In this document: in pieces, positions 1 to 58,425 of the stretch
How positions within the stretch are numbered: the stretch's first letter is position 1
Layout of the letters: each line of letters starts with the position of its first letter
DNA from: Nautiliaceae bacterium
Lineage (GTDB): Bacteria; Campylobacterota; Campylobacteria; Campylobacterales; Nautiliaceae
Direction of reading: 5' to 3'
Assembly: GCA_027008345.1 (NCBI GenBank)
Contig: JALTBU010000203.1
Span: 1 to 58,425 of the forward strand
Length of the DNA: 58,425 nt
The notes under the pieces: generated by a model
The model's database searches: none
Told to the model about the DNA's origin: nothing
The model's input: only the letters and a program-made list of their open reading frames with translations
Translations under genes and position numbers: made by a program

Positions 1-44
1 CCACCAAACAGCAGTATTGCAGATAAAAAAAGAATTTTTTTCAT
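1..44 (-). CDS. 5' end of a gene running off the left edge; signal-peptide-like N-terminus (partial)
   Basis: The reverse complement of 1..44 reads ATG AAA AAA ATT CTT TTT TTA TCT GCA ATA CTG CTG TTT GGT GG = MKKILFLSAILLFGG. AAGG lies about 7 nt upstream of the ATG. Only 14 codons are visible. Confidence 0.3.
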   Translation of the reverse strand, partial: MKKILFLSAILLFG

Positions 45-212
45 AAAAAGCCTTTTTGACAAAATTATAACACATTATAAATTTTAAATATTGTCTAAAT
101 AAGTCCAAAAGAGTATATTTTTAACAGCATATTAAAAATAAATTAACAATTGTTTTGCTTTATCGTTAGTCTTAATTTTAAAATAAGAGATAAAAAAATA
201 AAAAAGAGAGAA

Positions 213-611
213 TTATCTTTTTGAGAATTGAGGAGATTTTCTTGCTTTCTTTTTCCCGTATTTTTTTCTTTCTACTTCTCTTGCATCTCTTGTAAGAAGT
301 CCAGCAGGTTTTAAAATACTTCTAAATTCAGGAGCATATTCAACAAGAGCTTTTGAAATACCGTGTTTGATAGCATCTGCCTGAGCAGCAAAACCACCAC
401 CAATTACTTTAACTTCGATATCAAAATTACCTTCTTGTTTAGTAAGCATTAAAGGCCATTTTACTCTAAGTTTAAGAGCCTCTCTTCCTCCAAGAAAATC
501 ATCTAAAGCTATACCGTTTACAGTAATGTTCCCACTACCATTTTTTATCCAAACTTTCGCTACAGCTTCTTTTCTTTTCCCAGTTGCGTAAATTCTTCCG
601 TGCATTTTCAT
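213..611 (-). CDS. rpsI: 30S ribosomal protein S9 (uS9)
   Basis: 132-aa [22 protein letters not shown] and the basic C-terminus [25 protein letters not shown] are hallmark uS9 sequence. Its start abuts the rplM stop, the universal rplM-rpsI pair. Confidence 0.97.
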
Positions 612-1039
612 TAGTTACCCTTTATTTGAGCTGTGTGTGGATGATTTTCACCAGCGTAAACTTTAAGTTTTTTAAGCATTTTTCTTCCAAGTTTTGTTTT
701 TGGAAGCATTCCTCTTGTTGCAAGTTTGAAAAGTTTTTCAGGATTTGTTTTAAGAAGTTTTTCAACAGTCTCTTCTTTTACACCACCAAAATATCCTGTA
801 TGTCTATAATATTTTTCGTTTAGTTTGCTTGCTTTTGAAAATTTAACTTTATCAGCATTGATTACAACTACATAATCACCACAGTCTACATGCGGAGTAT
901 AATATGGTTTATGTTTTCCTCTTAAAATAGTTGCTATTTCAGTAATTACCCTACCAAAAATTTTATCCTTAGCATCTATTAATATCCAATCTCTTTTAAC
1001 CTCTTCAGGCTTTATTGATTTAGTAAATTTCATTATCAC
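611..1039 (-). CDS. rplM: 50S ribosomal protein L13 (uL13)
   Basis: 142-aa [52 protein letters not shown] matches the conserved uL13 core. The track start is GTG at 1039. The ATG at 1033 (MKFTKS...) is an equally likely start. Confidence 0.96.
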
Positions 1040-1116
1040 ACCTTTTGTGAATTTTTTAGGTGTAGAATTTTAGTCTACAAATCTTAAAAAAACCTTAATT
1101 TAAGTAAACTTTAAGC

Positions 1117-1593
1117 TTAAATAGACGAAAATTTAAGTATTAGTTCTACTTCTCCTGCCGGAATTCTTAGTTCTCTTGAAATATCCTCAATAGAATATCC
1201 ATTCTTATAAAGAGACACTATTCTCTCCTCATCATTTTTATTAATCATATTACTGATATCAGGAACAGAGTTCTTTCGGATTTTATGCTTCATTTCTTCA
1301 ACTTCTTCTTTTATATTATTAATAATTTCAATATTTTTTTTCTCTATAAGCCTTATATCATCTACAATCGATTCTATAATTCTTTCTATTTTATTAAGTT
1401 TTTCATCTGGCGTATTGTTGAAGTTTTTTTTAATATGATAAAGTTCCTTATGAATTTCTTCAAGTGAAAGTTCAAAAGCTGAAAATTTTTGTTCGATTAT
1501 TTTATCTCTTTTAATTACATATAAAAAAAGCATAAACATAAAAAAACTAAGTCCTACAAAAATTATAATAGTTATTAATAAATTTTTATCCAT
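1117..1593 (-). CDS. membrane-anchored coiled-coil protein with a C-terminal helix-turn-helix-like segment (function unknown)
   Basis: 158-aa ORF. It has an N-terminal TM helix (LLITIIIFVGLSFFMFMLFLYVI) and a long charged helical middle. The C-terminal ERIVSLYKNGYSIEDISRELRIPAGEVELILKF looks like a sigma-70 region-4/LuxR-type HTH. It overlaps the upstream gene by 8 nt. Confidence 0.6.
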   Translation of the reverse strand: MDKNLLITIIIFVGLSFFMFMLFLYVIKRDKIIEQKFSAFELSLEEIHKELYHIKKNFNNTPDEKLNKIERIIESIVDDIRLIEKKNIEIINNIKEEVEEMKHKIRKNSVPDISNMINKNDEERIVSLYKNGYSIEDISRELRIPAGEVELILKFSSI

Positions 1594-2092
1594 TTTTTGA
1601 TTTCATCTCCCTGATTATTGCTCTTTCCCTTGCCGTAATAAATGCATTATAATCTTTTATATCTCTTTCGTGCATATGTATAATTTTCCCTATATCTTCG
1701 CTGTATCCTTCAAATATTACAGGAACTTTTCTCTCAGGGAAAACAGGCAGATCAAACCTTCCATAATATTTGATTCCTTCTTTTAAAATTTTATCTTTTA
1801 TTTGAAAAAAATCAAATCCAAGCCCTTTAGTTTCACTTTTATATTTTAATGGAATAAATTCTTTTTTTTGATTTTTAATATATGCGCTCAAATCATCTAT
1901 TTTTCTGTGAAGTGCAACAAGAAGTTCAAGAAGCACTGGATCCGTATCTCTTGTTTCACCTCTCGCTTTTGCAAGTTTAATATATTGTCCTATCGGGTCT
2001 TCACTCTCACTTCCGAGTTTATCAAATTCTTCTTTTAATTTATCGTTTAACTCATCAAATTCTATATTTATAAAAGCCGGGACAAATCTCAT
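1586..2092 (-). CDS. hypothetical cytoplasmic protein
   Basis: 168-aa ORF, translationally coupled on both sides: a 4-nt overlap with the prenyltransferase gene and an 8-nt overlap with the next gene. I cannot assign any diagnostic motif. Confidence 0.55.
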   Translation of the reverse strand: MRFVPAFINIEFDELNDKLKEEFDKLGSESEDPIGQYIKLAKARGETRDTDPVLLELLVALHRKIDDLSAYIKNQKKEFIPLKYKSETKGLGFDFFQIKDKILKEGIKYYGRFDLPVFPERKVPVIFEGYSEDIGKIIHMHERDIKDYNAFITARERAIIREMKSKNG

Positions 2093-2934
2093 TTTATAAT
2101 CCTGTCAATAATTATCAAAATCAAAAATATTATACCAAGATACCCATTTACATCAAAAAATGCTTTTGGTATATTTTTAAAATCTCTATCTACAAGTTTT
2201 TGTTCATAATAAAGCATTCCAGCTGCAAATATTACAGCAAGCCATGCAAAAAAACCAAGATGTGCATAAGCTACAAATAATGCCCAAAAAATTACGGCAA
2301 AAATATGAAACATTTTTGAAATAAAAAGCGCACCTTCTTCTCCTATTTTCGCAGGAATAGAATAAAGCCCTTCTTCTTTATCAAATTCCATATCCTGCAA
2401 TGAATAAAGCACATCGAATCCTGCTACCCAAAACATTACTCCAAATGCCAAAAATACACTCCAACAAGGAATAGTTCCCATTACAGCAACAGCACCTGCA
2501 ATAGGCGCAAGGCCAAGGGATATTCCAAGTATAATGTGGGCAAATTCACTAAATCTTTTGAAATAACTGTAACCTCCAAGGATTATAAGGACAGGAATAC
2601 TCAGTTTAAAAGCGAGCTCATTTATCATATATGCAACACCTATAAATATCAAGGCGTTTGCCAAAATAAACAGTTTTATTTCATTTTCGCTAACTTCCCC
2701 TGTTACACTGACTCTATTTTGTGTTCTTGGATTTTTTTTATCTATATCCCTGTCAACATATCTGTTTACAGCCATTGCAAAATTTCTTGCACTCACAGCA
2801 GCTAAAAGTCCAAGAAGCAAAAGTTTCCAACCAAACCATCCATTAGCCGCAACAATCATAGCTATTAATATGAAAGGTATACTGAATATCGTATGTGAAA
2901 ATTTTACAAGATCCATATATTTCTTAATATTCAT
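2089..2934 (-). CDS. UbiA-family aromatic prenyltransferase (probably the menaquinone-pathway prenyltransferase)
   Basis: 281 aa and polytopic, with about 8 hydrophobic helices. The Asp-rich motifs NRYVDRDIDKKNPRT and DVLYSLQDMEFD are typical of UbiA/MenA-type enzymes. The substrate assignment is inference from the taxon. Confidence 0.85.
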   Translation of the reverse strand: MNIKKYMDLVKFSHTIFSIPFILIAMIVAANGWFGWKLLLLGLLAAVSARNFAMAVNRYVDRDIDKKNPRTQNRVSVTGEVSENEIKLFILANALIFIGVAYMINELAFKLSIPVLIILGGYSYFKRFSEFAHIILGISLGLAPIAGAVAVMGTIPCWSVFLAFGVMFWVAGFDVLYSLQDMEFDKEEGLYSIPAKIGEEGALFISKMFHIFAVIFWALFVAYAHLGFFAWLAVIFAAGMLYYEQKLVDRDFKNIPKAFFDVNGYLGIIFLILIIIDRIIK

Positions 2935-3035
2935 TACCTCTCCATTTTATACTTTTATTTTTGATTTAAATAAATGAAAATTTAAACCTGTTTAATATTC
3001 TTATTATTGTATAATTGTAACAAAAAAGGACGGTT

Positions 3036-3890
3036 TTGTTTGCCATTATAGGTCCTACTGCCAGTGGAAAGAGTGATTTAGCAATTAAATTAGCTGAAAT
3101 ATTAGGATACGAAATACTTTCACTAGATTCTTTAAGCATTTATAAAGAAATAGATATAGCCTCGGCAAAACCTTCTTATGAAGAATTAAACAAAGTAAAA
3201 CATTACGGTATAAATGAAATATATCCAAATGAAAAATTTGATGTTACTAAATTTATTGAAATTTACAAAAAAATACCCCATCAAAAAATAATTATTGTAG
3301 GAGGAACAAGTTTTTATTTAAAAGCAATGATTAATGGAATTTCTCAAATGCCTAAAATATCTGAAAATATTAAACAAAAGGCCAAAAGTTTTTCATATGA
3401 AAGATTAAAACATATTGACCCTGAATTTACTTCAAAAATTTCACCAAATGATACATACAGAGTAACAAAAGGAGCTGAAATATATTTTGCCACAGGATTA
3501 CCGCCAAGCAGATTTTTTCAATTAAATCCCCCTAAACCTGTTCTTCCTAAAATTCCGATTTTTGAAATAGATATTGACAGAAAAACTTTAAGACAAAGAA
3601 TTATTAAAAGAACAAAAAAAATGTTTGAAAATGGTCTTATAGATGAAGTTGCATATCTTGAAGCTAAATATAAAGACAGACGCCTTCCTGCTCTAAAAGC
3701 CATAGGCATTAAAGAAGTTCTTGATTATTTTAACGGTATATACAATAAAAAAGAGCTTTTTGAAAAAATAGTTACAAACACTGCAAGACTTGCAAAAAGA
3801 CAGCAGACATTTAACAAAACACAATTCAACACCATAAAAGCACCTCTTAAAAATCTTGAAGAAATTATCCTACAACAAATAAATTACTAA
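3036..3890 (+). CDS. miaA: tRNA dimethylallyltransferase
   Basis: 284 aa with a TTG start. It has the N-terminal P-loop IIGPTASGKSDLAIKLA followed by EILSLDSLSIYKEIDIASAKP, the typical MiaA opening. Confidence 0.93.
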   Translation: MFAIIGPTASGKSDLAIKLAEILGYEILSLDSLSIYKEIDIASAKPSYEELNKVKHYGINEIYPNEKFDVTKFIEIYKKIPHQKIIIVGGTSFYLKAMINGISQMPKISENIKQKAKSFSYERLKHIDPEFTSKISPNDTYRVTKGAEIYFATGLPPSRFFQLNPPKPVLPKIPIFEIDIDRKTLRQRIIKRTKKMFENGLIDEVAYLEAKYKDRRLPALKAIGIKEVLDYFNGIYNKKELFEKIVTNTARLAKRQQTFNKTQFNTIKAPLKNLEEIILQQINY

Positions 3891-3908
3891 GAAAACAAGC
3901 TCTTCATA

Positions 3909-3988
3909 TTCACTCATCTACCCATTGACATATTATTCCATCAACTCATCCACCCATCAACCCATTCACTCATCAACTCATCCGCCCA
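3909..3988. repeat. array of 10 in-phase degenerate 8-bp units (TYNAYYCA)
   Basis: Read directly: ttcactca tctaccca ttgacata ttattcca tcaactca tccaccca tcaaccca ttcactca tcaactca tccgccca. It fills the gap between the convergent stops of miaA and the TPR gene. The + strand here is almost G-free. Confidence 0.9.
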
Positions 3989-6247
3989 CTAAAACAGTCC
4001 TTTCGCATCTTTACACAAACCTTTCCAAAGTTTAGAATTCTTCACTTTTAAACATTCATCAAGATATTTCTTTTCATTTGTAAGATTTGCAAGCATAAAC
4101 AATGCCCTCGCTTTCTCTTCACCTTTTACTCTTTTTAAAACTTCTTTTAAAACTTTTATAGCCTCTTTTTTGTTTTTAGTATATTTTGCATAAACAAATT
4201 CCACAAAAGGCGAATAAGGATATACTTTATATTCATTTTGCAAATCAATTATTTTTTTTGCAAATGTTGCGGCAAGAAGATAATTTTTATTCTCCATTCC
4301 CCATTTAACTATTTTTATATATACGTCTGTATTTTTTATATCTTTTTCTTTGATTGAATTTGCCACTTCAAGAGCTTTTTTGTAATCTCCAAGTTTCCAA
4401 AGAGCAAAAAATTTATAAAGTTTATATTTATGGCACTTCTTGTAAACCCCACATAAATCATCTATTGCAATAACGAGGTTTTTATAATCACCCAAGCCTT
4501 TTAGAGCTTCAATTTTTCTTTTCATCCATTTAATGAATATTTTATCATCTGGTGAATCAAGATATTTATTACATATTACAGAGGCAAGTCCATAATCCAT
4601 TGCTTTCATTGCACATTCATAAATTTTATCATCATATTTTTTATCAAGATTAAGATGATATTTTTTTATTACTTCTACGGCATCAATACATTTGTTTTTA
4701 TTCAAAAGCCATATAGCATATTCTTTTTTAACTTTATTCAAAAATTTTTCTTTCTCAGGAAATAAAGTTTTAGGTACAGAATTTAATTTATCTTCCATTG
4801 CAAGAATTTCTTTATATTTTTTAAGTTTTTCTAAAATTTTTGCTTTTTTTACGAGTGCTTTTAGAGCAATTTCACTTCCTTTATATTCTTTAATAATTTT
4901 ATCAATATATTTAAGCTGAGCATTGAGATCATTTTCTGGTAAATTAAAAAGAACTTTATCTTTTAATGCTTTAAGTGAATCACTATAATCACCAAAAGGA
5001 AATTTTTTAAGATACAAATCAATATAATAAAGAGATTTTTTATAATTTTTTGCTTTATAATTCCATACTGCCAAATAATATAGCAAAGGCTCATACATAT
5101 CATCAGTGTATTTTAATTTTTTAATTAAATCTTCTCCTATGTCAATTGCGAGTGAATACATATTATGTGAAGCTAAAAGTTTTGCAAGGTCAAATGCTTT
5201 TTTCTTATCTTTAAGCAAAAACTTTTTATTTGCTTTATATATCTTTTTATAATATTCATAAGCTTTTTTAAAATTTCCACTGTCCATATATCTCTGAGCG
5301 AGTCTTGCTGCGGCAAGAGATGCTATATCTATATTTTTAGTAGAAAACAAAACATCTTCATATAATTTCATAGCTTTTTTGGAATCTCCAGCTGAATAAA
5401 GCTGATCAGCTAAATAAATCATAGCAAGGTCTGCTTCATTTGTTCCAGGATATTCTGTTATTATTCTGTTAAAAAAATAACTTGCATCACTCAAAAAACC
5501 CATTTGCGAGTATGCTTTTGCCATAAGTAGTAAAACTTTTGGAAGTTTGTCGTCATACGCATATTTTTTTATCCATTTTTTACCTATCTCAATTAAATCC
5601 TCAGGATCATTATTTTTTTCTAAAAGAACCATTTTCATATATAATACATCAGGAATAAATACCGAATTTGGATATTTTCTTATAAAATCATCAATTTCAT
5701 CACTTACATCCATTCCTTTTTGAAAAGATTTGAGAATTTCGAAATATTTTAAAACATCTTGCGATTGTTTTGAAACAATGATAGGATTTTCATTCTCATC
5801 AACAGCTCCGATAAATATTTTAGGAGAATTTTTGAAATAAAAATTTAATCCCTTAGGTTTCTTTTTGGAAAGATATATTTCCATTGGAGATATAATTATC
5901 CATTTTTTAGAGATTTTTTTTTCTTGAAGGCTTAAAAGCGGATTCATATAAAGATTATCTTCTCCTGAAAACAAATAACATTTCTTTTTACATACGATTT
6001 TAATAAAAAATTTATGATTTTTAAAATAAGGTATAAATTTAAAAAATGTGCTTTTTGCTTTAAATACATAAGTAGATGGTATTTTATCAAATTCACATAA
6101 CACTGTATTTTTTTTCTTTATACATAAAAAAGCAAAATTATTATACATCGTTGTAATTTCATTTTTTATATCTGATTTTTGAAAATAATCTACATTGATT
6201 TCAAGAGAAAATAATAAAAGAGGAAAGAGAAAAAAAAGTTTTTTCAA
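3989..6247 (-). CDS. secreted tetratricopeptide-repeat (TPR) protein
   Basis: 752 aa with a signal peptide (MKKLFFLFPLLLFSLE). The remainder is dominated by 34-residue A/Y/L-patterned helical repeats, for example AMKLYEDVLF and FKKAYEYYKKIYKAN. Function unknown. Confidence 0.8.
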   Translation of the reverse strand: MKKLFFLFPLLLFSLEINVDYFQKSDIKNEITTMYNNFAFLCIKKKNTVLCEFDKIPSTYVFKAKSTFFKFIPYFKNHKFFIKIVCKKKCYLFSGEDNLYMNPLLSLQEKKISKKWIIISPMEIYLSKKKPKGLNFYFKNSPKIFIGAVDENENPIIVSKQSQDVLKYFEILKSFQKGMDVSDEIDDFIRKYPNSVFIPDVLYMKMVLLEKNNDPEDLIEIGKKWIKKYAYDDKLPKVLLLMAKAYSQMGFLSDASYFFNRIITEYPGTNEADLAMIYLADQLYSAGDSKKAMKLYEDVLFSTKNIDIASLAAARLAQRYMDSGNFKKAYEYYKKIYKANKKFLLKDKKKAFDLAKLLASHNMYSLAIDIGEDLIKKLKYTDDMYEPLLYYLAVWNYKAKNYKKSLYYIDLYLKKFPFGDYSDSLKALKDKVLFNLPENDLNAQLKYIDKIIKEYKGSEIALKALVKKAKILEKLKKYKEILAMEDKLNSVPKTLFPEKEKFLNKVKKEYAIWLLNKNKCIDAVEVIKKYHLNLDKKYDDKIYECAMKAMDYGLASVICNKYLDSPDDKIFIKWMKRKIEALKGLGDYKNLVIAIDDLCGVYKKCHKYKLYKFFALWKLGDYKKALEVANSIKEKDIKNTDVYIKIVKWGMENKNYLLAATFAKKIIDLQNEYKVYPYSPFVEFVYAKYTKNKKEAIKVLKEVLKRVKGEEKARALFMLANLTNEKKYLDECLKVKNSKLWKGLCKDAKGLF

Positions 6248-6263
6248 CCTCTGCCTTTATAGT

Positions 6264-7595
6264 TTAGAAAGCAACAGTTGAATTTATTACATCTGCCGCA
6301 ACTATACCGAAATAAATTGTACCTGCAAGTAAAATAAGCTGACCTATTAAACTACCTGCTGACATTTTTACAGTTGAATTAAATTTTGCTTCATCAAAAT
6401 ATAAATGTTTCACAATCCAAGCATAATATGCCACCGCAAGAGCAGAGTTTAATGCCGCAACCAATACAATTGGCCAAAGTCCAGCATCAACCCCTGCATA
6501 AAATGCAACCGCTTTTGCCAAGAAACCTGCAAGCAAAGGAATCCCTGCAAGTGAGAAAAGTTGTATTGTAAAGAATAATGAATGAAGAGGAGCTCTTTTC
6601 CCCATACCTTTTAAATCATGAAGATATTTAACTCCTGCTTCTCTTCTAAAATCGTTAAGAATCAAAAATACACTTGTTTGCATAAAAATATATGCTATTG
6701 CATAATATAAAACACCTGCATACGAATATACACTTGCTGCTGCCGCAAACGGAATCAAAGCATAACCACTGTGTGCTATTGATGAATAAGCAAGTATTTT
6801 AGATACTCTTTTTTGAAAAAGTGCCATAAAGTTTGCAAGTGTCATAGTCAAAATTGCAAAGAAACTGAAAATTAATACAGTCGCAATAGGGTAAGCCACC
6901 ATAAATTTATAAAATGCTTTAAATGTAGCTACTAAAACAACACTTTTTATAACACCACTTAAAATCGCAGCAGCTGCATGGTTTACTTGAGAATAAGCAT
7001 CTGCTGCCCATCCATGCATTGGAACAATTGTAAGTTTATAGAAAATACCCGCAAGCATAATTGCTACTGCAATCAATGTAAATTTACCACTTACATTCAT
7101 TTGTGAGTAGTTAAAACTGTCTGTTGTAAAACTAAAAAGTGCAAATCCAAGTAAAATAATACCACTTGCTACTGCACCTGCAATAAATGCTTTAATTGCA
7201 CCTTCTGCATTATAAAAATTTCTGATATTTGCAACAAGAATATAAGAAATAATGGCAATTACTTCAAATAAAACTACATAAATAAAGAAATTATTTGTCT
7301 CTAAAAATCCTAATGAAACGCCGGCTAAAAATAACATCTGAGCAATTAATGGTCTCTCAAAACCTGTTAGCGAAAGGGAAACAGCTGCAAGAGTTGCAAG
7401 CAATGCAAACTCCATTAACATTGTGGCCTTATCCATAACAAAATAAGGAAATACTGAATTTAAAGAATTTCCTTGATAAATAAAATATGCAGCAACAATG
7501 AAAGCTATAAGAGCAATCATTTTAGCTATAAAAATATTGTTTCTGTAAAAAATCGGAACAATTAATCCTGCCGCTATCAATACTATAAAACTCAT
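6264..7595 (-). CDS. nuoN: complex I subunit N (antiporter-like)
   Basis: 443 aa with about 14 TM helices. ILAYSSIAHSGYALI is typical of NuoN/ND2. It is the last gene of the nuo cluster. Confidence 0.9.
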   Translation of the reverse strand: MSFIVLIAAGLIVPIFYRNNIFIAKMIALIAFIVAAYFIYQGNSLNSVFPYFVMDKATMLMEFALLATLAAVSLSLTGFERPLIAQMLFLAGVSLGFLETNNFFIYVVLFEVIAIISYILVANIRNFYNAEGAIKAFIAGAVASGIILLGFALFSFTTDSFNYSQMNVSGKFTLIAVAIMLAGIFYKLTIVPMHGWAADAYSQVNHAAAAILSGVIKSVVLVATFKAFYKFMVAYPIATVLIFSFFAILTMTLANFMALFQKRVSKILAYSSIAHSGYALIPFAAAASVYSYAGVLYYAIAYIFMQTSVFLILNDFRREAGVKYLHDLKGMGKRAPLHSLFFTIQLFSLAGIPLLAGFLAKAVAFYAGVDAGLWPIVLVAALNSALAVAYYAWIVKHLYFDEAKFNSTVKMSAGSLIGQLILLAGTIYFGIVAADVINSTVAF

Positions 7596-9115
7596 TACAT
7601 ACCTCCAAAAAAGCTAAATGCTTTATTTGCAATATCAAAAATTGGTTGCGGATTAACTCCGAAATAAACAATTAAGAATGAAAATACTGCCAAAGCAAAT
7701 TTTTCAGGGAAACTCATATGGAAATTAGCTTTTTTAACTATTTCACTCGGTTCACCGTGAATTGCTCTTCTAACCGCCCAAATAATATAACCGGCACTGA
7801 TAAATCCTGCAAGAGCAATTAAAGCAATCCACCAACCGAATGATTTAACTGCTGAAATAATAATAGTAAGTTCACCTACAAATCCCATAGTTCCAGGTAA
7901 ACCTAACGCAGCCATACCTGCTAAAATAAAAATTGTACTTGCATACGGAGCATATTTCATAATACCACCCATTTCATCCATATACCATGTATGGGTTTTA
8001 TGATGAAGCCATCCTGCAATTAAGAATAAAGGTGAAATTACAATTGCATGTCCTATCATTTCATAAAGAGCTGCGCTAAGCCCGTCATAACTCATAGTGG
8101 CAATTGCCACAACCACAAGACCCATATGTGAAATAGATGAATACGCAACCATTTTTTTAATGTGTCTTTCATATACAGCAAGAAGTCCTGCAAAGAATGT
8201 TGTTGCAAGACCAAGCACAACCATCCACATAGCAAATTTAGCAGTAGTAGATGGTAAAAGTTCAACAGTAAATCTTATAAGTCCATATGCACCCATTTTC
8301 AAAAGCACACCTGCTAATAAAACAGAAATGCTGCTTGGTGCCTGAACGTGTGCATCAGGAAGCCAAGTATGAAAAGGGAATGTAGGAAGTTTTGCTGCAA
8401 ATCCTAAAAACATTAACCACCAAATAAGTGCAGGTGTTGCAAGAGAAGCTTCTTTAATTAATGTAATATCCCAATAACCTGTTTGTTTAAATAATAAGAA
8501 AAATCCTACAAACATAAACATCGCAAAAACGTGTGTGTATAAGAAAAATTTAATTGCAGCATATACTCTACTTGGAAGTTTGATTTCAATATTAAATACT
8601 TTTTTAACTTCCTCACCTTCTGCACCCCAGTAACCAACAAGGAAAAGCATAGGAACAAGTGTAAGTTCCCAAAACATAAAAAACCATAATACATTTGTAG
8701 TCATAAATACACCAAAAATCGGTCCACTAAATAAAATCAAAAGACTAAAATAAGCAGCCTGATTTTTTTCTTCCCAAGATGTAAATACAACTAAAATCAA
8801 AAGCCCTGCTGTAAGCAAAAGCATTGCAACACTCAAAGCGTCTATTTGAAGTGTAAGACTAAATCCAAAAGCCGGTACGCTTAAAAATTCACCAAGTGGT
8901 AAAAAACCAGTTGATTTAATATATTGCAAAACTTCCGGTGCAAAAGCATAACTTTCCGGATGCATTATTTGGTTTAACCAATTTAGTGAAATTATAAAAA
9001 GTACTACAAACCATATAAGCGCCACATATTTAGTTATATGCTGTGCTCCTCTTGTCAAAAAATAGACAAGGGCCGAGAGAAAAATCGGCGCAAAAATAAT
9101 ATCAACCGCTACCAT
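7595..9115 (-). CDS. nuoM: complex I subunit M (antiporter-like)
   Basis: 506 aa. FHTWLPDAHVQAPSSISVLLAGVLLKMGAYG is the NuoM/ND4 signature stretch. Confidence 0.92.
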   Translation of the reverse strand: MVAVDIIFAPIFLSALVYFLTRGAQHITKYVALIWFVVLFIISLNWLNQIMHPESYAFAPEVLQYIKSTGFLPLGEFLSVPAFGFSLTLQIDALSVAMLLLTAGLLILVVFTSWEEKNQAAYFSLLILFSGPIFGVFMTTNVLWFFMFWELTLVPMLFLVGYWGAEGEEVKKVFNIEIKLPSRVYAAIKFFLYTHVFAMFMFVGFFLLFKQTGYWDITLIKEASLATPALIWWLMFLGFAAKLPTFPFHTWLPDAHVQAPSSISVLLAGVLLKMGAYGLIRFTVELLPSTTAKFAMWMVVLGLATTFFAGLLAVYERHIKKMVAYSSISHMGLVVVAIATMSYDGLSAALYEMIGHAIVISPLFLIAGWLHHKTHTWYMDEMGGIMKYAPYASTIFILAGMAALGLPGTMGFVGELTIIISAVKSFGWWIALIALAGFISAGYIIWAVRRAIHGEPSEIVKKANFHMSFPEKFALAVFSFLIVYFGVNPQPIFDIANKAFSFFGGM

Positions 9116-10966
9116 TTACAGCCCCTTTACAATTATTAAGATTGCAATAACAATTATAGCAACACCTATTACCATTTGTCCCATATAACCACCAATTCTA
9201 CCTGTATGTCCTATTTTGAAGAACTTATATGTATAAAGTGACATAGCCACAGTTGCGTTAACTATATAATCAATTACATATGTATCAAACCATCTTGCGG
9301 CTTTTGCCATAGCATTTACAAAAATATTTTTAGAAATCCATGTAATCATAGCTTCAACATAATAACCATTAAAAAGTACTTGATGGATTGTCTGTACAAA
9401 ATGATGAGATGCTATTTTATAAAGAAGATTTAATCCTTTAACATATAATCCCACAACAATTAAGAAAATAATTAACATTGAAGTAAGCATAAATGCTGTC
9501 AACCCTTCAACTTCTGGCTCTACTACTTCTTTTCCTACGATATAATGAACTATATCACTTTGCCAAATTGAAATAAAAAGTGTAGTAAATGCCAAAATTC
9601 CAAGAGGAAGTCTCATCCAAATATTACTTGGTTTATGAACGCTTCCTGCTATATCTTCATTTCTTGGTTCACCAAGGAATATTAAAATCCAAAGTCTTGT
9701 AATATATGCAATAGAAAGCAGTGCTGCAATAGTTACAAAAGTAGCAGTAAATCCATTACCCCACTCCCATGCGGCACTAACAACCATCTCTTTTGAGAAG
9801 AAACCACTAAATGGTGGAACACCTGCAAGTGAGAGTGAACCCATTGCAAAGAATAATGCCACCCAAGGAGCTGTTTTAATAAGACCACCGAGTTTCCATG
9901 CATCTTTTGTATGATGTGCTATATAAATTACCGCACCCGCTGCAAGGAATAGCAACGCTTTAAAGATTGCATGGTTTACAAGATGAAGCATACCTGCTGC
10001 CAAACTTCCAACACCAAGACCTACAAATGCAATTGAAAGATGCGACATTGTAGAATAAGCAAGTATTTTTTTAATCTCTTTTTGAACAAGTGCAGAAGTA
10101 GAACCAATGAATGCTGAAAGAGCAGCAACATTTGCAACTATAAATAAAGCTTCTGTATAGGCAAAGAAATCAAACATTCTTGCAACTATATAAATACCAC
10201 TGTTAACCATTGTCGCACCATGGATAAGTGCAGAAACAGTAGTAGGTCCCTCCATTGCGTTCATAAGCCATGGATATAATGGAAACTGACCTGATTTACC
10301 TATAGCACCCATAAATACGAAAAGTGCTACAACCAATGCAAGAGTTTTATTTAATTCACCAGCGTCTGCTAAATGATTTAATTCTACTAAATTTGTAGTT
10401 CCTACAAAAATCATTAAAAGAGCAATTGCAGCTAATATAAATATATCACCGAATCTTGTATAAAGAAAAGCCTGCATACCTGCATCAGCTGCTGATTTTT
10501 TATAATACCAAAAGCTGATTAATGCATAACTTGCAAGCCCCATAAATTCCCATCCAATAAAGGCACCAATTAAATCTTTTGTAATAACAAGTAAAATCAT
10601 ACCGCCTATAAAGAAAAGTACTTTTGCATAATATCTTGGCTGATCTGGATCTTCACCCATATAATCATGAGCAAAATGGATATCTAAAAACCCAAGACCA
10701 GTTGCAATTAAAAGCATTACAATAGATAAATGGTCAATATAAATTCCAAATGGAATAGTGAAGTTACCATAATGTATCCAACTTAAATCAAAACTAATAG
10801 GAGTGTTTGAATATTTAATAAATATAGTAACACTTGCTAAAAATAAAACTGCACCGATTATTTCTGCTGTCCAGAAAGCAAGAGGCTGTTTAAACTTACC
10901 TAATATATATGCTAGCGCCGCCCCGATAAAAGGCGCTATTAATAAAACATATACTGCATTATTCAT
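9116..10966 (-). CDS. nuoL: complex I subunit L (antiporter-like, long lateral helix)
   Basis: 616 aa. It contains GWEFMGLASYALISFWY, AYSTMSHLS and a C-terminal extension, as in NuoL/ND5. Confidence 0.92.
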   Translation of the reverse strand: MNNAVYVLLIAPFIGAALAYILGKFKQPLAFWTAEIIGAVLFLASVTIFIKYSNTPISFDLSWIHYGNFTIPFGIYIDHLSIVMLLIATGLGFLDIHFAHDYMGEDPDQPRYYAKVLFFIGGMILLVITKDLIGAFIGWEFMGLASYALISFWYYKKSAADAGMQAFLYTRFGDIFILAAIALLMIFVGTTNLVELNHLADAGELNKTLALVVALFVFMGAIGKSGQFPLYPWLMNAMEGPTTVSALIHGATMVNSGIYIVARMFDFFAYTEALFIVANVAALSAFIGSTSALVQKEIKKILAYSTMSHLSIAFVGLGVGSLAAGMLHLVNHAIFKALLFLAAGAVIYIAHHTKDAWKLGGLIKTAPWVALFFAMGSLSLAGVPPFSGFFSKEMVVSAAWEWGNGFTATFVTIAALLSIAYITRLWILIFLGEPRNEDIAGSVHKPSNIWMRLPLGILAFTTLFISIWQSDIVHYIVGKEVVEPEVEGLTAFMLTSMLIIFLIVVGLYVKGLNLLYKIASHHFVQTIHQVLFNGYYVEAMITWISKNIFVNAMAKAARWFDTYVIDYIVNATVAMSLYTYKFFKIGHTGRIGGYMGQMVIGVAIIVIAILIIVKGL

Positions 10967-11267
10967 CTTCCACCGCCTTATTTAAATTATCAGGGATTAT
11001 TTCCCCTGTAATTCTATTTGTAAGAATAAAAATCAAAACTCCAGCAGCAGCTTCAAGTGTTGCTATAACAATAATAACATATGCAACAGCCAGTCCTTTT
11101 GTAAGACCAAAATGATATGCCGCACTCGCAAGTAAAAGAATCACAGCATTTAAAAGCATTTCAAGTGAAAAAAATATTTTTAAAAAGTCACTTTTACTCG
11201 TCACACCATACAAGCCGACACCAAAAAGAATTAAAGCCGCTATGGCATCAATGTAAAATCCAACCAT
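10959..11267 (-). CDS. nuoK: complex I subunit K
   Basis: 102 aa with three TM helices. Position and size fit NuoK/ND4L, and FFSLEMLLNAVILLL carries the conserved Glu. Confidence 0.88.
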   Translation of the reverse strand: MVGFYIDAIAALILFGVGLYGVTSKSDFLKIFFSLEMLLNAVILLLASAAYHFGLTKGLAVAYVIIVIATLEAAAGVLIFILTNRITGEIIPDNLNKAVEDE

Positions 11268-11270
11268 TTT

Positions 11271-11738
11271 TTATTCCTTTCCATGTTTTAGGGTATGAAG
11301 CATTCTAATACTTCCATATAGAATACTTGCTGCAACAACACCCATAAATATTGCAATTAACGAATAAAAATCTGTAAATATTTTAACCTGATCTTTAAGA
11401 GGTATTACTTTACCCTCAACAGGAATATCCGGAATTAAAAACGGAACAATCAACAGACCAATAATAACAATTGTTACTATACTTACAGCCCAAGGTCTAA
11501 TTTTAAATTCAGGAAATTTTGATCCTATTACTGTTACACCAAAAAGTGTAAGAACAACTATACCACCTGTATATACAAAAATTTGGAATAAACCAAGAAG
11601 TTTTTCACCTAAAAGGATGTAATAAATCCCAAGTAAAAACATCATACTAACAAATGCAATAACAGCCGATACAGTATTTTTTTGAACCAAACTCATAACC
11701 GCTAAAATAATGGCAAGAGCTAAAATTAAAACACTCAT
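11271..11738 (-). CDS. nuoJ: complex I subunit J
   Basis: 155 aa and hydrophobic. Its position between nuoI and nuoK fits NuoJ/ND6. Confidence 0.85.
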   Translation of the reverse strand: MSVLILALAIILAVMSLVQKNTVSAVIAFVSMMFLLGIYYILLGEKLLGLFQIFVYTGGIVVLTLFGVTVIGSKFPEFKIRPWAVSIVTIVIIGLLIVPFLIPDIPVEGKVIPLKDQVKIFTDFYSLIAIFMGVVAASILYGSIRMLHTLKHGKE

Positions 11739-12307
11739 TTTTCATCCCCTTTATTTTGTGCAGGTGCACTTTTTTCAGTATTAGATTCATTTTGAGCTTT
11801 TGCTGCTTCTTCCGCTTTCTTTTTAGCCTCAGCTTCAGCTTTTTTCTTTGCCATCATTTCAGCTCTTTTCCTTGCTTTTTCTTCTTCTTCTCTTTTTTTC
11901 TGTTCAATCCATTCCTCAGGTACTTCCACCCTAACCCAGAAATTTTCAAGGGCATCATGAGTACCCTCAGTAATCATTTCTATATCTCCACCTGCAAGTT
12001 TGATGGCTTTTTCAGGTTTTGTAGGACATACATCCTCACAAAGACCACAAAAAATACATACTGCCAAATTAACCTCAGGTATTTTATTTGGTCTTTTAAT
12101 AGGTAAAGGTTTCATTACAATTGCATCAACTGGACATATTTTATTACAAGCATCACATCCTGTGCAGATATCGTATTTCACAACGTGTCTTCCCCTAAAA
12201 ATAGGAGATTTGTGAGCTGGTTCTTTTACTATATCTTTTGTTGCAATTCTTGGCTCTGTCCAAGCTTTTAAAACTCTCAGCATTTTTTCAGAAATTTGAA
12301 ACAACAT
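11735..12307 (-). CDS. nuoI: complex I subunit I (2x[4Fe-4S]) with a roughly 60-aa Lys/Glu/Ala-rich C-terminal tail
   Basis: 190 aa with two ferredoxin-type motifs, CTGCDACNKICP and CIFCGLCEDVCP. Residues 131-190 read EEWIEQKKREEEEKARKRAEMMAKKKAEAEAKKKAEEAAKAQNESNTEKSAPAQNKGDEK. Confidence 0.92.
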   Translation of the reverse strand: MLFQISEKMLRVLKAWTEPRIATKDIVKEPAHKSPIFRGRHVVKYDICTGCDACNKICPVDAIVMKPLPIKRPNKIPEVNLAVCIFCGLCEDVCPTKPEKAIKLAGGDIEMITEGTHDALENFWVRVEVPEEWIEQKKREEEEKARKRAEMMAKKKAEAEAKKKAEEAAKAQNESNTEKSAPAQNKGDEK

Positions 12308-12308
12308 C

Positions 12309-13280
12309 TTAAACTCCTACAATATATAATTTTGCAAATGTAATCCACACCAAATTTAATATCGCCAGAGGTGTCAACCAGCTCCATGTAAATTTGAGCA
12401 TCTGATCAAGTCTAAGTCTTGGGTTAGACGCCCTGATGGCAACCATTACAACTGCAAGAAGCGCTATTTTCAAAAACAACCACCAGAAACTATCAAAAAA
12501 CAATCCTCTATATCCTCCAAAAAACAGTGTAACTGCCGCCGCACTTACCACTAAAATTTCTGTAAATTCCGCAAATTTTAAAAGCGTATAGTTTGTTCCT
12601 GCATACTCAGTATAAAATCCATAAACAATTTCCTGTTCTGCATCAGGAATATTAAATGGAGGCTGTTCAAGAATACCAAGCATTGTAATAATGAAAATTA
12701 TTGCACCCGGCAGTAAAATAAGCGTTGTAAGCCAAGTGTTAGAATACATAATTTCATATAAATTCATTGTACCAAATAAAAGTGCCGGTGAAAGCGCTGC
12801 TAGGAAAAACGGTGCTTCCATTGAAATCATCTGAGCCAAAATTCTCATACCACCTAAAAATGAATATTTGTTATGACTTCCAAAACCTGTAAGGAACAAT
12901 AAGAAAGGTTCAACTCCAATTAATACAACCAGTCCAAGTACTCCATATTGAGTATCTACAATACCATGCCCGTTATTAATAAGAGGAGTCCAAGGTATTA
13001 AAACAACTGGAAGTGCTGCCACAAGAGGTGTAATTATCGGAATAATGTTAAACAAATATGGATCTGCACTTTTTGGAGTAATAGACTCTTTTGTCAAAAG
13101 TTTAAAAACATCCCAAACAGTCTGCAAACTGCCTCCCGGCCCGTTATAATGCGGACCTACCCTTTTATGAATATAAGCAAGTGTTTTTCTTGCAAAATAA
13201 AATACAAAAAATGTCCAGGCAAGCAAAAATAAAAGACCCGGAAAAACCAAAATATAAAATAACATTTGCCAAATACTCAT
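12309..13280 (-). CDS. nuoH: complex I subunit H
   Basis: 323 aa and polytopic. PDAEQEIVYGFYTEYAGTNYTLLKFAEF is the NuoH/ND1 signature. Confidence 0.92.
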   Translation of the reverse strand: MSIWQMLFYILVFPGLLFLLAWTFFVFYFARKTLAYIHKRVGPHYNGPGGSLQTVWDVFKLLTKESITPKSADPYLFNIIPIITPLVAALPVVLIPWTPLINNGHGIVDTQYGVLGLVVLIGVEPFLLFLTGFGSHNKYSFLGGMRILAQMISMEAPFFLAALSPALLFGTMNLYEIMYSNTWLTTLILLPGAIIFIITMLGILEQPPFNIPDAEQEIVYGFYTEYAGTNYTLLKFAEFTEILVVSAAAVTLFFGGYRGLFFDSFWWLFLKIALLAVVMVAIRASNPRLRLDQMLKFTWSWLTPLAILNLVWITFAKLYIVGV

Positions 13281-13289
13281 TTCATCCTC

Positions 13290-14945
13290 CTATCTATCCA
13301 AGTCACCCTGACAGATATGCATGCTTCCATATAGAAGCGGGATATCTGATAAGGTATGACCAGGTATTAATTTTTCAAGCATTCTTGTATGATTCACACT
13401 CGGCGCTTTTATTTTAAGTCTGTATGGACTTGTAGATTTTGGCATTGTCACAAGATGCATAAGCATCTCACCCCTTGCCCATTCTACTCTGCTTACAGCT
13501 TCACCTTCTGGCATACGGCGTGGCATTTTCACCATATGGTCTTTTTTAGGATCCATTTCTCCGGCTTCAACACCTTCTTCAATTTTTTTCATTGCCTGTT
13601 TAATTAAATCAATTGACTGATTAATTTCTTTATATATTATAAAAAGTCTATCTCTTGCATCTCCACTGTCACATGTCACATAATCCATTTCAAGATCACC
13701 ATATCCTGCATAAGGTTCATCTATCCTGACATCAGTTTTTACATTACTTGCCCTTGCAATTGGACCTTGAAGATAATTATCAATTACATCTTCTTTTGTA
13801 AATATTCCTGTATCTTTTGCCCTTGTTGTCATAAGAGGGTTTTTTAAGAAAATGTCTTCAATATCAGGTTTTACACTCTCCCATTTTTCAATTGCTTTAT
13901 TAATTTCATCAAACCAAGCTTTATAATCATTAAGAGGATATCTAACTCCACCCGGTTCTATACATGCAGTTGCAATTCTTGCACCTGAGTAGTCTTCTAA
14001 AACATCAAGGAAATATTCTCTTACATCCAAACACCACATTAAAAATGTCTGAAGTCCCATTGTTCCAAAAAATCCACCCATTGAAATCAAATGGCTTACA
14101 GTTCTTCCAAGTTCTCCTAAAATTACTCTCATATATTTAGCAAACGGAGTTATCTCTTTTCCTGCAATCTCTTCCACTGCCTGAGCATAGCAAATCATAG
14201 GATTTGTATTATCCATAAAGCAAACTCTCTCAACTGCAACAATTGTTCCTATAAAATCTTTTCTCTCGGCAAGTTTTTCGAGAGCTCTCCAAACATAACC
14301 AATATCGGGTTCTACTTTTTCAATATTTTCACCATTTACATAAACTTTAAGTCTAATAGGACCGCTTGCAGGGTGTGTAGGTCCCCAGTGAAGAATGGTT
14401 CTGCTGTCTTCATGCCCCATAGTTTCTTCATTTTCTTCATACTCTTCAAAAAATTCATCAGAAATAGCATTTACATTTTCAATTAATTGTTTTTCATGCG
14501 CTTCCCAGTCAAAATCTTTTCTGAAAGGAAATTTACCGTAATAATCAGCACTTATTAAAAAATATCTAAGATTTGGATGACCTTTAAATTTAACACCAAA
14601 AGTTGAATAACTTTCAAGTTCGTGATAATCTGCACTCTCAAGTATTGGAGTAATTGAATCAATTTCGCACTTTTCAAGTTCTCTATCTATATCAACTTTT
14701 AACCATACATTTTTTTTATTGATAATATCTTCAAGAAAATAATTAATCTCCATTCTATTTTCTTCTGGGAAATCAGTAGGTGAAACAGTTGAACAGCTTT
14801 TTATACCTGCTTCTTTTAGTGCTGAAACCACTTTTGTAATATCATCTTTGTTTTTAAGTTTAGCTTTAACCCATGTAGGTTTGTAATCTTCAACATATTC
14901 CATATCAAATTTATTTAAAATATCTTTAATTTTCTCCATAGCCAT
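13290..14945 (-). CDS. nuoCD: fused complex I subunits C and D
   Basis: 551 aa. The N-terminal 170 aa or so are NuoC-like (HELESYSTFGVKFKGHPNLRYFL). An acidic linker follows, then a NuoD-like part (HWGPTHPASGPIRLKV...IGYVWRALEKLAE ... GSMHICQGDLDR). Confidence 0.9.
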   Translation of the reverse strand: MAMEKIKDILNKFDMEYVEDYKPTWVKAKLKNKDDITKVVSALKEAGIKSCSTVSPTDFPEENRMEINYFLEDIINKKNVWLKVDIDRELEKCEIDSITPILESADYHELESYSTFGVKFKGHPNLRYFLISADYYGKFPFRKDFDWEAHEKQLIENVNAISDEFFEEYEENEETMGHEDSRTILHWGPTHPASGPIRLKVYVNGENIEKVEPDIGYVWRALEKLAERKDFIGTIVAVERVCFMDNTNPMICYAQAVEEIAGKEITPFAKYMRVILGELGRTVSHLISMGGFFGTMGLQTFLMWCLDVREYFLDVLEDYSGARIATACIEPGGVRYPLNDYKAWFDEINKAIEKWESVKPDIEDIFLKNPLMTTRAKDTGIFTKEDVIDNYLQGPIARASNVKTDVRIDEPYAGYGDLEMDYVTCDSGDARDRLFIIYKEINQSIDLIKQAMKKIEEGVEAGEMDPKKDHMVKMPRRMPEGEAVSRVEWARGEMLMHLVTMPKSTSPYRLKIKAPSVNHTRMLEKLIPGHTLSDIPLLYGSMHICQGDLDR

Positions 14946-14948
14946 CCC

Positions 14949-15422
14949 TTAAAATTTCATTTGTTTCCAAAGGCCGCCTTGGCTTGACGCGCTTGGCTCA
15001 CCTCTTTTTATTTTTTCTTTAAGTTCTTCAAGTCCGGCAACAATAGCTTCCGGTTTAGGAGGGCATCCCGCAACAAAAACATCTGCTGGAAGAATTTCCG
15101 TCATATTTTTTATAACAGACGGGGACTCGTTATATGGTCCTCCGTCATATGCACAAGCACCGATAGCCACAACATATCTTGGTTCTGGCATTTGCTCATA
15201 TGTTCTAAGAAGAGCCGGCAATATTTTTTTACTAACAAGTCCTGTAATAAATATAATATCAGCCTGTCTTGGAGTCGGAGTCATAATATATCCATATCTC
15301 TCCCAGTCATATCTTGGACCCATTGCCGCTAACATTTCAAGTGAGCAGCATCCGCTACAAAAGTGAACAATCCAAGGAGATTTACTCCTTGCATAATTAA
15401 AAAAATCAAGAACTTTTAGCAT
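14949..15422 (-). CDS. nuoB: complex I subunit B (cluster N2)
   Basis: 157 aa. CSGCCSLEM, GACAYDGGPY and GCPPKPE are the NuoB/PSST cysteine motifs. Confidence 0.95.
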   Translation of the reverse strand: MLKVLDFFNYARSKSPWIVHFCSGCCSLEMLAAMGPRYDWERYGYIMTPTPRQADIIFITGLVSKKILPALLRTYEQMPEPRYVVAIGACAYDGGPYNESPSVIKNMTEILPADVFVAGCPPKPEAIVAGLEELKEKIKRGEPSASSQGGLWKQMKF

Positions 15423-15744
15423 TTCTATACTCCTTCATACTAATTGTAATAGCTGCAAACATTAAAATTCCAAATACCATTGCCCATTTTAAAGCATCAG
15501 GGTTATCGGCAAATACAAACAAACTGAAAAACAGACCAGCCATATCGAAAACAATAAATGCAATTGCGAAAATAAAATATCCGAAATTCGCTTTCATAGG
15601 TACTTCACTGCTTGGCGGAAGTCCACATTCAAAATGGTCATTTTTAACTTCACCCGGATTAAATGGTGCTACCATAATCCCTAAGAAATACAATAAAATT
15701 ACCCCGGCAAGAATTCCGGAAGCATAAATTAAAACAGTTTCCAT
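15406..15744 (-). CDS. nuoA: complex I subunit A
   Basis: 112 aa with three TM helices and the FECGLPP motif. It is the first gene of the cluster and overlaps nuoB by 17 nt. Confidence 0.88.
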   Translation of the reverse strand: METVLIYASGILAGVILLYFLGIMVAPFNPGEVKNDHFECGLPPSSEVPMKANFGYFIFAIAFIVFDMAGLFFSLFVFADNPDALKWAMVFGILMFAAITISMKEYRNAKSS

Positions 15745-15881
15745 ATACTTCTCCTTTTTCTCAAAATATTATCAAAACTTTTTAGATACCTGTTTTTAAT
15801 ATAGCGTATTATAAGTTAAAATTATAATAAATTTTGTCTTATTTATTTAATATATTTTTAATGTGTTACAAATTGTAATAA

Positions 15882-17639
15882 TTATAGTTTAAATCCAAGT
15901 TCTTTTTCAGCATCAAAAGCATTTGCTTTTTCTTTTTGAATCTCTTCAACAAAATCTTTAACAAAAAATATAGGTTTTTTCTTCATAGCAACTTTTAAAG
16001 CCGTGTTTTTTACAATAAGCTCAATCTGAGCCGGTGTAAGCTCGTATTTAGCAAGAATTTTAATATCAAAATTTTCCTCAAAATCTGCATTTTTAGGCAG
16101 TTTTATTTTCCATACTTTAATTCTGTCTTTAAATGATGGTTTTTCAAATTTTATTTTATAATCAAACCTTCTTGAAAAAGCTTTATCAATAGTTTCTAAG
16201 AGGTTTGTAGTAGCAATCAATACACCATCAAACTTTTCAAGCTGTTCAAGAAAAATATTTTGCATTTGATTATGCATTTTATCAGCACTACTAAAACTTG
16301 CAGTGGTTCTTGTAGATAAAAATTGGTCTGCTTCGTTTAGTAACAAAACAGGTTTTATTTTAAGTTTATCAGAAATTTCATAATATTCATCAAACATTCT
16401 TCTTACATTTTTTTCACTCTCTCCCACATACATAGAGAGAATTTTGCTTGAATCAAGACTTAAAACAGGTTTTTTAAGTTCATTTGCAATAGAATATGCG
16501 GTAAGTGTTTTACCTGTACCAGGATGCCCATAAAAAATTATTCTCGCAGATATATCATCAGTTGTTTTTATATTCCATTTTTTAAGTAAATTTTGAACTT
16601 TCTTATCTGTCTGTTTCAAAACATTTTTTATCATTTCCATTGTTTTTTTAGGAAGCACTACATCTTTTAGTGTAGTTTCAGGTTCTACAAAATCAAAAAT
16701 AGTATCTTTAACAATATGTTCAAGTTTGTGTTTCTTGCGTGGATGAATAAGCTCGTTTAATATTTCTTCATTTATAAAATATATTTTTGTATATCCTCCA
16801 AAAGCCCCAAAAAGTTCATCATAATCCAAAATACCATCATTTAAAAGTTTTGAAGATTCATCAAGTAAGCTTCTGTTTTTAATTCTTTCAATCTCATCAT
16901 TACTTATAAGATTTAAAAGATAATTCATCTCCCTCGCATTTTCATTTGTCGAGGTATATTCTTCTTTTAAGAGTGCAAGAAAAATAATCTCTTCTTTGTC
17001 ATTAAGTTCATTTTCTACAATAAAATTATGTACCGGTAGATCTATTTTAGTTTTATTTATTCTCTCTTTTATCGTATTTTCGATAAGTTTTAATTTACTT
17101 TGAAGTCTTTTAATAGATGAAGATTCATTTGAATAGCTGTTTTTTAAATTAGCAAGCTGTGTATAAATTTCTATTCTTAAAAACTGGTCTTGAAGATATT
17201 CAAGATGGTCCGTGTAAGGTTTTTTTTCAGGTATCATTAAATCAAGGGAACCTTTTTCAAGAAGTTTTAGAAATGAAACAGATAAAGAAACATTGGCATT
17301 GTAAAGTTCGAGTATATTTAAATCCGGTGTTTTTACTCCAAATGAGGCACTTACCATCCACCCTTCATCAATAAGATGTTTTATAAATTCTGCATATTCA
17401 ATAGCTTCTAATTTATCTCTTTCAAACACTTCATTTAAAAGTTCTCTAACTCTTATATCTTCTTTACCCTCTAAATATCTATCAAGCATATATTGAAGAA
17501 TTTTAATTTCTTCATTACTAACACCTAATATCTCATAAATTTTACTTTTTTTAGGATGTTTTAAAAACGCCTTTATGTTTTTAATCAAAAGTTCTCCTTG
17601 ATTTTTATATAATTTTATCAAAAAAGGCATTAAATGCAA
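15882..17639 (-). CDS. AAA+ ATPase with a long uncharacterised N-terminal region
   Basis: 585 aa with a single C-terminal AAA module: Walker A GHPGTGKTLTA, Walker B PVLLLNEADQF, and sensor/Arg-finger region TTNLLETIDKAFSRRFDYKIKF. The track start is TTG at 17639. An ATG at 17630 (MPFLIK...) would remove the 6-nt head-to-head overlap with rsmE. Confidence 0.85.
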   Translation of the reverse strand: MHLMPFLIKLYKNQGELLIKNIKAFLKHPKKSKIYEILGVSNEEIKILQYMLDRYLEGKEDIRVRELLNEVFERDKLEAIEYAEFIKHLIDEGWMVSASFGVKTPDLNILELYNANVSLSVSFLKLLEKGSLDLMIPEKKPYTDHLEYLQDQFLRIEIYTQLANLKNSYSNESSSIKRLQSKLKLIENTIKERINKTKIDLPVHNFIVENELNDKEEIIFLALLKEEYTSTNENAREMNYLLNLISNDEIERIKNRSLLDESSKLLNDGILDYDELFGAFGGYTKIYFINEEILNELIHPRKKHKLEHIVKDTIFDFVEPETTLKDVVLPKKTMEMIKNVLKQTDKKVQNLLKKWNIKTTDDISARIIFYGHPGTGKTLTAYSIANELKKPVLSLDSSKILSMYVGESEKNVRRMFDEYYEISDKLKIKPVLLLNEADQFLSTRTTASFSSADKMHNQMQNIFLEQLEKFDGVLIATTNLLETIDKAFSRRFDYKIKFEKPSFKDRIKVWKIKLPKNADFEENFDIKILAKYELTPAQIELIVKNTALKVAMKKKPIFFVKDFVEEIQKEKANAFDAEKELGFKL

Positions 17640-18293
17640 TTTTTATACTATCCGGATACTTCTGATACAGTTATATTAAGCGGAGAAGCACATAAATACC
17701 TTTTTAAGGTAAGAAGAATAAAAAAAGACGAAATTATAAAAATAAGAAATTTAAAAGACGATTATCTTTATCATTACAAAATCAAAGAAATAAATAAAAA
17801 AGAAGCGGTTTTAATATTAGACAAAAACGAATTCAAACCTCAAAAACCCTCAAAATTTTTTCATCTTGCATGGTGCATGATAGATCCTAAAAACATAGAA
17901 AAAACACTTCCAACATTAAATGAAATGGGGGTTGGTAAAATAAGTTTTATATATTGCGATTTTTCTCAAAAAAATTTCAAATTAAAACTTGATAGACTTA
18001 AAAAAATTCTTATTAATTCAAACCAACAATGCGGAAGAAGTGATATAATGGAAATTGAAATAATAGATTCAAGTAAAGAATTTTTCGAAAAATATCCACA
18101 ATTTACGGCACTTGATTTTGACGGAGAAAAAATAAAATGCGACAAAAGATATTCAAATCCTTTTTTAATTGGACCGGAAGGAGGATTCAGTGAAAGCGAA
18201 AGAAAATATTTCATACAAAAAATAAAATTTGACAGTTTCATTTTAAAAAGTGAAAGCGCAGCATGTGCCATCAGTGCCAAAATTTTATTATAA
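17634..18293 (+). CDS. rsmE: 16S rRNA (uracil1498-N3)-methyltransferase
   Basis: 219 aa. The N-terminal PUA-like opening is GEAHKYLFKVRRIK and the C-terminal SPOUT motif is LIGPEGGFSESE. Confidence 0.85.
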   Translation: MQFLYYPDTSDTVILSGEAHKYLFKVRRIKKDEIIKIRNLKDDYLYHYKIKEINKKEAVLILDKNEFKPQKPSKFFHLAWCMIDPKNIEKTLPTLNEMGVGKISFIYCDFSQKNFKLKLDRLKKILINSNQQCGRSDIMEIEIIDSSKEFFEKYPQFTALDFDGEKIKCDKRYSNPFLIGPEGGFSESERKYFIQKIKFDSFILKSESAACAISAKILL

Positions 18294-18294
18294 T
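18289..18294 (+). promoter_or_regulatory. possible -10 hexamer for the downstream seven-gene operon
   Basis: An exact TATAAT lies 26 nt upstream of the TTG start at 18321, with AAAGGCGG (Shine-Dalgarno-like) in between. TATAAT is common by chance in DNA this A+T-rich. Confidence 0.2.
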
Positions 18295-18320
18295 ACGCAA
18301 AATATTATCAAAGGCGGTCA

Positions 18321-18956
18321 TTGAAAATAGCTTTAATTGAAGATGAGTCTCTCATAAGAGAAACCTTACATGAACTTCTTCAAACCGAATATGAAACAGA
18401 AAGCTTTGAAAATATAAAAGAATTCTTAAAAACCGACAAAAAATTTGACATAATTGTCGGAGATATAAACCTGCCTGATGGTAATTTATTGAATGAACTG
18501 AGAAAATTCCCACATTTAATCGAAAACTCATTACTTATTATTATCTCAGCAGATGGAAATATTGAAAACATTAAAAAATCATTTGATTTAGGTGCTGTAG
18601 ATTTTATAAAAAAACCATTTGAATTTGAAGAACTCTTACTTAGAATCGAAAGATTTATAAAAAAGAATAAAAATATAAAATTAAGTGATAATATATTTTA
18701 TTCACCCTCAAAAAAAGTTTTAATTATTGATAATGAAACAGTAAACCTTACATTTAAAGAATCTGCGTTTTTAGAACTTTTAATAGAAAAAAACGGTGCG
18801 TATGCCACATTCGAAGAAATCGAAAATACAGTATGGGGAGAGCCTATAATGGCTAATACATTAGCCGCTCTTGTTAAAAGATTAAGAAAAAAACTTAAAA
18901 AAGATTTAATAGAATCCAAGCGATATTTAGGATATCGGTTAATAAAATCATCTTAA
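18321..18956 (+). CDS. OmpR/PhoB-type response regulator
   Basis: 211 aa with a TTG start. Receiver residues are present (IEDES, DIIVGDINLPDGN, IIISA, DFIKKPF). The C-terminal winged helix ends in RYLGYRLI. Confidence 0.9.
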   Translation: MKIALIEDESLIRETLHELLQTEYETESFENIKEFLKTDKKFDIIVGDINLPDGNLLNELRKFPHLIENSLLIIISADGNIENIKKSFDLGAVDFIKKPFEFEELLLRIERFIKKNKNIKLSDNIFYSPSKKVLIIDNETVNLTFKESAFLELLIEKNGAYATFEEIENTVWGEPIMANTLAALVKRLRKKLKKDLIESKRYLGYRLIKSS

Positions 18957-19086
18957 TATCATATTTTATATTTACAATTGCATAAAAAACAATAAAGGTT
19001 AAACAATTTTTAAAAAGAAGACTCAAAATCTGGCAAAAATTTTTTTCCATGATCTTAAAAATAAACTTTTAGGAATAAAATTAATA

Positions 19087-20823
19087 TTGAGTCTTGCGAA
19101 AAAAAAACCTGAAAAAACAAACGAAATCTTTGACAAAGTACATAAAAACATAGATGAGAGTATTGATTTAATAAAAGATTATCTGAGTTTAGAACAATAT
19201 AAAAAAACAAAATTTTTAAAGCATTCGAGTTTTTGTTTAAACTCTTTAATTGAAGAAATTTTACATGAACTTGAAAATGAAATAAATAAAAAAAATATTT
19301 CAGTCCATTATAGTGTTACCGAAGAAAATTTAATTATAAAAACAAACAAAGAATGGCTTAAAAAAGCACTTTTTAACATAATACACAATGCCGTAAAATA
19401 CAATAAACAAAATGGTCATCTTTTTATAAATATTGAATATACAAAAAATGGCTATCTTCTAATAGTTAAAGATACAGGCATAGGAATAAGTAAAAAAGAC
19501 AAAGAAAAAATTTTCGAAAGATATTATACCAAGGATAAAGATGGCAGCGGAATCGGGCTCAATTTTTCAAAGACGGTAATAGAATCCCTTGGAGGCAAAA
19601 TAAAATTTGATTCAGTCTTCAATAAAGGCACGGTATTTTATATATATCTTCCAAAAATAAGTAAAAAAATTAAGCTGAAAATGTTAGCTTCAGCATTAGC
19701 AGGATTTTTTATTGTCTCTTTTATAACAATAGATTATTTTTATTGTTTAATTCCTCAAAAAGTGCAAATAAAAATTTCCGGAAATATTAAAATAATAAAA
19801 TTTGAAAACGGGATTGTTGCAAAAGCCAATAAAAATGACGAAATCAAAATAATAGCTTATAAAAACATATTTAATACTAAAACAAGAAACAAATTAATCT
19901 TACAAAAATCAGATATTGAAATAGCTACAAATGGCAATAAGATTAAAGTTATAACTCCAAATACTTCTTTTAGCAATTTAGGAACAAAGTTTGAAACAGT
20001 GGCAAAAGATAAAACTGCAATCAGTGTATTTGACGGAAAAATAAAAAATAAAAGAACAGTAGTAAATACAGATGAAGGGCTTATAGTTTCAAAAACCATA
20101 CAAAAAGTTCCTTTGCCCCAAAAAATATCTTATCTAAAAATACAAAACAAACCAAAAACTATAATAAGATGGTCAAGTCCTTATAAATATTTTAAAATTT
20201 TAATATCAAAAGATCGATCTTTTTCAAATCCTCCTATTTATGGCTTTTATACTGCTAACAAAATAATTTCTCCTAGTTTAAACGATGGAATATGGTATAT
20301 CAATATCAAAGCAAAACATAACGACCTTTATTCAATACCAGTTGTTAAAAAATTTATATCTTTAAATAATTATTATAAAGCTTTAAATTATTATAAAAAC
20401 AATAATATTCAAGAAGCTCTTAAATATATCGAAAAAAGCGTCTCAACAATAAACCATATATCTCCGTTGCCATATTATTTATATGCTAAAATACTTTTTA
20501 AATTAAAAAATTACAAAAAGTCATTAAAATATATAAAAGAAGGAGAAAAAGTGGGGCAAAAAGAAAAAATAAAATTATTAAAAGCGAAAATATTTTATTT
20601 AAAAGGAAAATATAAAAAAGTTATAGAAATTCTAAAAAACCCTTCAAATGAAGAAGAAAAATTACTTGTGGCAAAAGCATTTTATAAATTGGGTAAATAT
20701 AAAATTGCCAACAAATATTTATACAGGATACTTGAAATAAATCCTGATAATAAAGAAGCAAAAAAATTTTTAACATTTCCAAAAGGTTTAAAAAAGCAAG
20801 GATTTTCAAATGCATTTAATTGA
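19087..20823 (+). CDS. atypical sensor histidine kinase: N-terminal kinase core, one TM helix, extracytoplasmic FecR-like plus TPR region
   Basis: The HATPase_c boxes are present: N box NIIHNAVKYNKQNG, G1 VKDTGIGIS, F box IFERYY, G2 GSGIGLNFS. A TM helix follows (LASALAGFFIVSFITIDYFYCLI), then a FecR-like stretch (TPNTSFSNLGTKFETVAKDKTAISVFDGKIK), then TPR-like repeats. The H-box FFHDLKNKL lies in frame upstream of the called start, so the true 5' end is probably near 19003-19030 (see findings). Confidence 0.8.
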   Translation: MSLAKKKPEKTNEIFDKVHKNIDESIDLIKDYLSLEQYKKTKFLKHSSFCLNSLIEEILHELENEINKKNISVHYSVTEENLIIKTNKEWLKKALFNIIHNAVKYNKQNGHLFINIEYTKNGYLLIVKDTGIGISKKDKEKIFERYYTKDKDGSGIGLNFSKTVIESLGGKIKFDSVFNKGTVFYIYLPKISKKIKLKMLASALAGFFIVSFITIDYFYCLIPQKVQIKISGNIKIIKFENGIVAKANKNDEIKIIAYKNIFNTKTRNKLILQKSDIEIATNGNKIKVITPNTSFSNLGTKFETVAKDKTAISVFDGKIKNKRTVVNTDEGLIVSKTIQKVPLPQKISYLKIQNKPKTIIRWSSPYKYFKILISKDRSFSNPPIYGFYTANKIISPSLNDGIWYINIKAKHNDLYSIPVVKKFISLNNYYKALNYYKNNNIQEALKYIEKSVSTINHISPLPYYLYAKILFKLKNYKKSLKYIKEGEKVGQKEKIKLLKAKIFYLKGKYKKVIEILKNPSNEEEKLLVAKAFYKLGKYKIANKYLYRILEINPDNKEAKKFLTFPKGLKKQGFSNAFN

Positions 20824-22126
20824 TATTATAAATAAATCGGATATCGCTTTAATAGAAGGTGCAAGTAAACTTGGAAAATTAACATTCGCACTTTATGCAT
20901 ATTCTCAAAACGAAAAAATAGAAAAAGTAACAATTTTATCCTCAATCCAGAAAAAATTGATGCAAAAAAGAATCCACTCAATTCAAAATTTAAATGATGA
21001 AAATATTAATAAGTTATTGAAAAATATTGAATTTTTATGCTTGAAAGAAAATTGGCTTGAAATAAAATCTTCTTATGGATTTGATTTCATTTATGAAGAC
21101 ATTGAAAGAATAGTACAAAATACTAAATGTGATGCAATAATACTTCACAGGCCTGATTTGATGTTTAGTAATAGCGAATACGATCTTGCAAGATTGTTTC
21201 TTGAAAAATTTATTGAAATTGCAAACAATTATGGGAAAAAAACATTTATTACAAGTGATATGAATCATTTTATCACAGAATTTTTAGAAAATTACACAGA
21301 TATTTCTATGCAGATGAAAAAAAAAGACAATATAAGAAAAATAATAATAAAACATTCTTTGTATCCCGTAACATCAAATTTATACGATTTCATTTTTAAA
21401 AACAACAAATTTGAACTTATAAATGAAAAAGAAAATTCTAATATTGATATTGTAACATCCAAAAATGATATGTTAGTTATTTCACAAGATGAAAGATTCA
21501 AAAAAATACATTCCTATATTTTTAGTAAATATTTTAATATAGAATTTGCATCAAACCTCAGCGAGGTTATAAAAAAAATAGAAAACAAACCTGAAATAAT
21601 AATTTATCAAGACCAAGAAACGATTCCTGAATTTGATATCTGTAATACAGTAAAAAATATATCACCTCATTCAAATATTATTTTTATACTAAATAAAGAC
21701 TATATAAGAGCAGAAGATAAAATGGATGCTATACAATCAAAATGTTATGAAGTTTTTAGCAGAAACTTTAATCTTGAAGAATATATTTTAACCATAGAAA
21801 AAATAAATCAAAATTTTTTCTATTCAAATAAACTCAAACTTTTACCTCCCCAAAAAATTGCAACTAATTATGAAAATTTCTGTAAAGCCATTAAATCACT
21901 TTATAATGAAAGAATATTTTTCTCAGTAGTAGAATATTCTGAATTTAAAGATGAAATAATAAGCAGACTAAGAACCCATGATATTATTTATAAAAAAGAC
22001 GAGCTTATTTATCTTTGTCTTGTAAATGTAACCAAAGAGATGTTTGAAAGTAATTTAAAAGAAAAATTAGAATTAACAGATAAATACCATTTTATTGAAG
22101 CCATAGAGTGGGACGGTAAATGCTAA
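20810..22126 (+). CDS. RecA/KaiC-like (degenerate P-loop) plus receiver-like plus GGDEF-remnant protein; BcsE-like architecture (hypothesis)
   Basis: 438 aa. Residues 17-24 read GASKLGKL, which is GxxxxGK followed by Leu rather than Ser/Thr. Residues 221-330 or so have a receiver-like alternation (MLVISQDE...PEIIIYQDQE...IIFILNKD...EVFSRNF). The C-terminus reads FFSVVEYSEFKDEIISRLRTHDIIYKKDELIYLCLV. It overlaps both neighbouring genes. Confidence 0.6.
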   Translation: MHLIDIINKSDIALIEGASKLGKLTFALYAYSQNEKIEKVTILSSIQKKLMQKRIHSIQNLNDENINKLLKNIEFLCLKENWLEIKSSYGFDFIYEDIERIVQNTKCDAIILHRPDLMFSNSEYDLARLFLEKFIEIANNYGKKTFITSDMNHFITEFLENYTDISMQMKKKDNIRKIIIKHSLYPVTSNLYDFIFKNNKFELINEKENSNIDIVTSKNDMLVISQDERFKKIHSYIFSKYFNIEFASNLSEVIKKIENKPEIIIYQDQETIPEFDICNTVKNISPHSNIIFILNKDYIRAEDKMDAIQSKCYEVFSRNFNLEEYILTIEKINQNFFYSNKLKLLPPQKIATNYENFCKAIKSLYNERIFFSVVEYSEFKDEIISRLRTHDIIYKKDELIYLCLVNVTKEMFESNLKEKLELTDKYHFIEAIEWDGKC

Positions 22127-25100
22127 AAAAAGCATTGATTTTTTTTATGTTTTCAATATTAATTTTAGCCGATACATTGGAAATTGATGCTAACCAACTT
22201 GAAAAAGAGATATTAAAAAACCCAAATGATATATTAAACCGTTTAATACTTGCAAAATATTATGAAAATCACAAAAATTATAAAAAAGCTTTAATTTTTA
22301 TAAACCAGATTTTGGAAAAAGATCCAAAAAATAAAAAGGCATTGTTATTAAAAAAAGAGATATTATCTTTCCAAAATACACAAAAACTTAATGAAAAATA
22401 CGGAAATCTCGATAAATATATAAACAATCTTTATGAAAAAGAAAAATATAAAGAAATACTTTCTTTTTATACAAAGTATAAACCTTTATTAAAACCAAAA
22501 ACCCTTATTAAAATAGCAAGAATCGCAATGTGGGAAGGAGATTACGATCTTTCTTTAAAGATATTAAATTCTTTTAAAGAAAATAATTTGGATGTATTGG
22601 AAATAAAAGCATATGATTATTTCTTCAAAGGCGATTATATTAAAGCAAACAGATTATTTAAAATCCTTTATAATGCAACCGGACAAAAAGATTATGGAAT
22701 AAAACTTATTGAGACATATATTCGGCTCGGCGATGCATTAAGTGCAAAAAAAGTGCTTTATTCTTTGAAATACAAACTTTCAAAACAAGAATACCAAAAA
22801 TATTTTAATTTAATTGAAAAAAAACTTTTTTCTTACATAAATATATTAAAAAAGCAATATACAAAAAATCCTACATATAAAAATTTAAAAAAATTTATCA
22901 TTGCATTATATGATTTACAACCTGATGAAGCAATAGAAATTGTAAAAAATTATCTCAAAAACAACCCTGAAAATTTCAAAGCCAAAATTTTACTGGCTAA
23001 ATTATATATATGGAAAGGAGAAACACAAAAAGCAACAAAAATTTTGGATACTTTTACAGATACAGACAATTATCAGGCAAAACTGCTTTATGGAAAAATT
23101 CTTGCTTGGAATGGAATGTATAAAAAAGCCAAAATATTTTTAATGGATGTATATCAAAATGGAAATACAAAACAAAAATATGAAGCATTAAAAATGCTCG
23201 GATTTATAGAAATGTGGCAAAATCATAAAGAAAATGCAAAAAAAATTTTTGAAAAACTTTATAAAATAAATCCAAAAGATGAAGAAGTAAAAGAAGCACT
23301 TATGATTTTAAAAGGAAAAATAAAACCACTTATTATCAAATATGAAAAACTTCTAAAAAAATATCCCAATAATATGGATTATGTACTGAAATTAGCTGAT
23401 TTATATTATATGCTCCCAAACTATGAAAAAGCGGCAAAATATTATGAAATCTATCTTCAACACAATCCTGATAAAATAGAAATATATAAAACGCTTGGAG
23501 ATATTTATCTTGAATTAAAAAAATATTATAAAGGTTTTTCAGACTGGGAATATTATGCAGCTATAAAAAACACCCCTGACGCATATCTTGAATTAGCAAA
23601 AAGATATTACTGGAATGGTTTTATGAAAGAATCATTAGATATTTTAAATAAACTCATAAATAAATATCCAAATTACAAACAGGCAATAGAACTAAAAGCT
23701 AAAATTTTAAAAATAAATCCAAGATATCTTAATTATAATTATGAAACGGCTATTGAAAAATATTTCAACAACAGAGCCCAAAAACTATTAATTTATGGAG
23801 ACAGAAGTTATTTTGCAGGTTTTTATAAGACTGCCCAAAATTATTATAAAGATTATCTTTTTATAAATCCAGATGACGCAAATGTAAGGGAAAAATATGC
23901 TTATACACTTGAATTTACCGGTAATTATTCGACTGCGGCAGGAGAGTTTTATAATCTGTTTTGGTATAAAAAAAACCCAATTATAGAATATCATTATGCA
24001 TATTGTTTGCAAAAATCAGGGAAACTAAAAGAAGCTAAAAAAATATATGAAAAATTACTTAACGAAGTACCAAAACCACTTCCGGAAAAATTAAAAAAAT
24101 TTATTTATAACTGGAAAAAAGCATGGGAAAGTATGAATTTTGAAAAATATGCTTCATTTTATGACAACAAAATAAAAAACAACATTTATTGGAGATTAAA
24201 AAAACAAAATATTTTTAAAAAAGCAGGTTTTATAAGCGTAGGGATATATAACCCTATTCTACTTCAAAAAAAAAGAAATATTTATAAAATAAAATTTTAT
24301 CAGGTATATGCATCTCAAATCAAAAAAGATAAAGGATATAAAACTTTATGGATAAAATGCAATAAAGACAAATGCCTCATAATAAAAGAAAAATGGTCTC
24401 CAGGTAAATTCAGACCAGATAATCCTGAAAACTCTCTTCTTATCTTGATAAGAGAAAATTTACAAGAAATTGACACTCCAAAGACTATTATAAAAAACAA
24501 TGAAAATATTACCTATGAAAATATACCGTCAAAAAAACAAAATAAAAACAGCATTCAAGACGAAAACAACCTTATACAGCCAAATGACTTTATGCCTTTG
24601 AATAAAATTTTAAAAAAAAAAGAAACTAAAATAACACTTGCTGAAAAAAACATTACAAGAGAAACAAACACTTCTTTAATCAAAGAAAATTTAAATATTG
24701 AAAAATTTAAGATAGTAAAAGTTACAAAAAAAAACGCAATAACCAAAGAAATTAAAAAAAGACCACCTAATTATTTTTTAATTTCATTATATCATTTTCA
24801 TGATAATCAAAAAACTCACTATAATCACATCGAGGCAAAATATTTAAAAAATTTTGGAAGTTTTGACGCCGGCATATTTGTGCGATTTTTTGAAATAAAA
24901 CAAGATTTTAAAAAAGATTCAGGAAACATAACAGCCGGTATTATTAGATACAGAGGATATGAAATAACGGCAGGTATCGATAATGCAAAAAAAAGTGATT
25001 TGTATTTAAATATAAAATCTGAATATAAACACCATAATATAAATATTTTATATGAAAACCTTGTATATTCAAGAAAAACTATATGCTCTTTAATTCATAA

Positions 25101-25575
25101 AAGATTAAAACTTGAAGCAAGCAGATACAAACAGCTTAACAACATAAGAGGTCTTTGGTATTCTATCGCAGGAGAATATATTGATGATGGAAATTTAGTT
25201 TTTACTCCCCAAATTGATTATGATTTTTATAATAATAAAATATTTAATTCGCCATATGCGTTTTTTTTCTCAGGATGGTATCAGTTTAATTCAAAACAGA
25301 CAAATTGTTACTATTCACCTGATAAAACTGATTCTAATCTTGTAGGTATTAAATTTTATCCTAAAAACAAATTTGCAGATATAATGTTTAAAGGAGGGAT
25401 TGGTTATAGCATTTGGGATAAAGCATTTTTATATAAGTTAGGATTTAATGTAACCAAAAATATAAAATTATTCAATATAAATGCAAAGTGTGAATATGCA
25501 AACACTTCACCTGTTAACGCTCCTAATAATTATAAAAGTTATGAGTGTTATTTAAATATGGGAAAAACATGGTAA
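22120..25575 (+). CDS. outer-membrane exopolysaccharide export protein: periplasmic TPR scaffold plus C-terminal beta-barrel (PgaA/BcsC/PelB-like architecture)
   Basis: 1151 aa with a signal peptide (MLKKALIFFMFSILILA). About 650 aa of TPR repeats come first, then a small globular insert and a low-complexity Asn/Lys linker. The last 270 aa or so have alternating-hydrophobic strands and end in ...YLNMGKTW, a terminal aromatic as in OM barrels. Confidence 0.75.
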   Translation: MLKKALIFFMFSILILADTLEIDANQLEKEILKNPNDILNRLILAKYYENHKNYKKALIFINQILEKDPKNKKALLLKKEILSFQNTQKLNEKYGNLDKYINNLYEKEKYKEILSFYTKYKPLLKPKTLIKIARIAMWEGDYDLSLKILNSFKENNLDVLEIKAYDYFFKGDYIKANRLFKILYNATGQKDYGIKLIETYIRLGDALSAKKVLYSLKYKLSKQEYQKYFNLIEKKLFSYINILKKQYTKNPTYKNLKKFIIALYDLQPDEAIEIVKNYLKNNPENFKAKILLAKLYIWKGETQKATKILDTFTDTDNYQAKLLYGKILAWNGMYKKAKIFLMDVYQNGNTKQKYEALKMLGFIEMWQNHKENAKKIFEKLYKINPKDEEVKEALMILKGKIKPLIIKYEKLLKKYPNNMDYVLKLADLYYMLPNYEKAAKYYEIYLQHNPDKIEIYKTLGDIYLELKKYYKGFSDWEYYAAIKNTPDAYLELAKRYYWNGFMKESLDILNKLINKYPNYKQAIELKAKILKINPRYLNYNYETAIEKYFNNRAQKLLIYGDRSYFAGFYKTAQNYYKDYLFINPDDANVREKYAYTLEFTGNYSTAAGEFYNLFWYKKNPIIEYHYAYCLQKSGKLKEAKKIYEKLLNEVPKPLPEKLKKFIYNWKKAWESMNFEKYASFYDNKIKNNIYWRLKKQNIFKKAGFISVGIYNPILLQKKRNIYKIKFYQVYASQIKKDKGYKTLWIKCNKDKCLIIKEKWSPGKFRPDNPENSLLILIRENLQEIDTPKTIIKNNENITYENIPSKKQNKNSIQDENNLIQPNDFMPLNKILKKKETKITLAEKNITRETNTSLIKENLNIEKFKIVKVTKKNAITKEIKKRPPNYFLISLYHFHDNQKTHYNHIEAKYLKNFGSFDAGIFVRFFEIKQDFKKDSGNITAGIIRYRGYEITAGIDNAKKSDLYLNIKSEYKHHNINILYENLVYSRKTICSLIHKRLKLEASRYKQLNNIRGLWYSIAGEYIDDGNLVFTPQIDYDFYNNKIFNSPYAFFFSGWYQFNSKQTNCYYSPDKTDSNLVGIKFYPKNKFADIMFKGGIGYSIWDKAFLYKLGFNVTKNIKLFNINAKCEYANTSPVNAPNNYKSYECYLNMGKTW

Positions 25576-26873
25576 AAACATTTTTTATAATTTTTTTGTC
25601 AATACTTATTATTTTGATACTTACTTTTTTATTAACCAGTTATTATCAGACTTTTTACAGTTTAAACAATATAATTATAAAATTAGGTATAGGAATAATA
25701 CTTGTATTTATTACTCTAGTAGTCCTTAGATATATGCTTTTATTATTTTTTTCAATTCTTAAAGTAATTATGAAAACAGCTGATGAAAAAAATAAATCTC
25801 TTGCAAAAAGTAATAAAAAAGTTTCAGTTATAATACCTGCTTATAATGAAGAAAAAGTAATTGAACAATCTATGAAAGGAATTATTAATCAGACATATCA
25901 AAATTTAGAATTAATAGTTGTAGATGACGGAAGTACTGACAACACATCATTAAGAGCACAAAAATTTTCTCATCTTCCATTTGTAAAAGTTTTAAAAAAA
26001 TCAAACAGTGGTAAAGCAAATGCAATAAATTATGGAATTGAACACTCAAATGGTGAGCTTATAATGGTAGTTGATGCAGATTCAAAACTTAAAGAAAATG
26101 CAGTTGAATTAATGGCAAAATATTTTGAAGATCCTGATATAGCTGCTGTTGCAGGCTCAGTATATGTCAGTAATCAAGTAAATATACTTACTAAACTTCA
26201 AGCCCTTGAATATATTGAGGGTCTAAATATGGTAAGAAATGGGCAAGCATTTTTAAAACTTGTAAATATTATACCAGGACCTATTGGTATGTTTAGAAAA
26301 CACGCTTTATATGAAGTAGGATTGTATGATGATGATACTTTTGCAGAAGATTGTGATGTGACTCTTAAATTAATTACTCATGGCTATAAAATAGACTTTG
26401 AATCAGAAGCTGTAGCAAAAACAGAAGCACCTGAAAATATTTTTGATTTAATAAAACAAAGATACAGATGGACAAGAGGTATTTTACAAGCTATAAAAAA
26501 ACATAGATCTCTTTTATGGAATTTCAAAAGTAACCCTTCCGCTTCATTTACAATGTGGTATATGCTTTTTGAAGCAATATTGTGGCCTTTTATGGACTTT
26601 TGGGTAAATATGTTTATTATATATCTTGCTATAACAACAGGTGTTTCTCTTCTTATTTTTTATTGGTGGAGCCTTTTTACAATACTTGACGTCGCAGGGG
26701 CACTTTATTGTATACTTATAACTAATGAAAGTTTATCAATAGTATTTTATGCTGTTTTTTACAGATTATTCTTTATTCTTTTTATAAATTTGATTAAAAT
26801 ATTATCAACAATAGAAGAATGGTTTGGGATAGAAATGAACTGGGGTAAACTTGAAAGAAAAGGAAGAATATGA
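25545..26873 (+). CDS. processive family-2 glycosyltransferase/synthase (PgaC/IcaA-like)
   Basis: 442 aa. It has an N-terminal TM region, VSVIIPAYNEEKVIEQS, LIVVDDGSTDNT, VVDADS and the QRYRWTRG (QxxRW) motif, followed by C-terminal TM helices. An alternative start is ATG at 25569 (MVKTFF...). Confidence 0.88.
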   Translation: MLFKYGKNMVKTFFIIFLSILIILILTFLLTSYYQTFYSLNNIIIKLGIGIILVFITLVVLRYMLLLFFSILKVIMKTADEKNKSLAKSNKKVSVIIPAYNEEKVIEQSMKGIINQTYQNLELIVVDDGSTDNTSLRAQKFSHLPFVKVLKKSNSGKANAINYGIEHSNGELIMVVDADSKLKENAVELMAKYFEDPDIAAVAGSVYVSNQVNILTKLQALEYIEGLNMVRNGQAFLKLVNIIPGPIGMFRKHALYEVGLYDDDTFAEDCDVTLKLITHGYKIDFESEAVAKTEAPENIFDLIKQRYRWTRGILQAIKKHRSLLWNFKSNPSASFTMWYMLFEAILWPFMDFWVNMFIIYLAITTGVSLLIFYWWSLFTILDVAGALYCILITNESLSIVFYAVFYRLFFILFINLIKILSTIEEWFGIEMNWGKLERKGRI

Positions 26874-27052
26874 ACCTGCTTGCATTTTTGGCGCTGCTGA
26901 TACTTATAATAACAATAATCACTTTAGTATTCGGTATAATAGCTTATTTTTTATATAAAACAAGGGAAAAAACCAAAAAAAATAGAAATAAAAAACTTAT
27001 TTATGAAGATGTATTAAATGAAGTCGGCGGCAATTATATATTTTTTGAATAG
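26870..27052 (+). CDS. small single-pass membrane protein (possible PgaD/IcaD-like synthase partner)
   Basis: 60 aa. There is an ATGA stop/start overlap with the synthase gene. It has one TM helix (LLAFLALLILIITIITLVFGIIAYFLY) and a basic tail (KTREKTKKNRNKK). The functional analogy comes from position only. Confidence 0.5.
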   Translation: MNLLAFLALLILIITIITLVFGIIAYFLYKTREKTKKNRNKKLIYEDVLNEVGGNYIFFE

Positions 27053-28841
27053 ATTAAAAACTTTAACAGTTTTTATTTTCATAATACTTTTAACTTTTTT
27101 AAGCGGATATATTATTTATCAGCTATTACCTAATGTAAATGGTAATTATATTGCTTTAAATAATCCTAATTCTGTCAAGATAAAAATACTTCTCTCTGAT
27201 ACAACAATAGATATGTTAAGTAATAATGGTTTAAATCCGGATAAATATAAAAATGATATACAAGACCTTGCTTTAAAATTAAAAAAAAATGGAATTTCAT
27301 ATAAAATTATTTCTGACAAAGAACTTCCTTTTTTAAATAAAAATGATATTCTTTTTGCTCCTGATACTTATGCAGTTTCTCAATTCGGCAAAAAAAATAT
27401 AAAAAAATTTTTAAGCAAAGGCGGAACATTAATTTTTAATTTCAGATTTGGTTACTTTAACGAAAACAACCGATTTTTTAACGCCAAAACAATAGAAGAA
27501 ATTACAGGCCTTAAAAAATCAATAGATTCAATACCAAAAAAAGAAGCTACTTTTTTTATTCAAAAAAGAATTTCTCCTCTTAATATGTCCAAAGTTCCTT
27601 TTAGACAGGATTTAGTTGTATATGACCCTTTACCAATATTTCATTCAGATTATATTCCAGATATTGTTTTAACTAACTGGTCAATTACAACACCTCCGAT
27701 GGTCAAGAAAAAATATTTATCTATTTATGACGACGGTATTGCTTGGCACGGATTTTATGGTAAAGGCAAATGGTTTTATTTCTCTTTTCCAACATATGTT
27801 TTTTTAGATATGAAAGACAAAGAATTTAAGAAAATTATAAATAATATAATATTATTTTCAAAAAGCCTTATTTCAATTTCATCTTATCCCTTTATTAATA
27901 AAAAAAATGGAATTTTCATTTCAGAGGATACGGAATATAAATATCCTTACGGATACAATTTTGCCACACTTGCTAAAAAACATAAAATTGACGTCACCCT
28001 TTTTGCGGTAGCAAAACTTGCCAAAAAATATGAAAACATAACAAAAGCAATAGCCAAATTTCAAAACTGTGAAATAGGCTCACATAGCTATTCTCATATC
28101 AAAATAATGGGTGCCCCTATTGATGTGGAAAAAAGAGAAATAATATATTCAAAACAACTGCTTGAAAAAATCACAGGCAGAAAAATTTACGGATTCAGAC
28201 CTCCAAGAGAAGAAATTGATGATACAATGGAAAAACTTATTAAACAAGCAGGATATATTTATGTAATGGAAAAATCCAAGCCTTTTTTACTGCCTATGAA
28301 AAGAAATTTCGGAATTATTACAATTCCAAGACTTGGAACAGATGATTATACTTATCTTATAGATACGGATTTCAATAAATCCCAAATCCTAAAACACATA
28401 ATACTTGAAACCAATTTTTTAACTGCATTAAATGGAACATATACATTAAGTGTTCATACACATTTATTATCATATAAATCAAATATCACCGTTTTAGATG
28501 CATATTTTACCTATTTAAATCATCATTTGAATTTAAATCCTTTAAAAGGTAAAAATATAGCGCTAAAATCGATACAGGCACAAAATATATATTTTAATTA
28601 CACAAGTACAAATAATATCATTTCACTTAATATAACAAATAATAATACACAAATGCTCAAAAATATTTCTTTTAGACTCTACAATCCAAATATTAAAATA
28701 ACCGATATCATACCTGAAATAAGCACTTACAAAATAAAAATTCTTTTACATAATAAAAGTAGAAGATATTATGATTTGCAAATTAGTCATATTCCGCCTA
28801 AAACAACTGTTACAATTTTTATAAAATACAAAAAATTATAA
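27018..28841 (+). CDS. membrane-anchored polysaccharide deacetylase (CE4/NodB domain) with an unknown N-terminal domain and a C-terminal beta-rich domain
   Basis: 607 aa with a TM anchor ([19 protein letters not shown]). The NodB motifs are [18 protein letters not shown] (HxxxH) and GFRPPREE (RPP). An alternative TTG start at 27045 would shorten the overlap with the 60-aa ORF. Confidence 0.82.
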
Positions 28842-29417
28842 AAGTTTTATAATTTTTTGGGCCAAATCAAGTGCTTTTACTCTGTGTGAGATCTTATGTT
28901 TTACAGATTCATCAAGTTCGCCCAATGTTTTATTATAATTTTTTGGAACAAACATAGGATCATATCCAAATCCTTTATCACCTCTTGCTTCATCAATAAC
29001 ATCACCATACATAAATCCATGTGTTGTAAAAACACCATAAGGAGTGGCAATGGCTATTGCCGCTGTATAAAATGCAGGTGTTTTTTTGATATTTCTTTTT
29101 TTGAGTTCATTTATAAGTTTATTTAGATTATCTTTATCACTTGCATTTTCTCCTGCATATCTTGCAGAAAATATTCCAGGCTCATTATTAAGCGCAGGAA
29201 CACTTATACCGCTGTCATCAGCCAATACAATATACTCAGGAAGTTTTTCATAAATGGCTTTTGCTTTAATAATAGCATTTTCTTTAAAAGTAGCACCGTT
29301 TTCTTCAATTTCAAAAGGTTCTATTAAATCAGTATAAGGGATTACATCATAATTTTTAAGTATATTTTTAATTTCTTTTATTTTACCTTTATTTCCACTT
29401 GCGACAACTATTTGCAT
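28836..29417 (-). CDS. rdgB: dITP/XTP pyrophosphatase (non-canonical purine NTP pyrophosphatase)
   Basis: 193 aa. [36 protein letters not shown] and GFGYDPMF are HAM1/RdgB motifs. Confidence 0.92.
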
Positions 29418-29426
29418 ATTAACTCC

Positions 29427-31505
29427 TTATTCTATATTTGCTTTTGGAGGTGAAAAATAATATCCCTGAAAATAATCAACACCTAAATTTTTAAGTTTTT
29501 CAAATATTTCTTCATTTTCTACAAATTCTGCAATAGTACTTATTTTCATTTCTTTTGCAAAAGAAATAATCGTTTTAACTATTATTTCACTGTTTTTATC
29601 GATTAAAATATTTTTAATTAAACTTCCGTCAATTTTTACCCCATCGGGATTAAGTTTTATCAAATAATCAAAATTTGAATATCCGCTTCCAAAATCGTCT
29701 ATGTATATCAACGCTCCTAAATCTTTTATACTTTTAAGAAAACTTTTAACAATTTCATTTTCACCCACATCTTCACTTTCAACAATTTCAAACGTTAAAA
29801 GTTTTTTATTTGTAATAGATGAAATTTTTTCTAAAATAAATGTTCTCATATTCTCATCATCCATATCTTCTAGTGTTAAATTTATAGATATAGCTACATT
29901 TTTTTCTTTAATTTTCTCAATAACTTTACTGATAACTCTTTTTGTTATTTCAAGATAAAGCCTTGATTTTTTTGCAACTTCCAAAAAGAAAAAAGGTGAA
30001 ATTATATTTCCGTTTTCATCAATCAATCTTACAAGAGCTTCATATTTGATAATTTTCCCGTCCCTATCTACAATAGGTTGAAAAAAAGGAACTATTTTAT
30101 CATTTTCAAGAGCTTTTTTTATTTTTCCAAGCCATTTTAAATGCTCTTTATATCTGTTTAAATCTTTTATTTCTTGACCAAAAACTATATCTTTTTTAAT
30201 CTCTTTTGCAAAATCTAATGCAATATCAGCTCTTATAAAATCTTTTTTTTCAAAACTTACTCCTGCTCGGAATCTTACTATAATTTCGTTACCATTTATT
30301 TGATATGGCTTTTCAAGCTCATTTAAAATATCTTTTATAATTTCTTGGAGTTTTGATTCTTTCACATCAGAAAATAAAAGGCCAAATTCATCTATATCGA
30401 TATGAAAAAGTTTAAAATTATATTTCTTTTTTAAATTTTTTAATCTTTGAGCTACATTAATAATAAGCTGGTTTCCAGTATCTACTCCAAAATAAAAATT
30501 AATATCTTTAAATTTATCTATATTTATCAGTACAATAATATACTTTTTATCTTTTGTTGCATCCACAAATTTGTTTCTATTAGGCAACTCTGTCAAAGGA
30601 TAAAAGAAGTTTTTTTTGTAAACTTCTCCTTTGTATTTTTTTAAAGTAAAAAATGTTTTATTAATCTGTCGTTTAAGATATTCAAATTCCGCAAAATTCA
30701 TTTTTTCTTTTAAAACAGGAAAATTTCCTTTAACAGTTGTTTTAAAATGCCTAAGTATTTTTGAAATATCTTTTTTAATACTTGCGTGCATTTTATAAAA
30801 TATAAAAAGTCCTATTAAAAAAAACAAACCTCCAATACTTAAAATAATAAGAAATATCTTATTAACATTGTCAATAACATTTTGATAAGGAAATACAATA
30901 GAAATAATACCCCTCACATCTCCTAAATGATAATTAAATGCCTTATTTCCATATTCTTTTACAATCAGATTATATATATTTGCAGGAACATCTTTATAAG
31001 GTATTCCATGACATCTAAGACAAGATTTTTCAATCACAAGTTTTCTTGCATAAAATACATGTCTTTGATTAAAATATTTATCAGCTGAATGAATACTATA
31101 ATACTCATTCTTATTTTTGTGTTTTTTAAAAAAATTTATTGCTTCTAATTCAGTATTATTAGGCTTGTCTAAAGGATTCCTATATCTATCAGAAGTCTGT
31201 TTGACATAATAACCATTTTCTCGCAAGAGTTTTGCAACCTGATTTGTCACATAAGCAGGAGTTATGGCAAAAGGAGATAAATTTTTATCTTTTATTTGTA
31301 CTTTTGGAGCAATTAATGAAAGATAATGTCTGTAATAAATAAGAGTTTGTGCTTCTAAACGAGCCTGTTGAATTTTCTCTCTTATAACAATCTTTGTAAT
31401 AAAAAAATATAAAAACCCTAATACAAAAACTGCGAGTATAAAGCCAATTAAAGTCGTTTTTAAAAACTCTTTTTTTAAGTTGGTCAATTTAAAATCTTTT
31501 TGCAT
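29427..31505 (-). CDS. c-di-GMP phosphodiesterase: periplasmic haem-c (DUF3365-like) sensor, degenerate GGDEF domain, intact EAL domain
   Basis: 692 aa. Two TM helices flank a domain with CLRCH (CxxCH) in a DUF3365-like context (SDRYRNPLDKPNNTELEAINFF...GDVRGIISIVFP). The GGDEF position reads DIDEF. The EAL motifs YEALVRL, DDFGSGYSNF, KIDGSLIKN and FQGYYFSPP are present. Confidence 0.85.
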   Translation of the reverse strand: MQKDFKLTNLKKEFLKTTLIGFILAVFVLGFLYFFITKIVIREKIQQARLEAQTLIYYRHYLSLIAPKVQIKDKNLSPFAITPAYVTNQVAKLLRENGYYVKQTSDRYRNPLDKPNNTELEAINFFKKHKNKNEYYSIHSADKYFNQRHVFYARKLVIEKSCLRCHGIPYKDVPANIYNLIVKEYGNKAFNYHLGDVRGIISIVFPYQNVIDNVNKIFLIILSIGGLFFLIGLFIFYKMHASIKKDISKILRHFKTTVKGNFPVLKEKMNFAEFEYLKRQINKTFFTLKKYKGEVYKKNFFYPLTELPNRNKFVDATKDKKYIIVLINIDKFKDINFYFGVDTGNQLIINVAQRLKNLKKKYNFKLFHIDIDEFGLLFSDVKESKLQEIIKDILNELEKPYQINGNEIIVRFRAGVSFEKKDFIRADIALDFAKEIKKDIVFGQEIKDLNRYKEHLKWLGKIKKALENDKIVPFFQPIVDRDGKIIKYEALVRLIDENGNIISPFFFLEVAKKSRLYLEITKRVISKVIEKIKEKNVAISINLTLEDMDDENMRTFILEKISSITNKKLLTFEIVESEDVGENEIVKSFLKSIKDLGALIYIDDFGSGYSNFDYLIKLNPDGVKIDGSLIKNILIDKNSEIIVKTIISFAKEMKISTIAEFVENEEIFEKLKNLGVDYFQGYYFSPPKANIE

Positions 31506-31529
31506 ATTATAACAAAAAGGAGTTAAAAA

Positions 31530-34500
31530 TTAAATTTCTTTAACTCCGTATTTTATATGTTGTTCTTTTTTGTGTTTTGCTATTAAATATCTCCAATAAA
31601 GAATCGGAACAACTACCACTGAAAGAAGAGTTGAAGCTAAAACACCGAAAATCAATGAAACTGCAAGACCTTGCCATACTGGGTCTAAAACAATTACAAA
31701 TGAAGCTAAAATAATAGCAAGTGCTGTCAATATAATAGGTCTAAATCTTGTTGCTGCCGCTTCAATTACCGCTTCGTTTATACTTCTTCCATTCTTAATT
31801 AAATCATTTGTAAAATCAATTAGTAAAAGTGAATTCCTAACAACAATACCGGCAAGCGCAATAAAACCAATCATACTTGTAGCAGTAAAGTATGTTTTTG
31901 AATGGAAAAACGCTAATGTAATCCAGTTCATTATTGCATGTCCAGGAAGAACTCCTATAAATGTAAGAGGAACTGCCGCAAGAACAATTCTTGGAACTCT
32001 GAAATTTTTATAATATGCCACCATTAATAGATAAATAAGTACAACCGCTACACCAAATGCAGCACCAAGGTCTCTAAATACATCAAATGTAAGTTCCCAT
32101 TCACCTCCCCAGATTAAATCATAAGTTTTACCTGTTTTTTCATCAATGGCTTTAAGATTAAGTCTTGGATTTCCGTCATATATAATTTTATATCCTGGAA
32201 GCCCTTTATCTTTAAGAGCAAAAAATACATCAAGGAGTGCATATAAACTTCCTCTTTTATTCATTTCACCAGTAACCATTACCATAGGTCTTAAATCTTT
32301 ACTTGTAATCATACCATCAAATGGAGCAGGGACTACTTTTACCACTTCTTTTAATGGAATTAATCTATGAGTTGTCATAGACATAATTTTAATTTTATCA
32401 AGTGCATTTATAGAATCTCTGCTTTTTTTATCGAATCTTACAAAAATTCCAACTTGTTCTTTTTCGCTTGGAATATGTGCAACACTAACTACCGCTCCTC
32501 TAAGTCCCGCTCCGAGAACTTTTGCAATCTGGTCAGTTGTAATTCCAAAAAGAGCCGCTTTTTCTTTATCAGGAACAATTTTATATTTAATAATCTGTCT
32601 ATCTCTCATTATATCAATATCAACAACTCTTGGTGTTTTTTTATATAGCTCTTCAATATAATTTGCAAGTTTTAATCTTCCTTGCTCATCTCCTCCAAAT
32701 ACTTGCATTAAAAGAGTTGCAATTACAGGTGGTCCTGGAGGATCTTCTACAAGTTTGATATTTGCCCCTGCAAAACTACATTGACCTTGAATAATTGGTC
32801 TAAGGCGAGAAACCATATCAATTGAGCTTTCTTTTCTGCCTTTTTCTTTTGGATAAAGATTTACTCTTATCTCTCCATAATTTTCACCTTGTTTCATAGA
32901 ACTTCCTCTTAGAAGTCCGTTAAAATCCACTACTCCACTGATACCTATAAACTGCTCAAAATCATGAATTTCAGGCTCTTTTGCCAAAACAGAAGCCACA
33001 CAATCACTTACTTTTTTAGTCATATCTATACTTGTGCCTTTTGGCAAATCAATTGTGATATTAAATGTATTTTTATTAGCACTCGGAAGCATTTTAAACA
33101 AAACAATTTTAAACACAGGAAGTGCCATACTTCCAAGAAGTGCAATAATTAAAACAGTAAAAAAAATCACTCTTTTTGGTGTAGATTCAAGAATAGGACT
33201 AATTATTTTATAAAAAATTCTGTATGTTTTTGTTTTTTTGATATCAAAAGGCTCTTTATGATCATTTTTATGTTCAGGTAAAAACTTAACTGCTGCCCAA
33301 GGTGTAAACATATAAGCTATTACTAATGAAGCAATCATTGCAATAGGGACATTAAATGGAATAGGTCTCATATATGGTCCCATCATACCAGTAACGAAGA
33401 ACATAGGAACAAATGCTAAAATAATAGCAAGCGTTGCAATATTTGTAGGATTTCCTATCTCATTTGTAGCATATATAGCTGCATATTCTCTTGGTTTGTC
33501 ACCGATTTCAAAATGTCTATGAATGTTTTCAATAACAATAATAGCACTATCTACTAACAGACCAAGTGATAGAATTAATGCAAACAGTGTAATTCTGTTA
33601 ATTGTCTGACCTGCTAGCATACCTATAAACAATGTAATTGACAAAATCAAAGGAACAGTAAATGCAACAATTAACGCTTCTCTCCATCCAAGCATTACAA
33701 TAAGTAAAATCACGATAATTCCAAGTGAAATAAGCAAGTGATAAATAAGTTCATTTACAGCATGATTTGCTTTTTCACCATCATTTCTTGTTACGTAAAT
33801 TTCAACATCTTTTGGAAGCAGTTTTTTAAGTTCCTCTGCTTTTTTAAGAACTGCCTCAGCAACAAAAACTGCATTAGTTCCTCTTTTTTTACCGACAAAT
33901 ATAGTAACTTGATTAAGTTTTGTATCAACTGGAAATTTTTTAACTTCTTTATGAGTTATTAATGGATCTTCATAAAAAGCCTTACCACCTTCAAAATATG
34001 TTTGATGTTTATGCTGATAATCAACTCCATCTACTACTTTTGCTATATCTTTAATATAAATAGGTCTTCCCATATAATCAGCAACTATTAAATTTTTAAC
34101 ATCTTTGACCGAATGAATAAATCCGTCAAATTCAACTGGAATTGAATATTTTTTATTATCAGTCCCACCAAGTGGATAATCTACATTTGCACCTTTAAGT
34201 GCCATTGCAATCTGACCGAGTGAGAGATGATAAGCAGCCAGTTTTTCAGGATCAACTATAATATTAAATTGCCTTTTATGACCTCCTTTTATTCCTATAA
34301 TACTTACATTTTTAACTTCTGCAAGAGGAGATAAAAGTCTTTGTGCAATTCTGTAAAGCTGATAATCATTATATTTTTTACTTGAAAGCGCAAGTGTAAC
34401 AATCGGAACTTCATCAATATCAATTGGTTTAACAAGGGGAGGCATTACTCCTTTTGGAAGCTTGTCAAGATTTTGCATAACCCTGTCATAAAGTTTTGAC

Positions 34501-35051
34501 ATACTTCTGACTTTATCTTGACCGATTTTAAATCTTACAGTCACAATACCAACACTGTTCATTGCCATACCGTATACATGTTTTACACCGGTCATGGCTT
34601 TAAGTGTTCTCTCAAGAGGCTCCACTATAACATTTTGAACTTCTTTGCTGCTTGCACCTGGATACATTACTATCACATTTGCCGCAGGCACATCAATTTG
34701 AGGATTCTCTTCTCTTGGAGTAAAAAATACTGCAATTAATCCCATCAAAATTAAAGTCAAAGCAATAACAGGAGTTAAAGGGTTTTTAAGAAATGATCTT
34801 GCAAGACGACCTGCAATATTTAGTTTAAGTTCTTCTTCTACTTCTTTTAACTCTTCTTCTTTTTGATGAACTTCTTTTTGGAGTTTTTCAAATTCTTTTT
34901 CTTTTTTAGCTATTTCATCTTCAAGCATATATATCTCTGTTTCAAGTTTTTTAAGTTCACTTATGTCACAAGCAGAGTTTTTCATCTCTTCTAACTGCTT
35001 TTTTTTCTGTTCAACAAGCTCTTTTAATTTTTTTAATTGCTCCATCTCCAC
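31530..35051 (-). CDS. RND efflux pump inner-membrane subunit with a roughly 77-aa N-terminal coiled-coil extension
   Basis: 1173 aa. From residue 78 or so (NIAGRLARSFLKNPLTPVIALTLILMG) it has the standard 12-TM, two-loop RND layout. Residues 1-77 are heptad-like and Lys/Glu/Leu-rich. The start is GTG at 35051 or ATG at 35045, and the ATG has AGGAG just upstream. Confidence 0.9.
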   Translation of the reverse strand: MEMEQLKKLKELVEQKKKQLEEMKNSACDISELKKLETEIYMLEDEIAKKEKEFEKLQKEVHQKEEELKEVEEELKLNIAGRLARSFLKNPLTPVIALTLILMGLIAVFFTPREENPQIDVPAANVIVMYPGASSKEVQNVIVEPLERTLKAMTGVKHVYGMAMNSVGIVTVRFKIGQDKVRSMSKLYDRVMQNLDKLPKGVMPPLVKPIDIDEVPIVTLALSSKKYNDYQLYRIAQRLLSPLAEVKNVSIIGIKGGHKRQFNIIVDPEKLAAYHLSLGQIAMALKGANVDYPLGGTDNKKYSIPVEFDGFIHSVKDVKNLIVADYMGRPIYIKDIAKVVDGVDYQHKHQTYFEGGKAFYEDPLITHKEVKKFPVDTKLNQVTIFVGKKRGTNAVFVAEAVLKKAEELKKLLPKDVEIYVTRNDGEKANHAVNELIYHLLISLGIIVILLIVMLGWREALIVAFTVPLILSITLFIGMLAGQTINRITLFALILSLGLLVDSAIIVIENIHRHFEIGDKPREYAAIYATNEIGNPTNIATLAIILAFVPMFFVTGMMGPYMRPIPFNVPIAMIASLVIAYMFTPWAAVKFLPEHKNDHKEPFDIKKTKTYRIFYKIISPILESTPKRVIFFTVLIIALLGSMALPVFKIVLFKMLPSANKNTFNITIDLPKGTSIDMTKKVSDCVASVLAKEPEIHDFEQFIGISGVVDFNGLLRGSSMKQGENYGEIRVNLYPKEKGRKESSIDMVSRLRPIIQGQCSFAGANIKLVEDPPGPPVIATLLMQVFGGDEQGRLKLANYIEELYKKTPRVVDIDIMRDRQIIKYKIVPDKEKAALFGITTDQIAKVLGAGLRGAVVSVAHIPSEKEQVGIFVRFDKKSRDSINALDKIKIMSMTTHRLIPLKEVVKVVPAPFDGMITSKDLRPMVMVTGEMNKRGSLYALLDVFFALKDKGLPGYKIIYDGNPRLNLKAIDEKTGKTYDLIWGGEWELTFDVFRDLGAAFGVAVVLIYLLMVAYYKNFRVPRIVLAAVPLTFIGVLPGHAIMNWITLAFFHSKTYFTATSMIGFIALAGIVVRNSLLLIDFTNDLIKNGRSINEAVIEAAATRFRPIILTALAIILASFVIVLDPVWQGLAVSLIFGVLASTLLSVVVVPILYWRYLIAKHKKEQHIKYGVKEI

Positions 35052-35053
35052 TC

Positions 35054-36088
35054 CTATAATTTTTGTCCATCAACTAAATTCGCAGGTGGATAAAGAATGA
35101 CTTTTTCTCCGCCTTTAAGGCCTTTTACGGCTATATAATCACCTTCTTGTGAAACCTGTTTTACAGGTACAAAATTTGCAACATCATCATTTGCTATGAA
35201 TACGCCCACAATTCCTTCTCTTGTAGTAAGTGCCGCAAAAGGAATAAGCACAGCTTCTTCTTTTCCTACTACAATTTTTGCTTTTGCATACATTCCAGGA
35301 ATAAGCCCTTTTGCATTATTAAATGAATACTTAACAACAAAAGAGTGAGTTGCAGGGTCAGCACTTGGAATAATAGTTGAAACTTTTGCCTTATATGTTT
35401 TTTTAAGTGCCGGCACATAAATATTAACAGGCATTCCAAGTTTAAAATAATCTAAATCACTCTCTTTTACAAAAGATTTCGCTTTAAGAGAGTTAAGATC
35501 ACTCAATACCACAACTGGATACCCAGGAAGTGCCATTTCAGCTACTTTTTTCATTTTCATAGTAACTACACCATTAATTGGTGATTTCACTTTTGCGTAT
35601 TTAAATTGTGCTTTTACCCTATCAAGCGCAGCTTCTGCTTGTTTTAGCATTCCTTTTGCCATATCAACCTGTTTTTCTCTTATATTTTTCATTAAAGTAA
35701 TTTTTTCGAAATCTCTTTTACTAACAGCGCCTTTTGCATATAAATCTTTAAATCTTTGATAATCTTTAAGAGCATCTGCATATGCCATTTCAGCCATTAA
35801 AACTCCGCTTTTTGCCTGCAAAACGGCACCTTCCGCCTGATTTAGCATTGAATTTATATCTGATGGGTCAACTTCAAATAAAAGCTCTCCTTTTTTTACA
35901 ACATCGCCTTCTTCTACCGGCATCTGTTTAATAAATCCCATAAGTCTTGTAGCTACCATAACTTGATTTTTCGAATAGATATTCGCAACATAATCTTTTG
36001 TAATATTTATATCAGCTTTTTTAGCCACTGCAAATTCATATGCAAACAGACTTGCAACACTCAGTGCCACTGCCATTATTTTTTTCAT
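35054..36088 (-). CDS. RND periplasmic adaptor (membrane fusion protein, HlyD family)
   Basis: 344 aa with a signal peptide, then a lipoyl / alpha-hairpin / beta-barrel pattern (VEEGDVVKKGELLFEVDP ... coiled segment ... SPINGVV). It overlaps tolC by 4 nt. Confidence 0.88.
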   Translation of the reverse strand: MKKIMAVALSVASLFAYEFAVAKKADINITKDYVANIYSKNQVMVATRLMGFIKQMPVEEGDVVKKGELLFEVDPSDINSMLNQAEGAVLQAKSGVLMAEMAYADALKDYQRFKDLYAKGAVSKRDFEKITLMKNIREKQVDMAKGMLKQAEAALDRVKAQFKYAKVKSPINGVVTMKMKKVAEMALPGYPVVVLSDLNSLKAKSFVKESDLDYFKLGMPVNIYVPALKKTYKAKVSTIIPSADPATHSFVVKYSFNNAKGLIPGMYAKAKIVVGKEEAVLIPFAALTTREGIVGVFIANDDVANFVPVKQVSQEGDYIAVKGLKGGEKVILYPPANLVDGQKL

Positions 36089-37515
36089 TTACTCTCCTTT
36101 AATAAATCTCCGATTGCTTCTTTAAGTTCAGCCGCCGCCAATGCTTCGTCATATCTGGCTTTTATAAGCTCAGCCCTTGCTTTTCTTGCTTCCGCTTCTT
36201 TCATTAACAGTATGGTTATGTTTATCATTCCCTGTTTATACATATATGTATATTTTTTAAGAATTTCTTCCGCTAAATTTTTATTTGTAATTTTTTCTTT
36301 AACAATTGCATGTTTTGACTTGAAATTAAAATATTTCTGTTTTACATCAAGAGCTATTCCTTTTTTCATATATTTATAATAATAATCAGTTTGAATTGCT
36401 TCTATTTTGCTTTTTTGAACATTTGCACCTCTACTGGCATCAAACAGTTTCCAATTTATTCCAAGTGCAGCTAAATAATAATCTTTTTTAGTGGATAAAG
36501 TAGGAGCATTATCATTAAATCCATATTCAAGATGAGCTCCGGCCATAGGATAGTAATCGCTTTTATCCATTTTTACTTTTTTTTGCATAGTCTCTACATT
36601 GAATTTCATCCATTTTAAATCATTTCTGTTTTCAAGAGCTTCTTTTATAAGGTCTTTTAAAGATGTATCAGGCGTAAAAATAACTTTGAAATCTTTAACA
36701 TCATCAATTGTTTCATCATCAGTTAAAAATTTAAGATAACTTAGTGCCAACTGGTATTTGTTTTCAGCCTCAATAAGCATTGCATTTACTTCATTATCTC
36801 TTTTTTCAGCTTGTAACAAATCTATATTTGTAGCCATCCCTTCTTTATAAAAATTTTTTATCATATTTACAAATGAAGTTGTAGTCTCTTTTGCTTTTTT
36901 AAGCGCATTTATAAAATATTTAGCCGCCACTGCTCCGTTATATGCTTTTAACACTTCAATAGCAAGTTTGTTTTTATCATGCGCATATTTATATTTATTA
37001 GCTTTTACCTGTAAAGCAGCCATCTCTTTTGCATATTTCAATTTAAATCCTGTAAAAAGCGGTACTTCATATACAAGCTTTGTTTTGAAATTAGTTCTGC
37101 TTCCAGGATTGTTTAAATCATCCGGAGCAGTATCCAAAAGTGAGTTTTGCATAGCCGGATTTTGCATTATATTTGAAAATTTTCCAAAATCTCCTCCGGA
37201 CATTTGCAAAGCCTGAGAAACTCCGCCTAAAAAATCTCTGAACCCAAAATCTCTAAATGTAGCTTCCCGACTTTCAAGTTTCATCCCAAAAACATACATT
37301 GCATTATTTGTTCTGCTGATCTCTTCACTAAGAGTAAGCTTTCCAAAGTTGTATCCCTTCGCCTTACTCAAATCCGCTTTTGCTTTGTCTATGTTTAATT
37401 TTTTTGCTTTAAGTTCTAAATTATTATTTAAAGCTTCTTTTAAAACCGTATTAAAATCCACAGTTTTAGCAAACATACCACACAAACAAGCGGAAAGTAA
37501 TAAAATTTTCTTCAT
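36085..37515 (-). CDS. TolC-family outer-membrane efflux channel
   Basis: The sequence has a two-fold repeat rich in coiled segments, typical of OEP/TolC. The track ORF starts at 37536. ATG at 37515 (MKKILLLSACLCGMFA, a signal peptide) is preceded by AAGGAG at the right spacing and is the likelier start. Confidence 0.85.
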   Translation of the reverse strand: MKKILLLSACLCGMFAKTVDFNTVLKEALNNNLELKAKKLNIDKAKADLSKAKGYNFGKLTLSEEISRTNNAMYVFGMKLESREATFRDFGFRDFLGGVSQALQMSGGDFGKFSNIMQNPAMQNSLLDTAPDDLNNPGSRTNFKTKLVYEVPLFTGFKLKYAKEMAALQVKANKYKYAHDKNKLAIEVLKAYNGAVAAKYFINALKKAKETTTSFVNMIKNFYKEGMATNIDLLQAEKRDNEVNAMLIEAENKYQLALSYLKFLTDDETIDDVKDFKVIFTPDTSLKDLIKEALENRNDLKWMKFNVETMQKKVKMDKSDYYPMAGAHLEYGFNDNAPTLSTKKDYYLAALGINWKLFDASRGANVQKSKIEAIQTDYYYKYMKKGIALDVKQKYFNFKSKHAIVKEKITNKNLAEEILKKYTYMYKQGMINITILLMKEAEARKARAELIKARYDEALAAAELKEAIGDLLKESK

Positions 37516-37641
37516 ACCGCTCCTTTTGTAAAACAAATTTGCTGAATTTTACCAAAGAAATTTAAAAAGTGGTTGTATTATAAGTAAAAATTATAAGAAA
37601 AAAGGAGTAAAATAGTATTTTTTAAATAAATAGGAAAAAAA

Positions 37642-39450
37642 TTAAGATTTTTTCCTGCTCATTCTTTTTCTCTCAGTTGGATCAAGATATTTTTTTCTAA
37701 CCCTAATAGATTTTGGAGTAACTTCTACAAGTTCGTCATCTTCAATCCATTCAAGAGCTTTTTCAAGAGTAAGCTCAACTGGTGGAACAAGTTTTATGGC
37801 TTCATCACTTCCGCTTGCCCTTACATTTGTAAGGTTTTTACCTCTAATCGGGTTAACTTCAAGGTCATTGCTTCTGCTGTGTTCTCCTACAATCATACCG
37901 TTATATACTTTATCCCCCGGTTTTATAAACATTTTCCCCCTCTCTTGAAGGTTAAAAATAGCATATCCCGTTGCAGTCCCGTTTTCCATAGAAATAAGAG
38001 CGCCGTTTTTTCTTGTGTAAGGTTTTGTTGTAGCAGGTCTGAATTCTAAAAAGCTTGAATTAAGAACCCCCTCACCTTTTGTATCAGTCATAAATTCACC
38101 TCTGTAACCAATAAGTCCACGTGCAGGCATTTCAAATTCTATTCTTGTACTTCCATCAGATAAAGGCATCATATTTTTCATAATTCCGCCTCTTGTTCCA
38201 AGCTTTTCAATTACAGAACCGCTATATTCATCAGGAACATCAACCACTACATATTCGTAAGGTTCAAGTTTTACACCGTTTTCTTCTTTGATAATAACCT
38301 CAGGACGTGAAAGTGAAAATTCAAAATCTTCCCGTCTTAAATTTTCAGCCAAAATTGCAATTTGAAGCTCTCCTCTTCCGCTTACTTTAAATTTTCCTTC
38401 ACCAAGCTCTTCAATTCTCATGGCAATATTTGTTTCCATCTCTTTAAAAAGTCTATCTCTAAGCTTAGGAGCTGTTACATTTTTACCCTCAGTTCCTGCA
38501 AGAGGTGAATCATTAACACTCATAATTACGCTGATAGTAGGCTCTTCTATATGAAGAGGATCAAGTGCAACTGGATTATCTTTATCAGCAATTGTATCTC
38601 CTACATCAAGTGCTTCAAATCCAGCAACTGCAACAATGTCTCCGGCTTTTGCTTCATCTATTTCAATCCTGTCAAGTCCTAAAAACCCAAGAAGTTTTGT
38701 AATTCTACCGTTTATTTTTTGTCCGTCCGCTTTTATTAAAGTAACCTGATCACCTTTTTTAACTTTTCCGTTAAATATTCTTGCAATACCGATTCTTCCT
38801 ACATAATTATCATAATCAAGTGTAAAAACCTGCATTTGAAGAGGTTTTTCTACTTCACCTGCGGGTGCTGGAATATATTTTGTAATTGCTTCAAAAACAG
38901 GAGTCATATTGTCATTATCGTCTTCAAGTTCCCATTTCGCAATTCCGTTTTTTGCAGCTGCATAAATTACAGGAAAATCAAGCTGGTCTTCATTTGCACC
39001 CATACTTACAAACAAATCAAACACTTCATCAACTACCCTGTCAGGCTCGGCTGCGGGTTTATCAATTTTATTAACTACCAAAATAGGTTTTAGACCAAGT
39101 GAAAGTGCTTTTTTTACAACAAATTTAGTCTGAGGCATAACACCTTCTTGTGCATCAACAAGAAGTAAAACACCATCAACCATTTTAAGTACCCTCTCAA
39201 CCTCTCCGCCAAAGTCGCTGTGCCCCGGGGTATCTATTACATTAATTTTATAATCATTCCATTTAATCGCCGTATTTTTAGAAAGAATTGTAATACCTCT
39301 TTCTTTTTCCAAATCATTTGAATCCATTACTCTCTCACCGATTTCTTTTCTTTCATCAAGAGTTCCGGATTGTTTAAGAAGTTCGTCAACAAGGGTGGTT
39401 TTACCGTGGTCAACGTGAGCTATAACTGCTATATTTCTGATATTTTTCAT
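37642..39450 (-). CDS. typA: ribosome-associated translational GTPase TypA/BipA
   Basis: 602 aa. [24 protein letters not shown] and NKID are the GTPase motifs, within EF-G-like domain architecture. Confidence 0.96.
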
Positions 39451-39612
39451 TAATTGCCTTTAAAAAATTTTCGCAATTATATCACAAAAACTCTTATACT
39501 GTTTAACGCTTTTTCCTTACACATACACCTCTTTTCTCATACTTGCTTTCACATCCCTTCTTACTTCTCCCTACTTTCCAATTTAAGTTATAATAATAAA
39601 AAAAGGCCTGCC

Positions 39613-41259
39613 ATGGTAACAAATGCAGAAATAGCCAAAATGCTATCTCAAACTGCTGATTTACTTGAAATTAAAGGTGAAAATCCTTTTAAAGTAAGAG
39701 CATACAGAAACGCCGCAAGGCTTGTAGAAAATTCAAGCAAAGATTTTAATAAACTTGTAAAAGAGGGATTTGATTTAACAAAACTCCCGGGAATCGGGAA
39801 TGATTTAAGCACTTATATTAAAGAAATAGTTACAACAGGTAAATTTTCAAAACTGGAAGAGCTAAAAAAAGAAGTTCCCCAAGGACTTGTAGATATGCTC
39901 GCCATTGAAGGACTCGGACCAAAAAGAATCAAACAAATATATGATGCTTTTCACATAACGTCACTTGATGAGCTTAAAAAATATGCCGAAAACGGTGAGC
40001 TTGATAAGCTTCCGGGCTTTGGTCCAACACTTATTCAAAAAATTTTAAAAGGGGTAAAACAGCTTAAAAAAGCGGGGATCAGATTTTTATGGGCTGATGT
40101 TGAAAATGTGGCAGAAGATTTAAGAGAATATCTTTTAAAATTTCCGGGCGTTGAAATAGTGGAAATTGCAGGAAGTTACAGAAGAAGAAAAGAGACAGTC
40201 GGAGATCTTGATATTTTAGTGGTAGCCGAAGATTATCCAAAGGTCAGCGAATATTTTATTAAATACCACAGGGTTAAAGAAGTCCATTCAGCCGGACTTA
40301 CACGCTCAACAGTTTTTCTTGACAATGACCTCCAAATTGATTTAAGAGCTGTGAGCAAAGAAAGCTATGGAGCGGCTCTTCATTATTTCACAGGAAGCAA
40401 AGCTCATAATATAGAAATCAGAAAAATCGCCATTGAAAAAGGGATGAAAGTAAACGAATACGGTGTATATAAAGACAATAAAAGAATAGCAGGTGAGAGT
40501 GAAGAAGAAGTTTATAAAGCAGTGGGGCTTTGTTATATCGAACCTGAACTAAGGGAAAACAGAGGCGAGATTGAAGCGTGTATAAAAGGAGCTCTTCCAA
40601 AACTTGTTAAACTTGAAGATATCAAAGGGGATTTTAATATAAATATAGATATTAATCATGCGGTAAATTTTGCCATTGAAAAAAAATATAAATATATAGC
40701 CGTAAATATTAAATCTCAATCAGACATTGAAATGATAGATGAATTAAATGAAAAATATAAAAGAAAGCTTAAAATTTTTAAAGCCTTTAAAACCAAAATA
40801 TTAAAAGACGGCAGTATTGAAGAGAGTGAGCTTATGAATAAGGCAGATTTAATTATCGGAGAAATTACCGATAATTTAGATCTTGATTTTCAGGAGCAGA
40901 CAAAAAGAATTCTTAAAGCATTTGAAAAGATTAATATTTTAGCTCATCCTACTTGTAGAATTATTCAAAAACGCTCTGAAATAAGAGCAGATTTTGAAAA
41001 AATTTTTGCTACAGCCGCTGAAAAAAACATTGCACTTGAAATCAATGCTAATCCAAAAAGGCTTGACCTGCCAGATCCTTTAATAAAAGAGGCTATAAGT
41101 AAAAATGTAAAACTTATAATAAATTCAGACGCTCAAAACGAAAAAGAGATGGATTTTATAAAATACGGCATAAATCAGGCAAGAAGGGGATGGGCTGAGG
41201 GAAAAGATATTATAAACAGCTGGAATTTAAGAGAAGTTAAGAAATTTTTTCAAATTTAA
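39613..41259 (+). CDS. polX: family X DNA polymerase (Pol beta-like core plus degenerate PHP domain)
   Basis: Helix-hairpin-helix motifs are LPGIGNDL, IEGLGPKR and LPGFGPTL. The catalytic stretch is GSYRRRKETVGDLDILV ... IDLR. The start is taken at ATG 39613 (MVTNAEIAKML), which has AAAGG upstream. The track ORF from 39454 reads through the G-poor spacer. Confidence 0.85.
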   Translation: MVTNAEIAKMLSQTADLLEIKGENPFKVRAYRNAARLVENSSKDFNKLVKEGFDLTKLPGIGNDLSTYIKEIVTTGKFSKLEELKKEVPQGLVDMLAIEGLGPKRIKQIYDAFHITSLDELKKYAENGELDKLPGFGPTLIQKILKGVKQLKKAGIRFLWADVENVAEDLREYLLKFPGVEIVEIAGSYRRRKETVGDLDILVVAEDYPKVSEYFIKYHRVKEVHSAGLTRSTVFLDNDLQIDLRAVSKESYGAALHYFTGSKAHNIEIRKIAIEKGMKVNEYGVYKDNKRIAGESEEEVYKAVGLCYIEPELRENRGEIEACIKGALPKLVKLEDIKGDFNINIDINHAVNFAIEKKYKYIAVNIKSQSDIEMIDELNEKYKRKLKIFKAFKTKILKDGSIEESELMNKADLIIGEITDNLDLDFQEQTKRILKAFEKINILAHPTCRIIQKRSEIRADFEKIFATAAEKNIALEINANPKRLDLPDPLIKEAISKNVKLIINSDAQNEKEMDFIKYGINQARRGWAEGKDIINSWNLREVKKFFQI

Positions 41260-43009
41260 AAATATCTTTTTTTATAATTTTTGAAAGTTTATTAAAATCT
41301 TTAAGAGAAATTTTATGGCTTAATACATAAAGATTAAAAAGTATATGCCAAAGTGAACCTTTTACAAGATTATATCCCGCTTCATCTTTTAGGGCATATG
41401 CTTTTATTAAATCTTCTAAAAAATCAATAAGCCCTGTTAACTCCTTATAATTTTCAGGTCTCTTTTCCATTGCTTTTGATACAGCAAATAAAAGATTATG
41501 AGGATTTACATCAGGAGTTTGAAAATTTGTATCTTCAAATAAAGAGAGTATTTTATTAACAGCTTCTTTTTTATTTATTTTTGGAAGTTTTTTATATTTT
41601 AAAGGAATACTTCCCCTTATAAACGCACCGTCACTTAGATTATAAACTTTTAAATTCTCTTTTTGTATCAGTTTTTCAATATTTTCTTTTGAGGTTAAAA
41701 ACAGTGAATCGGTATAAATATCATCACTGAAATTTCCTTTTACTTTAAGACCGCTTTTTTGAATATCTTCACTTTTGTCATAAAAACTGTTTTTTGAATG
41801 TTTCCTCTCTCCTAGTCTAAATCCTAAATCCATTCCCACAAGATATATCTCTTTACTTACCATAGAAGCTATTGCAACACCTGCGTTTCCTACAAGTGGA
41901 GAAGTCAATTTTAAAGGAGTATTGTAAAATTTCTCAAAAGTAAAACCACTTCTTATATACATTAAAGGATTTTTTGCCATTTTAAAAACTTTTGGATTAA
42001 CAACACTTGCACCTATAAAATATCCTCTGTATTTTGGCAAAATATCTTTAAGGGCATCTATTAAAATATCAATTCTTTCCTGCTCAATATGAAAATCACT
42101 CTCAATTCCCTCATTCATTAATGGTTTTAATGCAGTTCCAACTGAAATAATAATCATTGAATCTCTGTTTTCTTTTAGAAAATCAAGACTTCTTTCAAGA
42201 CTTTTTCCATTAGCAACCACACAAACCGGGATATTTAAATTGATTTTTTTTAAAAGTAATTTATATCTGTTGATGTTCTTTAAATGGTTTTTAATGCCTT
42301 TCATTTCATCTTCATATGTTCCCCAGCCCCTGAGTTTTGCAAGTGAGAGATTTTTAAAGGTATTTTTGGCTTCTTCAATCAAAGGATGATTATATGTAGT
42401 AAGACTTAATTGCAAAAAAGTAGATGTTATAACTCTTTCATACAAAAATTTCTCAATTATTTTTTCATTCAACCTGCCTCCAATTTGTATAAAAAACCTC
42501 TCACCAAGTTTCTTATAAATCTTTTCATAATCCACAAAATATAAACTTATGGCAAAAAATTCGGGATTCGGTTCATATATAAGCAATGATTGAAATTCAA
42601 AATTATCAGTAAGAAGTTTAAGATGATATCCCGATAAAAGTCCGTAAATAATCGTTGTGGATAAAAAATTCTTATCAAAATAAAATCCGTCGGTATGAGG
42701 CAGTTTTTGGTATTTATAAATCATTTTATTAATTATTTTTCCAGTTATATAAAATCTCTCTTCATCCCATTTTTTGGGAATAATATAAGCAAAATCTTTT
42801 TGCCACAAATCATTGTGAGTCGGATAAAAAGCGAATTTTTTTGAATCTTCCGCAATAGAATTAGGATATATATAACTGCCTGTTGCAGTATCAAAAATAT
42901 TGTCATTTTTTATTATAAAACGTCTGTTTCGCAATGAAGTTACAAGTTTATAATAAGCGGGAAGATTTTGATAAAGGAATTTTATATTTTTTTCAAACAG
43001 TTTTTGCAT
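41237..43009 (-). CDS. motility accessory factor (Maf, DUF115 family; flagellin glycosylation)
   Basis: 590 aa. The N-terminus is FEKNIKFLYQNLPAYYKL and the central stretch VCVVANGKSLERSL...IIISVGTALKPLMNEGIESDFHIEQE is typical of Campylobacter/Helicobacter Maf proteins. It lies directly after flgE. Confidence 0.8.
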   Translation of the reverse strand: MQKLFEKNIKFLYQNLPAYYKLVTSLRNRRFIIKNDNIFDTATGSYIYPNSIAEDSKKFAFYPTHNDLWQKDFAYIIPKKWDEERFYITGKIINKMIYKYQKLPHTDGFYFDKNFLSTTIIYGLLSGYHLKLLTDNFEFQSLLIYEPNPEFFAISLYFVDYEKIYKKLGERFFIQIGGRLNEKIIEKFLYERVITSTFLQLSLTTYNHPLIEEAKNTFKNLSLAKLRGWGTYEDEMKGIKNHLKNINRYKLLLKKINLNIPVCVVANGKSLERSLDFLKENRDSMIIISVGTALKPLMNEGIESDFHIEQERIDILIDALKDILPKYRGYFIGASVVNPKVFKMAKNPLMYIRSGFTFEKFYNTPLKLTSPLVGNAGVAIASMVSKEIYLVGMDLGFRLGERKHSKNSFYDKSEDIQKSGLKVKGNFSDDIYTDSLFLTSKENIEKLIQKENLKVYNLSDGAFIRGSIPLKYKKLPKINKKEAVNKILSLFEDTNFQTPDVNPHNLLFAVSKAMEKRPENYKELTGLIDFLEDLIKAYALKDEAGYNLVKGSLWHILFNLYVLSHKISLKDFNKLSKIIKKDIFKFEKIS

Positions 43010-43017
43010 TGTAACTC

Positions 43018-43042
43018 CGCTAAAAGAAAAAGACTTTTAGCG
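43018..43042 (-). terminator. perfect 9-bp stem-loop between flgE and maf (attenuator or stabiliser; not a canonical intrinsic terminator)
   Basis: cgctaaaag (43018..43026) pairs perfectly with cttttagcg (43034..43042) across a 7-nt loop. On the transcript it follows the flgE stop by 8 nt. No U-tract follows it, and it runs straight into the GGAG Shine-Dalgarno of maf. Confidence 0.35.
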
Positions 43043-43050
43043 AAATTATA

Positions 43051-45636
43051 TCATTGTTTAAGCTGTAAAAGTGTATTTAGCATCTGGTCTGATGTTGTAA
43101 TTGTTTTTGAGTTTGCCTGAAAACCTCTTTGTATAACTATCAGCTGTGTCAAACTTCTGCTCAAATCCACATTACTCATTTCAAGTGCGCTTGGCTGAAT
43201 AGTACCTCTGCCTCCTGTCCCGGCAGTTCCGATAATCGGATCACCTGAGTTTGGAGACGCGCTAAAAAGTGTCCCCCCTTCACTCATAAGTCCTTCATTA
43301 TTTACAAATTTTGCCATTGCAACCTGAGCAAGAGAATAACTTCTTCCGTTTGTAAATACTCCTATAATAGTCCCTGTCTGATCAACTACAAGCTGTTGCA
43401 AATCTCCTCCCGGATAACCGTCCTGAGTCTGTCCGGATGTGGCACTCGGTGCTTCAAACGATGTAATCCCATCAAATTTGCCTAAGGTTCCTAAATTAAG
43501 CTGAATAGCCTGTCCCGGATTTGCACCGTTGTTTGGATTAAAAATAAGACTTGGAGGATTAAAACTTTTCAAACTTCCATCAGGATTGAATTTGATATCT
43601 CCAAATGCCGGCTGATCTAAACTGCTTGGTTTTGGAACCTCAGCATACCATTTCCAAACCGTAGGGTCATTTGGATTAGTTGAAGTATGCCATTTTCTAA
43701 AATGAAGAGTCAAAGTATGTTTGCTTCCAAGTGAATCAAACACATCAATACTTGTTGTATGGGTAGCGGCATTGATATCCTGAGTTGTAGCCACTCCCCC
43801 AGCTGCCAAACTTCCGTTAATAGGAGAAAATGCATCGGTAAAAAGCTGATTGTCTTTACTATCATCAGGATAACCGCTTATTTTTATATTAAATGAATTT
43901 GGCGATGTATTTAAAATTTGTAACTTTCCATCTTTATTAATATTTACATTCCCACTATTATTTGTTGTTGAATTTAAAGGATCTCCGCTGTCATCAATAG
44001 CAAGTTGCCATAAATATACAAGATCCTCTATATCATGGAAATAATATACATCATTTTTCTTAATAAGGTTTGAAGAATCTCCGTTACCGTTAAGAGGGTT
44101 AAAAATAGCTTGAAGTCTTCCAAGTCTGTTATCAGTTGTAGTATCGGCGGCATTTCCGTTAGAGTCCTCCACTTCTACATCCTGAATTCCATTACCGTTG
44201 CTTTCAACTATTTTACCATCTTTAACACTCACTATATCATCAAGTCCCAAATTATTAATATCTGAATTTATTAAACAGCATAAATCATTAATTGTCTGAA
44301 AATCTTTTCCATAGATATAAGTTTTTTCTGTATTGTTTGAATCACCGTATGTTATTTTTATTTTTTCATTTACATTATAAAATGCTCTTTTATCATTAGA
44401 ATCATAAGTCCAGTGAAGACCTTCATTTGAATCAGTCGTTATAGGTGTTTTTGCCTGATAACTTCCACTTGTAGTCGCACATCCTTCTGTTTCATTTATA
44501 GGATTTGAAGAATAAATAAATTTCCTGTTTTCTCCAAGACCGTTAATATTTGCTATAAGCCCCTGTCCGTCTTCCAGATTAAATGCATTACCGTTTGTAT
44601 TAAAAAGTTCACCCACATCATCAGCACCGATAAAAGAATTTTGAATAGCTTTTAAATTACCTGATGATGTAGAAGGTCCATCAAGTCCTTTTAAAACACC
44701 CTCTAAAATATTATTTGTGGATGAGAGATGAACTTCTGTTTTTATTCTGTTTGCTGGGTCAATAATCTGTCCATTACCACTTAAATAAACTTTATACTGT
44801 GTAGAAGGCATTTCTCCTGTTGTATCTTTTATAATTTGATTTATTTCGTCAAGTAAATCTTTTACAGTAGTAAATTTTCTGTCTGTATCGGATATACTTT
44901 TACCATAAGTAAATTTATAAATTTCAGTATTTGTGTCAATATTACCATCTCCGTTTTTATCTATTGCAACAGAAATATAATCTGTATCCGGAGTCAGCTT
45001 AATAATTTCACCATTTGCATTAAAAATTCCGTTCATATCATCCAAAGGATCCACAGTTGCCCTTGTGCCGCTCATTTCTGTAATATGATCACCGCTGTTT
45101 AAATTAGCTTTAATCTGAATTTTGCTTGTGGCATGGGCAGGGGTTGTAAGTCCAGGCGGGATCGAAATAGGTTTAACACCGCTTGCCGTATCAATTGTAT
45201 GTGTTTCAGGATCTGCAAGCCATCCTTGAACTATATATCCGTTTGGATCGACAAAATTACCATTTGCATCAAAAGTAAAATCACCCGCTCTTGTATATCT
45301 GTATGTTTTACCTCCGTCATCACTTACTACAAAAAAACCGTCTCCACTTATAGCCATATCAGTATTTTTATCTGTATTTTGAATACTTCCTTGTTTAAAA
45401 ATTGTCTCAACAGCACTTACAGTTGCTCCAAGTCCAACTTGCAGTGAATTTTTACCACCAATAGTTCCCTGCGGCGCCGTTGCTGATTTTACAGTTTGAG
45501 ATAAAAGGTTTTGAAAATTTGTTCTGCTGTATTTAAAACCTACCGTATTAACATTGGCAATATTGTTACCTTCTACATCCATAGCAACTTGATGAGCGTT
45601 AAGTCCGCTAACCCCGCTCCACAAACTTCTCATCAT
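43051..45636 (-). CDS. flgE: flagellar hook protein FlgE (large epsilonproteobacterial type)
   Basis: 861 aa. The N-terminus is MRSLWSGVSGLNAHQVAMDVEGNNIANVNTVGFK. The C-terminus is LEMSNVDLSRSLTQLIVIQRGFQANSKTITTSDQMLNTLLQLKQ. The huge central insert matches Campylobacter FlgE. Confidence 0.93.
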   Translation of the reverse strand: MMRSLWSGVSGLNAHQVAMDVEGNNIANVNTVGFKYSRTNFQNLLSQTVKSATAPQGTIGGKNSLQVGLGATVSAVETIFKQGSIQNTDKNTDMAISGDGFFVVSDDGGKTYRYTRAGDFTFDANGNFVDPNGYIVQGWLADPETHTIDTASGVKPISIPPGLTTPAHATSKIQIKANLNSGDHITEMSGTRATVDPLDDMNGIFNANGEIIKLTPDTDYISVAIDKNGDGNIDTNTEIYKFTYGKSISDTDRKFTTVKDLLDEINQIIKDTTGEMPSTQYKVYLSGNGQIIDPANRIKTEVHLSSTNNILEGVLKGLDGPSTSSGNLKAIQNSFIGADDVGELFNTNGNAFNLEDGQGLIANINGLGENRKFIYSSNPINETEGCATTSGSYQAKTPITTDSNEGLHWTYDSNDKRAFYNVNEKIKITYGDSNNTEKTYIYGKDFQTINDLCCLINSDINNLGLDDIVSVKDGKIVESNGNGIQDVEVEDSNGNAADTTTDNRLGRLQAIFNPLNGNGDSSNLIKKNDVYYFHDIEDLVYLWQLAIDDSGDPLNSTTNNSGNVNINKDGKLQILNTSPNSFNIKISGYPDDSKDNQLFTDAFSPINGSLAAGGVATTQDINAATHTTSIDVFDSLGSKHTLTLHFRKWHTSTNPNDPTVWKWYAEVPKPSSLDQPAFGDIKFNPDGSLKSFNPPSLIFNPNNGANPGQAIQLNLGTLGKFDGITSFEAPSATSGQTQDGYPGGDLQQLVVDQTGTIIGVFTNGRSYSLAQVAMAKFVNNEGLMSEGGTLFSASPNSGDPIIGTAGTGGRGTIQPSALEMSNVDLSRSLTQLIVIQRGFQANSKTITTSDQMLNTLLQLKQ

Positions 45637-45665
45637 TTTTGAATCCTTTGAACTTTTTTATTTAA

Positions 45666-45683
45666 TAGCAATTTTTATTCCAA
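45666..45683 (-). promoter_or_regulatory. sigma-54 (RpoN) promoter of flgE
   Basis: The reverse complement reads TTGGAATAAAAATTGCTA, which has GG-N10-GC spacing and fits the TTGGAAC-N5-TTGCTT form used by epsilonproteobacterial flagellar middle genes. It lies about 30 nt upstream of the AAAGGA Shine-Dalgarno and ATG. Confidence 0.75.
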
Positions 45684-45725
45684 AATCTATAAATTCTCAA
45701 TACAAATTTTAAAAATCGCTTCTAA

Positions 45726-45797
45726 ATACAACATCCTCACATTCACACATTCACACATCTACCCATACACCCATCAACTCATCCACCCATCTACCTT
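45726..45797. repeat. array of about 9 degenerate 8-bp units (same family as 3909..3988)
   Basis: atacaaca tcctcaca ttcacaca ttcacaca tctaccca tacaccca tcaactca tccaccca tctacctt. It runs from the flgE promoter region into the stop codon of the flgE paralogue. Confidence 0.88.
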
Positions 45798-47707
45798 TTA
45801 AGATTAATAGCCCTTTGTATCATCTCATCACTTGTAGTAACTGTTTTAGCAGCGCTTGCAAATGCTTTTTGAGTTATTATAAGCTCAGTCATTGCCTGTG
45901 CCATATTTACATTAGAAGTTTCTATCATATGAGAATGAACAGTACTTCCAGCAATATAACCTCCGGTTTGGTCTTTATATAAAAACGCCTTGTTTGAATT
46001 GGAAGTTTCTTTAAATAAAGAACCTCCGATACTTTCAAGCCCCTGGTCGTTTGCAAAATGAAAAACAGGTATTGTCGCAAGTTTCACGCTTTTTTCATTA
46101 GAAAAATTTGCAAAAATATTTCCGTTTTGGTCTATTTCATAATTTTTAAGATATCCTTCTGATACTCCGTCTTGATTAAAAGAATAAGACACTTTATTAT
46201 CTATTCCTCTAAATGAACTTAAATCCGTTTTGATAGTTATGGGTTGAGGTAAAGATAAAGAAATCTGTTTAGGAGACAGTAAAAATCCTTCGTTATTAAA
46301 AGTAAAATCAACACTCTGTTTTGATAAAATCTCATTATTTTTAATAACAGAAATATTTCCGCTCCATATCGTATTTCCGTTATTAACTTCTTTTTTTAAA
46401 AATTCAAAACTTATAGTGTCCTTATCACCGTTTGCTTCATAAATATACCCTCCAAAACTCTTTTTGTTTGCGGTAAATTCATAACTTTTAGCAACTGTCC
46501 CAGGAACTATTATATTTCCTGCAGAAAATATATTATTAAAAAATGCTTCATTATTTTCAGCTGTTCTTTCAAATTTACTGTTAATTGTTGTTGTAGCAGA
46601 GAGGTTTTTTATAACAATTTTTCCATCTTCCACATTTACTTCGGAAATGCCTGGATATATGGTATTTAAAGCATCTTGTATTTTTTTTGCAAAAGAGTCT
46701 ATTGTATTAAATTCATTTTCAGATTCGGGTTTGTTTTTGTATACATACAAATAACCGGCAGCATTTTTTACAATATCGTCATTTGATTTGATTAAAAGTG
46801 AATTTTTAGAAGCTATCGTAATCGAATCACCATTTTTATAATATAAAATACCTTTGTTTTTTAATTCATCCGCAAGAGAATTAATAATATCTTCTTTACT
46901 GCTCCCATCAGGCAGTGTAAGTTTTATTTCTTCACCATTAACACTAAAATCAATATTTACATCTTTACCGTCTTTTTCATCATCTTTTATACATATTTCT
47001 TTTTGAAAAAGGCCGTCTTTATAAGTTATATTATCACCAAGAGTATAGGCTATTGAATTTCCGTCAACCATATTTAAAAAATTTCCGTCTTTATCGTAAA
47101 GTGCTGAAAAATAAAGAGTACTATCAGCCTTTGAAGGAGTTATTAATTTATCATCATTATTTAAATTTGCTTTTATTTTTATATTTGACGTTGCAACTGC
47201 TGGTAAAATCACATTATCCGGCAAAGAAATAGGCGAAAACTTTCCTGTATTTATCAAATCATCGGTATTGACAGAAGAATTAATTACATATCCGTTTTTA
47301 TTTTGCGTCATATTGTTTGCATTTGCAACAATTAGATATGCCCCTTCGTCATTTACCAAAAATCCTTGTGCATCCCTGCTGAATTTACCGTTTCTCGTAT
47401 AAAAACTTTCATCTCCTTTTTTAACTTCAAACCATCCTTCTTTATCTAACGCCAAATCAAAAGTATTATCCGTATTTATCAAACTTCCCATTTGTAAATT
47501 TTTTGCTGTTGAGTGGAGTGTGCTACCAAGTCCGACATCAGAACTTACGGGATTTGAAGATAAATTTTCAGAAAAAATTGTCTCAAATTCAGGAATATTC
47601 TCTTTATAAGCTGTTGTGTTTATGTTTGAAATGTTATGTCCCCATATATCTATACCGTTTTGAAAACTTTTTAATCCGGTAATTCCGTTATAAAAAGATG
47701 TTGTCAT
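45791..47707 (-). CDS. flagellar hook-protein paralogue (FlgE-family)
   Basis: 638 aa. The N-terminus is SFYNGITGLKSFQNGIDIWGHNISNINTTAYKE. The C-terminus is IETSNVNMAQAMTELIITQKAFASAAKTVTTSDEMIQRAINLKR, the rod/hook terminal heptads. It follows flgD, like the second flgE gene of Campylobacter and Helicobacter. Confidence 0.85.
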   Translation of the reverse strand: MTTSFYNGITGLKSFQNGIDIWGHNISNINTTAYKENIPEFETIFSENLSSNPVSSDVGLGSTLHSTAKNLQMGSLINTDNTFDLALDKEGWFEVKKGDESFYTRNGKFSRDAQGFLVNDEGAYLIVANANNMTQNKNGYVINSSVNTDDLINTGKFSPISLPDNVILPAVATSNIKIKANLNNDDKLITPSKADSTLYFSALYDKDGNFLNMVDGNSIAYTLGDNITYKDGLFQKEICIKDDEKDGKDVNIDFSVNGEEIKLTLPDGSSKEDIINSLADELKNKGILYYKNGDSITIASKNSLLIKSNDDIVKNAAGYLYVYKNKPESENEFNTIDSFAKKIQDALNTIYPGISEVNVEDGKIVIKNLSATTTINSKFERTAENNEAFFNNIFSAGNIIVPGTVAKSYEFTANKKSFGGYIYEANGDKDTISFEFLKKEVNNGNTIWSGNISVIKNNEILSKQSVDFTFNNEGFLLSPKQISLSLPQPITIKTDLSSFRGIDNKVSYSFNQDGVSEGYLKNYEIDQNGNIFANFSNEKSVKLATIPVFHFANDQGLESIGGSLFKETSNSNKAFLYKDQTGGYIAGSTVHSHMIETSNVNMAQAMTELIITQKAFASAAKTVTTSDEMIQRAINLKR

Positions 47708-47728
47708 CTGTTCTCCTTCCGCTTCCCA

Positions 47729-47796
47729 TTTACATATTCATTCGTAGACATATCCATTTACTCATCCACACATCCACTCATCAACCCATTAACTTA
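47729..47796. repeat. array of degenerate 8-bp units (same family) in the flgD / flgE-paralogue spacer
   Basis: tttacata ttcattcg tagacata tccattta (ctca) tccacaca tccactca tcaaccca ttaactta. There is one 4-nt phase slip. The array occupies most of the 91-nt spacer. Confidence 0.85.
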
Positions 47797-47798
47797 AC

Positions 47799-48473
47799 TC
47801 ACCCCTGCCATTCATATATTTCTTTTATTTTAGAAAAAGGCACATAATTGTTACCCAGTTTTGCATAAGCACTACCGTCTTCAAACCTTACAGATTCAAT
47901 AGGATAAGCCCCGAGTGCCGTTTGATGTTCTGTATTATCAGGAGAAGTAAATTTTGCAGTGATTTCATATGTATCGCTTGGCACTCTTTTACCATTATTA
48001 TCTGTTAAATCCCAATCAAAACTTAAAATACCCTTAGTATGCGCTTGAAGTGGAAATTCCCTTACTATATCCCCTTTTTTATTTTTAATAATCACTTTTC
48101 CACTGCTTATATCATTTCCAAAATAAAGTTCAAAACTTTTTGATTTGTCTTCATCGGTAACATTTAGATATCTCTCGCCTGTATCTGCCATTTTTCCAAT
48201 TGCACTTATTGTATTTAATTCTTGTGATTGGCTAAGCTGAGAAGCTAATTTTTCTAATGTAGATTGCATATTCTGATTCATTTCAAGTGTTGTAAGAGAA
48301 GCTGTCTGCTCAAGCATTTTGTCCGTATCCATAGGATCTGTCGGGTCTTGCATTTCAAGCTGTTTAATAAAAAGTTTTAAAAATGCATCTTTATCAAGCT
48401 GTGATTTTGGATTAAAAACCTTATCAGGCGAAGGGGCTGTTTTAGTATTTTGGTTGACTGAATTTATAGGCAT
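47799..48473 (-). CDS. flgD: flagellar hook assembly/capping protein FlgD
   Basis: 224 aa. The N-terminal FLKLFIKQLEMQDPTDPMDTDKMLEQTASLTTLE is the FlgD signature, and a C-terminal beta-rich domain follows. Confidence 0.92.
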   Translation of the reverse strand: MPINSVNQNTKTAPSPDKVFNPKSQLDKDAFLKLFIKQLEMQDPTDPMDTDKMLEQTASLTTLEMNQNMQSTLEKLASQLSQSQELNTISAIGKMADTGERYLNVTDEDKSKSFELYFGNDISSGKVIIKNKKGDIVREFPLQAHTKGILSFDWDLTDNNGKRVPSDTYEITAKFTSPDNTEHQTALGAYPIESVRFEDGSAYAKLGNNYVPFSKIKEIYEWQG

Positions 48474-48482
48474 TTTTTCTCC

Positions 48483-49811
48483 TTATGCGTATTTATATGT
48501 AAAATCAATAACAAGTTCATCTTCTTCATTTGGAACATTTGATATTTTTTGAAAATTATCCTGTTTTTGATGTTTTCTGTTTTGGTCGTTTGAATTAAAA
48601 TTCATATTAATATTTGTAAATCCCATATTTACAAGCGAATTTTTAAGCTCATTTTGTTGTGTTGTTAAAAAATTTATTGTTGTCGGGTTATTTGTATTTA
48701 TCTGGACATTAAGATTTTCCCCCTGATGTCTTATAACTACTTCTACTTTTCCAAGTTCTTTTGGATGAAGTTCAAGTGAAAGCTTGGTAAGAGGAGGCTT
48801 ATAATTTTCAACAGCTTCTTTTAATGATGAGACAAAAGTTCTTATATTTTGTTTTGCCTGAATTATTTTATGTTTTAACTCTGTATTAATTCCACCATTA
48901 AAAATCTGATTATTTTCATTATGCTTATGTTTTTTTAAAGGTTGTGTTTTTGTTTTTAAATTTACATTTATTATATTTTCATCACTGTTTTTACTAATAT
49001 TTTCGTGTAAAAGTCTATTTAAATCAATTTTATTGTTATTTAAATTTTGAACTTTTTCATTTTTAGAAATTGAATGTATATTTTTAAAACTTAAAATTTC
49101 GCGTTTTTTTATATAAGTTTTGTTATCAGATTTAAAGATTTCTTTTTTTATCAAATTAACTGCTTGTAAATTTTCATTATTTTCTTCTTTAACAACAATT
49201 TTTGTAAGATTCAAACCGAATTTTTTAGTTAAAGTAATCAAATCTTTTATATTTGAAACATTTTTAAACTCTTTTGTATTTACAAGAACTTGAATATGAT
49301 TTTCTGTTTTTGCTTTTGAGATTAAAATATGCTTTATTTCTTTTACAATTTCATTTTGCAAATTTAAAGGTATATGTTTTGTTTCTTCTTCAAATTTTTT
49401 ATCATCCATTATTAATTTTTCTAAAAAAGAAACTTTTTGATTTTTCCCATTATCATTTATATAATTTGTTTTTGGAGAAACTTTAACAATTCTTTTATTC
49501 TCTTTAATAAAAGATTTTTTTATAAAAAAAGAATCTGACTTCTTATTTTTATTGCTATGCTGTTCGTAATTCAAAGTTTGAATTTTAAGTCTCGGATTTT
49601 TTATTTCTATTTTTAATTTTTTAATACCAAACTTTTCAAACAGTTTGTTTTTTTCATTCTCTGAAAGATTTGAAGCTGTAATTATTTTTTTAATAATATT
49701 TTTATCATCAATATTTTTTAAAAGCTCAAATAAAAAATCACCACTTTTAAATGTTGTTTTTTTATTATCAAGCAGGTTTAAAATATTATCAAACAATAGA
49801 GGCTGAATCAT
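48483..49811 (-). CDS. fliK: flagellar hook-length control protein FliK
   Basis: 442 aa. The N-terminal two-thirds are low-complexity and Asn/Lys-rich. The C-terminal Flg_hook-type domain reads LSLELHPKELGKVEVVIRHQGENLNVQINTNNPTTINFLTTQQNELKNSLVNMGF. Its position upstream of flgD matches Campylobacter. Confidence 0.8.
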   Translation of the reverse strand: MIQPLLFDNILNLLDNKKTTFKSGDFLFELLKNIDDKNIIKKIITASNLSENEKNKLFEKFGIKKLKIEIKNPRLKIQTLNYEQHSNKNKKSDSFFIKKSFIKENKRIVKVSPKTNYINDNGKNQKVSFLEKLIMDDKKFEEETKHIPLNLQNEIVKEIKHILISKAKTENHIQVLVNTKEFKNVSNIKDLITLTKKFGLNLTKIVVKEENNENLQAVNLIKKEIFKSDNKTYIKKREILSFKNIHSISKNEKVQNLNNNKIDLNRLLHENISKNSDENIINVNLKTKTQPLKKHKHNENNQIFNGGINTELKHKIIQAKQNIRTFVSSLKEAVENYKPPLTKLSLELHPKELGKVEVVIRHQGENLNVQINTNNPTTINFLTTQQNELKNSLVNMGFTNINMNFNSNDQNRKHQKQDNFQKISNVPNEEDELVIDFTYKYA

Positions 49812-49833
49812 ACTTAGCCTTTTTTCTAAGACT

Positions 49834-49851
49834 AAGCAAAACTTATTCCAA
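49834..49851 (-). promoter_or_regulatory. sigma-54 (RpoN) promoter of the fliK-flgD-flgE-paralogue operon
   Basis: The reverse complement reads TTGGAATAAGTTTTGCTT (GG-N10-GC). It sits 22 nt upstream of the fliK ATG, with AAAGG between them, and starts 3 nt after the stop of the upstream DUF167 gene. Confidence 0.75.
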
Positions 49852-49853
49852 AA

Positions 49854-50138
49854 CTAAAAAGAATCTAAAAACTCTTTTACTTTTTCATTAAGAGGCAAAA
49901 CGACTTTTTTTTGTTTGCTTGTTTCACCTTTTATCTCTATTTCACTTTTTGGAACTTTAAAAGTTTTTGAAAGAAATTTTATCAGCTCTTTATTTGCAGC
50001 ACCCTCAACAGCAGGAGCTTTTATATTGATTTTTATCTGATTTTCATCATAAATTCCCGCTATTTTGTTTTTAGATGAATTTGGCTGTGCTTTTATGTTT
50101 ATAATTACTTTATTATTTTTTATTTCATAAAATCCCAT
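49854..50138 (-). CDS. DUF167/YggU-family small protein
   Basis: 94 aa. INIKAQPNSSKNKIAGIYDENQIKINIKAPAVEGAANKELIKFLSKTFKVPKSEIEIKGETSKQK matches the UPF0235 pattern. Confidence 0.8.
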   Translation of the reverse strand: MGFYEIKNNKVIINIKAQPNSSKNKIAGIYDENQIKINIKAPAVEGAANKELIKFLSKTFKVPKSEIEIKGETSKQKKVVLPLNEKVKEFLDSF

Positions 50139-50212
50139 TTATTCCCTTTATAAAATTTCTCATACATTTATTCACTTATCAACTTAATACTCAAAACTTA
50201 AACCTTAAAACT
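50139..50212. repeat. G-free spacer with a decayed 8-bp periodicity (possible degenerate member of the octamer family)
   Basis: These 74 nt have no G on the + strand. ttattcac ttatcaac ttaatact caaaactt shows the same 8-nt phase and a T..A..C bias, but it is much weaker than the other arrays. Confidence 0.4.
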
Positions 50213-50226
50213 GCCCTTCCTATGAC

Positions 50227-51363
50227 CTACTTGATTATTTGCAAAATTTTATTAATATCTACTACATTTTTAATTTTAGTCGGTTTTGCCTTTTTAATAC
50301 ATTCATTAATATTTTCAATATCACAAATTTCTATGTTCTCAACCTCTTTATAAAGAGCTTTTTGATTAAAGTAATATTTTCCGCTGATTACCGGCTTATT
50401 AAAATATGCGGCTTCAATTGGATTATGCCCTCCTACATTATCTACAAAACTTCCGCCAAGTATCACTACATCTGCCACAGCATATAAATTTACAAGCTCA
50501 CCCATTTTATCACACAAAATCAAATTATCTTCTAAATCACATTTTTCACTTTTCACTTTACATTTTTCACTTATTCTGACAACTCTCCCAAACTTTTTTA
50601 TAATCTCATAAACTTCATCAAATCTTTCAGGATGCCTTGGAACCACAACAATCTGATAATTTTCTAAATCAAGATTTTTTAATATCATCTCTTCTTCATT
50701 TTCATGTGTTGAAGCTAAAATAATTAAAGGTTTTTTCTTAATGTAATTTTTTGTAATTTTAGGCTCGAAATAAGTTTTTATATTACCTACAACTTTTACA
50801 TTTTTAGCTCCAAGACTTAGCAGTCTTTTTTTATCTTCTTCACTTTGGGCCAAAACAAAATCAATATTGTCAAAAATTTTTTTATAAAACCATTTAAACT
50901 TTAAATATTTAGGATAACTTTTTTCACTTATTCTGGCATTTAAAAGAACAGTTTTCCCACATCTTTTTTTAGCGATTAAAAACATACAATACCAAAATTC
51001 CGCTTCCATAACCACAAGAGTTTTGCAAGGCATAATCCAAAAATAAAGAAAAATTTCATATGGCAGAAATCTTACATCTGCATTTTTATATTTTTTTGCC
51101 TCTTTGTATCCCGTATCCGTAATAACACTTAAATTAACTTTATCTAATCGTTCAATTAAAGGGTTTAGTGCTTTTGTCTCCCCAAGTGAGCATGAATGAA
51201 ACCAGTAAGTTTTATTTTTAAAAGGAGGATTATTATAAAGAAAAAATCTCGCAGGAATAGATTTGCGGTATTTTGATTTAAAACTTAATATTAATAAAAA
51301 AGGAAGGGAAATCAGATATAAAATGAAAGAAAAAAAGCAATAAAAAAGAGTAAAAAAATTCAC
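50227..51363 (-). CDS. waaA: 3-deoxy-D-manno-octulosonic acid (Kdo) transferase
   Basis: 378 aa with an N-terminal membrane anchor. WFHSCSLGETKALNPLIERL is the WaaA/KdtA signature, and the C-terminal half is GT-B-like. Confidence 0.9.
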   Translation of the reverse strand: MNFFTLFYCFFSFILYLISLPFLLILSFKSKYRKSIPARFFLYNNPPFKNKTYWFHSCSLGETKALNPLIERLDKVNLSVITDTGYKEAKKYKNADVRFLPYEIFLYFWIMPCKTLVVMEAEFWYCMFLIAKKRCGKTVLLNARISEKSYPKYLKFKWFYKKIFDNIDFVLAQSEEDKKRLLSLGAKNVKVVGNIKTYFEPKITKNYIKKKPLIILASTHENEEEMILKNLDLENYQIVVVPRHPERFDEVYEIIKKFGRVVRISEKCKVKSEKCDLEDNLILCDKMGELVNLYAVADVVILGGSFVDNVGGHNPIEAAYFNKPVISGKYYFNQKALYKEVENIEICDIENINECIKKAKPTKIKNVVDINKILQIIK

Positions 51364-51369
51364 TAATTT

Positions 51370-52092
51370 TTACTCTTTATCTTTATCTTCTTCTTCAACA
51401 AACAAAACTCTTCCACAGTGAGGACATGTAACTATTTCCTCACCTTTTAAAACTTCTGAGAAAATTTTGTCATTAATTTTCATATTACATCCGCTGCATG
51501 CTTGTTTTTTAATAGGGGTAACAGCTGTAATTCCAGCCCATCTTTTAATTTTTTCATAAAATCTGTAAATATTCGGATTCATTTTTTTGATAAGTTCATC
51601 TCTTTTTTTATAAAGTTCCTCTTTTTGTTTTTCAACAGTTTCAAGCTTTTTATCAACATCTACTTTTGTAAGTGTAATTTCTGCATCTATTTTTTCAATT
51701 TCTTTTTTAAGTTCTTCTTTTTCTTCTTCTTTTTGTTCTAAAATTTTTTCAAATCTTTCAATCTCTTCATTTGCAGCTTCTATTTGTTCACGTGCCAGCT
51801 CTTCTTCAATTTGAAGCGCTTTAAACTCTTTTTCACTTTTTACTTTATTTTGTTTTTCTTCTAAATCTTTTAATTTTTCTTTAAGTTCAGCTATTAAAAG
51901 TTCATTTTTACTTTTTTTAAGTTTAATATTTTTAATTTCTTCTTCAAGTTTTTCAAGTCTTTCTTCAAGTGCTTTTTTTTGATTTTCAAGTTTACTAAGA
52001 GGCGCTTTAATTCCTGCTTCTACCGGTTCAAGTTCCTTTAATTTTCTTTCAAGTCTATTAAGTTCAATAAGTTCTTCTAAAAATTTATTCAT
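51370..52092 (-). CDS. coiled-coil plus C4 zinc-ribbon protein (COG1579; homologue of H. pylori HP0958)
   Basis: 240 aa. A long Glu/Lys/Leu coiled-coil hairpin is followed by CSGCNMKI...CPHCGRVL. It sits between waaA and a Nif3 gene, as HP0958 does. Confidence 0.8.
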   Translation of the reverse strand: MNKFLEELIELNRLERKLKELEPVEAGIKAPLSKLENQKKALEERLEKLEEEIKNIKLKKSKNELLIAELKEKLKDLEEKQNKVKSEKEFKALQIEEELAREQIEAANEEIERFEKILEQKEEEKEELKKEIEKIDAEITLTKVDVDKKLETVEKQKEELYKKRDELIKKMNPNIYRFYEKIKRWAGITAVTPIKKQACSGCNMKINDKIFSEVLKGEEIVTCPHCGRVLFVEEEDKDKE

Positions 52093-52114
52093 TTAGCTGC
52101 CTTTTTTAATGAAA

Positions 52115-52837
52115 TTATATCAAATTAAAAGGATCATCAGAATTTCTCACGACAACCTCAATATCAATTCTGTCTTTCAAAATATTTTCCATACATTCAC
52201 TGAAATATTTTTCACTGTGATAATGTGTAATGTCAATAAGATTCATTCCTCTAACTTTTGCATCCATTGCTTCATGGTATTTAATATCTCCTGTCATAAA
52301 ACAATCAGCCCTTACAAAATCAAGAAGGCTCATTCCAGCCCCTGTCGTGATTGCCACTCTATTTATTTTGTTTTTTGCTTTTACAACTCTTATATTATCT
52401 AATTTTATTTTTTCTTTTACATACGCGACAAGCTCATCAAAATTCATATCAACATCTGCATAAAAAATAAAATCTTCTGAAAATCCTTTAAATCCCAAAA
52501 TTTCTTTTGCAAAATATTCATTAAGATGAGTTTTATCAAAATTTGTATGCATAGCAATATGAGAGATGTTTTTTTTAATCATTTTTAAAAGAAGTTTTGT
52601 TGAAAATCTGTTTGGAATAACTTTTTTAATAGATTTAAAAATCAGAGGATGATGTGTGATTATAAGAGAATTTTCATCAACCTCATCAATAAGTTTTTCA
52701 TCTAAATCAATAGATAAATATATTTTTTTAATTTCACTATTATAATCCCCTAAATTAAGCCCGCTGTTATCCCACTCTTCTTGTAAATTAAAAGGTGAAA
52801 TTTCATTCAAAACATCATAAACTGTTCTTAATTTCAT
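52115..52837 (-). CDS. Nif3-family dinuclear-metal-centre protein
   Basis: 240 aa. [30 protein letters not shown] and [14 protein letters not shown] are Nif3/YbgI motifs. Confidence 0.88.
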
Positions 52838-53684
52838 TATTTGCCTTTATAGTCTCTACATATGTTTCAGCCACACCTTTTGCAAGTTCACGGATTTTTA
52901 AAATATAGTTTTGTCTTTCTGTTTGAGAAATTGCTTTTCTTGCATCAAGCACATTAAATACATGACTTGCCATAATTGTATAATCATATGCCGGAAGCGG
53001 AAGTTTTGCTTCAAGACATTTTTTAGCTTCGTTTTGACAATCTTCAAACCATCTAAAAAGCATATCCACACTTGCCACTTCGAAGTTATATTTTGAAAAT
53101 TCATATTCGCTTTCTTTATGCATATCTCCATAAGTCGTAGTTTCATTCCATTTTATATCATACACACTATCTACACCTTGAAGATACATAGCAAGTCTTT
53201 CTGTCCCATATGTAATTTCCACAGGAACTGGAAAAGTTTTAAGCCCACCAACCTGTTGAAAATAAGTAAACTGCGTAACTTCCATACCATCAAGCCATAC
53301 TTCCCATCCAAGTCCCCATGCTCCAAGTGTAGGAGACTCCCAGTTGTCTTCTACAAATCTTATGTCATGCTCTTTTAAATTAAGCCCTAAATATTCAAGG
53401 CTTTCAAGATACATCTCCTGAATATTATCAGGGCTTGGTTTCATAATAACCTGAAACTGATAATAACTCCCAAGTCTATTTGGATTTTCTCCATATCTTC
53501 CATCAGTAGGTCTTCTGCTTGGCGCCACATACGCCACATTCCACTCCCTGTCTTCAAGGCTCCTAAGTAAAGTCGCCGGATGAAATGTACCAGCCCCGCT
53601 TGGAAAATCATAAGGCATTACAATATTACAGCCTTTATTTTTCCAAAATTCTTGAAGTTTCAAAAGTAAATCACTAAAATACAT
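52815..53684 (-). CDS. glyQ: glycine--tRNA ligase alpha subunit
   Basis: 289 aa. [29 protein letters not shown] and [24 protein letters not shown] are highly conserved GlyQ sequence. Confidence 0.97.
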
Positions 53685-53694
53685 TTATTCTCCT

Positions 53695-54237
53695 TTATAT
53701 TACTTTATCTTTAATACTTAAATATTTCTTTTTAAACCACTCAATATCATTTGTTTTAACATCTTTTATCATATTTTGTTCTTTAAAATATTCTAAACCA
53801 AATTGAATTGTATTTGAACAAATCCTTCTTCGCCATTTTGGCTTATCATTATAAACAATTCCTACATATAAAGTATATTCATCAAATTTTACATTACATC
53901 TTTTTGAAATTTCTTTTAAAACATTTATACTATCAAATATTTTTTTCTTTATTTCATTATTGTCAATATCGCTACACTTTTGATTTTTAAATTCAATTAA
54001 ATAGAGTTTTTTATTTTTTTCATCAAACAATATTGTATCAACACTACTAGGAATAGGATGATTAAAATATTTTTTAACAAAAAAATCAAAATCTAATCTT
54101 TGAGATTGACATTGGCAAAGATATATTTTTTCTTTGTTAATATCGTTATTATCTGCCGATATATTTTTTAAACTATTAAAACAATTTATTTTAAAATTTT
54201 TACATATATTTTTAATGCAATAAAAAATCTCAGCCAT
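53695..54237 (-). CDS. small Cys-rich protein with a PD-(D/E)xK nuclease-like motif; partner of the upstream ATPase
   Basis: 180 aa. SSVDTILFDEKNKKLYLIEFKNQK gives D67 ... E82-x-K84 in a beta-strand-like context, the classic restriction-endonuclease-fold spacing. The N-terminal cysteines are C7, C12, C19, C41 and C43. It overlaps the ATPase gene by 8 nt. Confidence 0.6.
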   Translation of the reverse strand: MAEIFYCIKNICKNFKINCFNSLKNISADNNDINKEKIYLCQCQSQRLDFDFFVKKYFNHPIPSSVDTILFDEKNKKLYLIEFKNQKCSDIDNNEIKKKIFDSINVLKEISKRCNVKFDEYTLYVGIVYNDKPKWRRRICSNTIQFGLEYFKEQNMIKDVKTNDIEWFKKKYLSIKDKVI

Positions 54238-55273
54238 TTTTTCCCATTATTTCATCATCTAATTTATCAAATTCATCAAATGGGGCACTTAATTTTTCAA
54301 AAATTTTTTCCAAAGTTAAAGCATTACTATCATTTATTTTAAAAATTTTATTATTTTCTGCTAAATAAAAATTTGCATTTTTAACTTTATAATAATCTGT
54401 ATATTTTTTTAAAGCTTCAATAATATATGGAGAATGAGAAGTTATTAAAATTTTAATATTTTCTTTAACTAATTTTACTATTAATTTTGCATACTCAATC
54501 TGCCATTTTGGATGAAGATGAACCTCAGGTTCGTCTATCAATAACACATATTTTTTATCTAAAAACCTGTTTTGATTAAGAAGTTGAATAACTCCAAAAG
54601 ATTTAATACCGCTTGCAGTATTAAACATTTTAATTTTTTCAGCTCTGTTATTTATATTTTTAAAATAACTGATTTCTCCGTTTTTTTCAACAACAAATTT
54701 ACCATTAATTAAATTTGAAATCATATTATCAATGAATTTTTTAATTTTTATCCTTAAAAATGTGTTTTGTGTTGTTAATTTATAATATAAATCCCAATAT
54801 GTATAAGGATATTTTATGTTAAAATCTAATCCTAAATCAAATTTTTTATTTTCTCTCATTTTTGATACACTATTAAAAAAATCTATAAAATCAAATATCA
54901 AAGGACTTTGAATAAATGTTGCATCGAAAAATCTTTCTTTTGCATCTATTTTTCTATAAAACTTTTTTACATAATTATTATCTTTCACTTCAACATCAAT
55001 TAAAATATCATTTTTTGAATTAAAAAATTTAATTTGACCATCCTTTGAAACATTAGCATCAAAAACATAATTAAACCTTATTGCCAATATCTCTTTTGCT
55101 CTTTTATCATTAACTTGTGAAATTTTAGAAATATTATCAGCTTTAACTAAGCTAAATAATGTTTTCAAAATCGTACTTTTCCCTGTATCATTTTCTCCTG
55201 CTATAACAGTAAGGCCGTCAAGTTTTACATCAGCTTCTTTTATTGCACCTATGTTTTTCAAATAGAGTCTCAT
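54230..55273 (-). CDS. ABC-type/SMC-head-like ATPase (AAA_15/AAA_21-like)
   Basis: 347 aa. The N-terminal IKEADVKLDGLTVIAGENDTGKSTILKTLF holds Walker A. ASGIKS is signature-like. YVLLIDEPEVHLHPKWQ holds Walker B and the D-loop. ILITSHSPYIIE holds the H-loop. Confidence 0.8.
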   Translation of the reverse strand: MRLYLKNIGAIKEADVKLDGLTVIAGENDTGKSTILKTLFSLVKADNISKISQVNDKRAKEILAIRFNYVFDANVSKDGQIKFFNSKNDILIDVEVKDNNYVKKFYRKIDAKERFFDATFIQSPLIFDFIDFFNSVSKMRENKKFDLGLDFNIKYPYTYWDLYYKLTTQNTFLRIKIKKFIDNMISNLINGKFVVEKNGEISYFKNINNRAEKIKMFNTASGIKSFGVIQLLNQNRFLDKKYVLLIDEPEVHLHPKWQIEYAKLIVKLVKENIKILITSHSPYIIEALKKYTDYYKVKNANFYLAENNKIFKINDSNALTLEKIFEKLSAPFDEFDKLDDEIMGKNG

Positions 55274-56133
55274 TTTATTCCCTTAAATAACATATATTCA
55301 TTTTTCTGCGCCCCGCTTGCTCTTGCGACCACATCGCATTTTACTTTAAAAAGATAAAAAACTTCTCTTTGACATTCATTATAAAGACATTCAAAATTTC
55401 CCATTCCTTTGCTTATAACCAAATCGGAATTATAAAATATATCTTTGCTTTGTTTATTGGCTTTATTTAAACAAAATCCGGGAGTATCAACACCGCTATC
55501 AATCACATCGGCAAGATTGAAAATTTCAAGTCCTTTTAAATCATCAATTGTCACATCATTTATAATAGGTTTTCCTCTAACAATATAATAAATTTTCACA
55601 TCAGGATTATATTCTTTTATTGTTTCAATAAGCAGTTCATCAAATACGTTTTCCCCTGCATTATCGGCTAAATAAGCAATCTTTTTTGCATTTAATATTT
55701 TGTTTTTCAATAAAAGATAATCATCTTTGAAAAATTTCATTTCAAATATTCTTTTAATTTCTTTTTGCAAATCATATTCCTGATTGACACCAAGGTCTAT
55801 CACATTCCCTGCAACTGCAATTTTACATGCATCATAAAGTCTATCTTTTGATTTAGACAGTCTTTTTTTAAGTATTGGCTTAAATTTAAGTGCCTCTTTA
55901 ATTGCTTCTTTTTTCTCTTTTTCAAACAAATCTCTTTTTTTAACTATTTCAGCCACACTTTCATATACATCACTTGCGATGATTGGAGGTTCAAAAGAGA
56001 GGTCATAAAATGAAAGTTTTTTTGCACCTTCTCTTAAAACCTTAGATGCAGTCTCTTCATCAAGATTTAATCTTTCAGTAATATTAAAAACCTGATTATA
56101 AATACACAAATAACATTCTTTGCTTATTTTCAT
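55270..56133 (-). CDS. DUF89-family (damage-control phosphatase-like) protein
   Basis: 287 aa. Cys-containing N-terminus (SKECYLCIYNQ), LADNAGENVFDELL and DLVISKGMGNFECL fit the DUF89/ARMT1-like pattern. Confidence 0.75.
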   Translation of the reverse strand: MKISKECYLCIYNQVFNITERLNLDEETASKVLREGAKKLSFYDLSFEPPIIASDVYESVAEIVKKRDLFEKEKKEAIKEALKFKPILKKRLSKSKDRLYDACKIAVAGNVIDLGVNQEYDLQKEIKRIFEMKFFKDDYLLLKNKILNAKKIAYLADNAGENVFDELLIETIKEYNPDVKIYYIVRGKPIINDVTIDDLKGLEIFNLADVIDSGVDTPGFCLNKANKQSKDIFYNSDLVISKGMGNFECLYNECQREVFYLFKVKCDVVARASGAQKNEYMLFKGIK

Positions 56134-56369
56134 TTAAGTCCGAGCTCCTTTTTGATTACAGGCTCATTAAATCCGCAAATCCATCTACTACCAATCAGTA
56201 TCACAGGAACACCCCTGCACCCGTGTCTTTCACAGTCTTTTGCTGCTTTTGCGTCTTTACTTATATCAATCTTGCTAAATCTTACTTTATTTTTTCTAAA
56301 AAACTGCTCAGCTCTTGTGCACCATATACATCCAGGCGCAGTAAATAAAACAACTCTTTTTTGAGCCAT
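56130..56369 (-). CDS. glutaredoxin-like (NrdH/YruB-type) small thioredoxin-fold protein
   Basis: 79 aa. VVLFTAPGCIWCTRAEQFF carries the CxxC motif, followed by RGVPVILIG, the cis-Pro region. It overlaps the DUF89 gene by 4 nt. Confidence 0.82.
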   Translation of the reverse strand: MAQKRVVLFTAPGCIWCTRAEQFFRKNKVRFSKIDISKDAKAAKDCERHGCRGVPVILIGSRWICGFNEPVIKKELGLK

Positions 56370-56393
56370 ATCTCCTCCTTCTATTTTAGTAAA

Positions 56394-56471
56394 TGGGTAG
56401 ATGGGTATAAGAGTATATGGGTAAAATTTATATCAAAAATTCACTCATTTACCCATCAACTCATTCACTCA
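56394..56471. repeat. inverted pair of octamer arrays (4 units in the G-rich orientation, a 14-nt spacer, 4 units in the C-rich orientation)
   Basis: tgggtaga tgggtata agagtata tgggtaaa (56394..56425), then atttatatcaaaaa, then ttcactca tttaccca tcaactca ttcactca (56440..56471). tgggtaaa and tttaccca are exact complements. The last unit overlaps the stop of the 154-aa gene. Confidence 0.85.
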
Positions 56472-56929
56472 TCTTCTTTATTTTCTTTTTTAAGTACCCT
56501 TCCCCACATAAGTTTATATTTTCTTCTACAAAATTCAAGTTCTTCTTGGCATATTTCAAGCTGTTTTTGAAGTCTTTCAATTGTTTTTTTAGACTCTTCA
56601 TAAACTTCTTGAATCGAATAAATTGATTCTTTTAAAAATTTATTTTCATCTTTTAATGCTTCAATCGTTTCATCTTTACTCATCAAAACTTTTTCATGAA
56701 GCGCTAAAAGCATACCAATTGTCCGCTCAGCAATAGAATTTTCTTTTTCAATTATTTGAAGCTCTTGAAGAGGAACGAGTGATTTCGCCACAGATTCAAC
56801 TTCAATAAAAATACCCTCTTCGTTTTTTTTACATTTAAGTTTTTTTTCTTTACAAAGTTTAATAATCTCTTTTTTATTTTTACCTGTGAGTTTAGAAAAC
56901 TCTTCTAAATTAAGCCAGGTTTGCATCAA
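56465..56929 (-). CDS. HTH (MerR/excisionase-like) plus coiled-coil protein, function unknown
   Basis: 154 aa. The N-terminal WLNLEEFSKLTGKNKKEIIKLCKEKKL looks like an HTH_17-type motif. The rest is heptad-like and Glu/Lys/Leu-rich. It overlaps purE by 4 nt. Confidence 0.6.
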   Translation of the reverse strand: MMQTWLNLEEFSKLTGKNKKEIIKLCKEKKLKCKKNEEGIFIEVESVAKSLVPLQELQIIEKENSIAERTIGMLLALHEKVLMSKDETIEALKDENKFLKESIYSIQEVYEESKKTIERLQKQLEICQEELEFCRRKYKLMWGRVLKKENKEDE

Positions 56930-57423
56930 TCAAGTCTTACCTCAACTTCTTTTGAATCCATTTCAACTTTTTTAGCCTGAGCTATTCTATCCTCTTCAAG
57001 TTTAGCTTTTAACTCATCATCGCTGTTTGCCAAAATCTGAAGTGCAAGATATGCCGCATTTTTAGCACCCGCTTTTCCTACTGCCAATGTAGCAACAGGC
57101 ATACCTCCTGGCATCTGGACAGTACTTAGCAAAGCATCTAATCCATCCATCATACCGCTTGGCATAGGAACACCTACAACCGGCCTTGTTGTCAAACTTG
57201 CTACCACACCGGCAAGATGAGCCGCCATTCCTGCACCGCATATAAATACTTTTGCACCCCTCTCTTCCGCCTCTTTTACATAAGAATGTGTTCTCTCAGG
57301 TGTCCTATGAGCCGATGTAATAATAAGCTCATATGGAATTTGAAATTTTTCAAGAACTTTTACAGCTTCCACCATTATTTCATAATCACTCTTACTTCCC
57401 ATTAAAATACTAACAAATCTCAT
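56926..57423 (-). CDS. purE: 5-(carboxyamino)imidazole ribonucleotide mutase
   Basis: 165 aa. ILMGSKSDYEIM, ITSAHRTPERT and GAGMAAHLAGVVAS are PurE motifs. Confidence 0.95.
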   Translation of the reverse strand: MRFVSILMGSKSDYEIMVEAVKVLEKFQIPYELIITSAHRTPERTHSYVKEAEERGAKVFICGAGMAAHLAGVVASLTTRPVVGVPMPSGMMDGLDALLSTVQMPGGMPVATLAVGKAGAKNAAYLALQILANSDDELKAKLEEDRIAQAKKVEMDSKEVEVRLD

Positions 57424-57432
57424 TTTTACTCC

Positions 57433-58425
57433 TTAAATCCCATTTGGGGAAAATTCTACTTTTTTTCTTAAAAATGTCAAATACGGCAGCTTACACGGAA
57501 GTTTAATAGGATTTTGGTTTCCGCTGTGGACCGCTTCTAATTCTTTACCGTTTATTGTCAAAATTTTATCAAGTCTTAAATACCAAACACCGTTTTGCTG
57601 ATAAATTTTTCCTATTTCATTTTTACATTCTGTTATTTCATCATTTGGAGCTAAAATCTCCAAAACATCCCCCGGGAAAATTTTATATTTACACATAAAA
57701 CTTTCACCATCTTCATTAACAATTCCGGCAACCTGCCATTCTCCATAAGTTAAAGATGTTTCAAGATTTTGAGTATCATGCCTCTCATATGGTCTTTTTA
57801 CAAGATAAGCATCTGTTAATCCTCTGTTTTTAGTCGTAAGTATTTCTTTATAATATTTTTCACACTCGCACTCACCTTTTTCAAACCATTCATCTATTGC
57901 ATCTCTGTATGCTTTTGTGACAACACCTACATAATATGGAGCTTTTGTACGCCCTTCTATTTTAAGACTGTCTATTACACCGGATTGTAAAATTTCAGGA
58001 ATATGATTTATAAGACACAAATCTTTTGCATTCATTATATATGTTCCGTTCTCATACTCTTCTAATTTAAACATAGTTCCGGTTTCTGGATTTTCGGCAT
58101 AAAGCGTATAAGGATACCTGCAATCATTCGCACAGCTTCCCTTATTTGGATTTCTTCCAAACTGAACAGCACTAAGTAGGCATCTTCCACTATACGCAAA
58201 ACACATTGCCCCATGTACAAAAATCTCTATTTCAACATCAGGAACTTTTTCTTTAATTTTTATTAAATCTTTAAGAGTCGTTTCACGAGCCGCTATTATT
58301 CTTTTGACCCCTACATCTTTATATGCTTTATAATCCCATGAATTCAGAGCATTTGCCTGTGTTGAAAGATGTATGTCAATTTCAGGTGCAATTTCTCTTG
58401 CTTTCATTATTACACCAAGTGTTGA
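57433..58425 (-). CDS. U32-family peptidase-like protein (partial; N-terminus beyond the right edge)
   Basis: IEIFVHGAMCFAYSGRCLLSAVQFGRNPNKGSCANDCRYPY is the U32 signature. The frame stays open upstream of the Met at 58407 (STLGVIM...) up to the window end. Confidence 0.88.
   Translation of the reverse strand, partial: STLGVIMKAREIAPEIDIHLSTQANALNSWDYKAYKDVGVKRIIAARETTLKDLIKIKEKVPDVEIEIFVHGAMCFAYSGRCLLSAVQFGRNPNKGSCANDCRYPYTLYAENPETGTMFKLEEYENGTYIMNAKDLCLINHIPEILQSGVIDSLKIEGRTKAPYYVGVVTKAYRDAIDEWFEKGECECEKYYKEILTTKNRGLTDAYLVKRPYERHDTQNLETSLTYGEWQVAGIVNEDGESFMCKYKIFPGDVLEILAPNDEITECKNEIGKIYQQNGVWYLRLDKILTINGKELEAVHSGNQNPIKLPCKLPYLTFLRKKVEFSPNGI

What the first reader, a model, noticed from the sequence alone, without database searches (positions are those of the whole stretch)
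3909..3988. Ten in-phase copies of a degenerate 8-bp unit fill a convergent intergenic gap; type locus of a dispersed octamer-array family
Seen:
- Between the miaA stop and the stop of the TPR gene the + strand reads ttcactca tctaccca ttgacata ttattcca tcaactca tccaccca tcaaccca ttcactca tcaactca tccgccca.
- That is ten octamers with no phase slip. T1, A4 and C7-A8 are nearly invariant, and there are only two G in about 90 nt.
- The same unit forms arrays at 45726..45797, 47729..47796 and 56394..56471. Decayed versions lie at 50139..50212 and 39509..39586. All are intergenic.
- Every array has the C-rich strand on the + strand, except the G-rich inverted arm at 56394..56425. The complementary strand is the sense strand of almost all neighbouring genes.

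What it is not: a CRISPR array (there are no spacers), an obvious IS or MITE, or a helical-repeat phasing signal.

Possible readings (inference):
- DNA level. Across unit borders the arrays create 9-mers such as TCATCCACC, CCATTCACT, TCATTCACT and TCATCCACA. These resemble DnaA boxes (TTATCCACA in E. coli; from memory, a TCATTCACN-type box in Helicobacter pylori). The arrays could be DnaA-titrating or DnaA-responsive sites.
- RNA level. On the sense strand the unit is (G/A)AUG(A/G)GUN. That places an AUG every 8 nt in rotating frames, some closed at once by UGA (AUG AGU UGA, with UGAUG overlaps). It also gives regularly spaced GAG/GGG/GGA triplets, like the multi-site targets of oligomeric RNA-binding proteins (TRAP, HutP or CsrA types).
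- Structure. The G-strand could adopt non-B-form DNA.
Basis: partly seen in the sequence, partly recalled or inferred. Interest (0 to 1): 0.65.

Follow-up and report, generated by a model that had tools for sequence, protein, structure and literature searches.

The report
Fast-changing 8-base repeat arrays between genes
The ten in-phase 8-base units are real and belong to a repeat family that fills gaps just behind genes in this deep-sea-vent bacterium. The arrays gain and lose units between near-identical strains and are missing at the same sites in slightly more distant relatives. They look like a new example of the known, still unexplained bacterial "long-unit microsatellites", not DnaA sites or a conserved regulatory signal.

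Summary
**Observation: confirmed.** 3909-3988 holds ten in-phase units of T-Y-N-A-C-Y-C-A. The same unit forms arrays at 45726-45797, 47729-47796 and 56439-56471, plus an inverted arm at 56394-56425. A three-unit pattern gives 17 matches against 0 in shuffles.

**What it is.**
- Each clear array abuts the stop codon of a minus-strand gene, so the mRNA carries the G-rich, almost C-free strand.
- Strains 99.8% identical in the flanks differ by a 16-nt deletion (array 3) and a 32-nt deletion (array 1).
- Co-occurring relatives about 88-93% identical have 12-22 nt in place of the 99-nt inverted pair.
- At three other sites, relatives at or below about 80% identity have compact spacers. Relatives at 83-90% identity carry different arrays of the same family.
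- This matches the known class of intergenic 7-8-nt repeats (Xanthomonas/Nostoc, Rehm 2015), including its placement rule and its convergent inverted pairs. G-quadruplex potential is absent here.

The DnaA reading fails: only 6 of about 35 units carry the strictly conserved epsilonproteobacterial TTCAC core.

**Side result.** In a Calditrichaceae MAG, inverted arrays of this same unit bracket a PF05635 gene. That keeps a mobile-cassette reading open.

**Verdict:** new member of a known kind, moderate interest.

The parts
3909..3988 (-). Array 1. Ten in-phase octamers, C-rich on the + strand and G-rich on the - strand. It fills the convergent gap between the miaA stop (3888-3890) and the TPR-gene stop (3989-3991), and it abuts the TPR stop.
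   Evidence: A 32-nt (4-unit) deletion, 3952->3985, is present in the main strain of run X3, which is otherwise 99.8% identical. The array is unstructured on both strands.
45726..45797 (-). Array 2. About nine octamers that begin inside the TAG stop (45791-45793) of the FlgE paralogue and end upstream of the sigma-54-type promoter of flgE.
   Evidence: Relatives have only 0-9 nt between that stop and the promoter, so the array is an insertion or expansion.
45668..45684 (-). Context: a sigma-54-type promoter (TGGAAT-N5-TTGCT) of flgE. It is conserved in relatives that lack the array.
   Evidence: Read directly from the sequence and from the aligned spacers of L133-L137. The promoter assignment is an inference from the consensus.
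47729..47796 (-). Array 3. About eight octamers, the distal ones degenerate, lying between the flgD stop (47799-47801) and the start of the FlgE paralogue (47707).
   Evidence: A 16-nt (2-unit) deletion at 47760 is seen in runs X1, X3 and X4 but not in X2 or the window, and SNPs cluster at 47741, 47791, 47792 and 47800. The orthologous spacer is 3-15 nt in relatives whose FlgD is 64-76% identical.
56394..56425 (+). Array 4, left arm. About four units, G-rich on the + strand.
   Evidence: It pairs with the right arm.
56439..56471 (-). Array 4, right arm. About four units, C-rich on the + strand. It supplies the last codons and the TGA stop (56465-56467) of the DUF3972 gene.
   Evidence: The array-less allele ends ...KKENEN*, whereas the window allele ends ...KKENKEDE* (derived and the window sequence).
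56396..56477 (.). The hairpin formed by the two arms of array 4. It lies between the DUF3972 gene and the glutaredoxin gene.
   Evidence: The RNA fold is -27.2 kcal/mol (z = -6.0) on the - strand and -26.6 (z = -5.4) on the + strand. In co-occurring relatives about 88-93% identical, 12 or 22 nt stand in place of 56381-56479.
50139..50212 (-). A degenerate, G-poor stretch between the kdtA stop (50227) and the DUF167 start (50138). Its right part, 50181-50212, is a heptamer array (AACTTAA)n.
   Evidence: The orthologous spacer is 12-17 nt in L135, L127 and L128.
39509..39586 (-). A degenerate, C/T-rich, G-poor stretch in the divergent gap between the bipA start (39450) and the ATG at 39613.
   Evidence: In the Nautiliaceae MAG M17 (L050, 85-90% identical in the flanks) the same site holds a clear 7-8-unit array plus CTCCTCC heptamers.

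Best explanation
**What it is.** These are long-unit simple-sequence repeats: an 8-bp 'microsatellite' family specific to one Nautiliaceae (Campylobacterota) lineage.

**How the arrays change (shown).** They gain and lose whole units. The likely mechanism is replication slippage or unequal exchange, which is an inference.

**How they arise (shown that they are recent; how is unknown).** They appeared recently in spacers that were originally only 3-20 nt long.

**Why they sit where they do (inferred).** They survive only where they do no harm:
- outside coding sequence;
- pressed against the 3' end of the upstream gene, so that the ribosome-binding site or promoter of the downstream gene stays intact;
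- oriented so that the mRNA carries the G/A/U strand. That strand is almost free of C and has stop codons in all three frames.
  - The C-rich, G-free strand would be an ideal binding site for the termination factor Rho. Placed in the sense RNA of an operon, it would cause premature termination.
  - The C-rich strand also has no stop codons, so it would extend any reading frame that ran into it.

**Function.** I see no need to invoke a site-specific regulatory function. Any effect is probably generic: lengthening an intercistronic spacer, or in the one inverted pair creating a long hairpin.

**Left unexplained.** This account does not explain why one unit skeleton (CAT--AC-) is used at every site.
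For: **Unit-multiple changes.**
- A 16-nt deletion in array 3 and a 32-nt deletion in array 1 occur in strains with 4-5 substitutions per about 2.3 kb of flank.
- No other indels were reported in the 14.3 kb laid.

**Recent origin.**
- The 99-nt inverted pair is replaced by 12 or 22 nt in co-occurring relatives.
- The flgD->flgE2, flgE2->flgE and kdtA->DUF167 spacers are compact in all relatives at or below about 80% nt identity.
- The closest relatives (L125, L050) have arrays of the same family at the same sites, but with different units and lengths.

**Placement.**
- All four clear arrays abut or overlap a minus-strand stop codon.
- Sense strands have 0-2 C in arrays 1-3.
- The L125 spacer has 0 C in 207 nt.
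- The G strand has stops in all three frames and 8-9 ATG per array in arrays 1-3. The C strand has almost none of either.

**The same rule in other genomes.**
- With arrays oriented by their C-rich strand, the ORF on the 3' side is the closer one in 58 cases against 24 (p = 2e-4).
- Next to stop codons the sense strand is the G strand in 32 cases against 8 (p = 2e-4).
- All 11 close inverted pairs have the G arm first.

**Agreement with the literature.** The placement rule, the convergent pairs and the length variation between close relatives are those described for the GGGAATC and GGGGAYT repeats of Xanthomonas and Nostoc (PMC4692102).
Against: - Slippage from random seeds does not explain why every array in this lineage, and in sister species (L050, L053, L066, L125), uses the same skeleton with the same variable positions.
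- A 99-nt inverted pair is hard to build in place by slippage.
- The Rho-avoidance filter is inference only.
  - In other phyla 12 arrays lie with the C strand in the sense orientation right before start codons.
  - Cyanobacteria, which lack Rho as far as I know, show a similar rule in the literature.
- I found no gradient of unit quality along arrays, so there is no support for directional growth.
- In this window the strand bias is explained equally well by replication. The + strand has negative GC skew throughout, and every array is C-rich on it.
- No transcript data exist for this organism.
Confidence: 0.6

Rival explanations
1. The arrays are ORF-less hairpins or solo arms of a mobile foldback cassette. 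The full form carries a small PF05635 gene (23S-rRNA-intervening-sequence protein, Avd-like four-helix bundle) between inverted repeat arrays. A cassette-linked, unit-specific process seeds them at gene boundaries.
For: - In a Calditrichaceae MAG (L070), inverted arrays of this very unit bracket a PF05635 gene (E = 7e-35). The arms are GGTGAATG... at 3406-3439 and ACCCATTC... at 3881-3915.
- The same layout, with other units, is seen in L091 and in a viral contig, L220.
- All three keep the G-arm-first polarity.
- The window's inverted pair shows presence/absence polymorphism against a compact allele.
- One unit skeleton at many sites calls for copying or for a unit-specific generator.
Against: - No PF05635-like ORF was found by a profile search in the window, or in the other fetched DNA of this organism and its Nautiliaceae relatives (L001-L004, L050, L053, L066, L125-L139).
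- Four of the five arrays are single arms with no trace of a partner.
- No clear target-site duplication is visible at the array-4 junctions.
Confidence: 0.17
2. The arrays are one-way Rho loading sites. The C-rich, G-free, unstructured + strand RNA acts as a rut site. It ends miaA transcripts and stops antisense transcription from running into the minus-strand operons.
For: - The + strand of array 1 has 33 C and 2 G in 80 nt, and its minimum free energy as RNA is 0.
- It starts 18 nt after the miaA stop.
- No intrinsic-terminator-like hairpin can form there.
- All arrays present the C-rich strand to antisense transcripts.
Against: - This rests on composition only. There are no transcript ends and no Rho data.
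- The arrays are absent in relatives that have the same gene order, so the function cannot be essential.
- Rapid length changes argue against a tuned signal.
Confidence: 0.1
3. The arrays are an RNA-level element in the sense transcript. They would be a multi-site platform for an RNA-binding protein or for ribosomes (SD-like G tracts, an AUG every 8 nt, UGAUG overlaps), tuning translation or stability between cistrons. The hairpin form would be an RNase III processing site.
For: - The G strand binds an assumed standard 16S 3'-end (anti-SD) sequence better than background. The mean is -4.1 to -4.8 kcal/mol in arrays 1 and 2 against -1.2 for the background.
- Arrays 1-3 hold 8-9 AUG each, and there are stops in every frame.
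- The array-4 hairpin has about 30 bp of stem.
Against: - There is no conservation at orthologous spacers.
- Copy number varies.
- Arrays 3-5 are hardly SD-like.
- GGA is present in only a minority of units.
- No covariation can be assessed, and there is no Rfam match.
Confidence: 0.08
4. The arrays are DnaA-box clusters that titrate or respond to DnaA.
For: Some 9-mers across unit borders fit the relaxed epsilonproteobacterial pattern HHWTTCACN. Six such matches lie in the arrays. One 9-mer fits the H. pylori consensus TCATTCACN.
Against: - The TTCAC core is strictly conserved in tested epsilonproteobacterial boxes (PMC5043019). It is present in only 6 of about 35 units, and array 3 has none.
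- The two variable positions of the unit fall inside that core.
- Neighbouring 9-mers overlap at 8-bp spacing.
- The arrays are absent from orthologous sites in relatives and vary in length.
Confidence: 0.02
5. The arrays form non-B DNA or RNA: a G-quadruplex on the G strand or an i-motif on the C strand, as proposed for the Xanthomonas and Nostoc heptamers.
For: The strands are strongly G/C asymmetric. The known relatives of this class form G4 structures in vitro (PMC4692102).
Against: No window array contains four G3 tracts within loops of 12 nt or less. There are only 1-4 GGG tracts per array, often 13-29 nt apart.
Confidence: 0.03

Closest known systems
G-rich heptamer repeats GGGAATC (Xanthomonas) and GGGGA(C/T)T (Nostoc PCC 7120), Rehm et al. 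2015, PLoS One, PMC4692102
   Same: - Dispersed tandem arrays of a genome-specific 7-8-nt unit, strongly intergenic.
- The G-rich strand lies on the sense strand within 50 bp after stop codons, or on the antisense strand just upstream of ORFs.
- Frequent convergent inverted pairs.
- Length and sequence differ between close relatives at the same intergenic site.
- Function unknown.
   Different: - The unit here is 8 nt, with three freely varying positions inside a single array.
- The host is a 29.5% GC Campylobacterota thermophile-type lineage.
- No G-quadruplex motif is present, so G4 formation cannot be the common denominator of the class.
- The preference for four units that they report was not assessed here.
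TAACTGA direct repeats of Beggiatoaceae, cyanobacteria and Bacteroidetes (MacGregor 2015, PMC4679880), and the cyanobacterial STRR heptamers (Mazel et al. 1990, from my own knowledge)
   Same: - Abundant intergenic tandem repeats of one specific short unit.
- Related units are rarely repeated.
- The phylogenetic distribution is patchy and suggests spread without a known mechanism.
   Different: - The TAACTGA sets are short (2-6 copies) and mostly sit a few nt upstream of start codons.
- The arrays here sit behind stop codons, have 5-10 units, and are degenerate.
23S rRNA intervening sequences carrying the S23p / PF05635 ORF (for example the 428-nt Coxiella burnetii IVS, PMC4990558)
   Same: - A stem formed by inverted flanks around a small four-helix-bundle gene.
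- Regarded as a selfish insert in transcribed DNA.
- In L070, L091 and L220 such genes sit between inverted 7-8-nt arrays.
   Different: - The window has no such ORF.
- Its arrays lie between protein genes, not in rRNA.
- Most are single arms.
- Whether RNase III cuts the array-4 hairpin is untested.
REP/BIME elements and MITEs
   Same: - Small, dispersed, intergenic and often hairpin-forming.
- Polymorphic in presence or absence between strains.
   Different: - The arrays are internally tandem-repetitive with no fixed length.
- Most are not palindromic.
- No terminal inverted repeats or target-site duplication were recognised.

Membership tests
Intergenic long-unit SSR families (units of 5-11 nt; the Rehm 2015 / Mrazek class) | Head-to-tail tandem copies of a short unit, with many arrays of the same unit dispersed in one genome | tested here: met
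   Four clear arrays plus two degenerate ones lie in 58 kb. There are 17 pattern hits against 0 expected.
Intergenic long-unit SSR families (units of 5-11 nt; the Rehm 2015 / Mrazek class) | Copy number varies between closely related strains | tested here: met
   16-nt and 32-nt deletions occur in strains 99.8% identical in the flanks. The arrays differ in L125 and L050.
Intergenic long-unit SSR families (units of 5-11 nt; the Rehm 2015 / Mrazek class) | Placement rule: the 5' end of the G-rich strand lies next to the nearest ORF, and inverted pairs are convergent | tested here: met
   Window arrays. Other genomes: 58 against 24, 32 against 8, and 11 of 11 pairs. The ORF calls were crude.
Quadruplex-forming repeat subclass (Rehm 2015) | Four or more G3 tracts with short loops | tested here: not met
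   No G4 motif is present in any array, even with loops up to 12 nt.
DnaA-box cluster | 9-mers matching the cognate DnaA box. In Epsilonproteobacteria the core TTCAC at positions 4-8 is strictly conserved. | tested here: not met
   Six of about 35 units carry TTCAC, none in array 3, and TCATTCACN matches once.
DnaA-box cluster | Specific DnaA binding | not testable with these tools
   Needs EMSA or ChIP.
CRISPR array | Repeats of 23-50 nt separated by unique spacers | tested here: not met
   The units are contiguous 8-mers with no spacers.
Multi-site RNA-binding-protein targets (TRAP, HutP, CsrA types) | A conserved core triplet (GAG/UAG, UAG or GGA) at the protein's spacing, conserved at orthologous leaders | tested here: not met
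   The period is 8. GGA occurs in only a minority of units (read). The arrays are absent in relatives.
Rho utilisation (rut) site, + strand RNA | About 70-80 nt of C-rich, G-poor, unstructured RNA | tested here: met
   33 C and 2 G in 80 nt, with a minimum free energy of 0. This is composition only.
Rho utilisation (rut) site, + strand RNA | Rho-dependent termination downstream | not testable with these tools
   No RNA runs were found.
IVS-like PF05635 foldback cassette | Inverted arms enclosing a PF05635 ORF | tested here: not met
   Array 4 has arms but only a 13-nt loop. A profile search found no PF05635-like ORF in the window, or in the L001-L004, L050, L053, L066 and L125-L139 DNA of this organism and its relatives. 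The whole genome was not searchable.
MITE / REP element | Defined ends with terminal inverted repeats, and for MITEs a target-site duplication | tested here: inconclusive
   The filled and empty alleles of array 4 were compared by eye. No clean duplication was seen, and the flanks have diverged.

The most novel reading that the evidence does not exclude
The arrays are not passive microsatellites. They would be the footprints (solo arms and ORF-less hairpins) of an undescribed cassette type present in several phyla. Its autonomous members carry an Avd-like PF05635 gene between inverted 7-8-nt arrays. Such cassettes, or a repeat-adding activity linked to them, would seed unit-specific arrays at gene boundaries with a fixed G-arm-first polarity.
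Probability: 0.15. Interest if true: 0.75.

Novelty: new member of a known kind. Interest (0 to 1): 0.38.

Why it matters
- **Wider reach of the class.** This extends the poorly understood class of genome-specific 7-8-nt intergenic repeats to the Nautiliaceae (Campylobacterota).
- **A constraint on explanations.** The placement rule of the class (G strand in the sense RNA after stops, convergent pairs) holds in a family with no G-quadruplex potential. That rules out G4 formation as the general explanation.
- **Recent births.** The arrays are born within less than about 7-12% sequence divergence. The lineage could therefore serve to catch array birth in the act.
- **Practical uses.**
  - The arrays are strain markers for vent populations.
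  - They break short-read assemblies.
  - They warn against reading DnaA boxes or enhancer sites into repeat units.
- **If the PF05635 link holds.** It would point to a new kind of mobile or repeat-adding system.

Tried and rejected
1. **Whole-genome census.** I could only add about 7 kb (L001) and about 9 kb (L443) of the same organism. Neither holds a further CATYNAC array.
2. **Rfam.** No family matches in the window.
3. **Literature by sequence string.** Nothing relevant.
4. **RNA runs.** None found.
5. **'The same unit in many phyla means a universal motif'.**
   - The genome-contig scan found (CATYNACH)n arrays in Bacteroidota, cyanobacteria, Calditrichota, Nitrospirota, Aminicenantes and others.
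   - Shuffled-unit control patterns gave similar counts in IMG/VR: 55, 78 and at least 119, against 86 for the target.
   - Among bystander period-8 arrays in control-fetched loci, only 2 of 56 have the CAT--AC- skeleton.
   - The recurrence is therefore not shown to be more than ascertainment. Each genome has its own unit.
6. **Directional growth.** There is no left-right difference in residual similarity of the flanks, or in adjacent-unit distance.
7. **IHF-site resemblance** (WATCAANNNNTTR against catcaacccattaac). It fits only some unit pairs, so I dropped it.
8. **CsrA** (GGAUG). It is present in only a minority of units, so I dropped it.
9. **Intrinsic terminators.** None lies at any array.
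10. **Target-site duplication at array 4.** Not recognisable.
Full report

Yes.
- Positions 3909-3988 read as ten in-phase octamers of consensus T-Y-N-A-C-Y-C-A.
- The per-position counts are T1 10/10, A4 8/10, C5 9/10, C7 9/10 and A8 10/10. The 80 nt contain 33 C and only 2 G.
- Tandem Repeats Finder reports the array at periods 8, 16 and 32. It also reports the arrays at 45732-45795, 47763-47782, 56389-56423 and 56439-56473.
- A three-unit degenerate pattern with up to one mismatch matches 17 times. All matches are on the + strand and inside the four named arrays. The 100 dinucleotide-preserving shuffles gave 0.00.
- The stretches at 50139-50212 and 39509-39586 are G-poor and only loosely periodic. 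The right part of the first is really a heptamer array (AACTTAA)n.
- The window has 29.5% G+C.

**2. Where do the arrays sit?**

Pfam confirms the neighbouring genes: miaA (3036-3890, +), a TPR protein (3989-6247, -), FlgE (43051-45636, -), a FlgE paralogue (45791-47707, -), FlgD (47799-48473, -), DUF167, KdtA, a glutaredoxin (56130-56369, -), DUF3972 (56465-56929, -) and BipA.
- Every clear array abuts or overlaps the stop codon of a minus-strand gene: 3988|3989, 45797 over 45791, 47796|47799 and 56471 over 56465.
- Every clear array leaves the ribosome-binding site or promoter of the next gene untouched.
- The mRNA therefore carries the G-rich strand, which has 0-2 C in arrays 1-3.
- That strand has stop codons in all three frames, and arrays 1-3 hold 8-9 ATG each. 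The C-rich strand has almost neither.
- The DUF3972 gene actually ends inside array 4.

**3. Which organism?**
- The miaA protein is encoded on contigs from hydrothermal-vent metagenomes and on an NCBI MAG, GCA_027043385.1.
- A contig of 'Nautiliaceae bacterium M17' (L050) is 85-90% identical to 38645-39976.
- I conclude that this is a Nautiliaceae (Campylobacterota) MAG.

**4. The arrays change quickly.**

I laid the contigs of four vent metagenome DNA runs on the window.

| Site | Difference seen | Runs |
|---|---|---|
| Array 3 | 16-nt (two-unit) deletion at 47760, with SNPs clustered in and next to the array | X1, X3, X4 |
| Array 1 | 32-nt (four-unit) deletion, 3952->3985 | X3, main strain |
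| Array 4 | whole inverted pair (56381-56479) replaced by 12 nt | X2, X4 |
| Array 4 | whole inverted pair replaced by 22 nt | X2 |

- The contigs that carry the two deletions differ from the window by only 4-5 substitutions in about 2.3 kb.
- No other indel was reported in the 14.3 kb laid.
- The contigs that lack array 4 are about 88-93% identical to the window over the short flanks.
- The 12-nt allele ends the DUF3972 protein with ...KKENEN*. The window allele ends ...KKENKEDE*, with the stop supplied by the array.

**5. Orthologous spacers.**

Fifteen loci encoding FlgD relatives came from JGI vent metagenomes.

| Site in the window | Closest relatives | More distant relatives |
|---|---|---|
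| flgD -> flgE2 spacer (array 3), 92 nt | L125 (83% nt identity): 207 nt with zero C, made of about six octamers of the same family followed by purine heptamers | FlgD 64-76% identical: 3-15 nt (for example taaaaaATG) |
| flgE2 -> flgE (array 2) | not available | 0-9 nt between the stop and a conserved sigma-54-type promoter |
| kdtA -> DUF167 | not available | 12-17 nt in L135, L127 and L128 |
| 39.5-kb site ('decayed' in the window) | L050: a clear 7-8-unit array | not available |

- The family is shared by sister species. L053 and L066 are further Nautiliales MAGs with such arrays at other loci.
- Individual arrays, however, are young and turn over.
- The ancestral spacers were compact.

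**6. Beyond this lineage.**
- Arrays of (CATYNACH)n occur in Bacteroidota, cyanobacteria, Calditrichota, Nitrospirota, Aminicenantes, Armatimonadota, Planctomycetota and others. Several loci often come from one genome.
- This looked like a universal motif, so I ran controls.
  - In IMG/VR the target pattern gave 86 loci. Shuffled-unit patterns gave 55, 78 (this one partly overlaps the target) and at least 119.
  - Among 'bystander' period-8 arrays in control-fetched loci, 2 of 56 have the CAT--AC- skeleton. Chance is about 1.6%.
- Octamer and heptamer arrays with many different units are common, and each genome has its own unit family.
- The cross-phylum recurrence of this unit is not shown to be more than ascertainment.

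**7. A placement rule that does generalise.**

I oriented the non-coding arrays from the other genomes by their C-rich strand.
- The ORF on the 3' side of that strand is the closer one in 58 cases against 24. The median distances are 14.5 and 88 nt (p = 2e-4).
- Within 20 nt of a stop codon, the sense strand is the G strand in 32 cases against 8 (p = 2e-4).
- Within 20 nt of a start codon, it is the C strand in 12 cases against 4 (p = 0.08).
- All ten close inverted pairs in these loci, plus array 4, have the G-rich arm first (11 of 11).
- My ORF calls were crude, so the counts are approximate.
- This is exactly the rule published for the GGGAATC repeats of Xanthomonas and the GGGGAYT repeats of Nostoc. 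[quoted passage not shown] Lengths differ between Xcc and Xac at the same loci, and the function is unknown (PMC4692102).
- Earlier notes of this scan pointed me to that paper.

**8.
- *DnaA.*
  - Footprinted epsilonproteobacterial DnaA boxes share a strictly conserved TTCAC core at positions 4-8 (PMC5043019).
  - Only 6 of about 35 units carry it, array 3 has none, and TCATTCACN matches once.
  - The two most variable unit positions fall inside that core, and 9-mers at 8-bp spacing overlap.
- *RNA-binding platform or AUG/UGA play.*
  - The sequence properties are real.
  - The arrays are absent at orthologous sites and vary in length.
  - Only arrays 1, 2 and the 39.5-kb stretch are notably SD-like.
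- *Non-B structure.*
  - No array has a G4 motif.
  - Arrays 1 and 2 are unstructured on both strands. The C strand of array 1 has a minimum free energy of 0.
  - Array 3's sense strand forms a partial hairpin (-12.2 kcal/mol, z = -3.3).
  - Only array 4 folds strongly, at -27 kcal/mol with z = -6 on either strand.
- No terminator-like site coincides with an array, and Rfam finds nothing.

**9. What it most likely is.**
- *Shown:* a lineage-specific, hypervariable octamer repeat family that arose recently in once-compact spacers.
- *Inferred:*
  - Length changes come from slippage or unequal exchange.
  - Position and orientation reflect what is tolerated.
  - An untranslated insert of 70-200 nt inside an operon would invite Rho-dependent polarity if it were C-rich and unstructured. 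A C-free insert is invisible to Rho.
  - The G strand also ends any frame that runs into it within a few codons, as seen in DUF3972. The stop-free C strand would extend it.
  - In a hairpin, a G arm transcribed first sequesters the C arm as soon as the C arm emerges.
- *Weak points of the filter idea:*
  - C-sense arrays lie before start codons in other phyla.
  - The published rule also holds in cyanobacteria.
  - In this window, replication-strand bias explains the orientation equally well. GC skew is -0.16 on the + strand, and the extra purine-rich flgI spacer in L443 is also G-rich on the same strand.
- *Unexplained:* why every array uses one skeleton.

**10. A lead that keeps a bolder reading alive.**
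- I searched the fetched loci for inverted arrays 200-1200 nt apart. In three of the nine pairs, the arrays bracket a PF05635 gene (23S-rRNA-intervening-sequence protein, Avd-like).
  - L070 (Calditrichaceae): E = 7e-35, with arms of the very unit studied here.
  - L091 (Fimbriimonadales): E = 3e-16.
  - L220 (a viral contig): E = 2.5e-35.
- All three keep the G-arm-first polarity.
- This repeats, on independent loci, a claim made in earlier notes of this scan.
- A profile built from these proteins finds nothing in the window, or in the L001-L004, L050, L053, L066 and L125-L139 DNA of this organism and its relatives.
- The arrays could therefore be ORF-less derivatives of such cassettes, which resemble the selfish IVS of Coxiella (PMC4990558). 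I put this at about 15%.

**11. Verdict.**
- The thing is a new member, in a new phylum and with an 8-nt degenerate unit, of a known but unexplained kind.
- Its main value is as a clean counter-example to the G-quadruplex explanation of that class, and as a lineage in which array birth is recent enough to study.

Noticed in passing
L070:3406-3915; L091:3288-3825; L220:3422-3881: Small PF05635 genes (23S rRNA intervening-sequence protein, Avd-like) sit between inverted 7-8-nt tandem arrays, with the G-rich arm always first. The L070 arms (GGTGAATG... / ...ACCCATTC) use the same unit as the window's arrays.
   Followed up: partly
L125:1367-1573: In the closest relative, the flgD -> flgE-paralogue spacer is 207 nt with no C at all on the sense strand (A79 G91 T37). 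It consists of octamers, then purine heptamers (GTAGGAA / GGAGGAG), then a non-repetitive tail that is also free of C.
   Followed up: partly
window 50181-50212; L126:1030-1051; L128:4934-4973: Other short-unit repeat families sit right behind stop codons in this group: (AACTTAA)n in the window, (AAGTTAA)n after flgD in L126, and (AACAGTG)n after the FlgE paralogue in L128. The last unit resembles the cyanobacterial STRR3 unit CAACAGT (from my own knowledge).
   Followed up: no
L443:5571-5834 (about 5 kb beyond the window's right end): The 264-nt spacer between an MFS gene and flgI holds a degenerate purine-rich repeat (ggaggaagtaggaaggaggg...) just upstream of a sigma-54-type promoter (TGGAAT-N5-TTGCT). 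A 7-nt (TTTGAGT) indel separates samples L445 and L443.
   Followed up: no
window 48483-49811 (L443:17613-18977 against L444:17613-18941): The FliK-like hook-length gene is called at 454 aa in one sample and 442 aa in another. The 36-nt in-frame length difference lies in a repetitive, low-complexity protein.
   Followed up: no
window 45668-45684 and spacers: The sigma-54-type promoter of flgE is conserved across relatives, and in them it starts 0-9 nt after the stop of the upstream gene. The window's array 2 and about 50 more nt were inserted between the two, so the array is not a required enhancer site.
   Followed up: partly
L051:2000-2110: In a Leptolyngbyaceae MAG, a (CCATCCAC)n array lies next to TGGTCAT heptamers (the STRR2 type, from my own knowledge) and close to a tRNA gene. 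Several arrays in other phyla abut the 3' ends of tRNA genes, for example in L012.
   Followed up: no

Follow-up and report, generated by a model that had tools for sequence, protein, structure and literature searches.

Pga and Ica (pgaABCD and icaADBC), the known PNAG systems, have no BcsE-like gene. PgaD and IcaD carry two transmembrane (TM) helices each, and PgaB contains a GH153 domain. For BcsE, I-sites I and II have been described (PMC7439463, PMC7840130), including the role of I-site II (PMC7840130), and the protein itself has assembly roles that are independent of c-di-GMP (PMC7439463). The proven receptor PssE places an RxxD motif five residues upstream of a degenerate motif, and the authors of that Listeria study warned that GT2 similarity is no guide to the product (PMC4125290).

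The stretch of DNA analysed here (58,425 nucleotides in full, hereafter the window) comes from a deep-sea-vent bacterium of the Nautiliaceae. Vent Nautiliales are rich in GGDEF and EAL proteins (PMC2628731). The original prediction placed a synthase-dependent exopolysaccharide system in the window, and its parts list is borne out by the genes described below. With moderate confidence, we read the locus as an operon dedicated to a so far uncharacterised type of secreted, synthase-dependent polysaccharide, gated by the BcsE-type product of its third gene, g3.

Operon layout and the two-component genes

Seven plus-strand open reading frames (g1 to g7) were confirmed, as tightly packed and overlapping as expected, with intergenic spacings from g1 to g7 of +49, -14, -7, -31, -4, and -35 nt. 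The two-component genes do sit inside the operon, as the first two of the seven. The first (g1, 18321..18956, + strand) encodes an OmpR-type response regulator with REC and winged-helix domains (Pfam Response_reg, E 2.9e-16; Trans_reg_C, E 1.3e-13) and a GDINLPD motif at aa 47-53 that contains the presumed phospho-Asp. The second (g2, 19006..20823, + strand) encodes a histidine kinase of inverted layout, in which the DHp+CA core lies at the extreme N-terminus, a single TM helix (aa 222-245) comes next, and a periplasmic region of ~355 aa with a FecR-like domain and TPRs completes the protein, so the sensor lies C-terminal and outside the membrane, as proposed. The listed start of g2, TTG 19087, was rejected because the frame read from there lacks the phospho-acceptor box. 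FFHDLKN is encoded in frame upstream of it, and moving the start to the conserved ATT 19006, whose equivalent codon is an ATG or GTG start in orthologues, restores the phospho-acceptor His box (aa 13-19). The core is complete: a HATPase_c domain was detected, and profile positions 6-221 match the DHp+CA core of HK853 (E 4e-31). FecR was matched in 11 of 11 orthologues, and HisKA was matched after the N-terminal extension. The sensor part has just 16 homologues among 5.8 billion proteins.

Regulator and kinase were seen upstream of the cassette solely in Nautiliales and related Campylobacterota loci. The unusual regulatory front end is thus present, but as a clade-specific add-on to a wider core cassette and not as its defining feature. 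In Nautiliales, g1 and g2 would supply added transcriptional control, and g2 perhaps senses the state of the envelope or export apparatus. Downstream of g7 lie rdgB (28836-29417, - strand) and, beyond it, a Tll0287-like/DIDEF/EAL gene (29427-31505, - strand). This convergent GGDEF*-EAL gene had been predicted and is there, but among the visible flanks its adjacency is limited to two loci (L001 and L002) that share the window's flanks; it is absent from the visible downstream flanks of L003, Nautilia lithotrophica (L014), and Lebetimonas natsushimae (L015). Its tie to the operon is one of adjacency.

Predicted synthesis, deacetylation, and export genes

The fifth gene (g5, 25545..26873, + strand; the true start may be ATG 25569) encodes a predicted membrane-integrated, processive GT2 synthase (Pfam Glycos_transf_2, E 2.9e-36) with two N-terminal and three C-terminal TM helices. 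Its motifs, DDGSTD (aa 127-132), DAD (aa 177-179), AED (aa 267-269), and QRYRW (aa 305-309), include the DxD and QxxRW signatures that had been reported. PgaC_IcaA is the top NCBIfam family with 194 bits (E 3.4e-57; cut-off 422), followed by NodC with 116 bits, and identity to E. coli PgaC is 32% over 311 aa (E 1e-47). Structures of hyaluronan and cellulose synthases were both matched, the TM region of g5 aligning with them, and the five cassette orthologues tested gave a family ranking identical to the window's, with PgaC/IcaA best. The original prediction hinged on a processive enzyme, and these sequence comparisons support placing g5 in the processive, membrane-embedded GT2 class.

The product of g6 (26870..27052, + strand) is indeed a 60-aa single-pass membrane peptide, with one TM helix (aa 3-27), a basic stretch, and a conserved C-terminal Y-[IV]-F-F-E. 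Orthologues of 54-71 aa occupy the same position in 10 loci, their TM and tail motifs near-identical. The peptide showed no similarity to BcsF or PgaD when compared with them, and is presumed to be a synthase partner and receptor tether.

Gene g7 (27018..28841, + strand) encodes a predicted membrane-anchored periplasmic polysaccharide de-N-acetylase, in agreement with the anchored CE4 enzyme first proposed. It begins with a TM helix at aa 2-36, and an alpha/beta N-terminal domain spanning aa 54-290, a CE4 (beta/alpha)7 barrel at aa 298-505 (Pfam Polysacc_deac_1, E 2.1e-16), and a beta-sandwich at aa 524-606 come after it; the AF2 model has a pLDDT of 91.9. Across 50 homologues D304, H356, H360, R394, D442, D443, and H480 are invariant and E303 is nearly so; the Asp-His-His metal triad is conserved, plus the acid, base, and Arg residues, and MT1 reads E-D where D-D is expected. 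The nearest CE4 folds in Foldseek are generic (3rxz, PuuE-type, HP0310, and ArnD), and neither PgaB nor IcaB is among the top 50 matches. Human NDST1, which aligns over 557 columns, is the sole PDB match covering both the N-terminal and the catalytic domains of g7; its own N-terminal domain and deacetylase are related to the matrix-polysaccharide deacetylase Agd3 (PMC10864358).

The secreted 1151-aa scaffold/export protein encoded by g4 (22120..25575, + strand) consists of a signal peptide, TPR repeats (aa ~23-660) with weak matches to the PgaA and BcsC TPRs, an NTF2-like Cds6_C domain (aa 658-758, E 1.9e-9), a low-complexity linker, and a conserved, aromatic-rich C-terminal domain of ~270 aa ending in GKTW. 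This last domain is kept in 13 orthologues, the W terminal in all, and its residues alternate in an amphipathic pattern, with no TM helix. Pfam PgaA_barrel was matched by the orthologue of locus L008 alone (E 1e-5, under the cut-off), a PDB sequence search with the domain found no match, and comparing it with the E. coli PgaA barrel yielded no signal; the domain is presumed to be an outer-membrane beta-barrel. The TPR half of the earlier TPR plus beta-barrel description therefore stands, the barrel is inferred, and the NTF2-like domain, missing from that description, is additional.

With a GT2 of equal length to PgaC and 32% identical to it, and a TPR protein, a CE4 enzyme, and a small membrane protein all there, the locus might be taken for a diverged pgaABCD/icaADBC operon, a known PNAG system with its genes rearranged and nothing new in its mechanism. 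We consider this very unlikely. Homology to Pga is limited to the GT2, which falls under the equivalog cut-off in 6 of 6 cases; comparisons of g6 with PgaD, g7 with PgaB, and the g4 C-terminus with the PgaA barrel were not significant; g6 has a single TM helix where PgaD and IcaD have two; g7 differs from PgaB in domain make-up and is without GH153; and the BcsE-like gene, conserved across the cassettes, has no counterpart in Pga or Ica. The mismatch of parts with Pga and Ica noted in the original prediction is thereby upheld.

The closest CE4 structures to g7, by sequence and fold, include peptidoglycan deacetylases, which would suit a pathway in which GT2 and CE4 modify peptidoglycan, LPS, or a glycoprotein, with g4 an unrelated TPR protein. 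Such a role appears highly improbable, given that the GT2 shares with processive synthases both QxxRW and a channel-forming arrangement of several TM helices. Moreover, the synthase, peptide, anchored CE4, and >1000-aa TPR protein with an outer-membrane-protein-like C-terminus strictly co-occur, across phyla and G+C contents, a pattern that fits polymer export.

Distribution of the cassette and probable nature of the polymer

The core cassette, found in Campylobacterota and Gammaproteobacteria, comprises the BcsE-like gene, the presumed TPR outer-membrane protein, the PgaC-like GT2, the 60-aa peptide, and the two-domain CE4. Its carriers include the cultured N. lithotrophica, L. natsushimae, and Nitratiruptor sp. 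SB155-2, as well as gammaproteobacterial MAGs. Of the 13 loci examined, only L013 departs from the order g3-g4-g5-g6-g7, its g4 orthologue coming before g3. Because this order recurs in 12 loci besides the window, which span 25 to 54% G+C, the arrangement is not due to chance. An eighth gene, for a ~325-aa secreted protein, usually follows the core cassette; kept by most relatives, it is lost in the window's lineage. At L013 its position is occupied by a GH8 gene that overlaps the CE4 gene's end, and L007 carries a PL7 gene; both hint at other polymer chemistries. A bcs cluster adjoins the cassette in loci L011 and L012.

The product is most likely a sticky amino-sugar polymer, made and exported, and probably a partly de-N-acetylated HexNAc chain. 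A PNAG-like, partly deacetylated polymer, as first proposed, is still the leading guess, but one tempered by a GT2 that scores under half the PgaC/IcaA cut-off and a CE4 that is not close to PgaB or IcaB in fold space. The same architecture could instead make a partly deacetylated beta-1,4 N-acetylhexosamine chain, either a chitin/chitosan-like polymer or poly-ManNAc of the Listeria Pss or E. coli Nfr kind, so that only the product would differ; we hold this possible, although doubtful. After PgaC/IcaA, NodC scores highest for every cassette GT2 (106-133 bits), Chitin_synth_2 matches are recorded for the L011 and L013 orthologues, and neither a PgaB-type GH153 gene nor a dispersin-like one is present. 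Beta-1,4 glycans, among them chitosan and the Pss chain of Listeria, are substrates of GH8 enzymes, one of which is encoded at L013. The published caution about predicting products from GT2 similarity (PMC4125290) also favours leaving room for such a chain. Nevertheless, PgaC/IcaA is always the top family, at about 190-205 bits versus about 106-133 for NodC, and GH8 was found in a single locus, with the bcs clusters beside L011 and L012 suggesting that GH8 genes circulate nearby. The poly-ManNAc variant is further weakened by a cassette without a UDP-ManNAc epimerase gene.

A BcsE-like candidate receptor

The third gene (g3, 20810..22126, + strand) encodes a BcsE-like tripartite protein without a Pfam or NCBIfam match. 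Its AF2 model (pLDDT 87) bears out the predicted RecA-like, REC-like, and GGDEF-remnant parts, namely a RecA/KaiC-like N-terminal domain with GASKLGKLT, a pseudo-receiver (REC*), and a degenerate GGDEF*, an architecture that matches BcsE. E. coli BcsE chains fill the four top places among the Foldseek matches in the PDB (E 2.7e-15 to 2.9e-14), with low TM-scores (0.28-0.30) that reflect a different arrangement of the domains. An hhalign comparison of the g3 family alignment (51 members, mean column identity 29%) with that of BcsE was collinear over 343 columns (Prob 68.6%, E 4.6e-5). By profile and model, g3 looks like a remote BcsE homologue.

Conservation in the family peaks at two RxxD motifs, which correspond in the alignment to BcsE I-sites I and II. 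The first, R300-A-E-D303 (21707..21718, + strand) in REC*, is nearly invariant across the 51 members and aligned in hhalign with I-site II of BcsE (R306ATD). The second, R388-T-H-D391 (21971..22012, + strand, with the five residues and DELIY that follow), aligns with BcsE R415TGD, and R388 and D391 are the sole invariant columns of the family. DELIY stands where GG(D/E)EF is expected, which gives the I-site geometry canonical for a degenerate GGDEF domain and equals that of PssE. Since the architecture is that of BcsE and both I-site RxxD motifs are kept, a candidate c-di-GMP receptor is present. The original prediction of an operon without a receptor was right in that no PilZ domain was found in the operon and g6 lacks similarity to PgaD, but it overlooked g3.

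The N-terminal domain of g3 keeps a conserved P-loop-like GxxKxGKLT that was left unaligned to BcsE and may have some other role. This Walker-A-like motif, the Pfam KaiC match of 9 of the 51 members, the NCBI label "response regulator" on one member, and the BcsE precedent for c-di-GMP-independent assembly roles (PMC7439463) would be compatible with a scaffold that binds nucleotides, an ATPase, or a pseudo-response-regulator linking the synthase to assembly or to the two-component system, in which case the RxxD motifs would be structural. We judge this unlikely. In the family alignment REC* has no conserved phospho-acceptor Asp after beta3, g3 is retained in cassettes without regulator or kinase and is therefore not a two-component accessory, and both RxxD motifs, the most conserved family-wide, align to proven c-di-GMP contacts of BcsE.

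Under the preferred reading of g3 as a BcsE-type receptor, the PgaC-like GT2 and the g6 peptide would polymerise a UDP-N-acetylhexosamine, GlcNAc being the likeliest sugar, and thread the chain across the inner membrane. The anchored CE4 would strip some N-acetyl groups in the periplasm, its alpha/beta domain perhaps lengthening the substrate groove in the manner of Agd3 and NDST1, and g4, with its TPRs, NTF2-like domain, and putative barrel, would lead the polymer through the outer membrane. Activity would be gated post-translationally by g3, which may hold an intercalated c-di-GMP dimer between its pseudo-receiver and degenerate-GGDEF RxxD motifs and, once loaded, dock on the synthase/peptide complex. 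The known BcsE partners BcsQ and BcsR are both absent here, so the mode of action of BcsE cannot simply be carried over to g3. BcsE is a c-di-GMP sensor so far known only from enterobacterial cellulose secretion, and g3 of this vent bacterium looks related to it.

Operon layout and distribution of the five-gene core

The operon consists of seven plus-strand open reading frames (ORFs; g1 to g7) at positions 18321 to 28841, exactly where the original prediction had placed them. The ORFs overlap or abut, with successive spacings of +49, -14, -7, -31, -4, and -35 nt, and have housekeeping genes on both sides: rsmE precedes the operon, and downstream of it lie rdgB, genes for an RND efflux pump, bipA, and flagellar hook genes. 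Domain searches confirmed an OmpR-type regulator (g1), a histidine kinase whose C-terminal region contains TPRs (g2), a TPR-rich 1,151-aa protein (g4), a GT2 synthase (g5), a 60-aa hydrophobic peptide (g6), and a CE4 protein (g7). The cassette is more AT-rich than its surroundings (G+C of 0.23 to 0.27 across positions 18001 to 28000, versus 0.26 to 0.35 for most of the window) and forms the main plus-strand block, nearly all other large genes of the window lying on the minus strand. A promoter and terminator scan of this AT-rich DNA returned 92 sites versus 91 expected, and no Rfam family, including the c-di-GMP riboswitches, was detected in the window or upstream of g1.

A cassette search was seeded on g3 and the CE4 protein, and 12 further loci were examined. 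All 12 carry a five-gene core encoding a g3-like protein, a TPR protein presumed to be in the outer membrane, a GT2 synthase, a 54- to 71-aa peptide, and a CE4 protein; in locus L013 the g4 orthologue lies ahead of g3, and in locus L008 the peptide ORF is frameshifted. Cultured carriers include Nautilia lithotrophica, Lebetimonas natsushimae, and Nitratiruptor sp. SB155-2, while carriers among the metagenome-assembled genomes (MAGs) include Gammaproteobacteria such as Pontibacterium, and the G+C content of the loci ranges from 25 to 54%. The loci closest to the window come from vent MAGs labelled Nautiliaceae. The BcsE-like gene of Nitratiruptor is closely preceded by a gene for a PL7 protein (Alginate_lyase2; 3318 to 4049).

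Nine loci encode a conserved secreted protein of approximately 325 aa after the CE4 gene, including those of N. lithotrophica (18016 to 18993), L. natsushimae (17920 to 18921), and locus L003 (18101 to 19096). This protein has no Pfam or PDB match, and its invariant NPEFN and FQEMRA motifs raise the suspicion that it may represent a new hydrolase of clan GH-A. The flanks of the N. lithotrophica locus are those of the window, and there the gene lies between the CE4 gene and rdgB; it was therefore lost in the lineage of the window. The window and its two closest relatives, L001 and L002, carry neither this gene nor a GH8 gene, and their CE4 gene runs into the end of rdgB (28836 to 28841 in the window). 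In L013 (54% G+C) a GH8 gene (7055 to 8275) replaces the approximately 325-aa gene and overlaps the end of the CE4 gene, which hints at a beta-1,4-linked product.

Only at two loci, L011 (13418 to 21839) and L012 (1 to 4071), both with 36% G+C, does the cassette adjoin cellulose genes, in each case a portion of a canonical bcs operon. The cellulose genes of L011 comprise bcsA with its PilZ domain, bcsB, the GH8 gene bcsZ, bcsC, and bcsQ; at L012, which reaches a contig edge, only bcsC and bcsQ are visible. The presence of a BcsE-like gene and bcsQ as neighbours bears on the origin of enterobacterial BcsE.

A convergent phosphodiesterase gene is located downstream of the operon on the minus strand (29427 to 31505). 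It encodes a periplasmic Tll0287-like domain with a CLRCH motif (CxxCH, haem c) at aa 162; further along, DIDEF replaces the GGDEF motif (aa 370) and the EAL motif (aa 489) is intact. Together, these features suggest that the protein may be a redox- or gas-sensing c-di-GMP hydrolase. A gene of the same composition adjoins the cassette in L001 and L002, both of which share the flanks of the window, and is absent at L003, N. lithotrophica, and L. natsushimae, whose downstream flank was visible. With the gene absent beside those three cassettes, nothing ties it to the system, and a functional link with the operon was rejected, as the adjacency is confined to the closest relatives.

A BcsE-like protein as candidate c-di-GMP receptor

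At the sequence level, g3 lies outside the curated BcsE/GIL family: it matched no Pfam or NCBIfam model, no BcsE-named model was among the Pfam and NCBIfam matches listed for 51 members of its own family, and a phmmer search of the PDB found one weak receiver only. The alignment of g3 to a single E. coli BcsE sequence by hhalign was not significant (E values of 0.61 and 0.13). Profile-profile comparison of the g3 family with a BcsE alignment, built from E. coli BcsE and seven plasmid-borne genes, gave a Prob of 68.6% and an E value of 4.6e-5 over 343 collinear columns. An AF2 model of g3 (22 homologues; pLDDT, 87) was searched against the PDB with Foldseek, and the best four matches were full-length E. 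coli BcsE chains from the Bcs macrocomplex (E values of 2.7e-15 to 2.9e-14; 477 to 493 aligned columns). These ranked above KaiC, which matches the RecA-like N-terminal domain (NTD), and the REC part of g3 also matches generic receivers. The model thus has the tripartite BcsE fold, with a degenerate RecA-like NTD, REC*, and GGDEF*.

The most conserved positions of the g3 family coincide with the c-di-GMP-binding motifs of BcsE. R388 and D391 are the only invariant columns in the 51-member alignment (mean column identity, 29%), and R300 and D303 are among the few that are nearly invariant. Five residues separate R388xxD391 from DELIY, which occupies the position of the cyclase GG(D/E)EF motif; the proven receptor PssE has the same I-site geometry, with its RxxD five residues before a degenerate motif (PMC4125290). 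In the hhalign alignment, R300xxD falls on BcsE R306ATD (I-site II, on REC*) and R388xxD on BcsE R415TGD (I-site I, on GGDEF*), so that both BcsE I-sites, whose roles have been described previously (PMC7439463, PMC7840130), have a counterpart in g3. No conserved phospho-acceptor Asp was found in the receiver-like domain in the family alignment. The NTD keeps a family-wide GxxKxGKLT motif (20858 to 20884), Walker-A-like with Leu before Thr, in a stretch outside the BcsE alignment; BcsE as described has no motif of this type.

The original prediction had described g3 as a RecA-like/REC-like/GGDEF-remnant protein and the operon as having no PilZ or PgaD-type receptor. The three parts were correctly recognized, and the inference that a receptor is missing has to be revised in view of the BcsE-like fold and both RxxD motifs. 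From the profile comparisons and the structural model, we conclude that g3 is a remote BcsE homologue and not a member of the BcsE family: membership fails because g3 is not detected by the curated family models and because its partners are missing, with no bcs genes (BcsA with PilZ, BcsQ/BcsR, or BcsF) in the window cassette. On the same grounds, g3 is the likely c-di-GMP receptor of the system, and it would bind the dinucleotide through its two RxxD sites.

The g3 family is small. An exhaustive profile search recovered 80 cluster representatives, among 1.84 billion, at an E value of <1e-10, and past these only generic receiver domains were retrieved. Locus L005 of a Campylobacterales MAG encodes a 288-aa protein (4741 to 5607) that is related to the REC*-GGDEF* part alone (E value of 1.5e-30 to the family profile); it has no RecA-like domain, and its gene lies among unrelated housekeeping genes.

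Predicted synthesis, modification, and export of a polymer

The g5 protein has the motifs of a processive GT2 (D, D, D, and QxxRW at aa 127 to 132, 177 to 179, 267 to 269, and 305 to 309) and 2 + 3 transmembrane (TM) helices. Its best family is PgaC/IcaA (TIGR03937), with 194 bits against a cutoff of 422.3, followed by NodC with 116 bits; five orthologues scored 187 to 206 bits against PgaC/IcaA with the same family ranking. The synthase, which shares 32% identity with E. coli PgaC, is thus homologous to the PgaC/IcaA equivalog and falls outside it. It also matches hyaluronan and cellulose synthases, and its TM region aligns to hyaluronan synthase structures. The g6 peptide has one TM helix and is strongly conserved in this helix and in its C-terminal Y[IV]FFE motif, with no sequence similarity to BcsF or PgaD. 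PgaD/IcaD-type small partners have two TM helices.

The g7 protein is predicted to be the periplasmic polymer-modifying enzyme, a membrane-anchored CE4 de-N-acetylase with a conserved catalytic set that comprises the Asp-His-His metal triad and the base, acid, and Arg residues of motifs MT1 to MT5. Its AF2 model (pLDDT, 91.9) comprises a TM anchor, an alpha/beta domain, a (beta/alpha)7 barrel, and a beta-sandwich. The catalytic residues (S-E303-D304, H356xxxH360, R394-P-P, D442-D443, and H480) are all invariant in 50 homologues except Glu303, which is nearly so; this MT1 residue occupies the usual position of Asp and is the presumed base. The fold search placed generic CE4 enzymes closest, with neither PgaB nor IcaB in the top 50, and no similarity between g7 and PgaB was detected; g6 and g7 are therefore neither a PgaD/IcaD-type partner nor a PgaB/IcaB-type deacetylase. 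Among PDB entries, human NDST1 alone matches the N-terminal as well as the catalytic domain of g7. These two domains of NDST1 have been related to the fungal matrix-polysaccharide deacetylase Agd3, whose substrate groove is extended by its N-terminal domain (PMC10864358). As in g7, a Rossmann-like alpha/beta domain is packed on a metal-dependent (beta/alpha)7 deacetylase in Agd3 and in the N-terminal half of NDST1, and the substrate of these enzymes is a long matrix polysaccharide, as proposed for g7. However, both are eukaryotic proteins with an identity of about 13% to bacterial g7, NDST1 carries a sulfotransferase, and Agd3 belongs to CE18, whereas g7 matches the Pfam CE4 model.

The original prediction had assigned TPRs and a beta-barrel to g4. 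The TPRs are clear, and an NTF2-like Cds6_C domain lies between them and the C-terminal domain; the barrel is putative, as profile searches against the PDB and the E. coli PgaA barrel were negative. The g4 profile had 0 matches in the PDB, the hhalign match to PgaA was limited to a motif of 13 residues, and an HMM of 13 g4 sequences did not score the E. coli PgaA barrel above 2,000 shuffles. Conservation across 13 orthologues extends over the final ~270 residues, which are aromatic-rich, alternate in polarity, lack TM helices, and always end in W, and one orthologue has a sub-threshold PgaA_barrel match; we infer from these features that the C terminus may form a beta-barrel. In Nitratiruptor (5389 to 8543), two ORFs take the place of g4, one of 748 aa with the TPR and NTF2 parts and one of 294 aa for the C-terminal domain; this could be a genuine two-protein form, or else the result of a frameshift or of an error in the assembly.

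These components are best read as a synthase-dependent pathway whose product would be an N-acetylhexosamine polymer, partly de-N-acetylated. PNAG is the leading guess for this product; a beta-1,4 HexNAc/HexN chain is a serious rival, favoured by the NodC and chitin-synthase affinities of the GT2 and by the GH8 gene of L013.

Proposed two-component control and comparison with known systems

The g2 ORF as listed, from TTG at 19087, lacks a phospho-acceptor histidine, and an FFHDLKN H-box lies upstream in the same frame. Between the stop codon at ~19000 and this H-box there is no ATG, GTG, or TTG; the codon equivalent to the start of g2 orthologues that begin with ATG or GTG is ATT in the window, L001, and L002. 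This comparison indicates that g2 starts at a conserved noncanonical ATT at 19006 (start region, 19006 to 19087). Read from 19006, g2 gains a HisKA match, and its first 221 residues align to the complete DHp and CA core of HK853 (E value of 4e-31). The core is followed by one TM helix (aa 222 to 245) and a periplasmic part of ~355 aa with a FecR-like domain (11 of 11 orthologues) and then TPRs; among 5.8 billion proteins, only 16 relatives of this sensor part were found, all with the same architecture. The kinase has the classical H, N, G1, and G2 boxes (FFHDLKN, HNAVKYN, DTGIGI, and GSGIGL), and g1 combines REC with Trans_reg_C. Compared with classical kinases, the arrangement of g2 is atypical, with the core N-terminal and the sensor after the TM helix. 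Public gene calls for the kinase of this clade (P0290 to P0299; 500 to 585 aa) miss the phospho-acceptor histidine because the called starts lie downstream. The inverted kinase and the conserved AUU start are small curiosities for specialists in two-component systems and annotation. Among the loci compared, the regulator and kinase genes occur only in Nautiliales and related Campylobacterota. At L003, a gene for an OmpA-family outer-membrane protein (6760 to 7998) lies between them.

In the proposed mechanism, c-di-GMP would switch the pathway on post-translationally via the BcsE-like g3, which would contact g6 and g5. In Nautiliales, the dedicated two-component system would add transcriptional control, with its sensor facing the periplasm and perhaps contacting the envelope or g4. 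Observed here are the folds, motifs, and synteny; everything functional in this scheme is inferred.

The cassette resembles bcsEFG in the three-part fold and both RxxD I-sites of g3, in the ~60-aa single-pass peptide (BcsF and g6), and in the logic of membrane-anchored periplasmic polymer modification (BcsG and g7). It differs from Bcs in its PgaC-like synthase without a PilZ domain, in the absence of BcsB, BcsQ, BcsR, and BcsZ, and in its CE4 deacetylase, BcsG being a phosphoethanolamine transferase. With PgaABCD/IcaADBC it shares a membrane GT2 of the PgaC/IcaA lineage, a small membrane partner, and a CE4 de-N-acetylase, and with Gram-negative Pga also a TPR protein, here a putative outer-membrane exporter. 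However, the gene order differs, the cassette has no GH153 domain, and g6, g7, and the g4 C terminus have no detectable homology to PgaD, PgaB, and the PgaA barrel, respectively. Sensing of c-di-GMP takes place at the PgaC-PgaD interface in Pga, whereas a separate cytosolic BcsE-like protein is proposed here. Membership in Pga fails because of the equivalog score, PgaB, and PgaD, and no PgaA-barrel similarity was found.

The Listeria Pss product is beta-1,4-ManNAc decorated with galactose, and PssE is not known to have RecA-like or REC* domains. In the Listeria monocytogenes PssA-E/PssZ system, a GT2 synthase is activated by the operon-encoded degenerate-GGDEF I-site receptor PssE (PMC4125290), a likeness to the proposed role of g3. 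The GH8 hydrolase association of that system is matched at L013; unlike the cassette, it is Gram-positive and has no outer-membrane exporter. PelD likewise has a degenerate GGDEF domain, and I-site binding of c-di-GMP switches on a PilZ-less synthase, as proposed for g3. It differs in being membrane-anchored with a GAF domain, and the Pel synthase PelF is a GT4 and PelA combines a hydrolase with a deacetylase. Overall, the cassette appears to parallel Pga/Ica in its synthase and deacetylase steps and Bcs, Pss, and Pel in its proposed use of a degenerate-GGDEF I-site receptor; it is a member of none of these families.

A 2020 operon survey noted an unusual pga organization in environmental bacteria, with pgaB and pgaD not detectable (PMC7112194), which may be a glimpse of the g3-g7 cassette. 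Literature searches covering BcsE relatives and synthase-dependent systems of Campylobacterota yielded no account of the cassette, nor of any relative of BcsE other than those in cellulose operons; the operon also goes unmentioned in the published genome and transcriptome analyses of Nautilia.

We put forward, as a tentative and still doubtful proposal, that the cassette is a further unnamed class of synthase-dependent exopolysaccharide system in vent Campylobacterota and marine Gammaproteobacteria. In this class, a PgaC-like synthase without PilZ would have a BcsE-type dual-I-site protein, tethered via the conserved 60-aa peptide, as its only c-di-GMP switch; the FecR-like/TPR domain of the Nautiliales kinase would read the export apparatus, and the polymer could be chitosan-like. 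If true, BcsE would be an ancient portable receptor module and not a cellulose-specific enterobacterial invention. Most knowledge of c-di-GMP activation of biofilm polymers comes from five or six systems (cellulose, PNAG, Pel, alginate, Pss, and Nfr), to which the cassette would add another with its own combination of parts. In enterobacteria, the contributions of BcsE and of the BcsA PilZ domain are difficult to tell apart, and the cassette would be a natural setting in which a BcsE-type protein is the only visible receptor. To our knowledge, no exopolysaccharide pathway has been described for Nautiliales and Nitratiruptor, abundant colonizers of hydrothermal vents; the cassette points to their matrix machinery, and cultured strains that carry it exist.

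Follow-up and report, generated by a model that had tools for sequence, protein, structure and literature searches.

A BcsE-like candidate c-di-GMP sensor in an exopolysaccharide operon of a Nautiliaceae bacterium

Enzymes of c-di-GMP metabolism (GGDEF/EAL) are abundant in vent Epsilonproteobacteria (PMC2628731). How could the messenger act on a synthase that has no PilZ domain? The question is raised by a synthase-dependent exopolysaccharide operon in the stretch analysed here (the window, 58,425 nucleotides of a Nautiliaceae contig), whose GT2 synthase lacks PilZ. When the operon products were surveyed by topology, the sole soluble cytosolic protein outside the two-component system proved to be that of a previously unannotated open reading frame (438 aa, ATG start), here called gene X. 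It shares 14 nt with the kinase gene upstream and 7 nt with the TPR gene downstream, and the product has no TM segment and is predicted to be cytosolic. By analogy with BcsE, the regulator of E. coli-type cellulose secretion, this product is likely to be a cytosolic c-di-GMP sensor of the exopolysaccharide machine. The features on which this reading draws are collected in Table 1.

Table 1. Features of gene X and its neighbours in the window
Feature	Coordinates	Strand	Basis
OmpR-type response regulator and histidine kinase (FecR+TPR C-terminal part), operon head	18321..20823	+	Pfam/family models, related loci
Gene X, BcsE-like protein NTPase∗-REC∗-GGDEF∗	20810..22126	+	ORF, AF2 model, Foldseek
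N-domain, degenerate RecA/KaiC-type P-loop NTPase fold (residues 1-205)	20810..21424	+	DSSP, Foldseek, Pfam
Walker-A-like GASKLGKLT (residues 17-25), Leu at Ser/Thr position	20858..20884	+	sequence, alignment
HRPD (residues 113-116), end of Walker-B strand	21146..21157	+	model strand E109-113, alignment
REC∗ domain, receiver fold without phospho-acceptor (residues 219-333; about 221-340)	21464..21808	+	family profile vs PDB
I-site II candidate R300-A-E-D303, REC∗ beta4-alpha4	21707..21718	+	alignment, hhalign
GGDEF∗ domain (residues 337-438)	21818..22123	+	C-domain-only model, Foldseek
F337-Y338, start of inter-domain helix	21818..21823	+	alignment
I-site I candidate R388-T-H-D391, directly before beta2	21971..21982	+	alignment, hhalign, model
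DELIY (from D397), beta2-beta3 hairpin, GG(D/E)EF position	21998..22012	+	model, alignment
Secreted giant TPR protein, 1151 aa, Cds6_C NTF2-like domain, unannotated C-terminus	22120..25575	+	family models
GT2 synthase, PgaC-like, 442 aa, multi-TM, no PilZ	25545..26873	+	Pfam GT2 families, TIGR03937
60-aa single-pass peptide	26870..27052	+	cross-locus comparison, topology
Membrane-anchored CE4 polysaccharide deacetylase, 607 aa	27018..28841	+	Polysacc_deac_1 E 2e-16; N-terminal TM anchor
Tll0287-like sensor-GGDEF-EAL protein	29427..31505	-	Pfam

The AlphaFold (AF2) model of the product (pLDDT 87.1) has three domains. In a Foldseek search of 350,542 PDB chains, the best four matches were E. coli BcsE (E = 2.7e-15 to 2.9e-14), aligned over the full length in 477-493 columns, and KaiC chains ranked next at ~1e-10. 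A preliminary description made from the sequence had proposed a tripartite, BcsE-like layout, and the model bears it out: its domains show a RecA/KaiC-like, a REC and a GGDEF-like fold, with BcsE as the best full-length match in the PDB. The account of BcsE on which that proposal relied also agrees with the literature (PMC7439463, PMC7840130). By its predicted fold, the product is a remote structural relative of BcsE with the same domain order.

The N-domain folds around a nine-stranded sheet (DSSP on the model). When 70 family members were scanned with Pfam (E up to 1), KaiC, DnaB_C or AAA_14 matches were found in 8-9 of them; KaiC (PF06745) was touched by nine, with a best E of 2.4e-5, and DnaB_C by one. 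The P-loop residues G17, G22, K23 and L24 are at least 90% conserved in 22 close homologues and only ~70% across the 84-member family on which our conservation figures are based (some members are only ~17-20% identical), the Walker-A-like motif being lost in one clade. Residues 107-116 read CDAIILHRPD, in which H113 (81% conserved) and R114 (85%) occupy the place of the Walker-B acid. Both the Walker-A shape with Leu for Ser/Thr and the CDAIILHRPD strand had been picked out beforehand, and both are present as described. The protein thus departs from the GxxxxGK[ST] and hhhhD/E signatures of RecA/KaiC-type ATPases.

The second domain had been described as a degenerate receiver with substituted key positions, which the profile search confirms. 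The family profile matches the NtrC1 receiver (1zy2, E = 5.5e-6), and the phospho-acceptor Asp54 of NtrC1 aligns to Q267 (21608-21610), a position that is N, Q, Y, F or H across the family. The acceptor Asp that ends beta3 in canonical receivers (PF00072) is thus missing, and the receiver Lys position is R318, with K in 33 of the 84 members. The REC∗ domain is a phosphorylation-incompetent receiver.

Modelled alone (pLDDT 84.7), the C-terminal domain forms a trimmed alpha-beta-alpha-beta-beta-alpha-beta palm core that lacks the substrate P-loop and alpha1. Its top ten Foldseek matches are all BcsE GGDEF∗ domains (6ybb, 6ybu, 6tj0, 9fnn, 9fo7), with probabilities of 0.96-0.99 and TMq of 0.51-0.60 at E-values of only 0.013-0.06, and true GGDEF cyclases rank after them. 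PF00990 (GGDEF) was not among the families listed for the product and its 70 relatives. The DELIY hairpin varies across the 84 sequences, and the GGDEF∗ domain is therefore catalytically dead; the GG(D/E)EF hairpin and the substrate P-loop/alpha1 of diguanylate cyclases are both wanting. The spacing from beta1 to the RxxD motif is only 11 residues. The EYSEFKD segment, earlier equated with DxDxFK, does follow beta1 at that position; it is not conserved in homologues and therefore carries no weight as evidence. At the start of the inter-domain helix, F337 (93%) and Y338 (98%) are strongly conserved in the 84 sequences; E. coli BcsE has a Phe at the position aligned with F337, and we infer a role for this pair.

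The evidence that bears most directly on ligand binding comes from two RxxD motifs, the only two in the product, against 0.62 expected by chance. R388-T-H-D391 lies five residues ahead of D397-E-L-I-Y; in the model the geometry is that of a canonical I-site and GGDEF pair, with the RxxD right before beta2 and the DE on the beta2-beta3 hairpin. The I-site spacing noted in the preliminary description is thus upheld by geometry and also by conservation among orthologues, R388 being invariant and D391 99% conserved in the 84 sequences. The receiver-like domain carries a second RxxD, R300-A-E-D303, which that description had overlooked. R300 is 98% and D303 95% conserved, and all four residues are within the five most conserved columns of the family. 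In profile-profile alignment (hhalign), R388/D391 pair with R415/D418 of E. coli BcsE (R415TGD), and R300/D303 with R306/D309. Both BcsE motifs are validated experimentally, R415xxD as an I-site (PMC7439463) and R306ATD on REC∗ as the second I-site (PMC7840130); together they make up the composite site at which BcsE binds c-di-GMP. The alignment to the BcsE family profile is colinear (residues 70-417 vs 77-444) and scores 28.0, against 14.8 +/- 2.4 for a shuffled null (maximum 24, n=60); its absolute strength is low (probability 4%, pairwise E 0.01).

The likeness to BcsE (PDB 6TJ0, 6YBB, 6YBU, 9FO7, 9FNN), known from E. coli/Salmonella type II cellulose secretion, extends over several levels. 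The two share the NTPase∗-REC∗-GGDEF∗ order; the nine-stranded N-domain sheet, the receiver without phospho-acceptor and the GGDEF core without substrate P-loop/alpha1; an RxxD five residues before the hairpin, with a second on REC∗; and a place as cytosolic subunit in a synthase-dependent exopolysaccharide operon with a gene for a ~60-aa single-pass peptide. The differences are also considerable. Identity is ~10-15%, and BcsE has 523 aa compared with 438 aa. True BcsE proteins all carry PF10995 ('GIL'), whereas the product has no match at E up to 10, nor is the domain among the families listed for the 70 relatives (E up to 1). The ~40-residue BcsQ-binding C-tail of BcsE is absent: the product ends 8 residues past beta4, and the local hhalign alignment stops at BcsE residue 444 of 523 (465 in global mode). 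BcsR, BcsQ and BcsG genes are absent from the operon, where a CE4 deacetylase stands instead of BcsG, and no ParA/MinD-type (BcsQ) or BcsR gene was found in the operon or related loci. Without the BcsQ-binding tail and without BcsR/BcsQ, the output step must therefore differ from that of E. coli. The partner of BcsE is a PilZ-bearing BcsA, unlike the synthase here, and the P-loop (GxxxxGK) is better preserved than the aligned BcsE segment, NVDRHEDA. The literature places BcsE in beta- and gamma-Proteobacteria and treats it as a hallmark of the E. coli type of cellulose system (PMC8892547), whereas the present family is found in Campylobacterota and a Pontibacterium. The product is a variant of the BcsE kind, in an unannotated family, and is predicted to bind c-di-GMP.

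The genomic setting is consistent with a role at a secretion machine. In all 10 loci whose flanks could be read, gene X stands beside a GT2 gene, and all nine that are long enough to show it have GT2, small peptide and CE4 together. These loci, from Campylobacterota and one gammaproteobacterium, include Lebetimonas, Nautilia, Nitratiruptor, Pontibacterium and metagenomes. The TPR protein, which adjoins gene X in most related loci and has a signal-peptide-like N-terminus, is a candidate export scaffold or porin. The synthase had been called PNAG-like; it is indeed a PgaC-like GT2, and the term is only approximate, as it reaches 194 bits with TIGR03937 (PgaC_IcaA), whose cut-off is 422, and 116 bits with NodC, and related loci, one of them distant, carry BcsB, GH8 and BcsC genes. 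The peptide consists of a TM helix, an AYFLYKTRE motif, a basic stretch and a C-terminal YIFFE tail, the tail being cytosolic, conserved, basic and beta-prone. It is kept at ~60 aa (range 55-75) in the window and the six related loci compared, and L017 and L018 have a 60-64-aa ORF in the same slot. It shares its layout with E. coli BcsF and has no sequence similarity to it. Beta-complementation between the BcsF tail and the BcsE NTD has been described (PMC11470070), and the peptide is a candidate membrane anchor for the gene X product with BcsF-like topology. The GGDEF-EAL protein encoded next to the operon (Pfam EAL 6.7e-62, GGDEF 2.6e-17, Tll0287-like 9e-30) may supply or consume c-di-GMP locally; its gene is not conserved in Nautilia lithotrophica.

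Two other c-di-GMP-controlled systems invite comparison. PelD, the receptor of the Pseudomonas Pel system, has been reported to be structurally closest to BcsE GGDEF∗ (PMC7439463). It likewise turns on a synthase-dependent exopolysaccharide machine and senses c-di-GMP with a degenerate GGDEF domain through an RxxD I-site. It is, however, membrane-anchored with TM-GAF before the GGDEF and has no NTPase∗, REC∗ or second I-site, whereas the product of gene X has NTPase∗ and REC∗ and no TM; PelD is absent from the top 50 Foldseek matches of the C-domain. In the Pga system, as here, the genes for a small membrane protein and a CE4 deacetylase come after that for a PgaC-type GT2 without PilZ, and the synthase needs an accessory factor for c-di-GMP control, c-di-GMP in E. 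coli sitting at the PgaC/PgaD interface. PgaD has ~137 aa and two TM helices, compared with a 60-aa single-pass peptide here; the GT2 does not reach the equivalog cut-off for PgaC, and related loci add the three genes named above. Pga systems are not known to have a separate cytosolic sensor.

If the product is a BcsE-like sensor, an intercalated c-di-GMP dimer would be clamped between R388xxD391 on GGDEF∗ and R300xxD303 on REC∗, closing both domains, with c-di-GMP supplied by enzymes such as the adjoining GGDEF-EAL protein. The cytosolic tail of the small peptide would hold the N-domain at the membrane, as BcsF holds BcsE. The loaded sensor might then activate or stabilize the GT2 synthase and so place it under second-messenger control, as PilZ does for BcsA and PgaD for PgaC.

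Other readings weigh the same domains differently. The receiver fold is genuine, and gene X directly follows the response regulator and kinase, with overlapping frames, in the window, Lebetimonas and Nautilia; some members, moreover, bear response-regulator or CheY-like labels. The product could thus be a pseudo-receiver adaptor of the two-component system, its REC∗ docking on the kinase or regulator and linking the synthase, with no nucleotide involved, to the periplasmic FecR/TPR sensor, and the RxxD motifs being structural or a protein interface. We regard this as unlikely: the pair is a Nautiliales-specific addition outside the conserved cassette and is not directly upstream in L009, L012, L013, L016, L017 and L018, where gene X and the synthase cassette persist; the phospho-acceptor is lost; and conservation falls on the two I-site motifs known from BcsE rather than on the whole alpha4-beta5-alpha5 face.

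A little less likely still is an active or nucleotide-binding KaiC/RecA-type NTPase that would assemble or energize the secretion complex with ATP/GTP in a BcsQ-like manner, the C-terminal domains being accessory. The fold and GxxxxGK motif are shared with KaiC/RecA-family ATPases, the motif with its L-T is strongly kept among close homologues and better preserved than in E. coli BcsE, and KaiC is the second-best structural match, with the Pfam matches in line. Leu nevertheless replaces the Mg-binding Ser/Thr and His-Arg the Walker-B acid, ~30% of the family (e.g. P0071, P0075-P0080) have lost the P-loop, the N-domain is far less conserved than both RxxD motifs, and here a single such domain is fused to REC∗ and GGDEF∗. 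We give least credence to the view that the RxxD sites bind something else, such as pGpG, GTP or another cyclic dinucleotide, or that the protein regulates gene expression, as proposed for BcsE-S10/NusB, rather than acting on the synthase. The ligand is named by analogy, and interactions of the BcsE NTD with antitermination factors are reported (PMC7439463, PMC8892547). Against this, GGDEF-fold RxxD I-sites are known to bind c-di-GMP, and gene X keeps strict synteny with the genes for the synthase and the membrane peptide, which favours action at the machine.

As a BcsE-like sensor, the product would be a concrete candidate for how c-di-GMP reaches the PilZ-less class of GT2 synthases, and a first candidate c-di-GMP receptor for this exopolysaccharide system in vent Epsilonproteobacteria. 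The dual-I-site, tripartite BcsE design is now seen in deep-sea-vent bacteria (Nautilia, Lebetimonas, Nitratiruptor, Nitrosophilus and a Pontibacterium), in a family that appears to serve a GlcNAc-type synthase without PilZ and PgaD. Its ~100 diverse sequences separate core BcsE features (two RxxD motifs, F337/Y338, domain order) from lineage add-ons such as the BcsQ-binding tail. A wider reading, to which we give less than even credence, takes the five genes for sensor, TPR protein, GT2, peptide and CE4 as an unclassified synthase-dependent secretion system, neither Pga nor Bcs, joined in some lineages to BcsB/GH8/BcsC. Its product would be a GlcNAc polymer with part of the N-acetyl groups removed, and all c-di-GMP control would be delegated to a detachable BcsE-like sensor and a BcsF-like anchor peptide that replace PilZ/PgaD. 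Were this so, the BcsE/BcsF module would be a regulator of ancient origin, portable and passed from one polysaccharide machine to another, and the better-preserved P-loop might also sense a second nucleotide.

Some members of the family are labelled 'response regulator' or 'CheY-like' by NCBI and JGI, and the family identity given here corrects these labels.

X, the 438-aa BcsE-like protein encoded in the exopolysaccharide operon, is very probably a structural and evolutionary relative of BcsE, the c-di-GMP sensor of the E. coli cellulose machine. Its gene starts with ATG and comprises 438 codons. It shares 14 nt with the end of the kinase gene upstream and 7 nt with the beginning of the TPR gene downstream, so that X is embedded in a tightly packed operon (see table). 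X lacks TM segments and, besides the response regulator, is the sole soluble cytosolic protein of the operon. The preliminary description had called this ORF correctly, and the strings that it singled out occur where it placed them: GASKLGKL (residues 17-24), CDAIILHRPD (107-116) and R388-T-H-D391, which precedes D397-E-L-I-Y by five residues. Pfam and NCBIfam scans of X and its three pieces, at E-values up to 10, gave no meaningful match, those to Eco57I, GFO_IDH_MocA and ArgoMid being noise.

The tripartite layout proposed earlier (RecA-type, receiver and GGDEF, all degenerate) is corroborated by a three-domain model, by BcsE as its best PDB match and by a profile match to the NtrC1 receiver. 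The AlphaFold2 model, built on a 22-sequence alignment, was confident (mean pLDDT 87.1) and comprises residues 1-205, 219-333 and 337-438, with a nine-stranded N-domain. When the full-length model was compared with 350,542 PDB chains in Foldseek, the top four matches were E. coli BcsE (9fo7_E, 9fnn_U, 9fp0_E and 9fnn_E) over the whole length (477-493 columns; E 2.7e-15 to 2.9e-14), followed by KaiC (E ~1e-10). TM-scores with BcsE were low (0.28-0.30), the domains being oriented differently relative to one another; this is expected for BcsE, in which the degenerate REC domain swings through 144 degrees from one crystal form to another (PMC7840130). The C-terminal domain modelled separately (residues 334-438; pLDDT 84.7) has the topology alpha-beta-alpha-beta-beta-alpha-beta, and its ten best PDB matches were all degenerate GGDEF domains of BcsE (6ybb, 6ybu, 6tj0, 9fnn and 9fo7; probability 0.96-0.99, TMq 0.51-0.60), ahead of the catalytic GGDEF domains of T. 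maritima 4urg, SiaD, GcbC, YfiN and DosC. The E-values were modest (0.013-0.06), as expected at a length of 105 residues, and the ranking was unambiguous.

With phmmer, the single sequence of X matched only an NtrC receiver in the PDB, and faintly so (E 0.029); the family profile matched receiver domains, best NtrC1 (1zy2, E 5.5e-6, residues 224-355). In the alignment, Q267 takes the place of the phospho-acceptor Asp, a position held by N, Q, Y, F or H across the family, and the middle domain is therefore a receiver incapable of phosphorylation. Among the Pfam families listed, KaiC was touched by 9 and Response_reg by 8 of 70 family members, PF10995 and PF00990 by none.

The first homology search recovered 22 homologues from Lebetimonas, Nautilia and metagenomes, all unannotated or labelled 'response regulator', and R388, D391, R300, D303 and K304 are invariant among them. 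A profile search run exhaustively over 1.84 billion representatives returned 216 matches, comprising ~75 further full-length relatives and otherwise only generic receiver domains. Across an 84-sequence alignment with identity down to ~17-20%, conservation over the whole protein is highest at R388 (100%), D391 (99%), Y338 and R300 (98% each), D303 (95%) and F337 (93%). This conservation bears out the RxxD motif of R388 and D391, previously put forward as the c-di-GMP site; a second one, R300-D303, had been overlooked and lies in the receiver-like domain. X contains exactly these two RxxD motifs versus 0.62 expected from composition, and the chance of the four named positions all falling within the top five of 438 is ~3e-9. 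EYSEFKD, earlier read as a relic of DxDxFKxxND, is unconserved in the 22 homologues and carries no weight as evidence.

For residue-level comparison, E. coli K-12 BcsE and BcsF were taken from the genome record and 107 full-length BcsE sequences were collected; hhalign was run in local mode with a column-shuffle null, global-mode statistics being uninterpretable. The profiles of the 84-member X family and of BcsE align colinearly (X residues 70-417 with BcsE 77-444), with a score of 28.0 versus 14.8 +/- 2.4 for the shuffled null (maximum 24.0 in 60 shuffles) and 17.7 for the reversed profile, while the absolute statistics are weak (probability 4%, pairwise E 0.01). R300/D303 pair with R306/D309 of E. 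coli BcsE, R388/D391 with R415/D418, and I329-E330, F337 and F357-C358 with identical BcsE residues. The spacing to the next strand or hairpin is identical for both the REC motif (LRATDERLL versus IRAEDKMDA) and the GGDEF motif (NRTGDIMTIGGNRLVLFL versus LRTHDIIYKKDELIYLCL). In BcsE, R415xxD is an I-site with bound c-di-GMP in the crystal structure (PMC7439463), and R306ATD is a second, REC-borne I-site that stabilises an intercalated c-di-GMP dimer, as validated by ITC (PMC7840130). The BcsE GGDEF domain lacks the substrate P-loop and helix alpha1 (PMC7439463, PMC7840130); only 11 residues separate beta1 from RxxD in X, so that its trimming is the same or greater.

Judged by sequence and model, X shares the BcsE architecture and both I-site motifs and would work as BcsE does. 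In contrast to BcsE, it has neither a PF10995 match nor a BcsQ-binding tail, and no BcsR, BcsQ, BcsG or BcsA genes accompany it; unlike PelD, it has no TM or GAF domain. BcsE has been described as the subunit that sets E. coli-type cellulose operons of beta- and gamma-Proteobacteria apart (PMC8892547). A literature search found no report of BcsE-like proteins or BcsE homologues in other polysaccharide systems or in Campylobacterota, and a 2025 preprint on c-di-GMP-activated exopolysaccharides mentions no BcsE, GIL, deacetylase or PNAG. X would be of clear interest for specialists in c-di-GMP and exopolysaccharides and is testable, but not paradigm-changing.

A genome scan with the close alignment of X found five related loci, and the gene context of distant members was taken from the contigs that encode them. 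The synteny is obligate: the conserved core is X, the synthase, the peptide and the deacetylase, usually with the TPR protein, and the two-component system is a Nautiliales addition. On one shorter contig (L014), the GT2 gene directly follows X. In related loci, the cassette often has as neighbours an unannotated protein of ~320-340 aa, a HupE_UreJ_2 membrane protein, or both; the window has neither gene, and Ham1 directly follows the deacetylase.

Genes of the window and of related loci (L numbers; other genomes or metagenomes carrying X relatives)
Locus	Gene or gene order	Position	Strand	~60-aa peptide	~320-340-aa and/or HupE_UreJ_2 neighbours
Window	AAA+ ATPase, 585 aa	15882-17639	-		
Window	OmpR-type response regulator	18321-18956	+		
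Window	Histidine kinase; FecR and TPR domains in C-terminal part	19087-20823	+		
Window	X	20810-22126	+		
Window	TPR protein, 1151 aa, with signal peptide	22120-25575	+		
Window	GT2, 442 aa, multi-TM	25545-26873	+		
Window	Single-pass peptide, 60 aa	26870-27052	+	26870-27052	
Window	CE4 deacetylase, membrane-anchored	27018-28841	+		
Window	GGDEF-EAL protein, 692 aa	29427-31505	-		
Window	Maf-type and FlgE-like genes	41237-47707	-		
L001, Lebetimonas	Order as in window			16010-16192	17920-18921
L002, Nautilia	Order as in window			16061-16249	18016-18993
L002, Nautilia lithotrophica	AAA+ ATPase	4799-6511			
L009, metagenome	X-484 aa-GT2-75 aa-CE4-BcsB-like-GH8-BcsC-like	1493-12845		5606-5833	
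L009, metagenome	Stand-alone KaiC-family ATPase (PF06745)	500-1396	-		
L012, metagenome	TPR-X-GT2-74 aa-CE4-GH8	605-9269		5885-6109	
L013, metagenome	X-TPR-GT2-55 aa-CE4			6555-6722	8577-10835
L016, Nitratiruptor sp. SB155-2	X-TPR(Cds6_C)-294 aa-GT2-60 aa-CE4-HupE			15792-15974	17757-19684
L017, Pontibacterium (gammaproteobacterium)	X-TPR(Cds6_C)-GT2-60 aa-CE4				8718-9941; 18181-19197
L018, metagenome	X-TPR(Cds6_C)-GT2-60 aa-CE4, as L017				
L018, metagenome	CE4 deacetylase	16226-18040			

The synthase had been described as PNAG-like. Its best NCBIfam match is indeed PgaC/IcaA, but at 194 bits versus a cut-off of 422 (NodC, 116 bits), and the distant cassettes are mosaics: L009 adds a BcsB-like gene (PF03170), GH8 and a BcsC-like porin (BCSC_C) after CE4, and L012 adds GH8. 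The product could thus be a beta-1,4 polymer (chitin/chitosan-like) instead of beta-1,6 PNAG, and the PNAG-like label calls for caution. The window GT2 contains no PilZ domain.

The histidine kinase of the operon has an inverted layout, with an N-terminal DHp/HATPase core (residues ~5-190), a hydrophobic segment (~195-223), FecR (236-320) and TPR repeats (427-560), so that its sensing part would lie at the C-terminus, probably in the periplasm. In the giant TPR protein, an N-terminus resembling a signal peptide is followed by TPRs at residues ~23-660 and a Cds6_C NTF2-like domain (658-758); its ~390 unannotated C-terminal residues might form an outer-membrane porin, and neither the BCSC_C nor the PgaA barrel model matched the protein. 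The long N-terminal region of the CE4 deacetylase shows a weak glycoside-hydrolase-like match (GH42M, E 2e-6), and that of its L018 counterpart weakly matches Glyco_hydro_57. These observations suggest a glycosidase-like module fused ahead of the deacetylase, the PgaB order being reversed.

The ~60-aa peptide after GT2 belongs to no Pfam family and is kept across very distant loci, with an N-terminal TM helix, the motif AYF(L/M)YKxRE, a run of basic residues and, at the C-terminus, Y(I/V)FF(E/D). With 60 aa and one TM helix, the peptide is unlikely to be PgaD, a protein of about 137 aa with two such helices. It has the topology of BcsF, the membrane peptide of BcsE, but no sequence similarity to it. 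BcsF contributes a beta-strand from its cytosolic tail to the nine-stranded sheet in the N-domain of BcsE (PMC11470070). By this analogy, the peptide could be the membrane anchor of X, to which we give slightly less than an even chance.

By analogy with BcsE, a c-di-GMP dimer would be clamped between R388xxD391 and R300xxD303, and the N-domain would be tethered to the membrane by the tail of the peptide. The loaded sensor may then stabilise the active state of the PilZ-less synthase; the CE4 enzyme would de-N-acetylate the product, and the TPR protein would take part in its export. Control of the synthase through RxxD-dependent c-di-GMP binding by X is a likely arrangement. X could instead serve the two-component system as an adaptor, a pseudo-receiver that works independently of nucleotides, but most loci lack that system, and it is the I-site residues on which conservation is concentrated.

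X might also be read as an active KaiC-type NTPase; however, both the Ser/Thr of Walker A and the acid of Walker B are substituted, and ~30% of the family can do without the P-loop. The Walker-A-like G17/G22/K23/L24 are only ~70% conserved in the wide family and lost in one clade, and H113 and R114, which together occupy the place of the Walker-B acid, are 81-85% conserved. L009 carries a stand-alone KaiC-family ATPase gene, upstream of the BcsE-like gene and divergent from it. Catalytic and phospho-acceptor residues are lost in X, which is not a cyclase, a phosphorylatable receiver or a canonical ATPase. X may also, though less probably, bind a different ligand or have a transcriptional role.

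A GGDEF-EAL gene, whose product carries a Tll0287-like sensor domain followed by GGDEF and EAL, lies ~600 bp beyond the operon on the opposite strand, with only Ham1/RdgB between, and is a possible local source or sink of c-di-GMP. It is absent from the equivalent place in Nautilia lithotrophica (L002). Vent Epsilonproteobacteria are rich in such enzymes, N. profundicola encoding 18 GGDEF and 13 EAL proteins (PMC2628731).

Elsewhere in the window, the 585-aa AAA+ ATPase carries a winged-helix domain; its best NCBIfam match is the anti-phage ATPase IteA (102 bits, far below the cut-off of 510), and it is kept at the same place in N. lithotrophica. Further downstream, a Maf-type flagellin glycosyltransferase-like gene (590 aa) adjoins two FlgE-like hook genes of unusual size, with large products of 861 and 638 aa.

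Follow-up and report, generated by a model that had tools for sequence, protein, structure and literature searches.

An ABC ATPase and Putative PD-(D/E)xK Nuclease Gene Pair between ARMT1 and glyQ of a Nautiliaceae Bacterium Resembles the HEC-02 and PD-T4-4 Systems

Introduction

HEC-02 (Hma-embedded candidate 2), described by Payne et al., combines an ABC ATPase with a NERD-like PD-(D/E)xK nuclease (bioRxiv 10.1101/2024.01.29.577857). The nuclease is small, has a (D/E/Q)xK motif and is encoded by the gene that follows the ATPase gene, and phage defense in E. coli requires both genes (bioRxiv 10.1101/2024.01.29.577857). PD-T4-4 consists of a P-loop NTPase and a PD-(D/E)XK nuclease and was counted among the nuclease-NTPase systems by Ragucci et al.; for this group, including PD-T4-4, the formation of higher-order complexes was reported as a general feature (bioRxiv 10.1101/2025.07.10.664194). 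In E. coli, PD-T4-4 is located in an ICE-like element (Vassallo et al. 2022, PMC9519451).

Here we analyzed a gene pair on a contig of a Nautiliaceae bacterium (GenBank assembly GCA_027008345.1, contig JALTBU010000203.1, positions 1 to 58,425; this whole stretch of 58,425 nt is called the window). The pair had been predicted to be an accessory combination of a sensor ATPase and a minimal PD-(D/E)xK effector, analogous to Septu and PARIS but not matching any named system. The first part of this original prediction is supported computationally by the class of the ATPase, the invariant residues of the D...ExK core, the constant adjacency of the two genes and the empty sites of four relatives. The second part has to be corrected. 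The combination is already named, as HEC-02 and PD-T4-4, the two best PADLOC matches of the ATPase; judged by sequence, these are the nearest described relatives, which the pair most resembles, and we file it as a putative divergent, uncatalogued member of the same kind.

Results

Organization of the Gene Pair and Its Neighborhood

The two genes of the pair, their motifs and both junctions lie on the minus strand. A gene for an ABC-type ATPase of 347 aa (54230..55273; HEC-02A/PD-T4-4_A/PtuA-like) was recognized by its open reading frame, Pfam and PADLOC matches, the AF2 model and Foldseek. It is followed by a gene for a small PD-(D/E)xK-like putative nuclease of 180 aa (53695..54237), for which the assignment is based on the open reading frame, family conservation, the AF2 model and weak fold and HMM links. 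The stop of the ATPase gene and the start of the nuclease gene overlap by 8 nt (54230..54237), consistent with translational coupling, and in related loci the two genes likewise overlap or abut. The left edge of the insertion is an ATGA overlap (55270..55273) of the ATPase start with the stop of the upstream ARMT1 (DUF89) gene; the right edge is a spacer of 10 nt (53685..53694) between the small open reading frame and the glyQ start, which harbors the Shine-Dalgarno sequence of glyQ. Coordinates, translations and sequence at both junctions agreed with the earlier description of the reading frames, the ATPase motifs, the D67/E82-x-K84 core and the overlaps and gap.

On the glyQ side the neighbors are glyQ, Nif3, a coiled-coil zinc-ribbon protein and waaA, and on the ARMT1 side ARMT1, glutaredoxin, DUF3972, purE and a peptidase U32. 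As had been stated before, no integrase (among the neighboring genes read), no convincing repeats flanking the pair and no tRNA (in the window) were found. The two cassette edges are alike over about 14 nt: the glyQ spacer contains AAGGAGAATAAATG, which is similar to AAGGGAATAAAATG of the left edge and to the single AAGGAGAATGAATG in the empty site L024. We did not adopt a target-site duplication as the explanation of this similarity, since the two stretches may be two ribosome-binding sites. No minus-strand terminator was detected inside the block, and the scan for promoters and terminators was uninformative in the A+T-rich DNA.

The reported A+T richness of the pair was confirmed. With a G+C content of 0.193 the small gene is the lowest of the 48 genes in the window, and the ATPase gene (0.224) is the third lowest (mean 0.300, sd 0.049). 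Another group of low-G+C genes at 19-25.6 kb was considered as a restriction-modification system and ruled out, as these genes encode histidine-kinase and TPR proteins.

The ATPase Is of the PtuA/SMC-Head Type

The 347-aa protein has all ABC motifs in the canonical order, as identified in the translation, and their central residues do not vary among 46 homologues. Walker A (GENDTGKST, residues 26-34, 55172..55198) contains the invariant residues G26, N28, D29, G31, K32, S33 and T34. In the signature-like motif ASGIKS (residues 220-225, 54599..54616) G222 and K224 do not vary. The same holds for D247, E248, P249, E250, H252, L253, H254 and P255 of Walker B and the D-loop (LLIDEPEVHLHP, residues 244-255, 54509..54544) and for H280, S281 and P282 of the H-loop (TSHSP, residues 278-282, 54428..54442).

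Pfam matched the protein to AAA_21 (3.8e-17) and AAA_15 (4e-16). The best PADLOC match was HEC-02A (PDLC04214, 1.4e-30), which aligned over its full length (residues 3-305 to profile positions 5-302 of 338) with a modest score of 104.7 bits, and the second best was PD-T4-4_A (4.7e-30). Since these two profiles tie at about 100 bits, the assignment to a subfamily is loose. HMMs for AriA, Old, GajA and NsnB also matched, at 1e-15 to 1e-24, and the NCBIfam model for PtuA scored 47.5 bits, below its cut-off of 500. The AF2 model (pLDDT 91.6, pTM 0.90) gave 498 PDB matches in Foldseek at E<=0.001, headed by PtuA of Septu/retron systems (4.4e-11, probability 1.0), SMC heads and Rad50, with GajA also among the best. 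The model is devoid of a coiled-coil insert of the SMC/Rad50 type, and the protein has no C-terminal extension beyond residue 347. From the predicted structure we confidently assign it as an ABC ATPase of the PtuA/SMC-head type.

The Small Protein Is a Putative PD-(D/E)xK Nuclease

The small protein belongs to a family with at least 444 cluster representatives (50%-identity clusters). None of D67, E82, F83 and K99 varies across 124 diverse homologues, and conservation reaches at least 90% at K84, N85, D51, D29 and S27. A D...ExK pattern is weak evidence by itself, and the family-wide invariance of the core residues raises it above chance. In the AF2 model (pLDDT 81) the core is alpha-beta-beta-alpha-beta, with a helix at residues 50-57, strands at 68-72 and 77-84 and a further helix at 93-113. 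The conserved D...(D/E)xK residues are thereby placed on a beta-hairpin that follows an alpha-helix, and translation, model and conservation together predict SSVDTILFDEKNKKLYLIEFKNQK (residues 64-87, 53977..54048) as the catalytic hairpin with D67 ... E82-x-K84. The five N-terminal cysteines pointed out earlier were indeed present at positions 7, 12, 19, 41 and 43 (others are at 88, 114 and 140), but they are conserved in the close clade only and are no feature of the family.

The small protein of the window matched no model of Pfam, PADLOC, NCBIfam or PHROG, with no match to HEC-02B at E<=1, none to Pfam NERD and none to HNH; a TOPRIM domain was absent from both proteins of the pair by Pfam and PADLOC. 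Of the PDB sequence profile searches, that with the A2 profile matched nothing, and the sole match of the A3 profile, the ATP-grasp protein PylC, was spurious. Foldseek found nothing at E<=0.001; its best match, a weak one, was N.BspD6I (E 0.12, probability 0.84, TM 0.38), and cap-snatching endonucleases, SduA, BstEII and XPF/Hef, which have the same PD-(D/E)xK fold, were further weak top matches.

At the level of the family, weak HMM matches were obtained to seven HEC-02B models (12, 7, 5, 5, 3, 2 and 1 of the 124 members, best 3.4e-7) and to Pfam NERD (5/124), and others to PDC-M29B, Cas4, REase_II, SduA_C and L_protein_N. All of these weak matches were PD-(D/E)xK nucleases (HEC-02B, NERD, Cas4, Shedu and bunyavirus endonucleases). 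The nuclease partners from three plasmids and two further relatives matched no model, and a bridge to HEC-02B via these plasmid partners and the L021 and L022 proteins failed, as none of them matched HEC-02B. PD-T4-4_B was matched neither by the window protein nor by the 124 family members, the relatives or the plasmid partners. These results suggest that the small protein is a putative PD-(D/E)xK nuclease, with homology to HEC-02B/NERD suggested for the family and not for the window protein itself.

Comparison with Known Systems

The pair shares with HEC-02 the adjacent, co-directional order of ATPase and nuclease gene, and the sizes are close (347 and 180 aa compared to profile lengths of 338 for HEC-02A and 184 for HEC-02B). 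It differs in that the window nuclease itself lacks the HEC-02B and NERD matches seen for some family members and in its position, which is in a housekeeping operon and not inside an Hma system. PD-T4-4 has the same make-up of ATPase and nuclease, but the window ATPase aligns mainly to the C-terminal half of the longer PD-T4-4_A profile (460 positions), and the B component finds no counterpart in the small-protein family. Septu and retron PtuAB systems provide the best structural match of the ATPase, and Septu also has a separate nuclease gene downstream; the Septu partner PtuB, however, is an HNH nuclease, whereas the partner in the window is PD-(D/E)xK-like. PARIS (AriA/AriB), Gabija/OLD and Menshen (NsnB) use the same class of ABC-ATPase sensor. 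The effector of PARIS and Gabija/OLD is a TOPRIM protein, unlike anything in or beside the window pair.

Occurrence of the Gene Pair in Other Genomes

The co-occurrence of the two families, for which a survey had been proposed, was complete: an ATPase homologue was located directly upstream and co-directional in 25/25 intact loci examined. These loci are from Campylobacterota, Spirochaetota, Chloroflexota and Bacillota and from three plasmids, one of them a mobilizable Klebsiella plasmid of 5.9 kb. The plasmid copies were found via the ATPase and then confirmed by the family HMM, while tblastn with the small protein gave no match at E<=0.01 in the phage and plasmid collections. No phage link of the pair was found. 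Similarities of ATPase and nuclease were discordant between loci (46% and 70% for L003, 58% and 35% for L021), which points to an apparent exchange of partners.

Most loci are embedded among housekeeping genes and not in classic defense islands. The insertions occupy at least 10 different junctions of conserved genes, among them ARMT1|glyQ, purE|glyQ, mraY|murD, rho|murI, msrB|PPIase and the position after carB. In Nautiliaceae as well as in Sulfurovum-type loci, glyQ recurs as the gene directly downstream of the pair, with three different upstream neighbors. Other neighbors are toxin-antitoxin genes (RelE/ParE or YoeB adjoin the pair in L029, L003 and L022), HEPN_LA2681, a Dam methyltransferase and further ABC-ATPase genes. 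Upstream reading frames of about 1060 and 395 aa in L014/L015, considered as subunits of a type I restriction system, are carB and carA.

Universal conservation at this position, which the original prediction had named as the mark of core genes, was not observed. In four relatives within the Nautiliaceae (Nautilia sp. PV-1, Lebetimonas natsushimae and two closer relatives) ARMT1 abuts glyQ and the pair is absent. The insertion boundaries are the exact edges of the two reading frames, and filled and empty sites interleave in the tree of the flanking genes. Two copies are decayed, one by a deletion fusion (L018) and one by fragmentation (L012). The pair is accessory at ARMT1|glyQ, and the precise empty sites together with the decayed copies argue that it is readily lost. 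Within Nautiliaceae the pair has diverged to roughly the same degree as flanking genes such as ARMT1, so it may be an old resident of the lineage, and we rejected the low G+C content as proof of recent transfer for the same reason.

Discussion

It is likely that the gene pair is an accessory two-gene conflict module of an ABC ATPase and a separate PD-(D/E)xK nuclease, with a role most probably against phages or plasmids. By analogy to PtuA, AriA and SMC heads, the ATPase would dimerize or oligomerize by way of ATP-sandwich heads, bind the nuclease and serve as sensor and gate. A cue of infection such as a foreign DNA structure, a phage protein or a changed ATP level would then license the nuclease, and the predicted metal site of D67, E82 and K84, probably helped by D51 and K99, would cut nucleic acid and thereby halt either the invader or the cell that it has infected. 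No promoter of its own is evident for the pair, which is probably transcribed by read-through within the housekeeping operon in the order ARMT1 > ATPase > nuclease > glyQ. Gain and loss would occur as a precise cassette of two reading frames, probably by homologous recombination via the conserved flanks.

A selfish module for addiction or stabilization, in which the ATPase restrains a toxic nuclease much as in toxin-antitoxin systems, would be kept by harmful loss or by hitch-hiking in essential operons and not for any protection from phages. The description of Pfam AAA_21 as "putative AbiEii toxin, type IV TA system", the toxin-antitoxin genes that adjoin the pair in three loci and its co-directional, tightly coupled position between essential genes in many genomes are in line with such a module. 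The ready loss seen from empty sites and decayed copies is not, and the closest characterized relatives function in phage defense, so that we regard addiction as rather unlikely; it overlaps with abortive-infection defense and is thus not cleanly separable from the favored explanation. Still less probable is a housekeeping pair for genome maintenance, in which an SMC/Rad50/RecF-like ATPase and a nuclease repair DNA or process chromosomes and share expression with glyQ for cellular reasons. The fold of the ATPase, which is close to SMC heads and Rad50, the translational coupling within the operon, the recurrence directly upstream of glyQ behind three different upstream neighbors in Nautiliaceae and Sulfurovum-type loci and the ARMT1-like divergence would fit. 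However, the site is empty in the four Nautiliaceae relatives named above, the distribution across phyla and plasmids is patchy, copies decay and partners are apparently exchanged. The missing coiled-coil insert and the G+C content of the two genes, lowest and third lowest in the window, also speak against it.

The precise, integrase-free insertions between housekeeping genes would be explained by homing-like copying, in which empty junctions are cleaved by the PD-(D/E)xK protein and then receive a copy of the pair. At least 10 different occupied junctions and exact two-ORF edges free of integrase, tRNA or repeats can be read in this way, but the junctions have nothing in common beyond a Shine-Dalgarno/ATG-like resemblance that is expected from function alone, compact genomes have few other tolerated insertion sites, and natural transformation with flanking homology accounts for the pattern equally well. 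We know of no homing system with an ABC-ATPase partner and hold a cassette driven by its own nuclease to be very improbable. The small protein could be a distinct, uncatalogued effector family that acts on RNA (tRNA or mRNA) and not on DNA, which we consider an unlikely case; it is suggested by the bunyavirus cap-snatching RNA endonucleases among the remote similarities. PrrC/RloC, related ABC-ATPase systems, cleave tRNA. Cleavage of tRNA has also been reported for the related ABC-ATPase systems PARIS and OLD. If RNA were the target, the recurrent position directly upstream of glyQ in Nautiliaceae and Sulfurovum-type genomes could reflect a functional link to the machinery that charges tRNA. 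Alternatively, it could reflect a strategy for spreading, in which recombination through an ultra-conserved essential gene moves a promoter-less cassette from one lineage to another.

That the pair is a defense module is plausible and, given HEC-02 and PD-T4-4, not very surprising, and it opens no new mechanistic category. If active, it would add a divergent branch to the defense systems of ABC ATPases and PD-(D/E)xK nucleases, with at least 444 clusters that at present carry no annotation and mostly escape PADLOC and Pfam. To our knowledge, few defense systems have been studied in deep-branching, vent-associated Campylobacterota, and an active pair would extend this defense class to them. The filled and empty alleles at one operon junction are a compact natural experiment, as is the apparent exchange of partners, and both bear on the movement and diversification of integrase-free defense cassettes in small genomes that recombine naturally.

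Organization and base composition of the gene pair

Both predicted open reading frames were recovered on the reverse strand, the ATPase ORF (347 aa) at 54230-55273 and the small ORF (180 aa) at 53695-54237, with an overlap of 8 nt. As predicted, the ATPase start shares an ATGA overlap with the end of the upstream ARMT1/DUF89 gene (55270-56133; Pfam ARMT1-like, 1.2e-65), and a gap of 10 nt separates the small ORF from the start of glyQ (52815-53684; Pfam, 4.8e-144) downstream. The motifs quoted for both proteins and the cysteine positions of the small protein were reproduced on translation. The high A+T content originally judged by eye was borne out: at a window mean G+C of 0.300 (sd 0.049), the small gene ranked lowest (0.193) and the ATPase gene third from lowest (0.224) among 48 genes. 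Low G+C was also found at 19087-25575 (0.235-0.244; genes for a 578-aa histidine-kinase/TPR protein, a 438-aa ORF and a 1151-aa TPR protein) and at 48483-49811 (0.215; a 442-aa Lys/Asn-rich protein), and the pair is therefore not the sole A+T-rich coding DNA in the window. The positional counterpart of the 442-aa protein in the related locus L024 has a Flg_hook domain (probable hook-length protein).

The originally noted absence of flanking tRNA genes and repeats was likewise seen; a tRNA search of the window returned none, and a search around the pair found no meaningful flanking repeats. An imperfect inverted repeat at 56388-56469 (27-nt arms, 81% complementary, 28 nt apart) occupies the 95-nt gap between the DUF3972 and glutaredoxin genes and may be an intra-operon regulatory hairpin or attenuator.

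The 347-aa protein is an ABC-type ATPase

By agreement of the sequence searches, the 347-aa protein is an ABC-type ATPase. Pfam assigned AAA_21 and AAA_15, and more weakly SMC_N and ABC_tran. The top PADLOC match was HEC-02A (1.4e-30, essentially full length), followed by PD-T4-4_A (4.7e-30), PDC-M47A and the Menshen ATPase NsnB, with many PtuA, AriA, Old and GajA models ranking lower; every NCBIfam match was far under its cut-off. The ABC motifs were invariant in an alignment of 46 sequences. The AF2 model was confident (pLDDT 91.6, pTM 0.90), and its best PDB matches in Foldseek were Septu PtuA, retron-associated PtuA, SMC heads, Rad50 and GajA. On all these lines the label "ABC/SMC-head-type ATPase" proved correct. 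PADLOC model PDLC04146 (344 positions) is labelled HEC-02B, yet it matched all ATPases tested (1e-13 to 1e-22) and none of its matches were to the nucleases. Despite the "B", the model seems to describe an ATPase, and automated calls could be misled by it.

The small protein belongs to an unannotated family with a predicted nuclease core

The 180-aa protein had no match among Pfam, PADLOC, NCBIfam and PHROGs models. A word-indexed search returned 18 close relatives only (57-99% identity), one of them named (Lebetimonas). When 1.84 billion cluster representatives were searched with a profile, 444 matched at E<=0.001, of which 68 reached E<=1e-10; almost all of the full-length matches were 160-215 aa long. 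Residues D67, E82, F83 and K99 were invariant in 124 diverse members, and S27, D29, F50, D51, K84 and N85 were at least 90% conserved; this pattern points to the predicted active site. Conservation of the N-terminal cysteines was limited to the close clade.

In the AF2 model (pLDDT 81, pTM 0.82), D67 opens strand 68-72 and E82-x-K84 closes strand 77-84, with D51 on a helix before this hairpin (50-57) and K99 on a helix after it (93-113). Such an arrangement is the canonical restriction-endonuclease-fold core of the PD-(D/E)xK superfamily. Foldseek gave no significant match for the model; the leading weak matches were PD-(D/E)xK enzymes, namely N.BspD6I (probability 0.84), arenavirus/phenuivirus cap-snatching endonucleases, SduA, BstEII, XPF/Hef and bunyavirus L N-termini. 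When the 124 members were scanned singly, weak PADLOC matches were obtained to seven HEC-02B models (12, 7, 5, 5, 3, 2 and 1 members; best 3.4e-7), PDC-M29B (9 members), Cas4 and REase_II, and weak Pfam matches to L_protein_N (6), NERD (5), SduA_C (3) and RE_TdeIII. Most of these weak matches point to a single fold and, more narrowly, to HEC-02B/NERD; the window protein itself is linked to it only transitively.

Pairing and genomic contexts

Each of the 17 loci of the initial set had an ATPase homologue as the next gene upstream, in the same orientation, the copy in L012 being fragmented. The same layout was present in L019-L023, found through ATPase homologues, and on three plasmids, where downstream "hypothetical proteins" matched the family HMM (Acinetobacter, 2e-19; Klebsiella, 3.7e-14; Bacillus cereus, 1.5e-4). 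The Klebsiella plasmid is mobilizable and only 5.9 kb in size. The taxa include Campylobacterota, Spirochaetota, Chloroflexota (Flexilinea), Bacillota and Pseudomonadota plasmids.

It is located immediately upstream of glyQ in Nautiliaceae (window, L001, L002, L019-L021) and in the Sulfurovum-type loci L004, L005, L006 and L010, the latter at purE/glyQ or Grx/glyQ junctions, so that the upstream neighbor varies between ARMT1, purE and Grx. Sulfuricurvum (L008) has glyQ on the opposite strand, at a distance of about 2 kb. The glyQ linkage could stem from common ancestry, from a role as an anchor for recombination or from some functional connection. Other positions are the mraY/murD and rho/murI junctions, after carAB, after guaA within a run of four ABC-ATPase genes (L007), the HEPN_LA2681/dnaX and nifN/toxin-antitoxin junctions, and beside a Dam methyltransferase or a YoeB toxin-antitoxin pair. 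The contexts are mostly co-directional insertions in housekeeping operons, with occasional conflict-system neighbors.

The run in L007, a Campylobacterales contig, consists of tandem paralogues (4242-9387). Behind one of them (359 aa) comes a different protein, of 168 aa, that has a D...EEK-like hairpin of its own (FVDYILDLDDKYLFIEEKS) and matched neither the small-protein family HMM nor PADLOC; the two may represent another ATPase/nuclease pair, related to the first and arranged in tandem with it. An extra AAA_15/AAA_21/SMC_N-type ATPase gene lies directly 3' of the pair in Flexilinea (L014, 5908-6909) and Spirochaetales (L011, 8432-9766).

Compared with the window, the nuclease of L003, an unrelated locus, is 70% identical and its ATPase 46%, while for Caminibacter L021, at the ARMT1|glyQ site, the values are 35% and about 57-58%. 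The components therefore have partly different histories. These identities, together with unsupported neighbor-joining trees, suggest partner exchange and are indicative only.

Filled and empty sites

Besides the window, L019/L020, L021 and L001/L002 have the pair at the ARMT1|glyQ junction (ATPase 86%, about 57-58% and 51% identical to the window, respectively). ARMT1 directly abuts glyQ in four relatives picked solely for long contigs: L024, L025, Nautilia sp. PV-1 and Lebetimonas natsushimae (ARMT1 80%, 74%, 63% and 62% identical). On a neighbor-joining tree of four flanking proteins both states were interleaved, with filled L001 grouping with empty Nautilia PV-1 (100% bootstrap), which implies at least three gains or losses. 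Two copies have decayed. In L018 (8001-8549), between msrB and a PPIase (cyclophilin) gene and thus in another housekeeping context, an in-frame deletion fused about 125 N-terminal ATPase residues to about 55 C-terminal nuclease residues (protein P0019); L012 retains fragments at the rho|murI site, where L009 is intact. Universal conservation at the site, named in the original prediction as an argument against defence, was therefore not found. The pair is accessory, not core.

Within Nautiliaceae the pair has diverged about as much as ARMT1, so its low G+C does not have to mean that it arrived recently. The best fit would be long residence with recurrent precise loss, or else replacement of alleles by way of the conserved flanks. 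Similar Shine-Dalgarno-plus-ATG strings lie at both cassette edges (53685-53694 and 55270-55290), and the empty site has a corresponding single copy. These strings could mediate precise deletion or may be mere ribosome-binding sites.

Relation to known systems and possible function

The ATPase/nuclease feature is real and its original interpretation is supported, except that the combination, which the original prediction could not match to a named system, is already described: HEC-02 and PD-T4-4 have an ABC ATPase or P-loop NTPase with a PD-(D/E)xK nuclease. HEC-02 comprises an ABC ATPase and a NERD-like PD-(D/E)xK protein with a (D/E/Q)xK motif, and defence in E. coli needs both genes (bioRxiv 10.1101/2024.01.29.577857). 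PD-T4-4, discovered in an ICE-like element (PMC9519451), is listed among complex-forming PD-(D/E)XK nuclease and P-loop NTPase systems (bioRxiv 10.1101/2025.07.10.664194). The pair resembles HEC-02 in architecture, sizes and best ATPase matches, whereas its effector has no direct match to any HEC-02B model. Septu, PARIS and Gabija/OLD have an ATPase of this class too, but their effectors are of the HNH or TOPRIM type, neither of which the pair has. We therefore file it as a divergent and so far uncatalogued example of systems that join an ABC ATPase to a PD-(D/E)xK nuclease; it would work like HEC-02 but may lie outside HEC-02 proper.

The pair, whose predicted folds, motifs, strict pairing, accessory distribution, decayed copies and plasmid carriage are documented here, is probably a defence or conflict module. 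By analogy with the known systems, the ATPase would oligomerize in an ATP-dependent way and form a complex with the putative nuclease, which an infection trigger would license to cleave nucleic acid, DNA or RNA. It is unlikely that the pair serves as an addiction module, more doubtful still that it is a housekeeping repair pair, and a homing-like cassette seems very improbable.

For a probable defence or conflict module of this kind, the combination of ABC ATPase and PD-(D/E)xK nuclease has already been described. What stays curious is that the effector family lacks annotation, that the pair is repeatedly embedded close to glyQ with no evident promoter of its own, and that partners seem to have been swapped.
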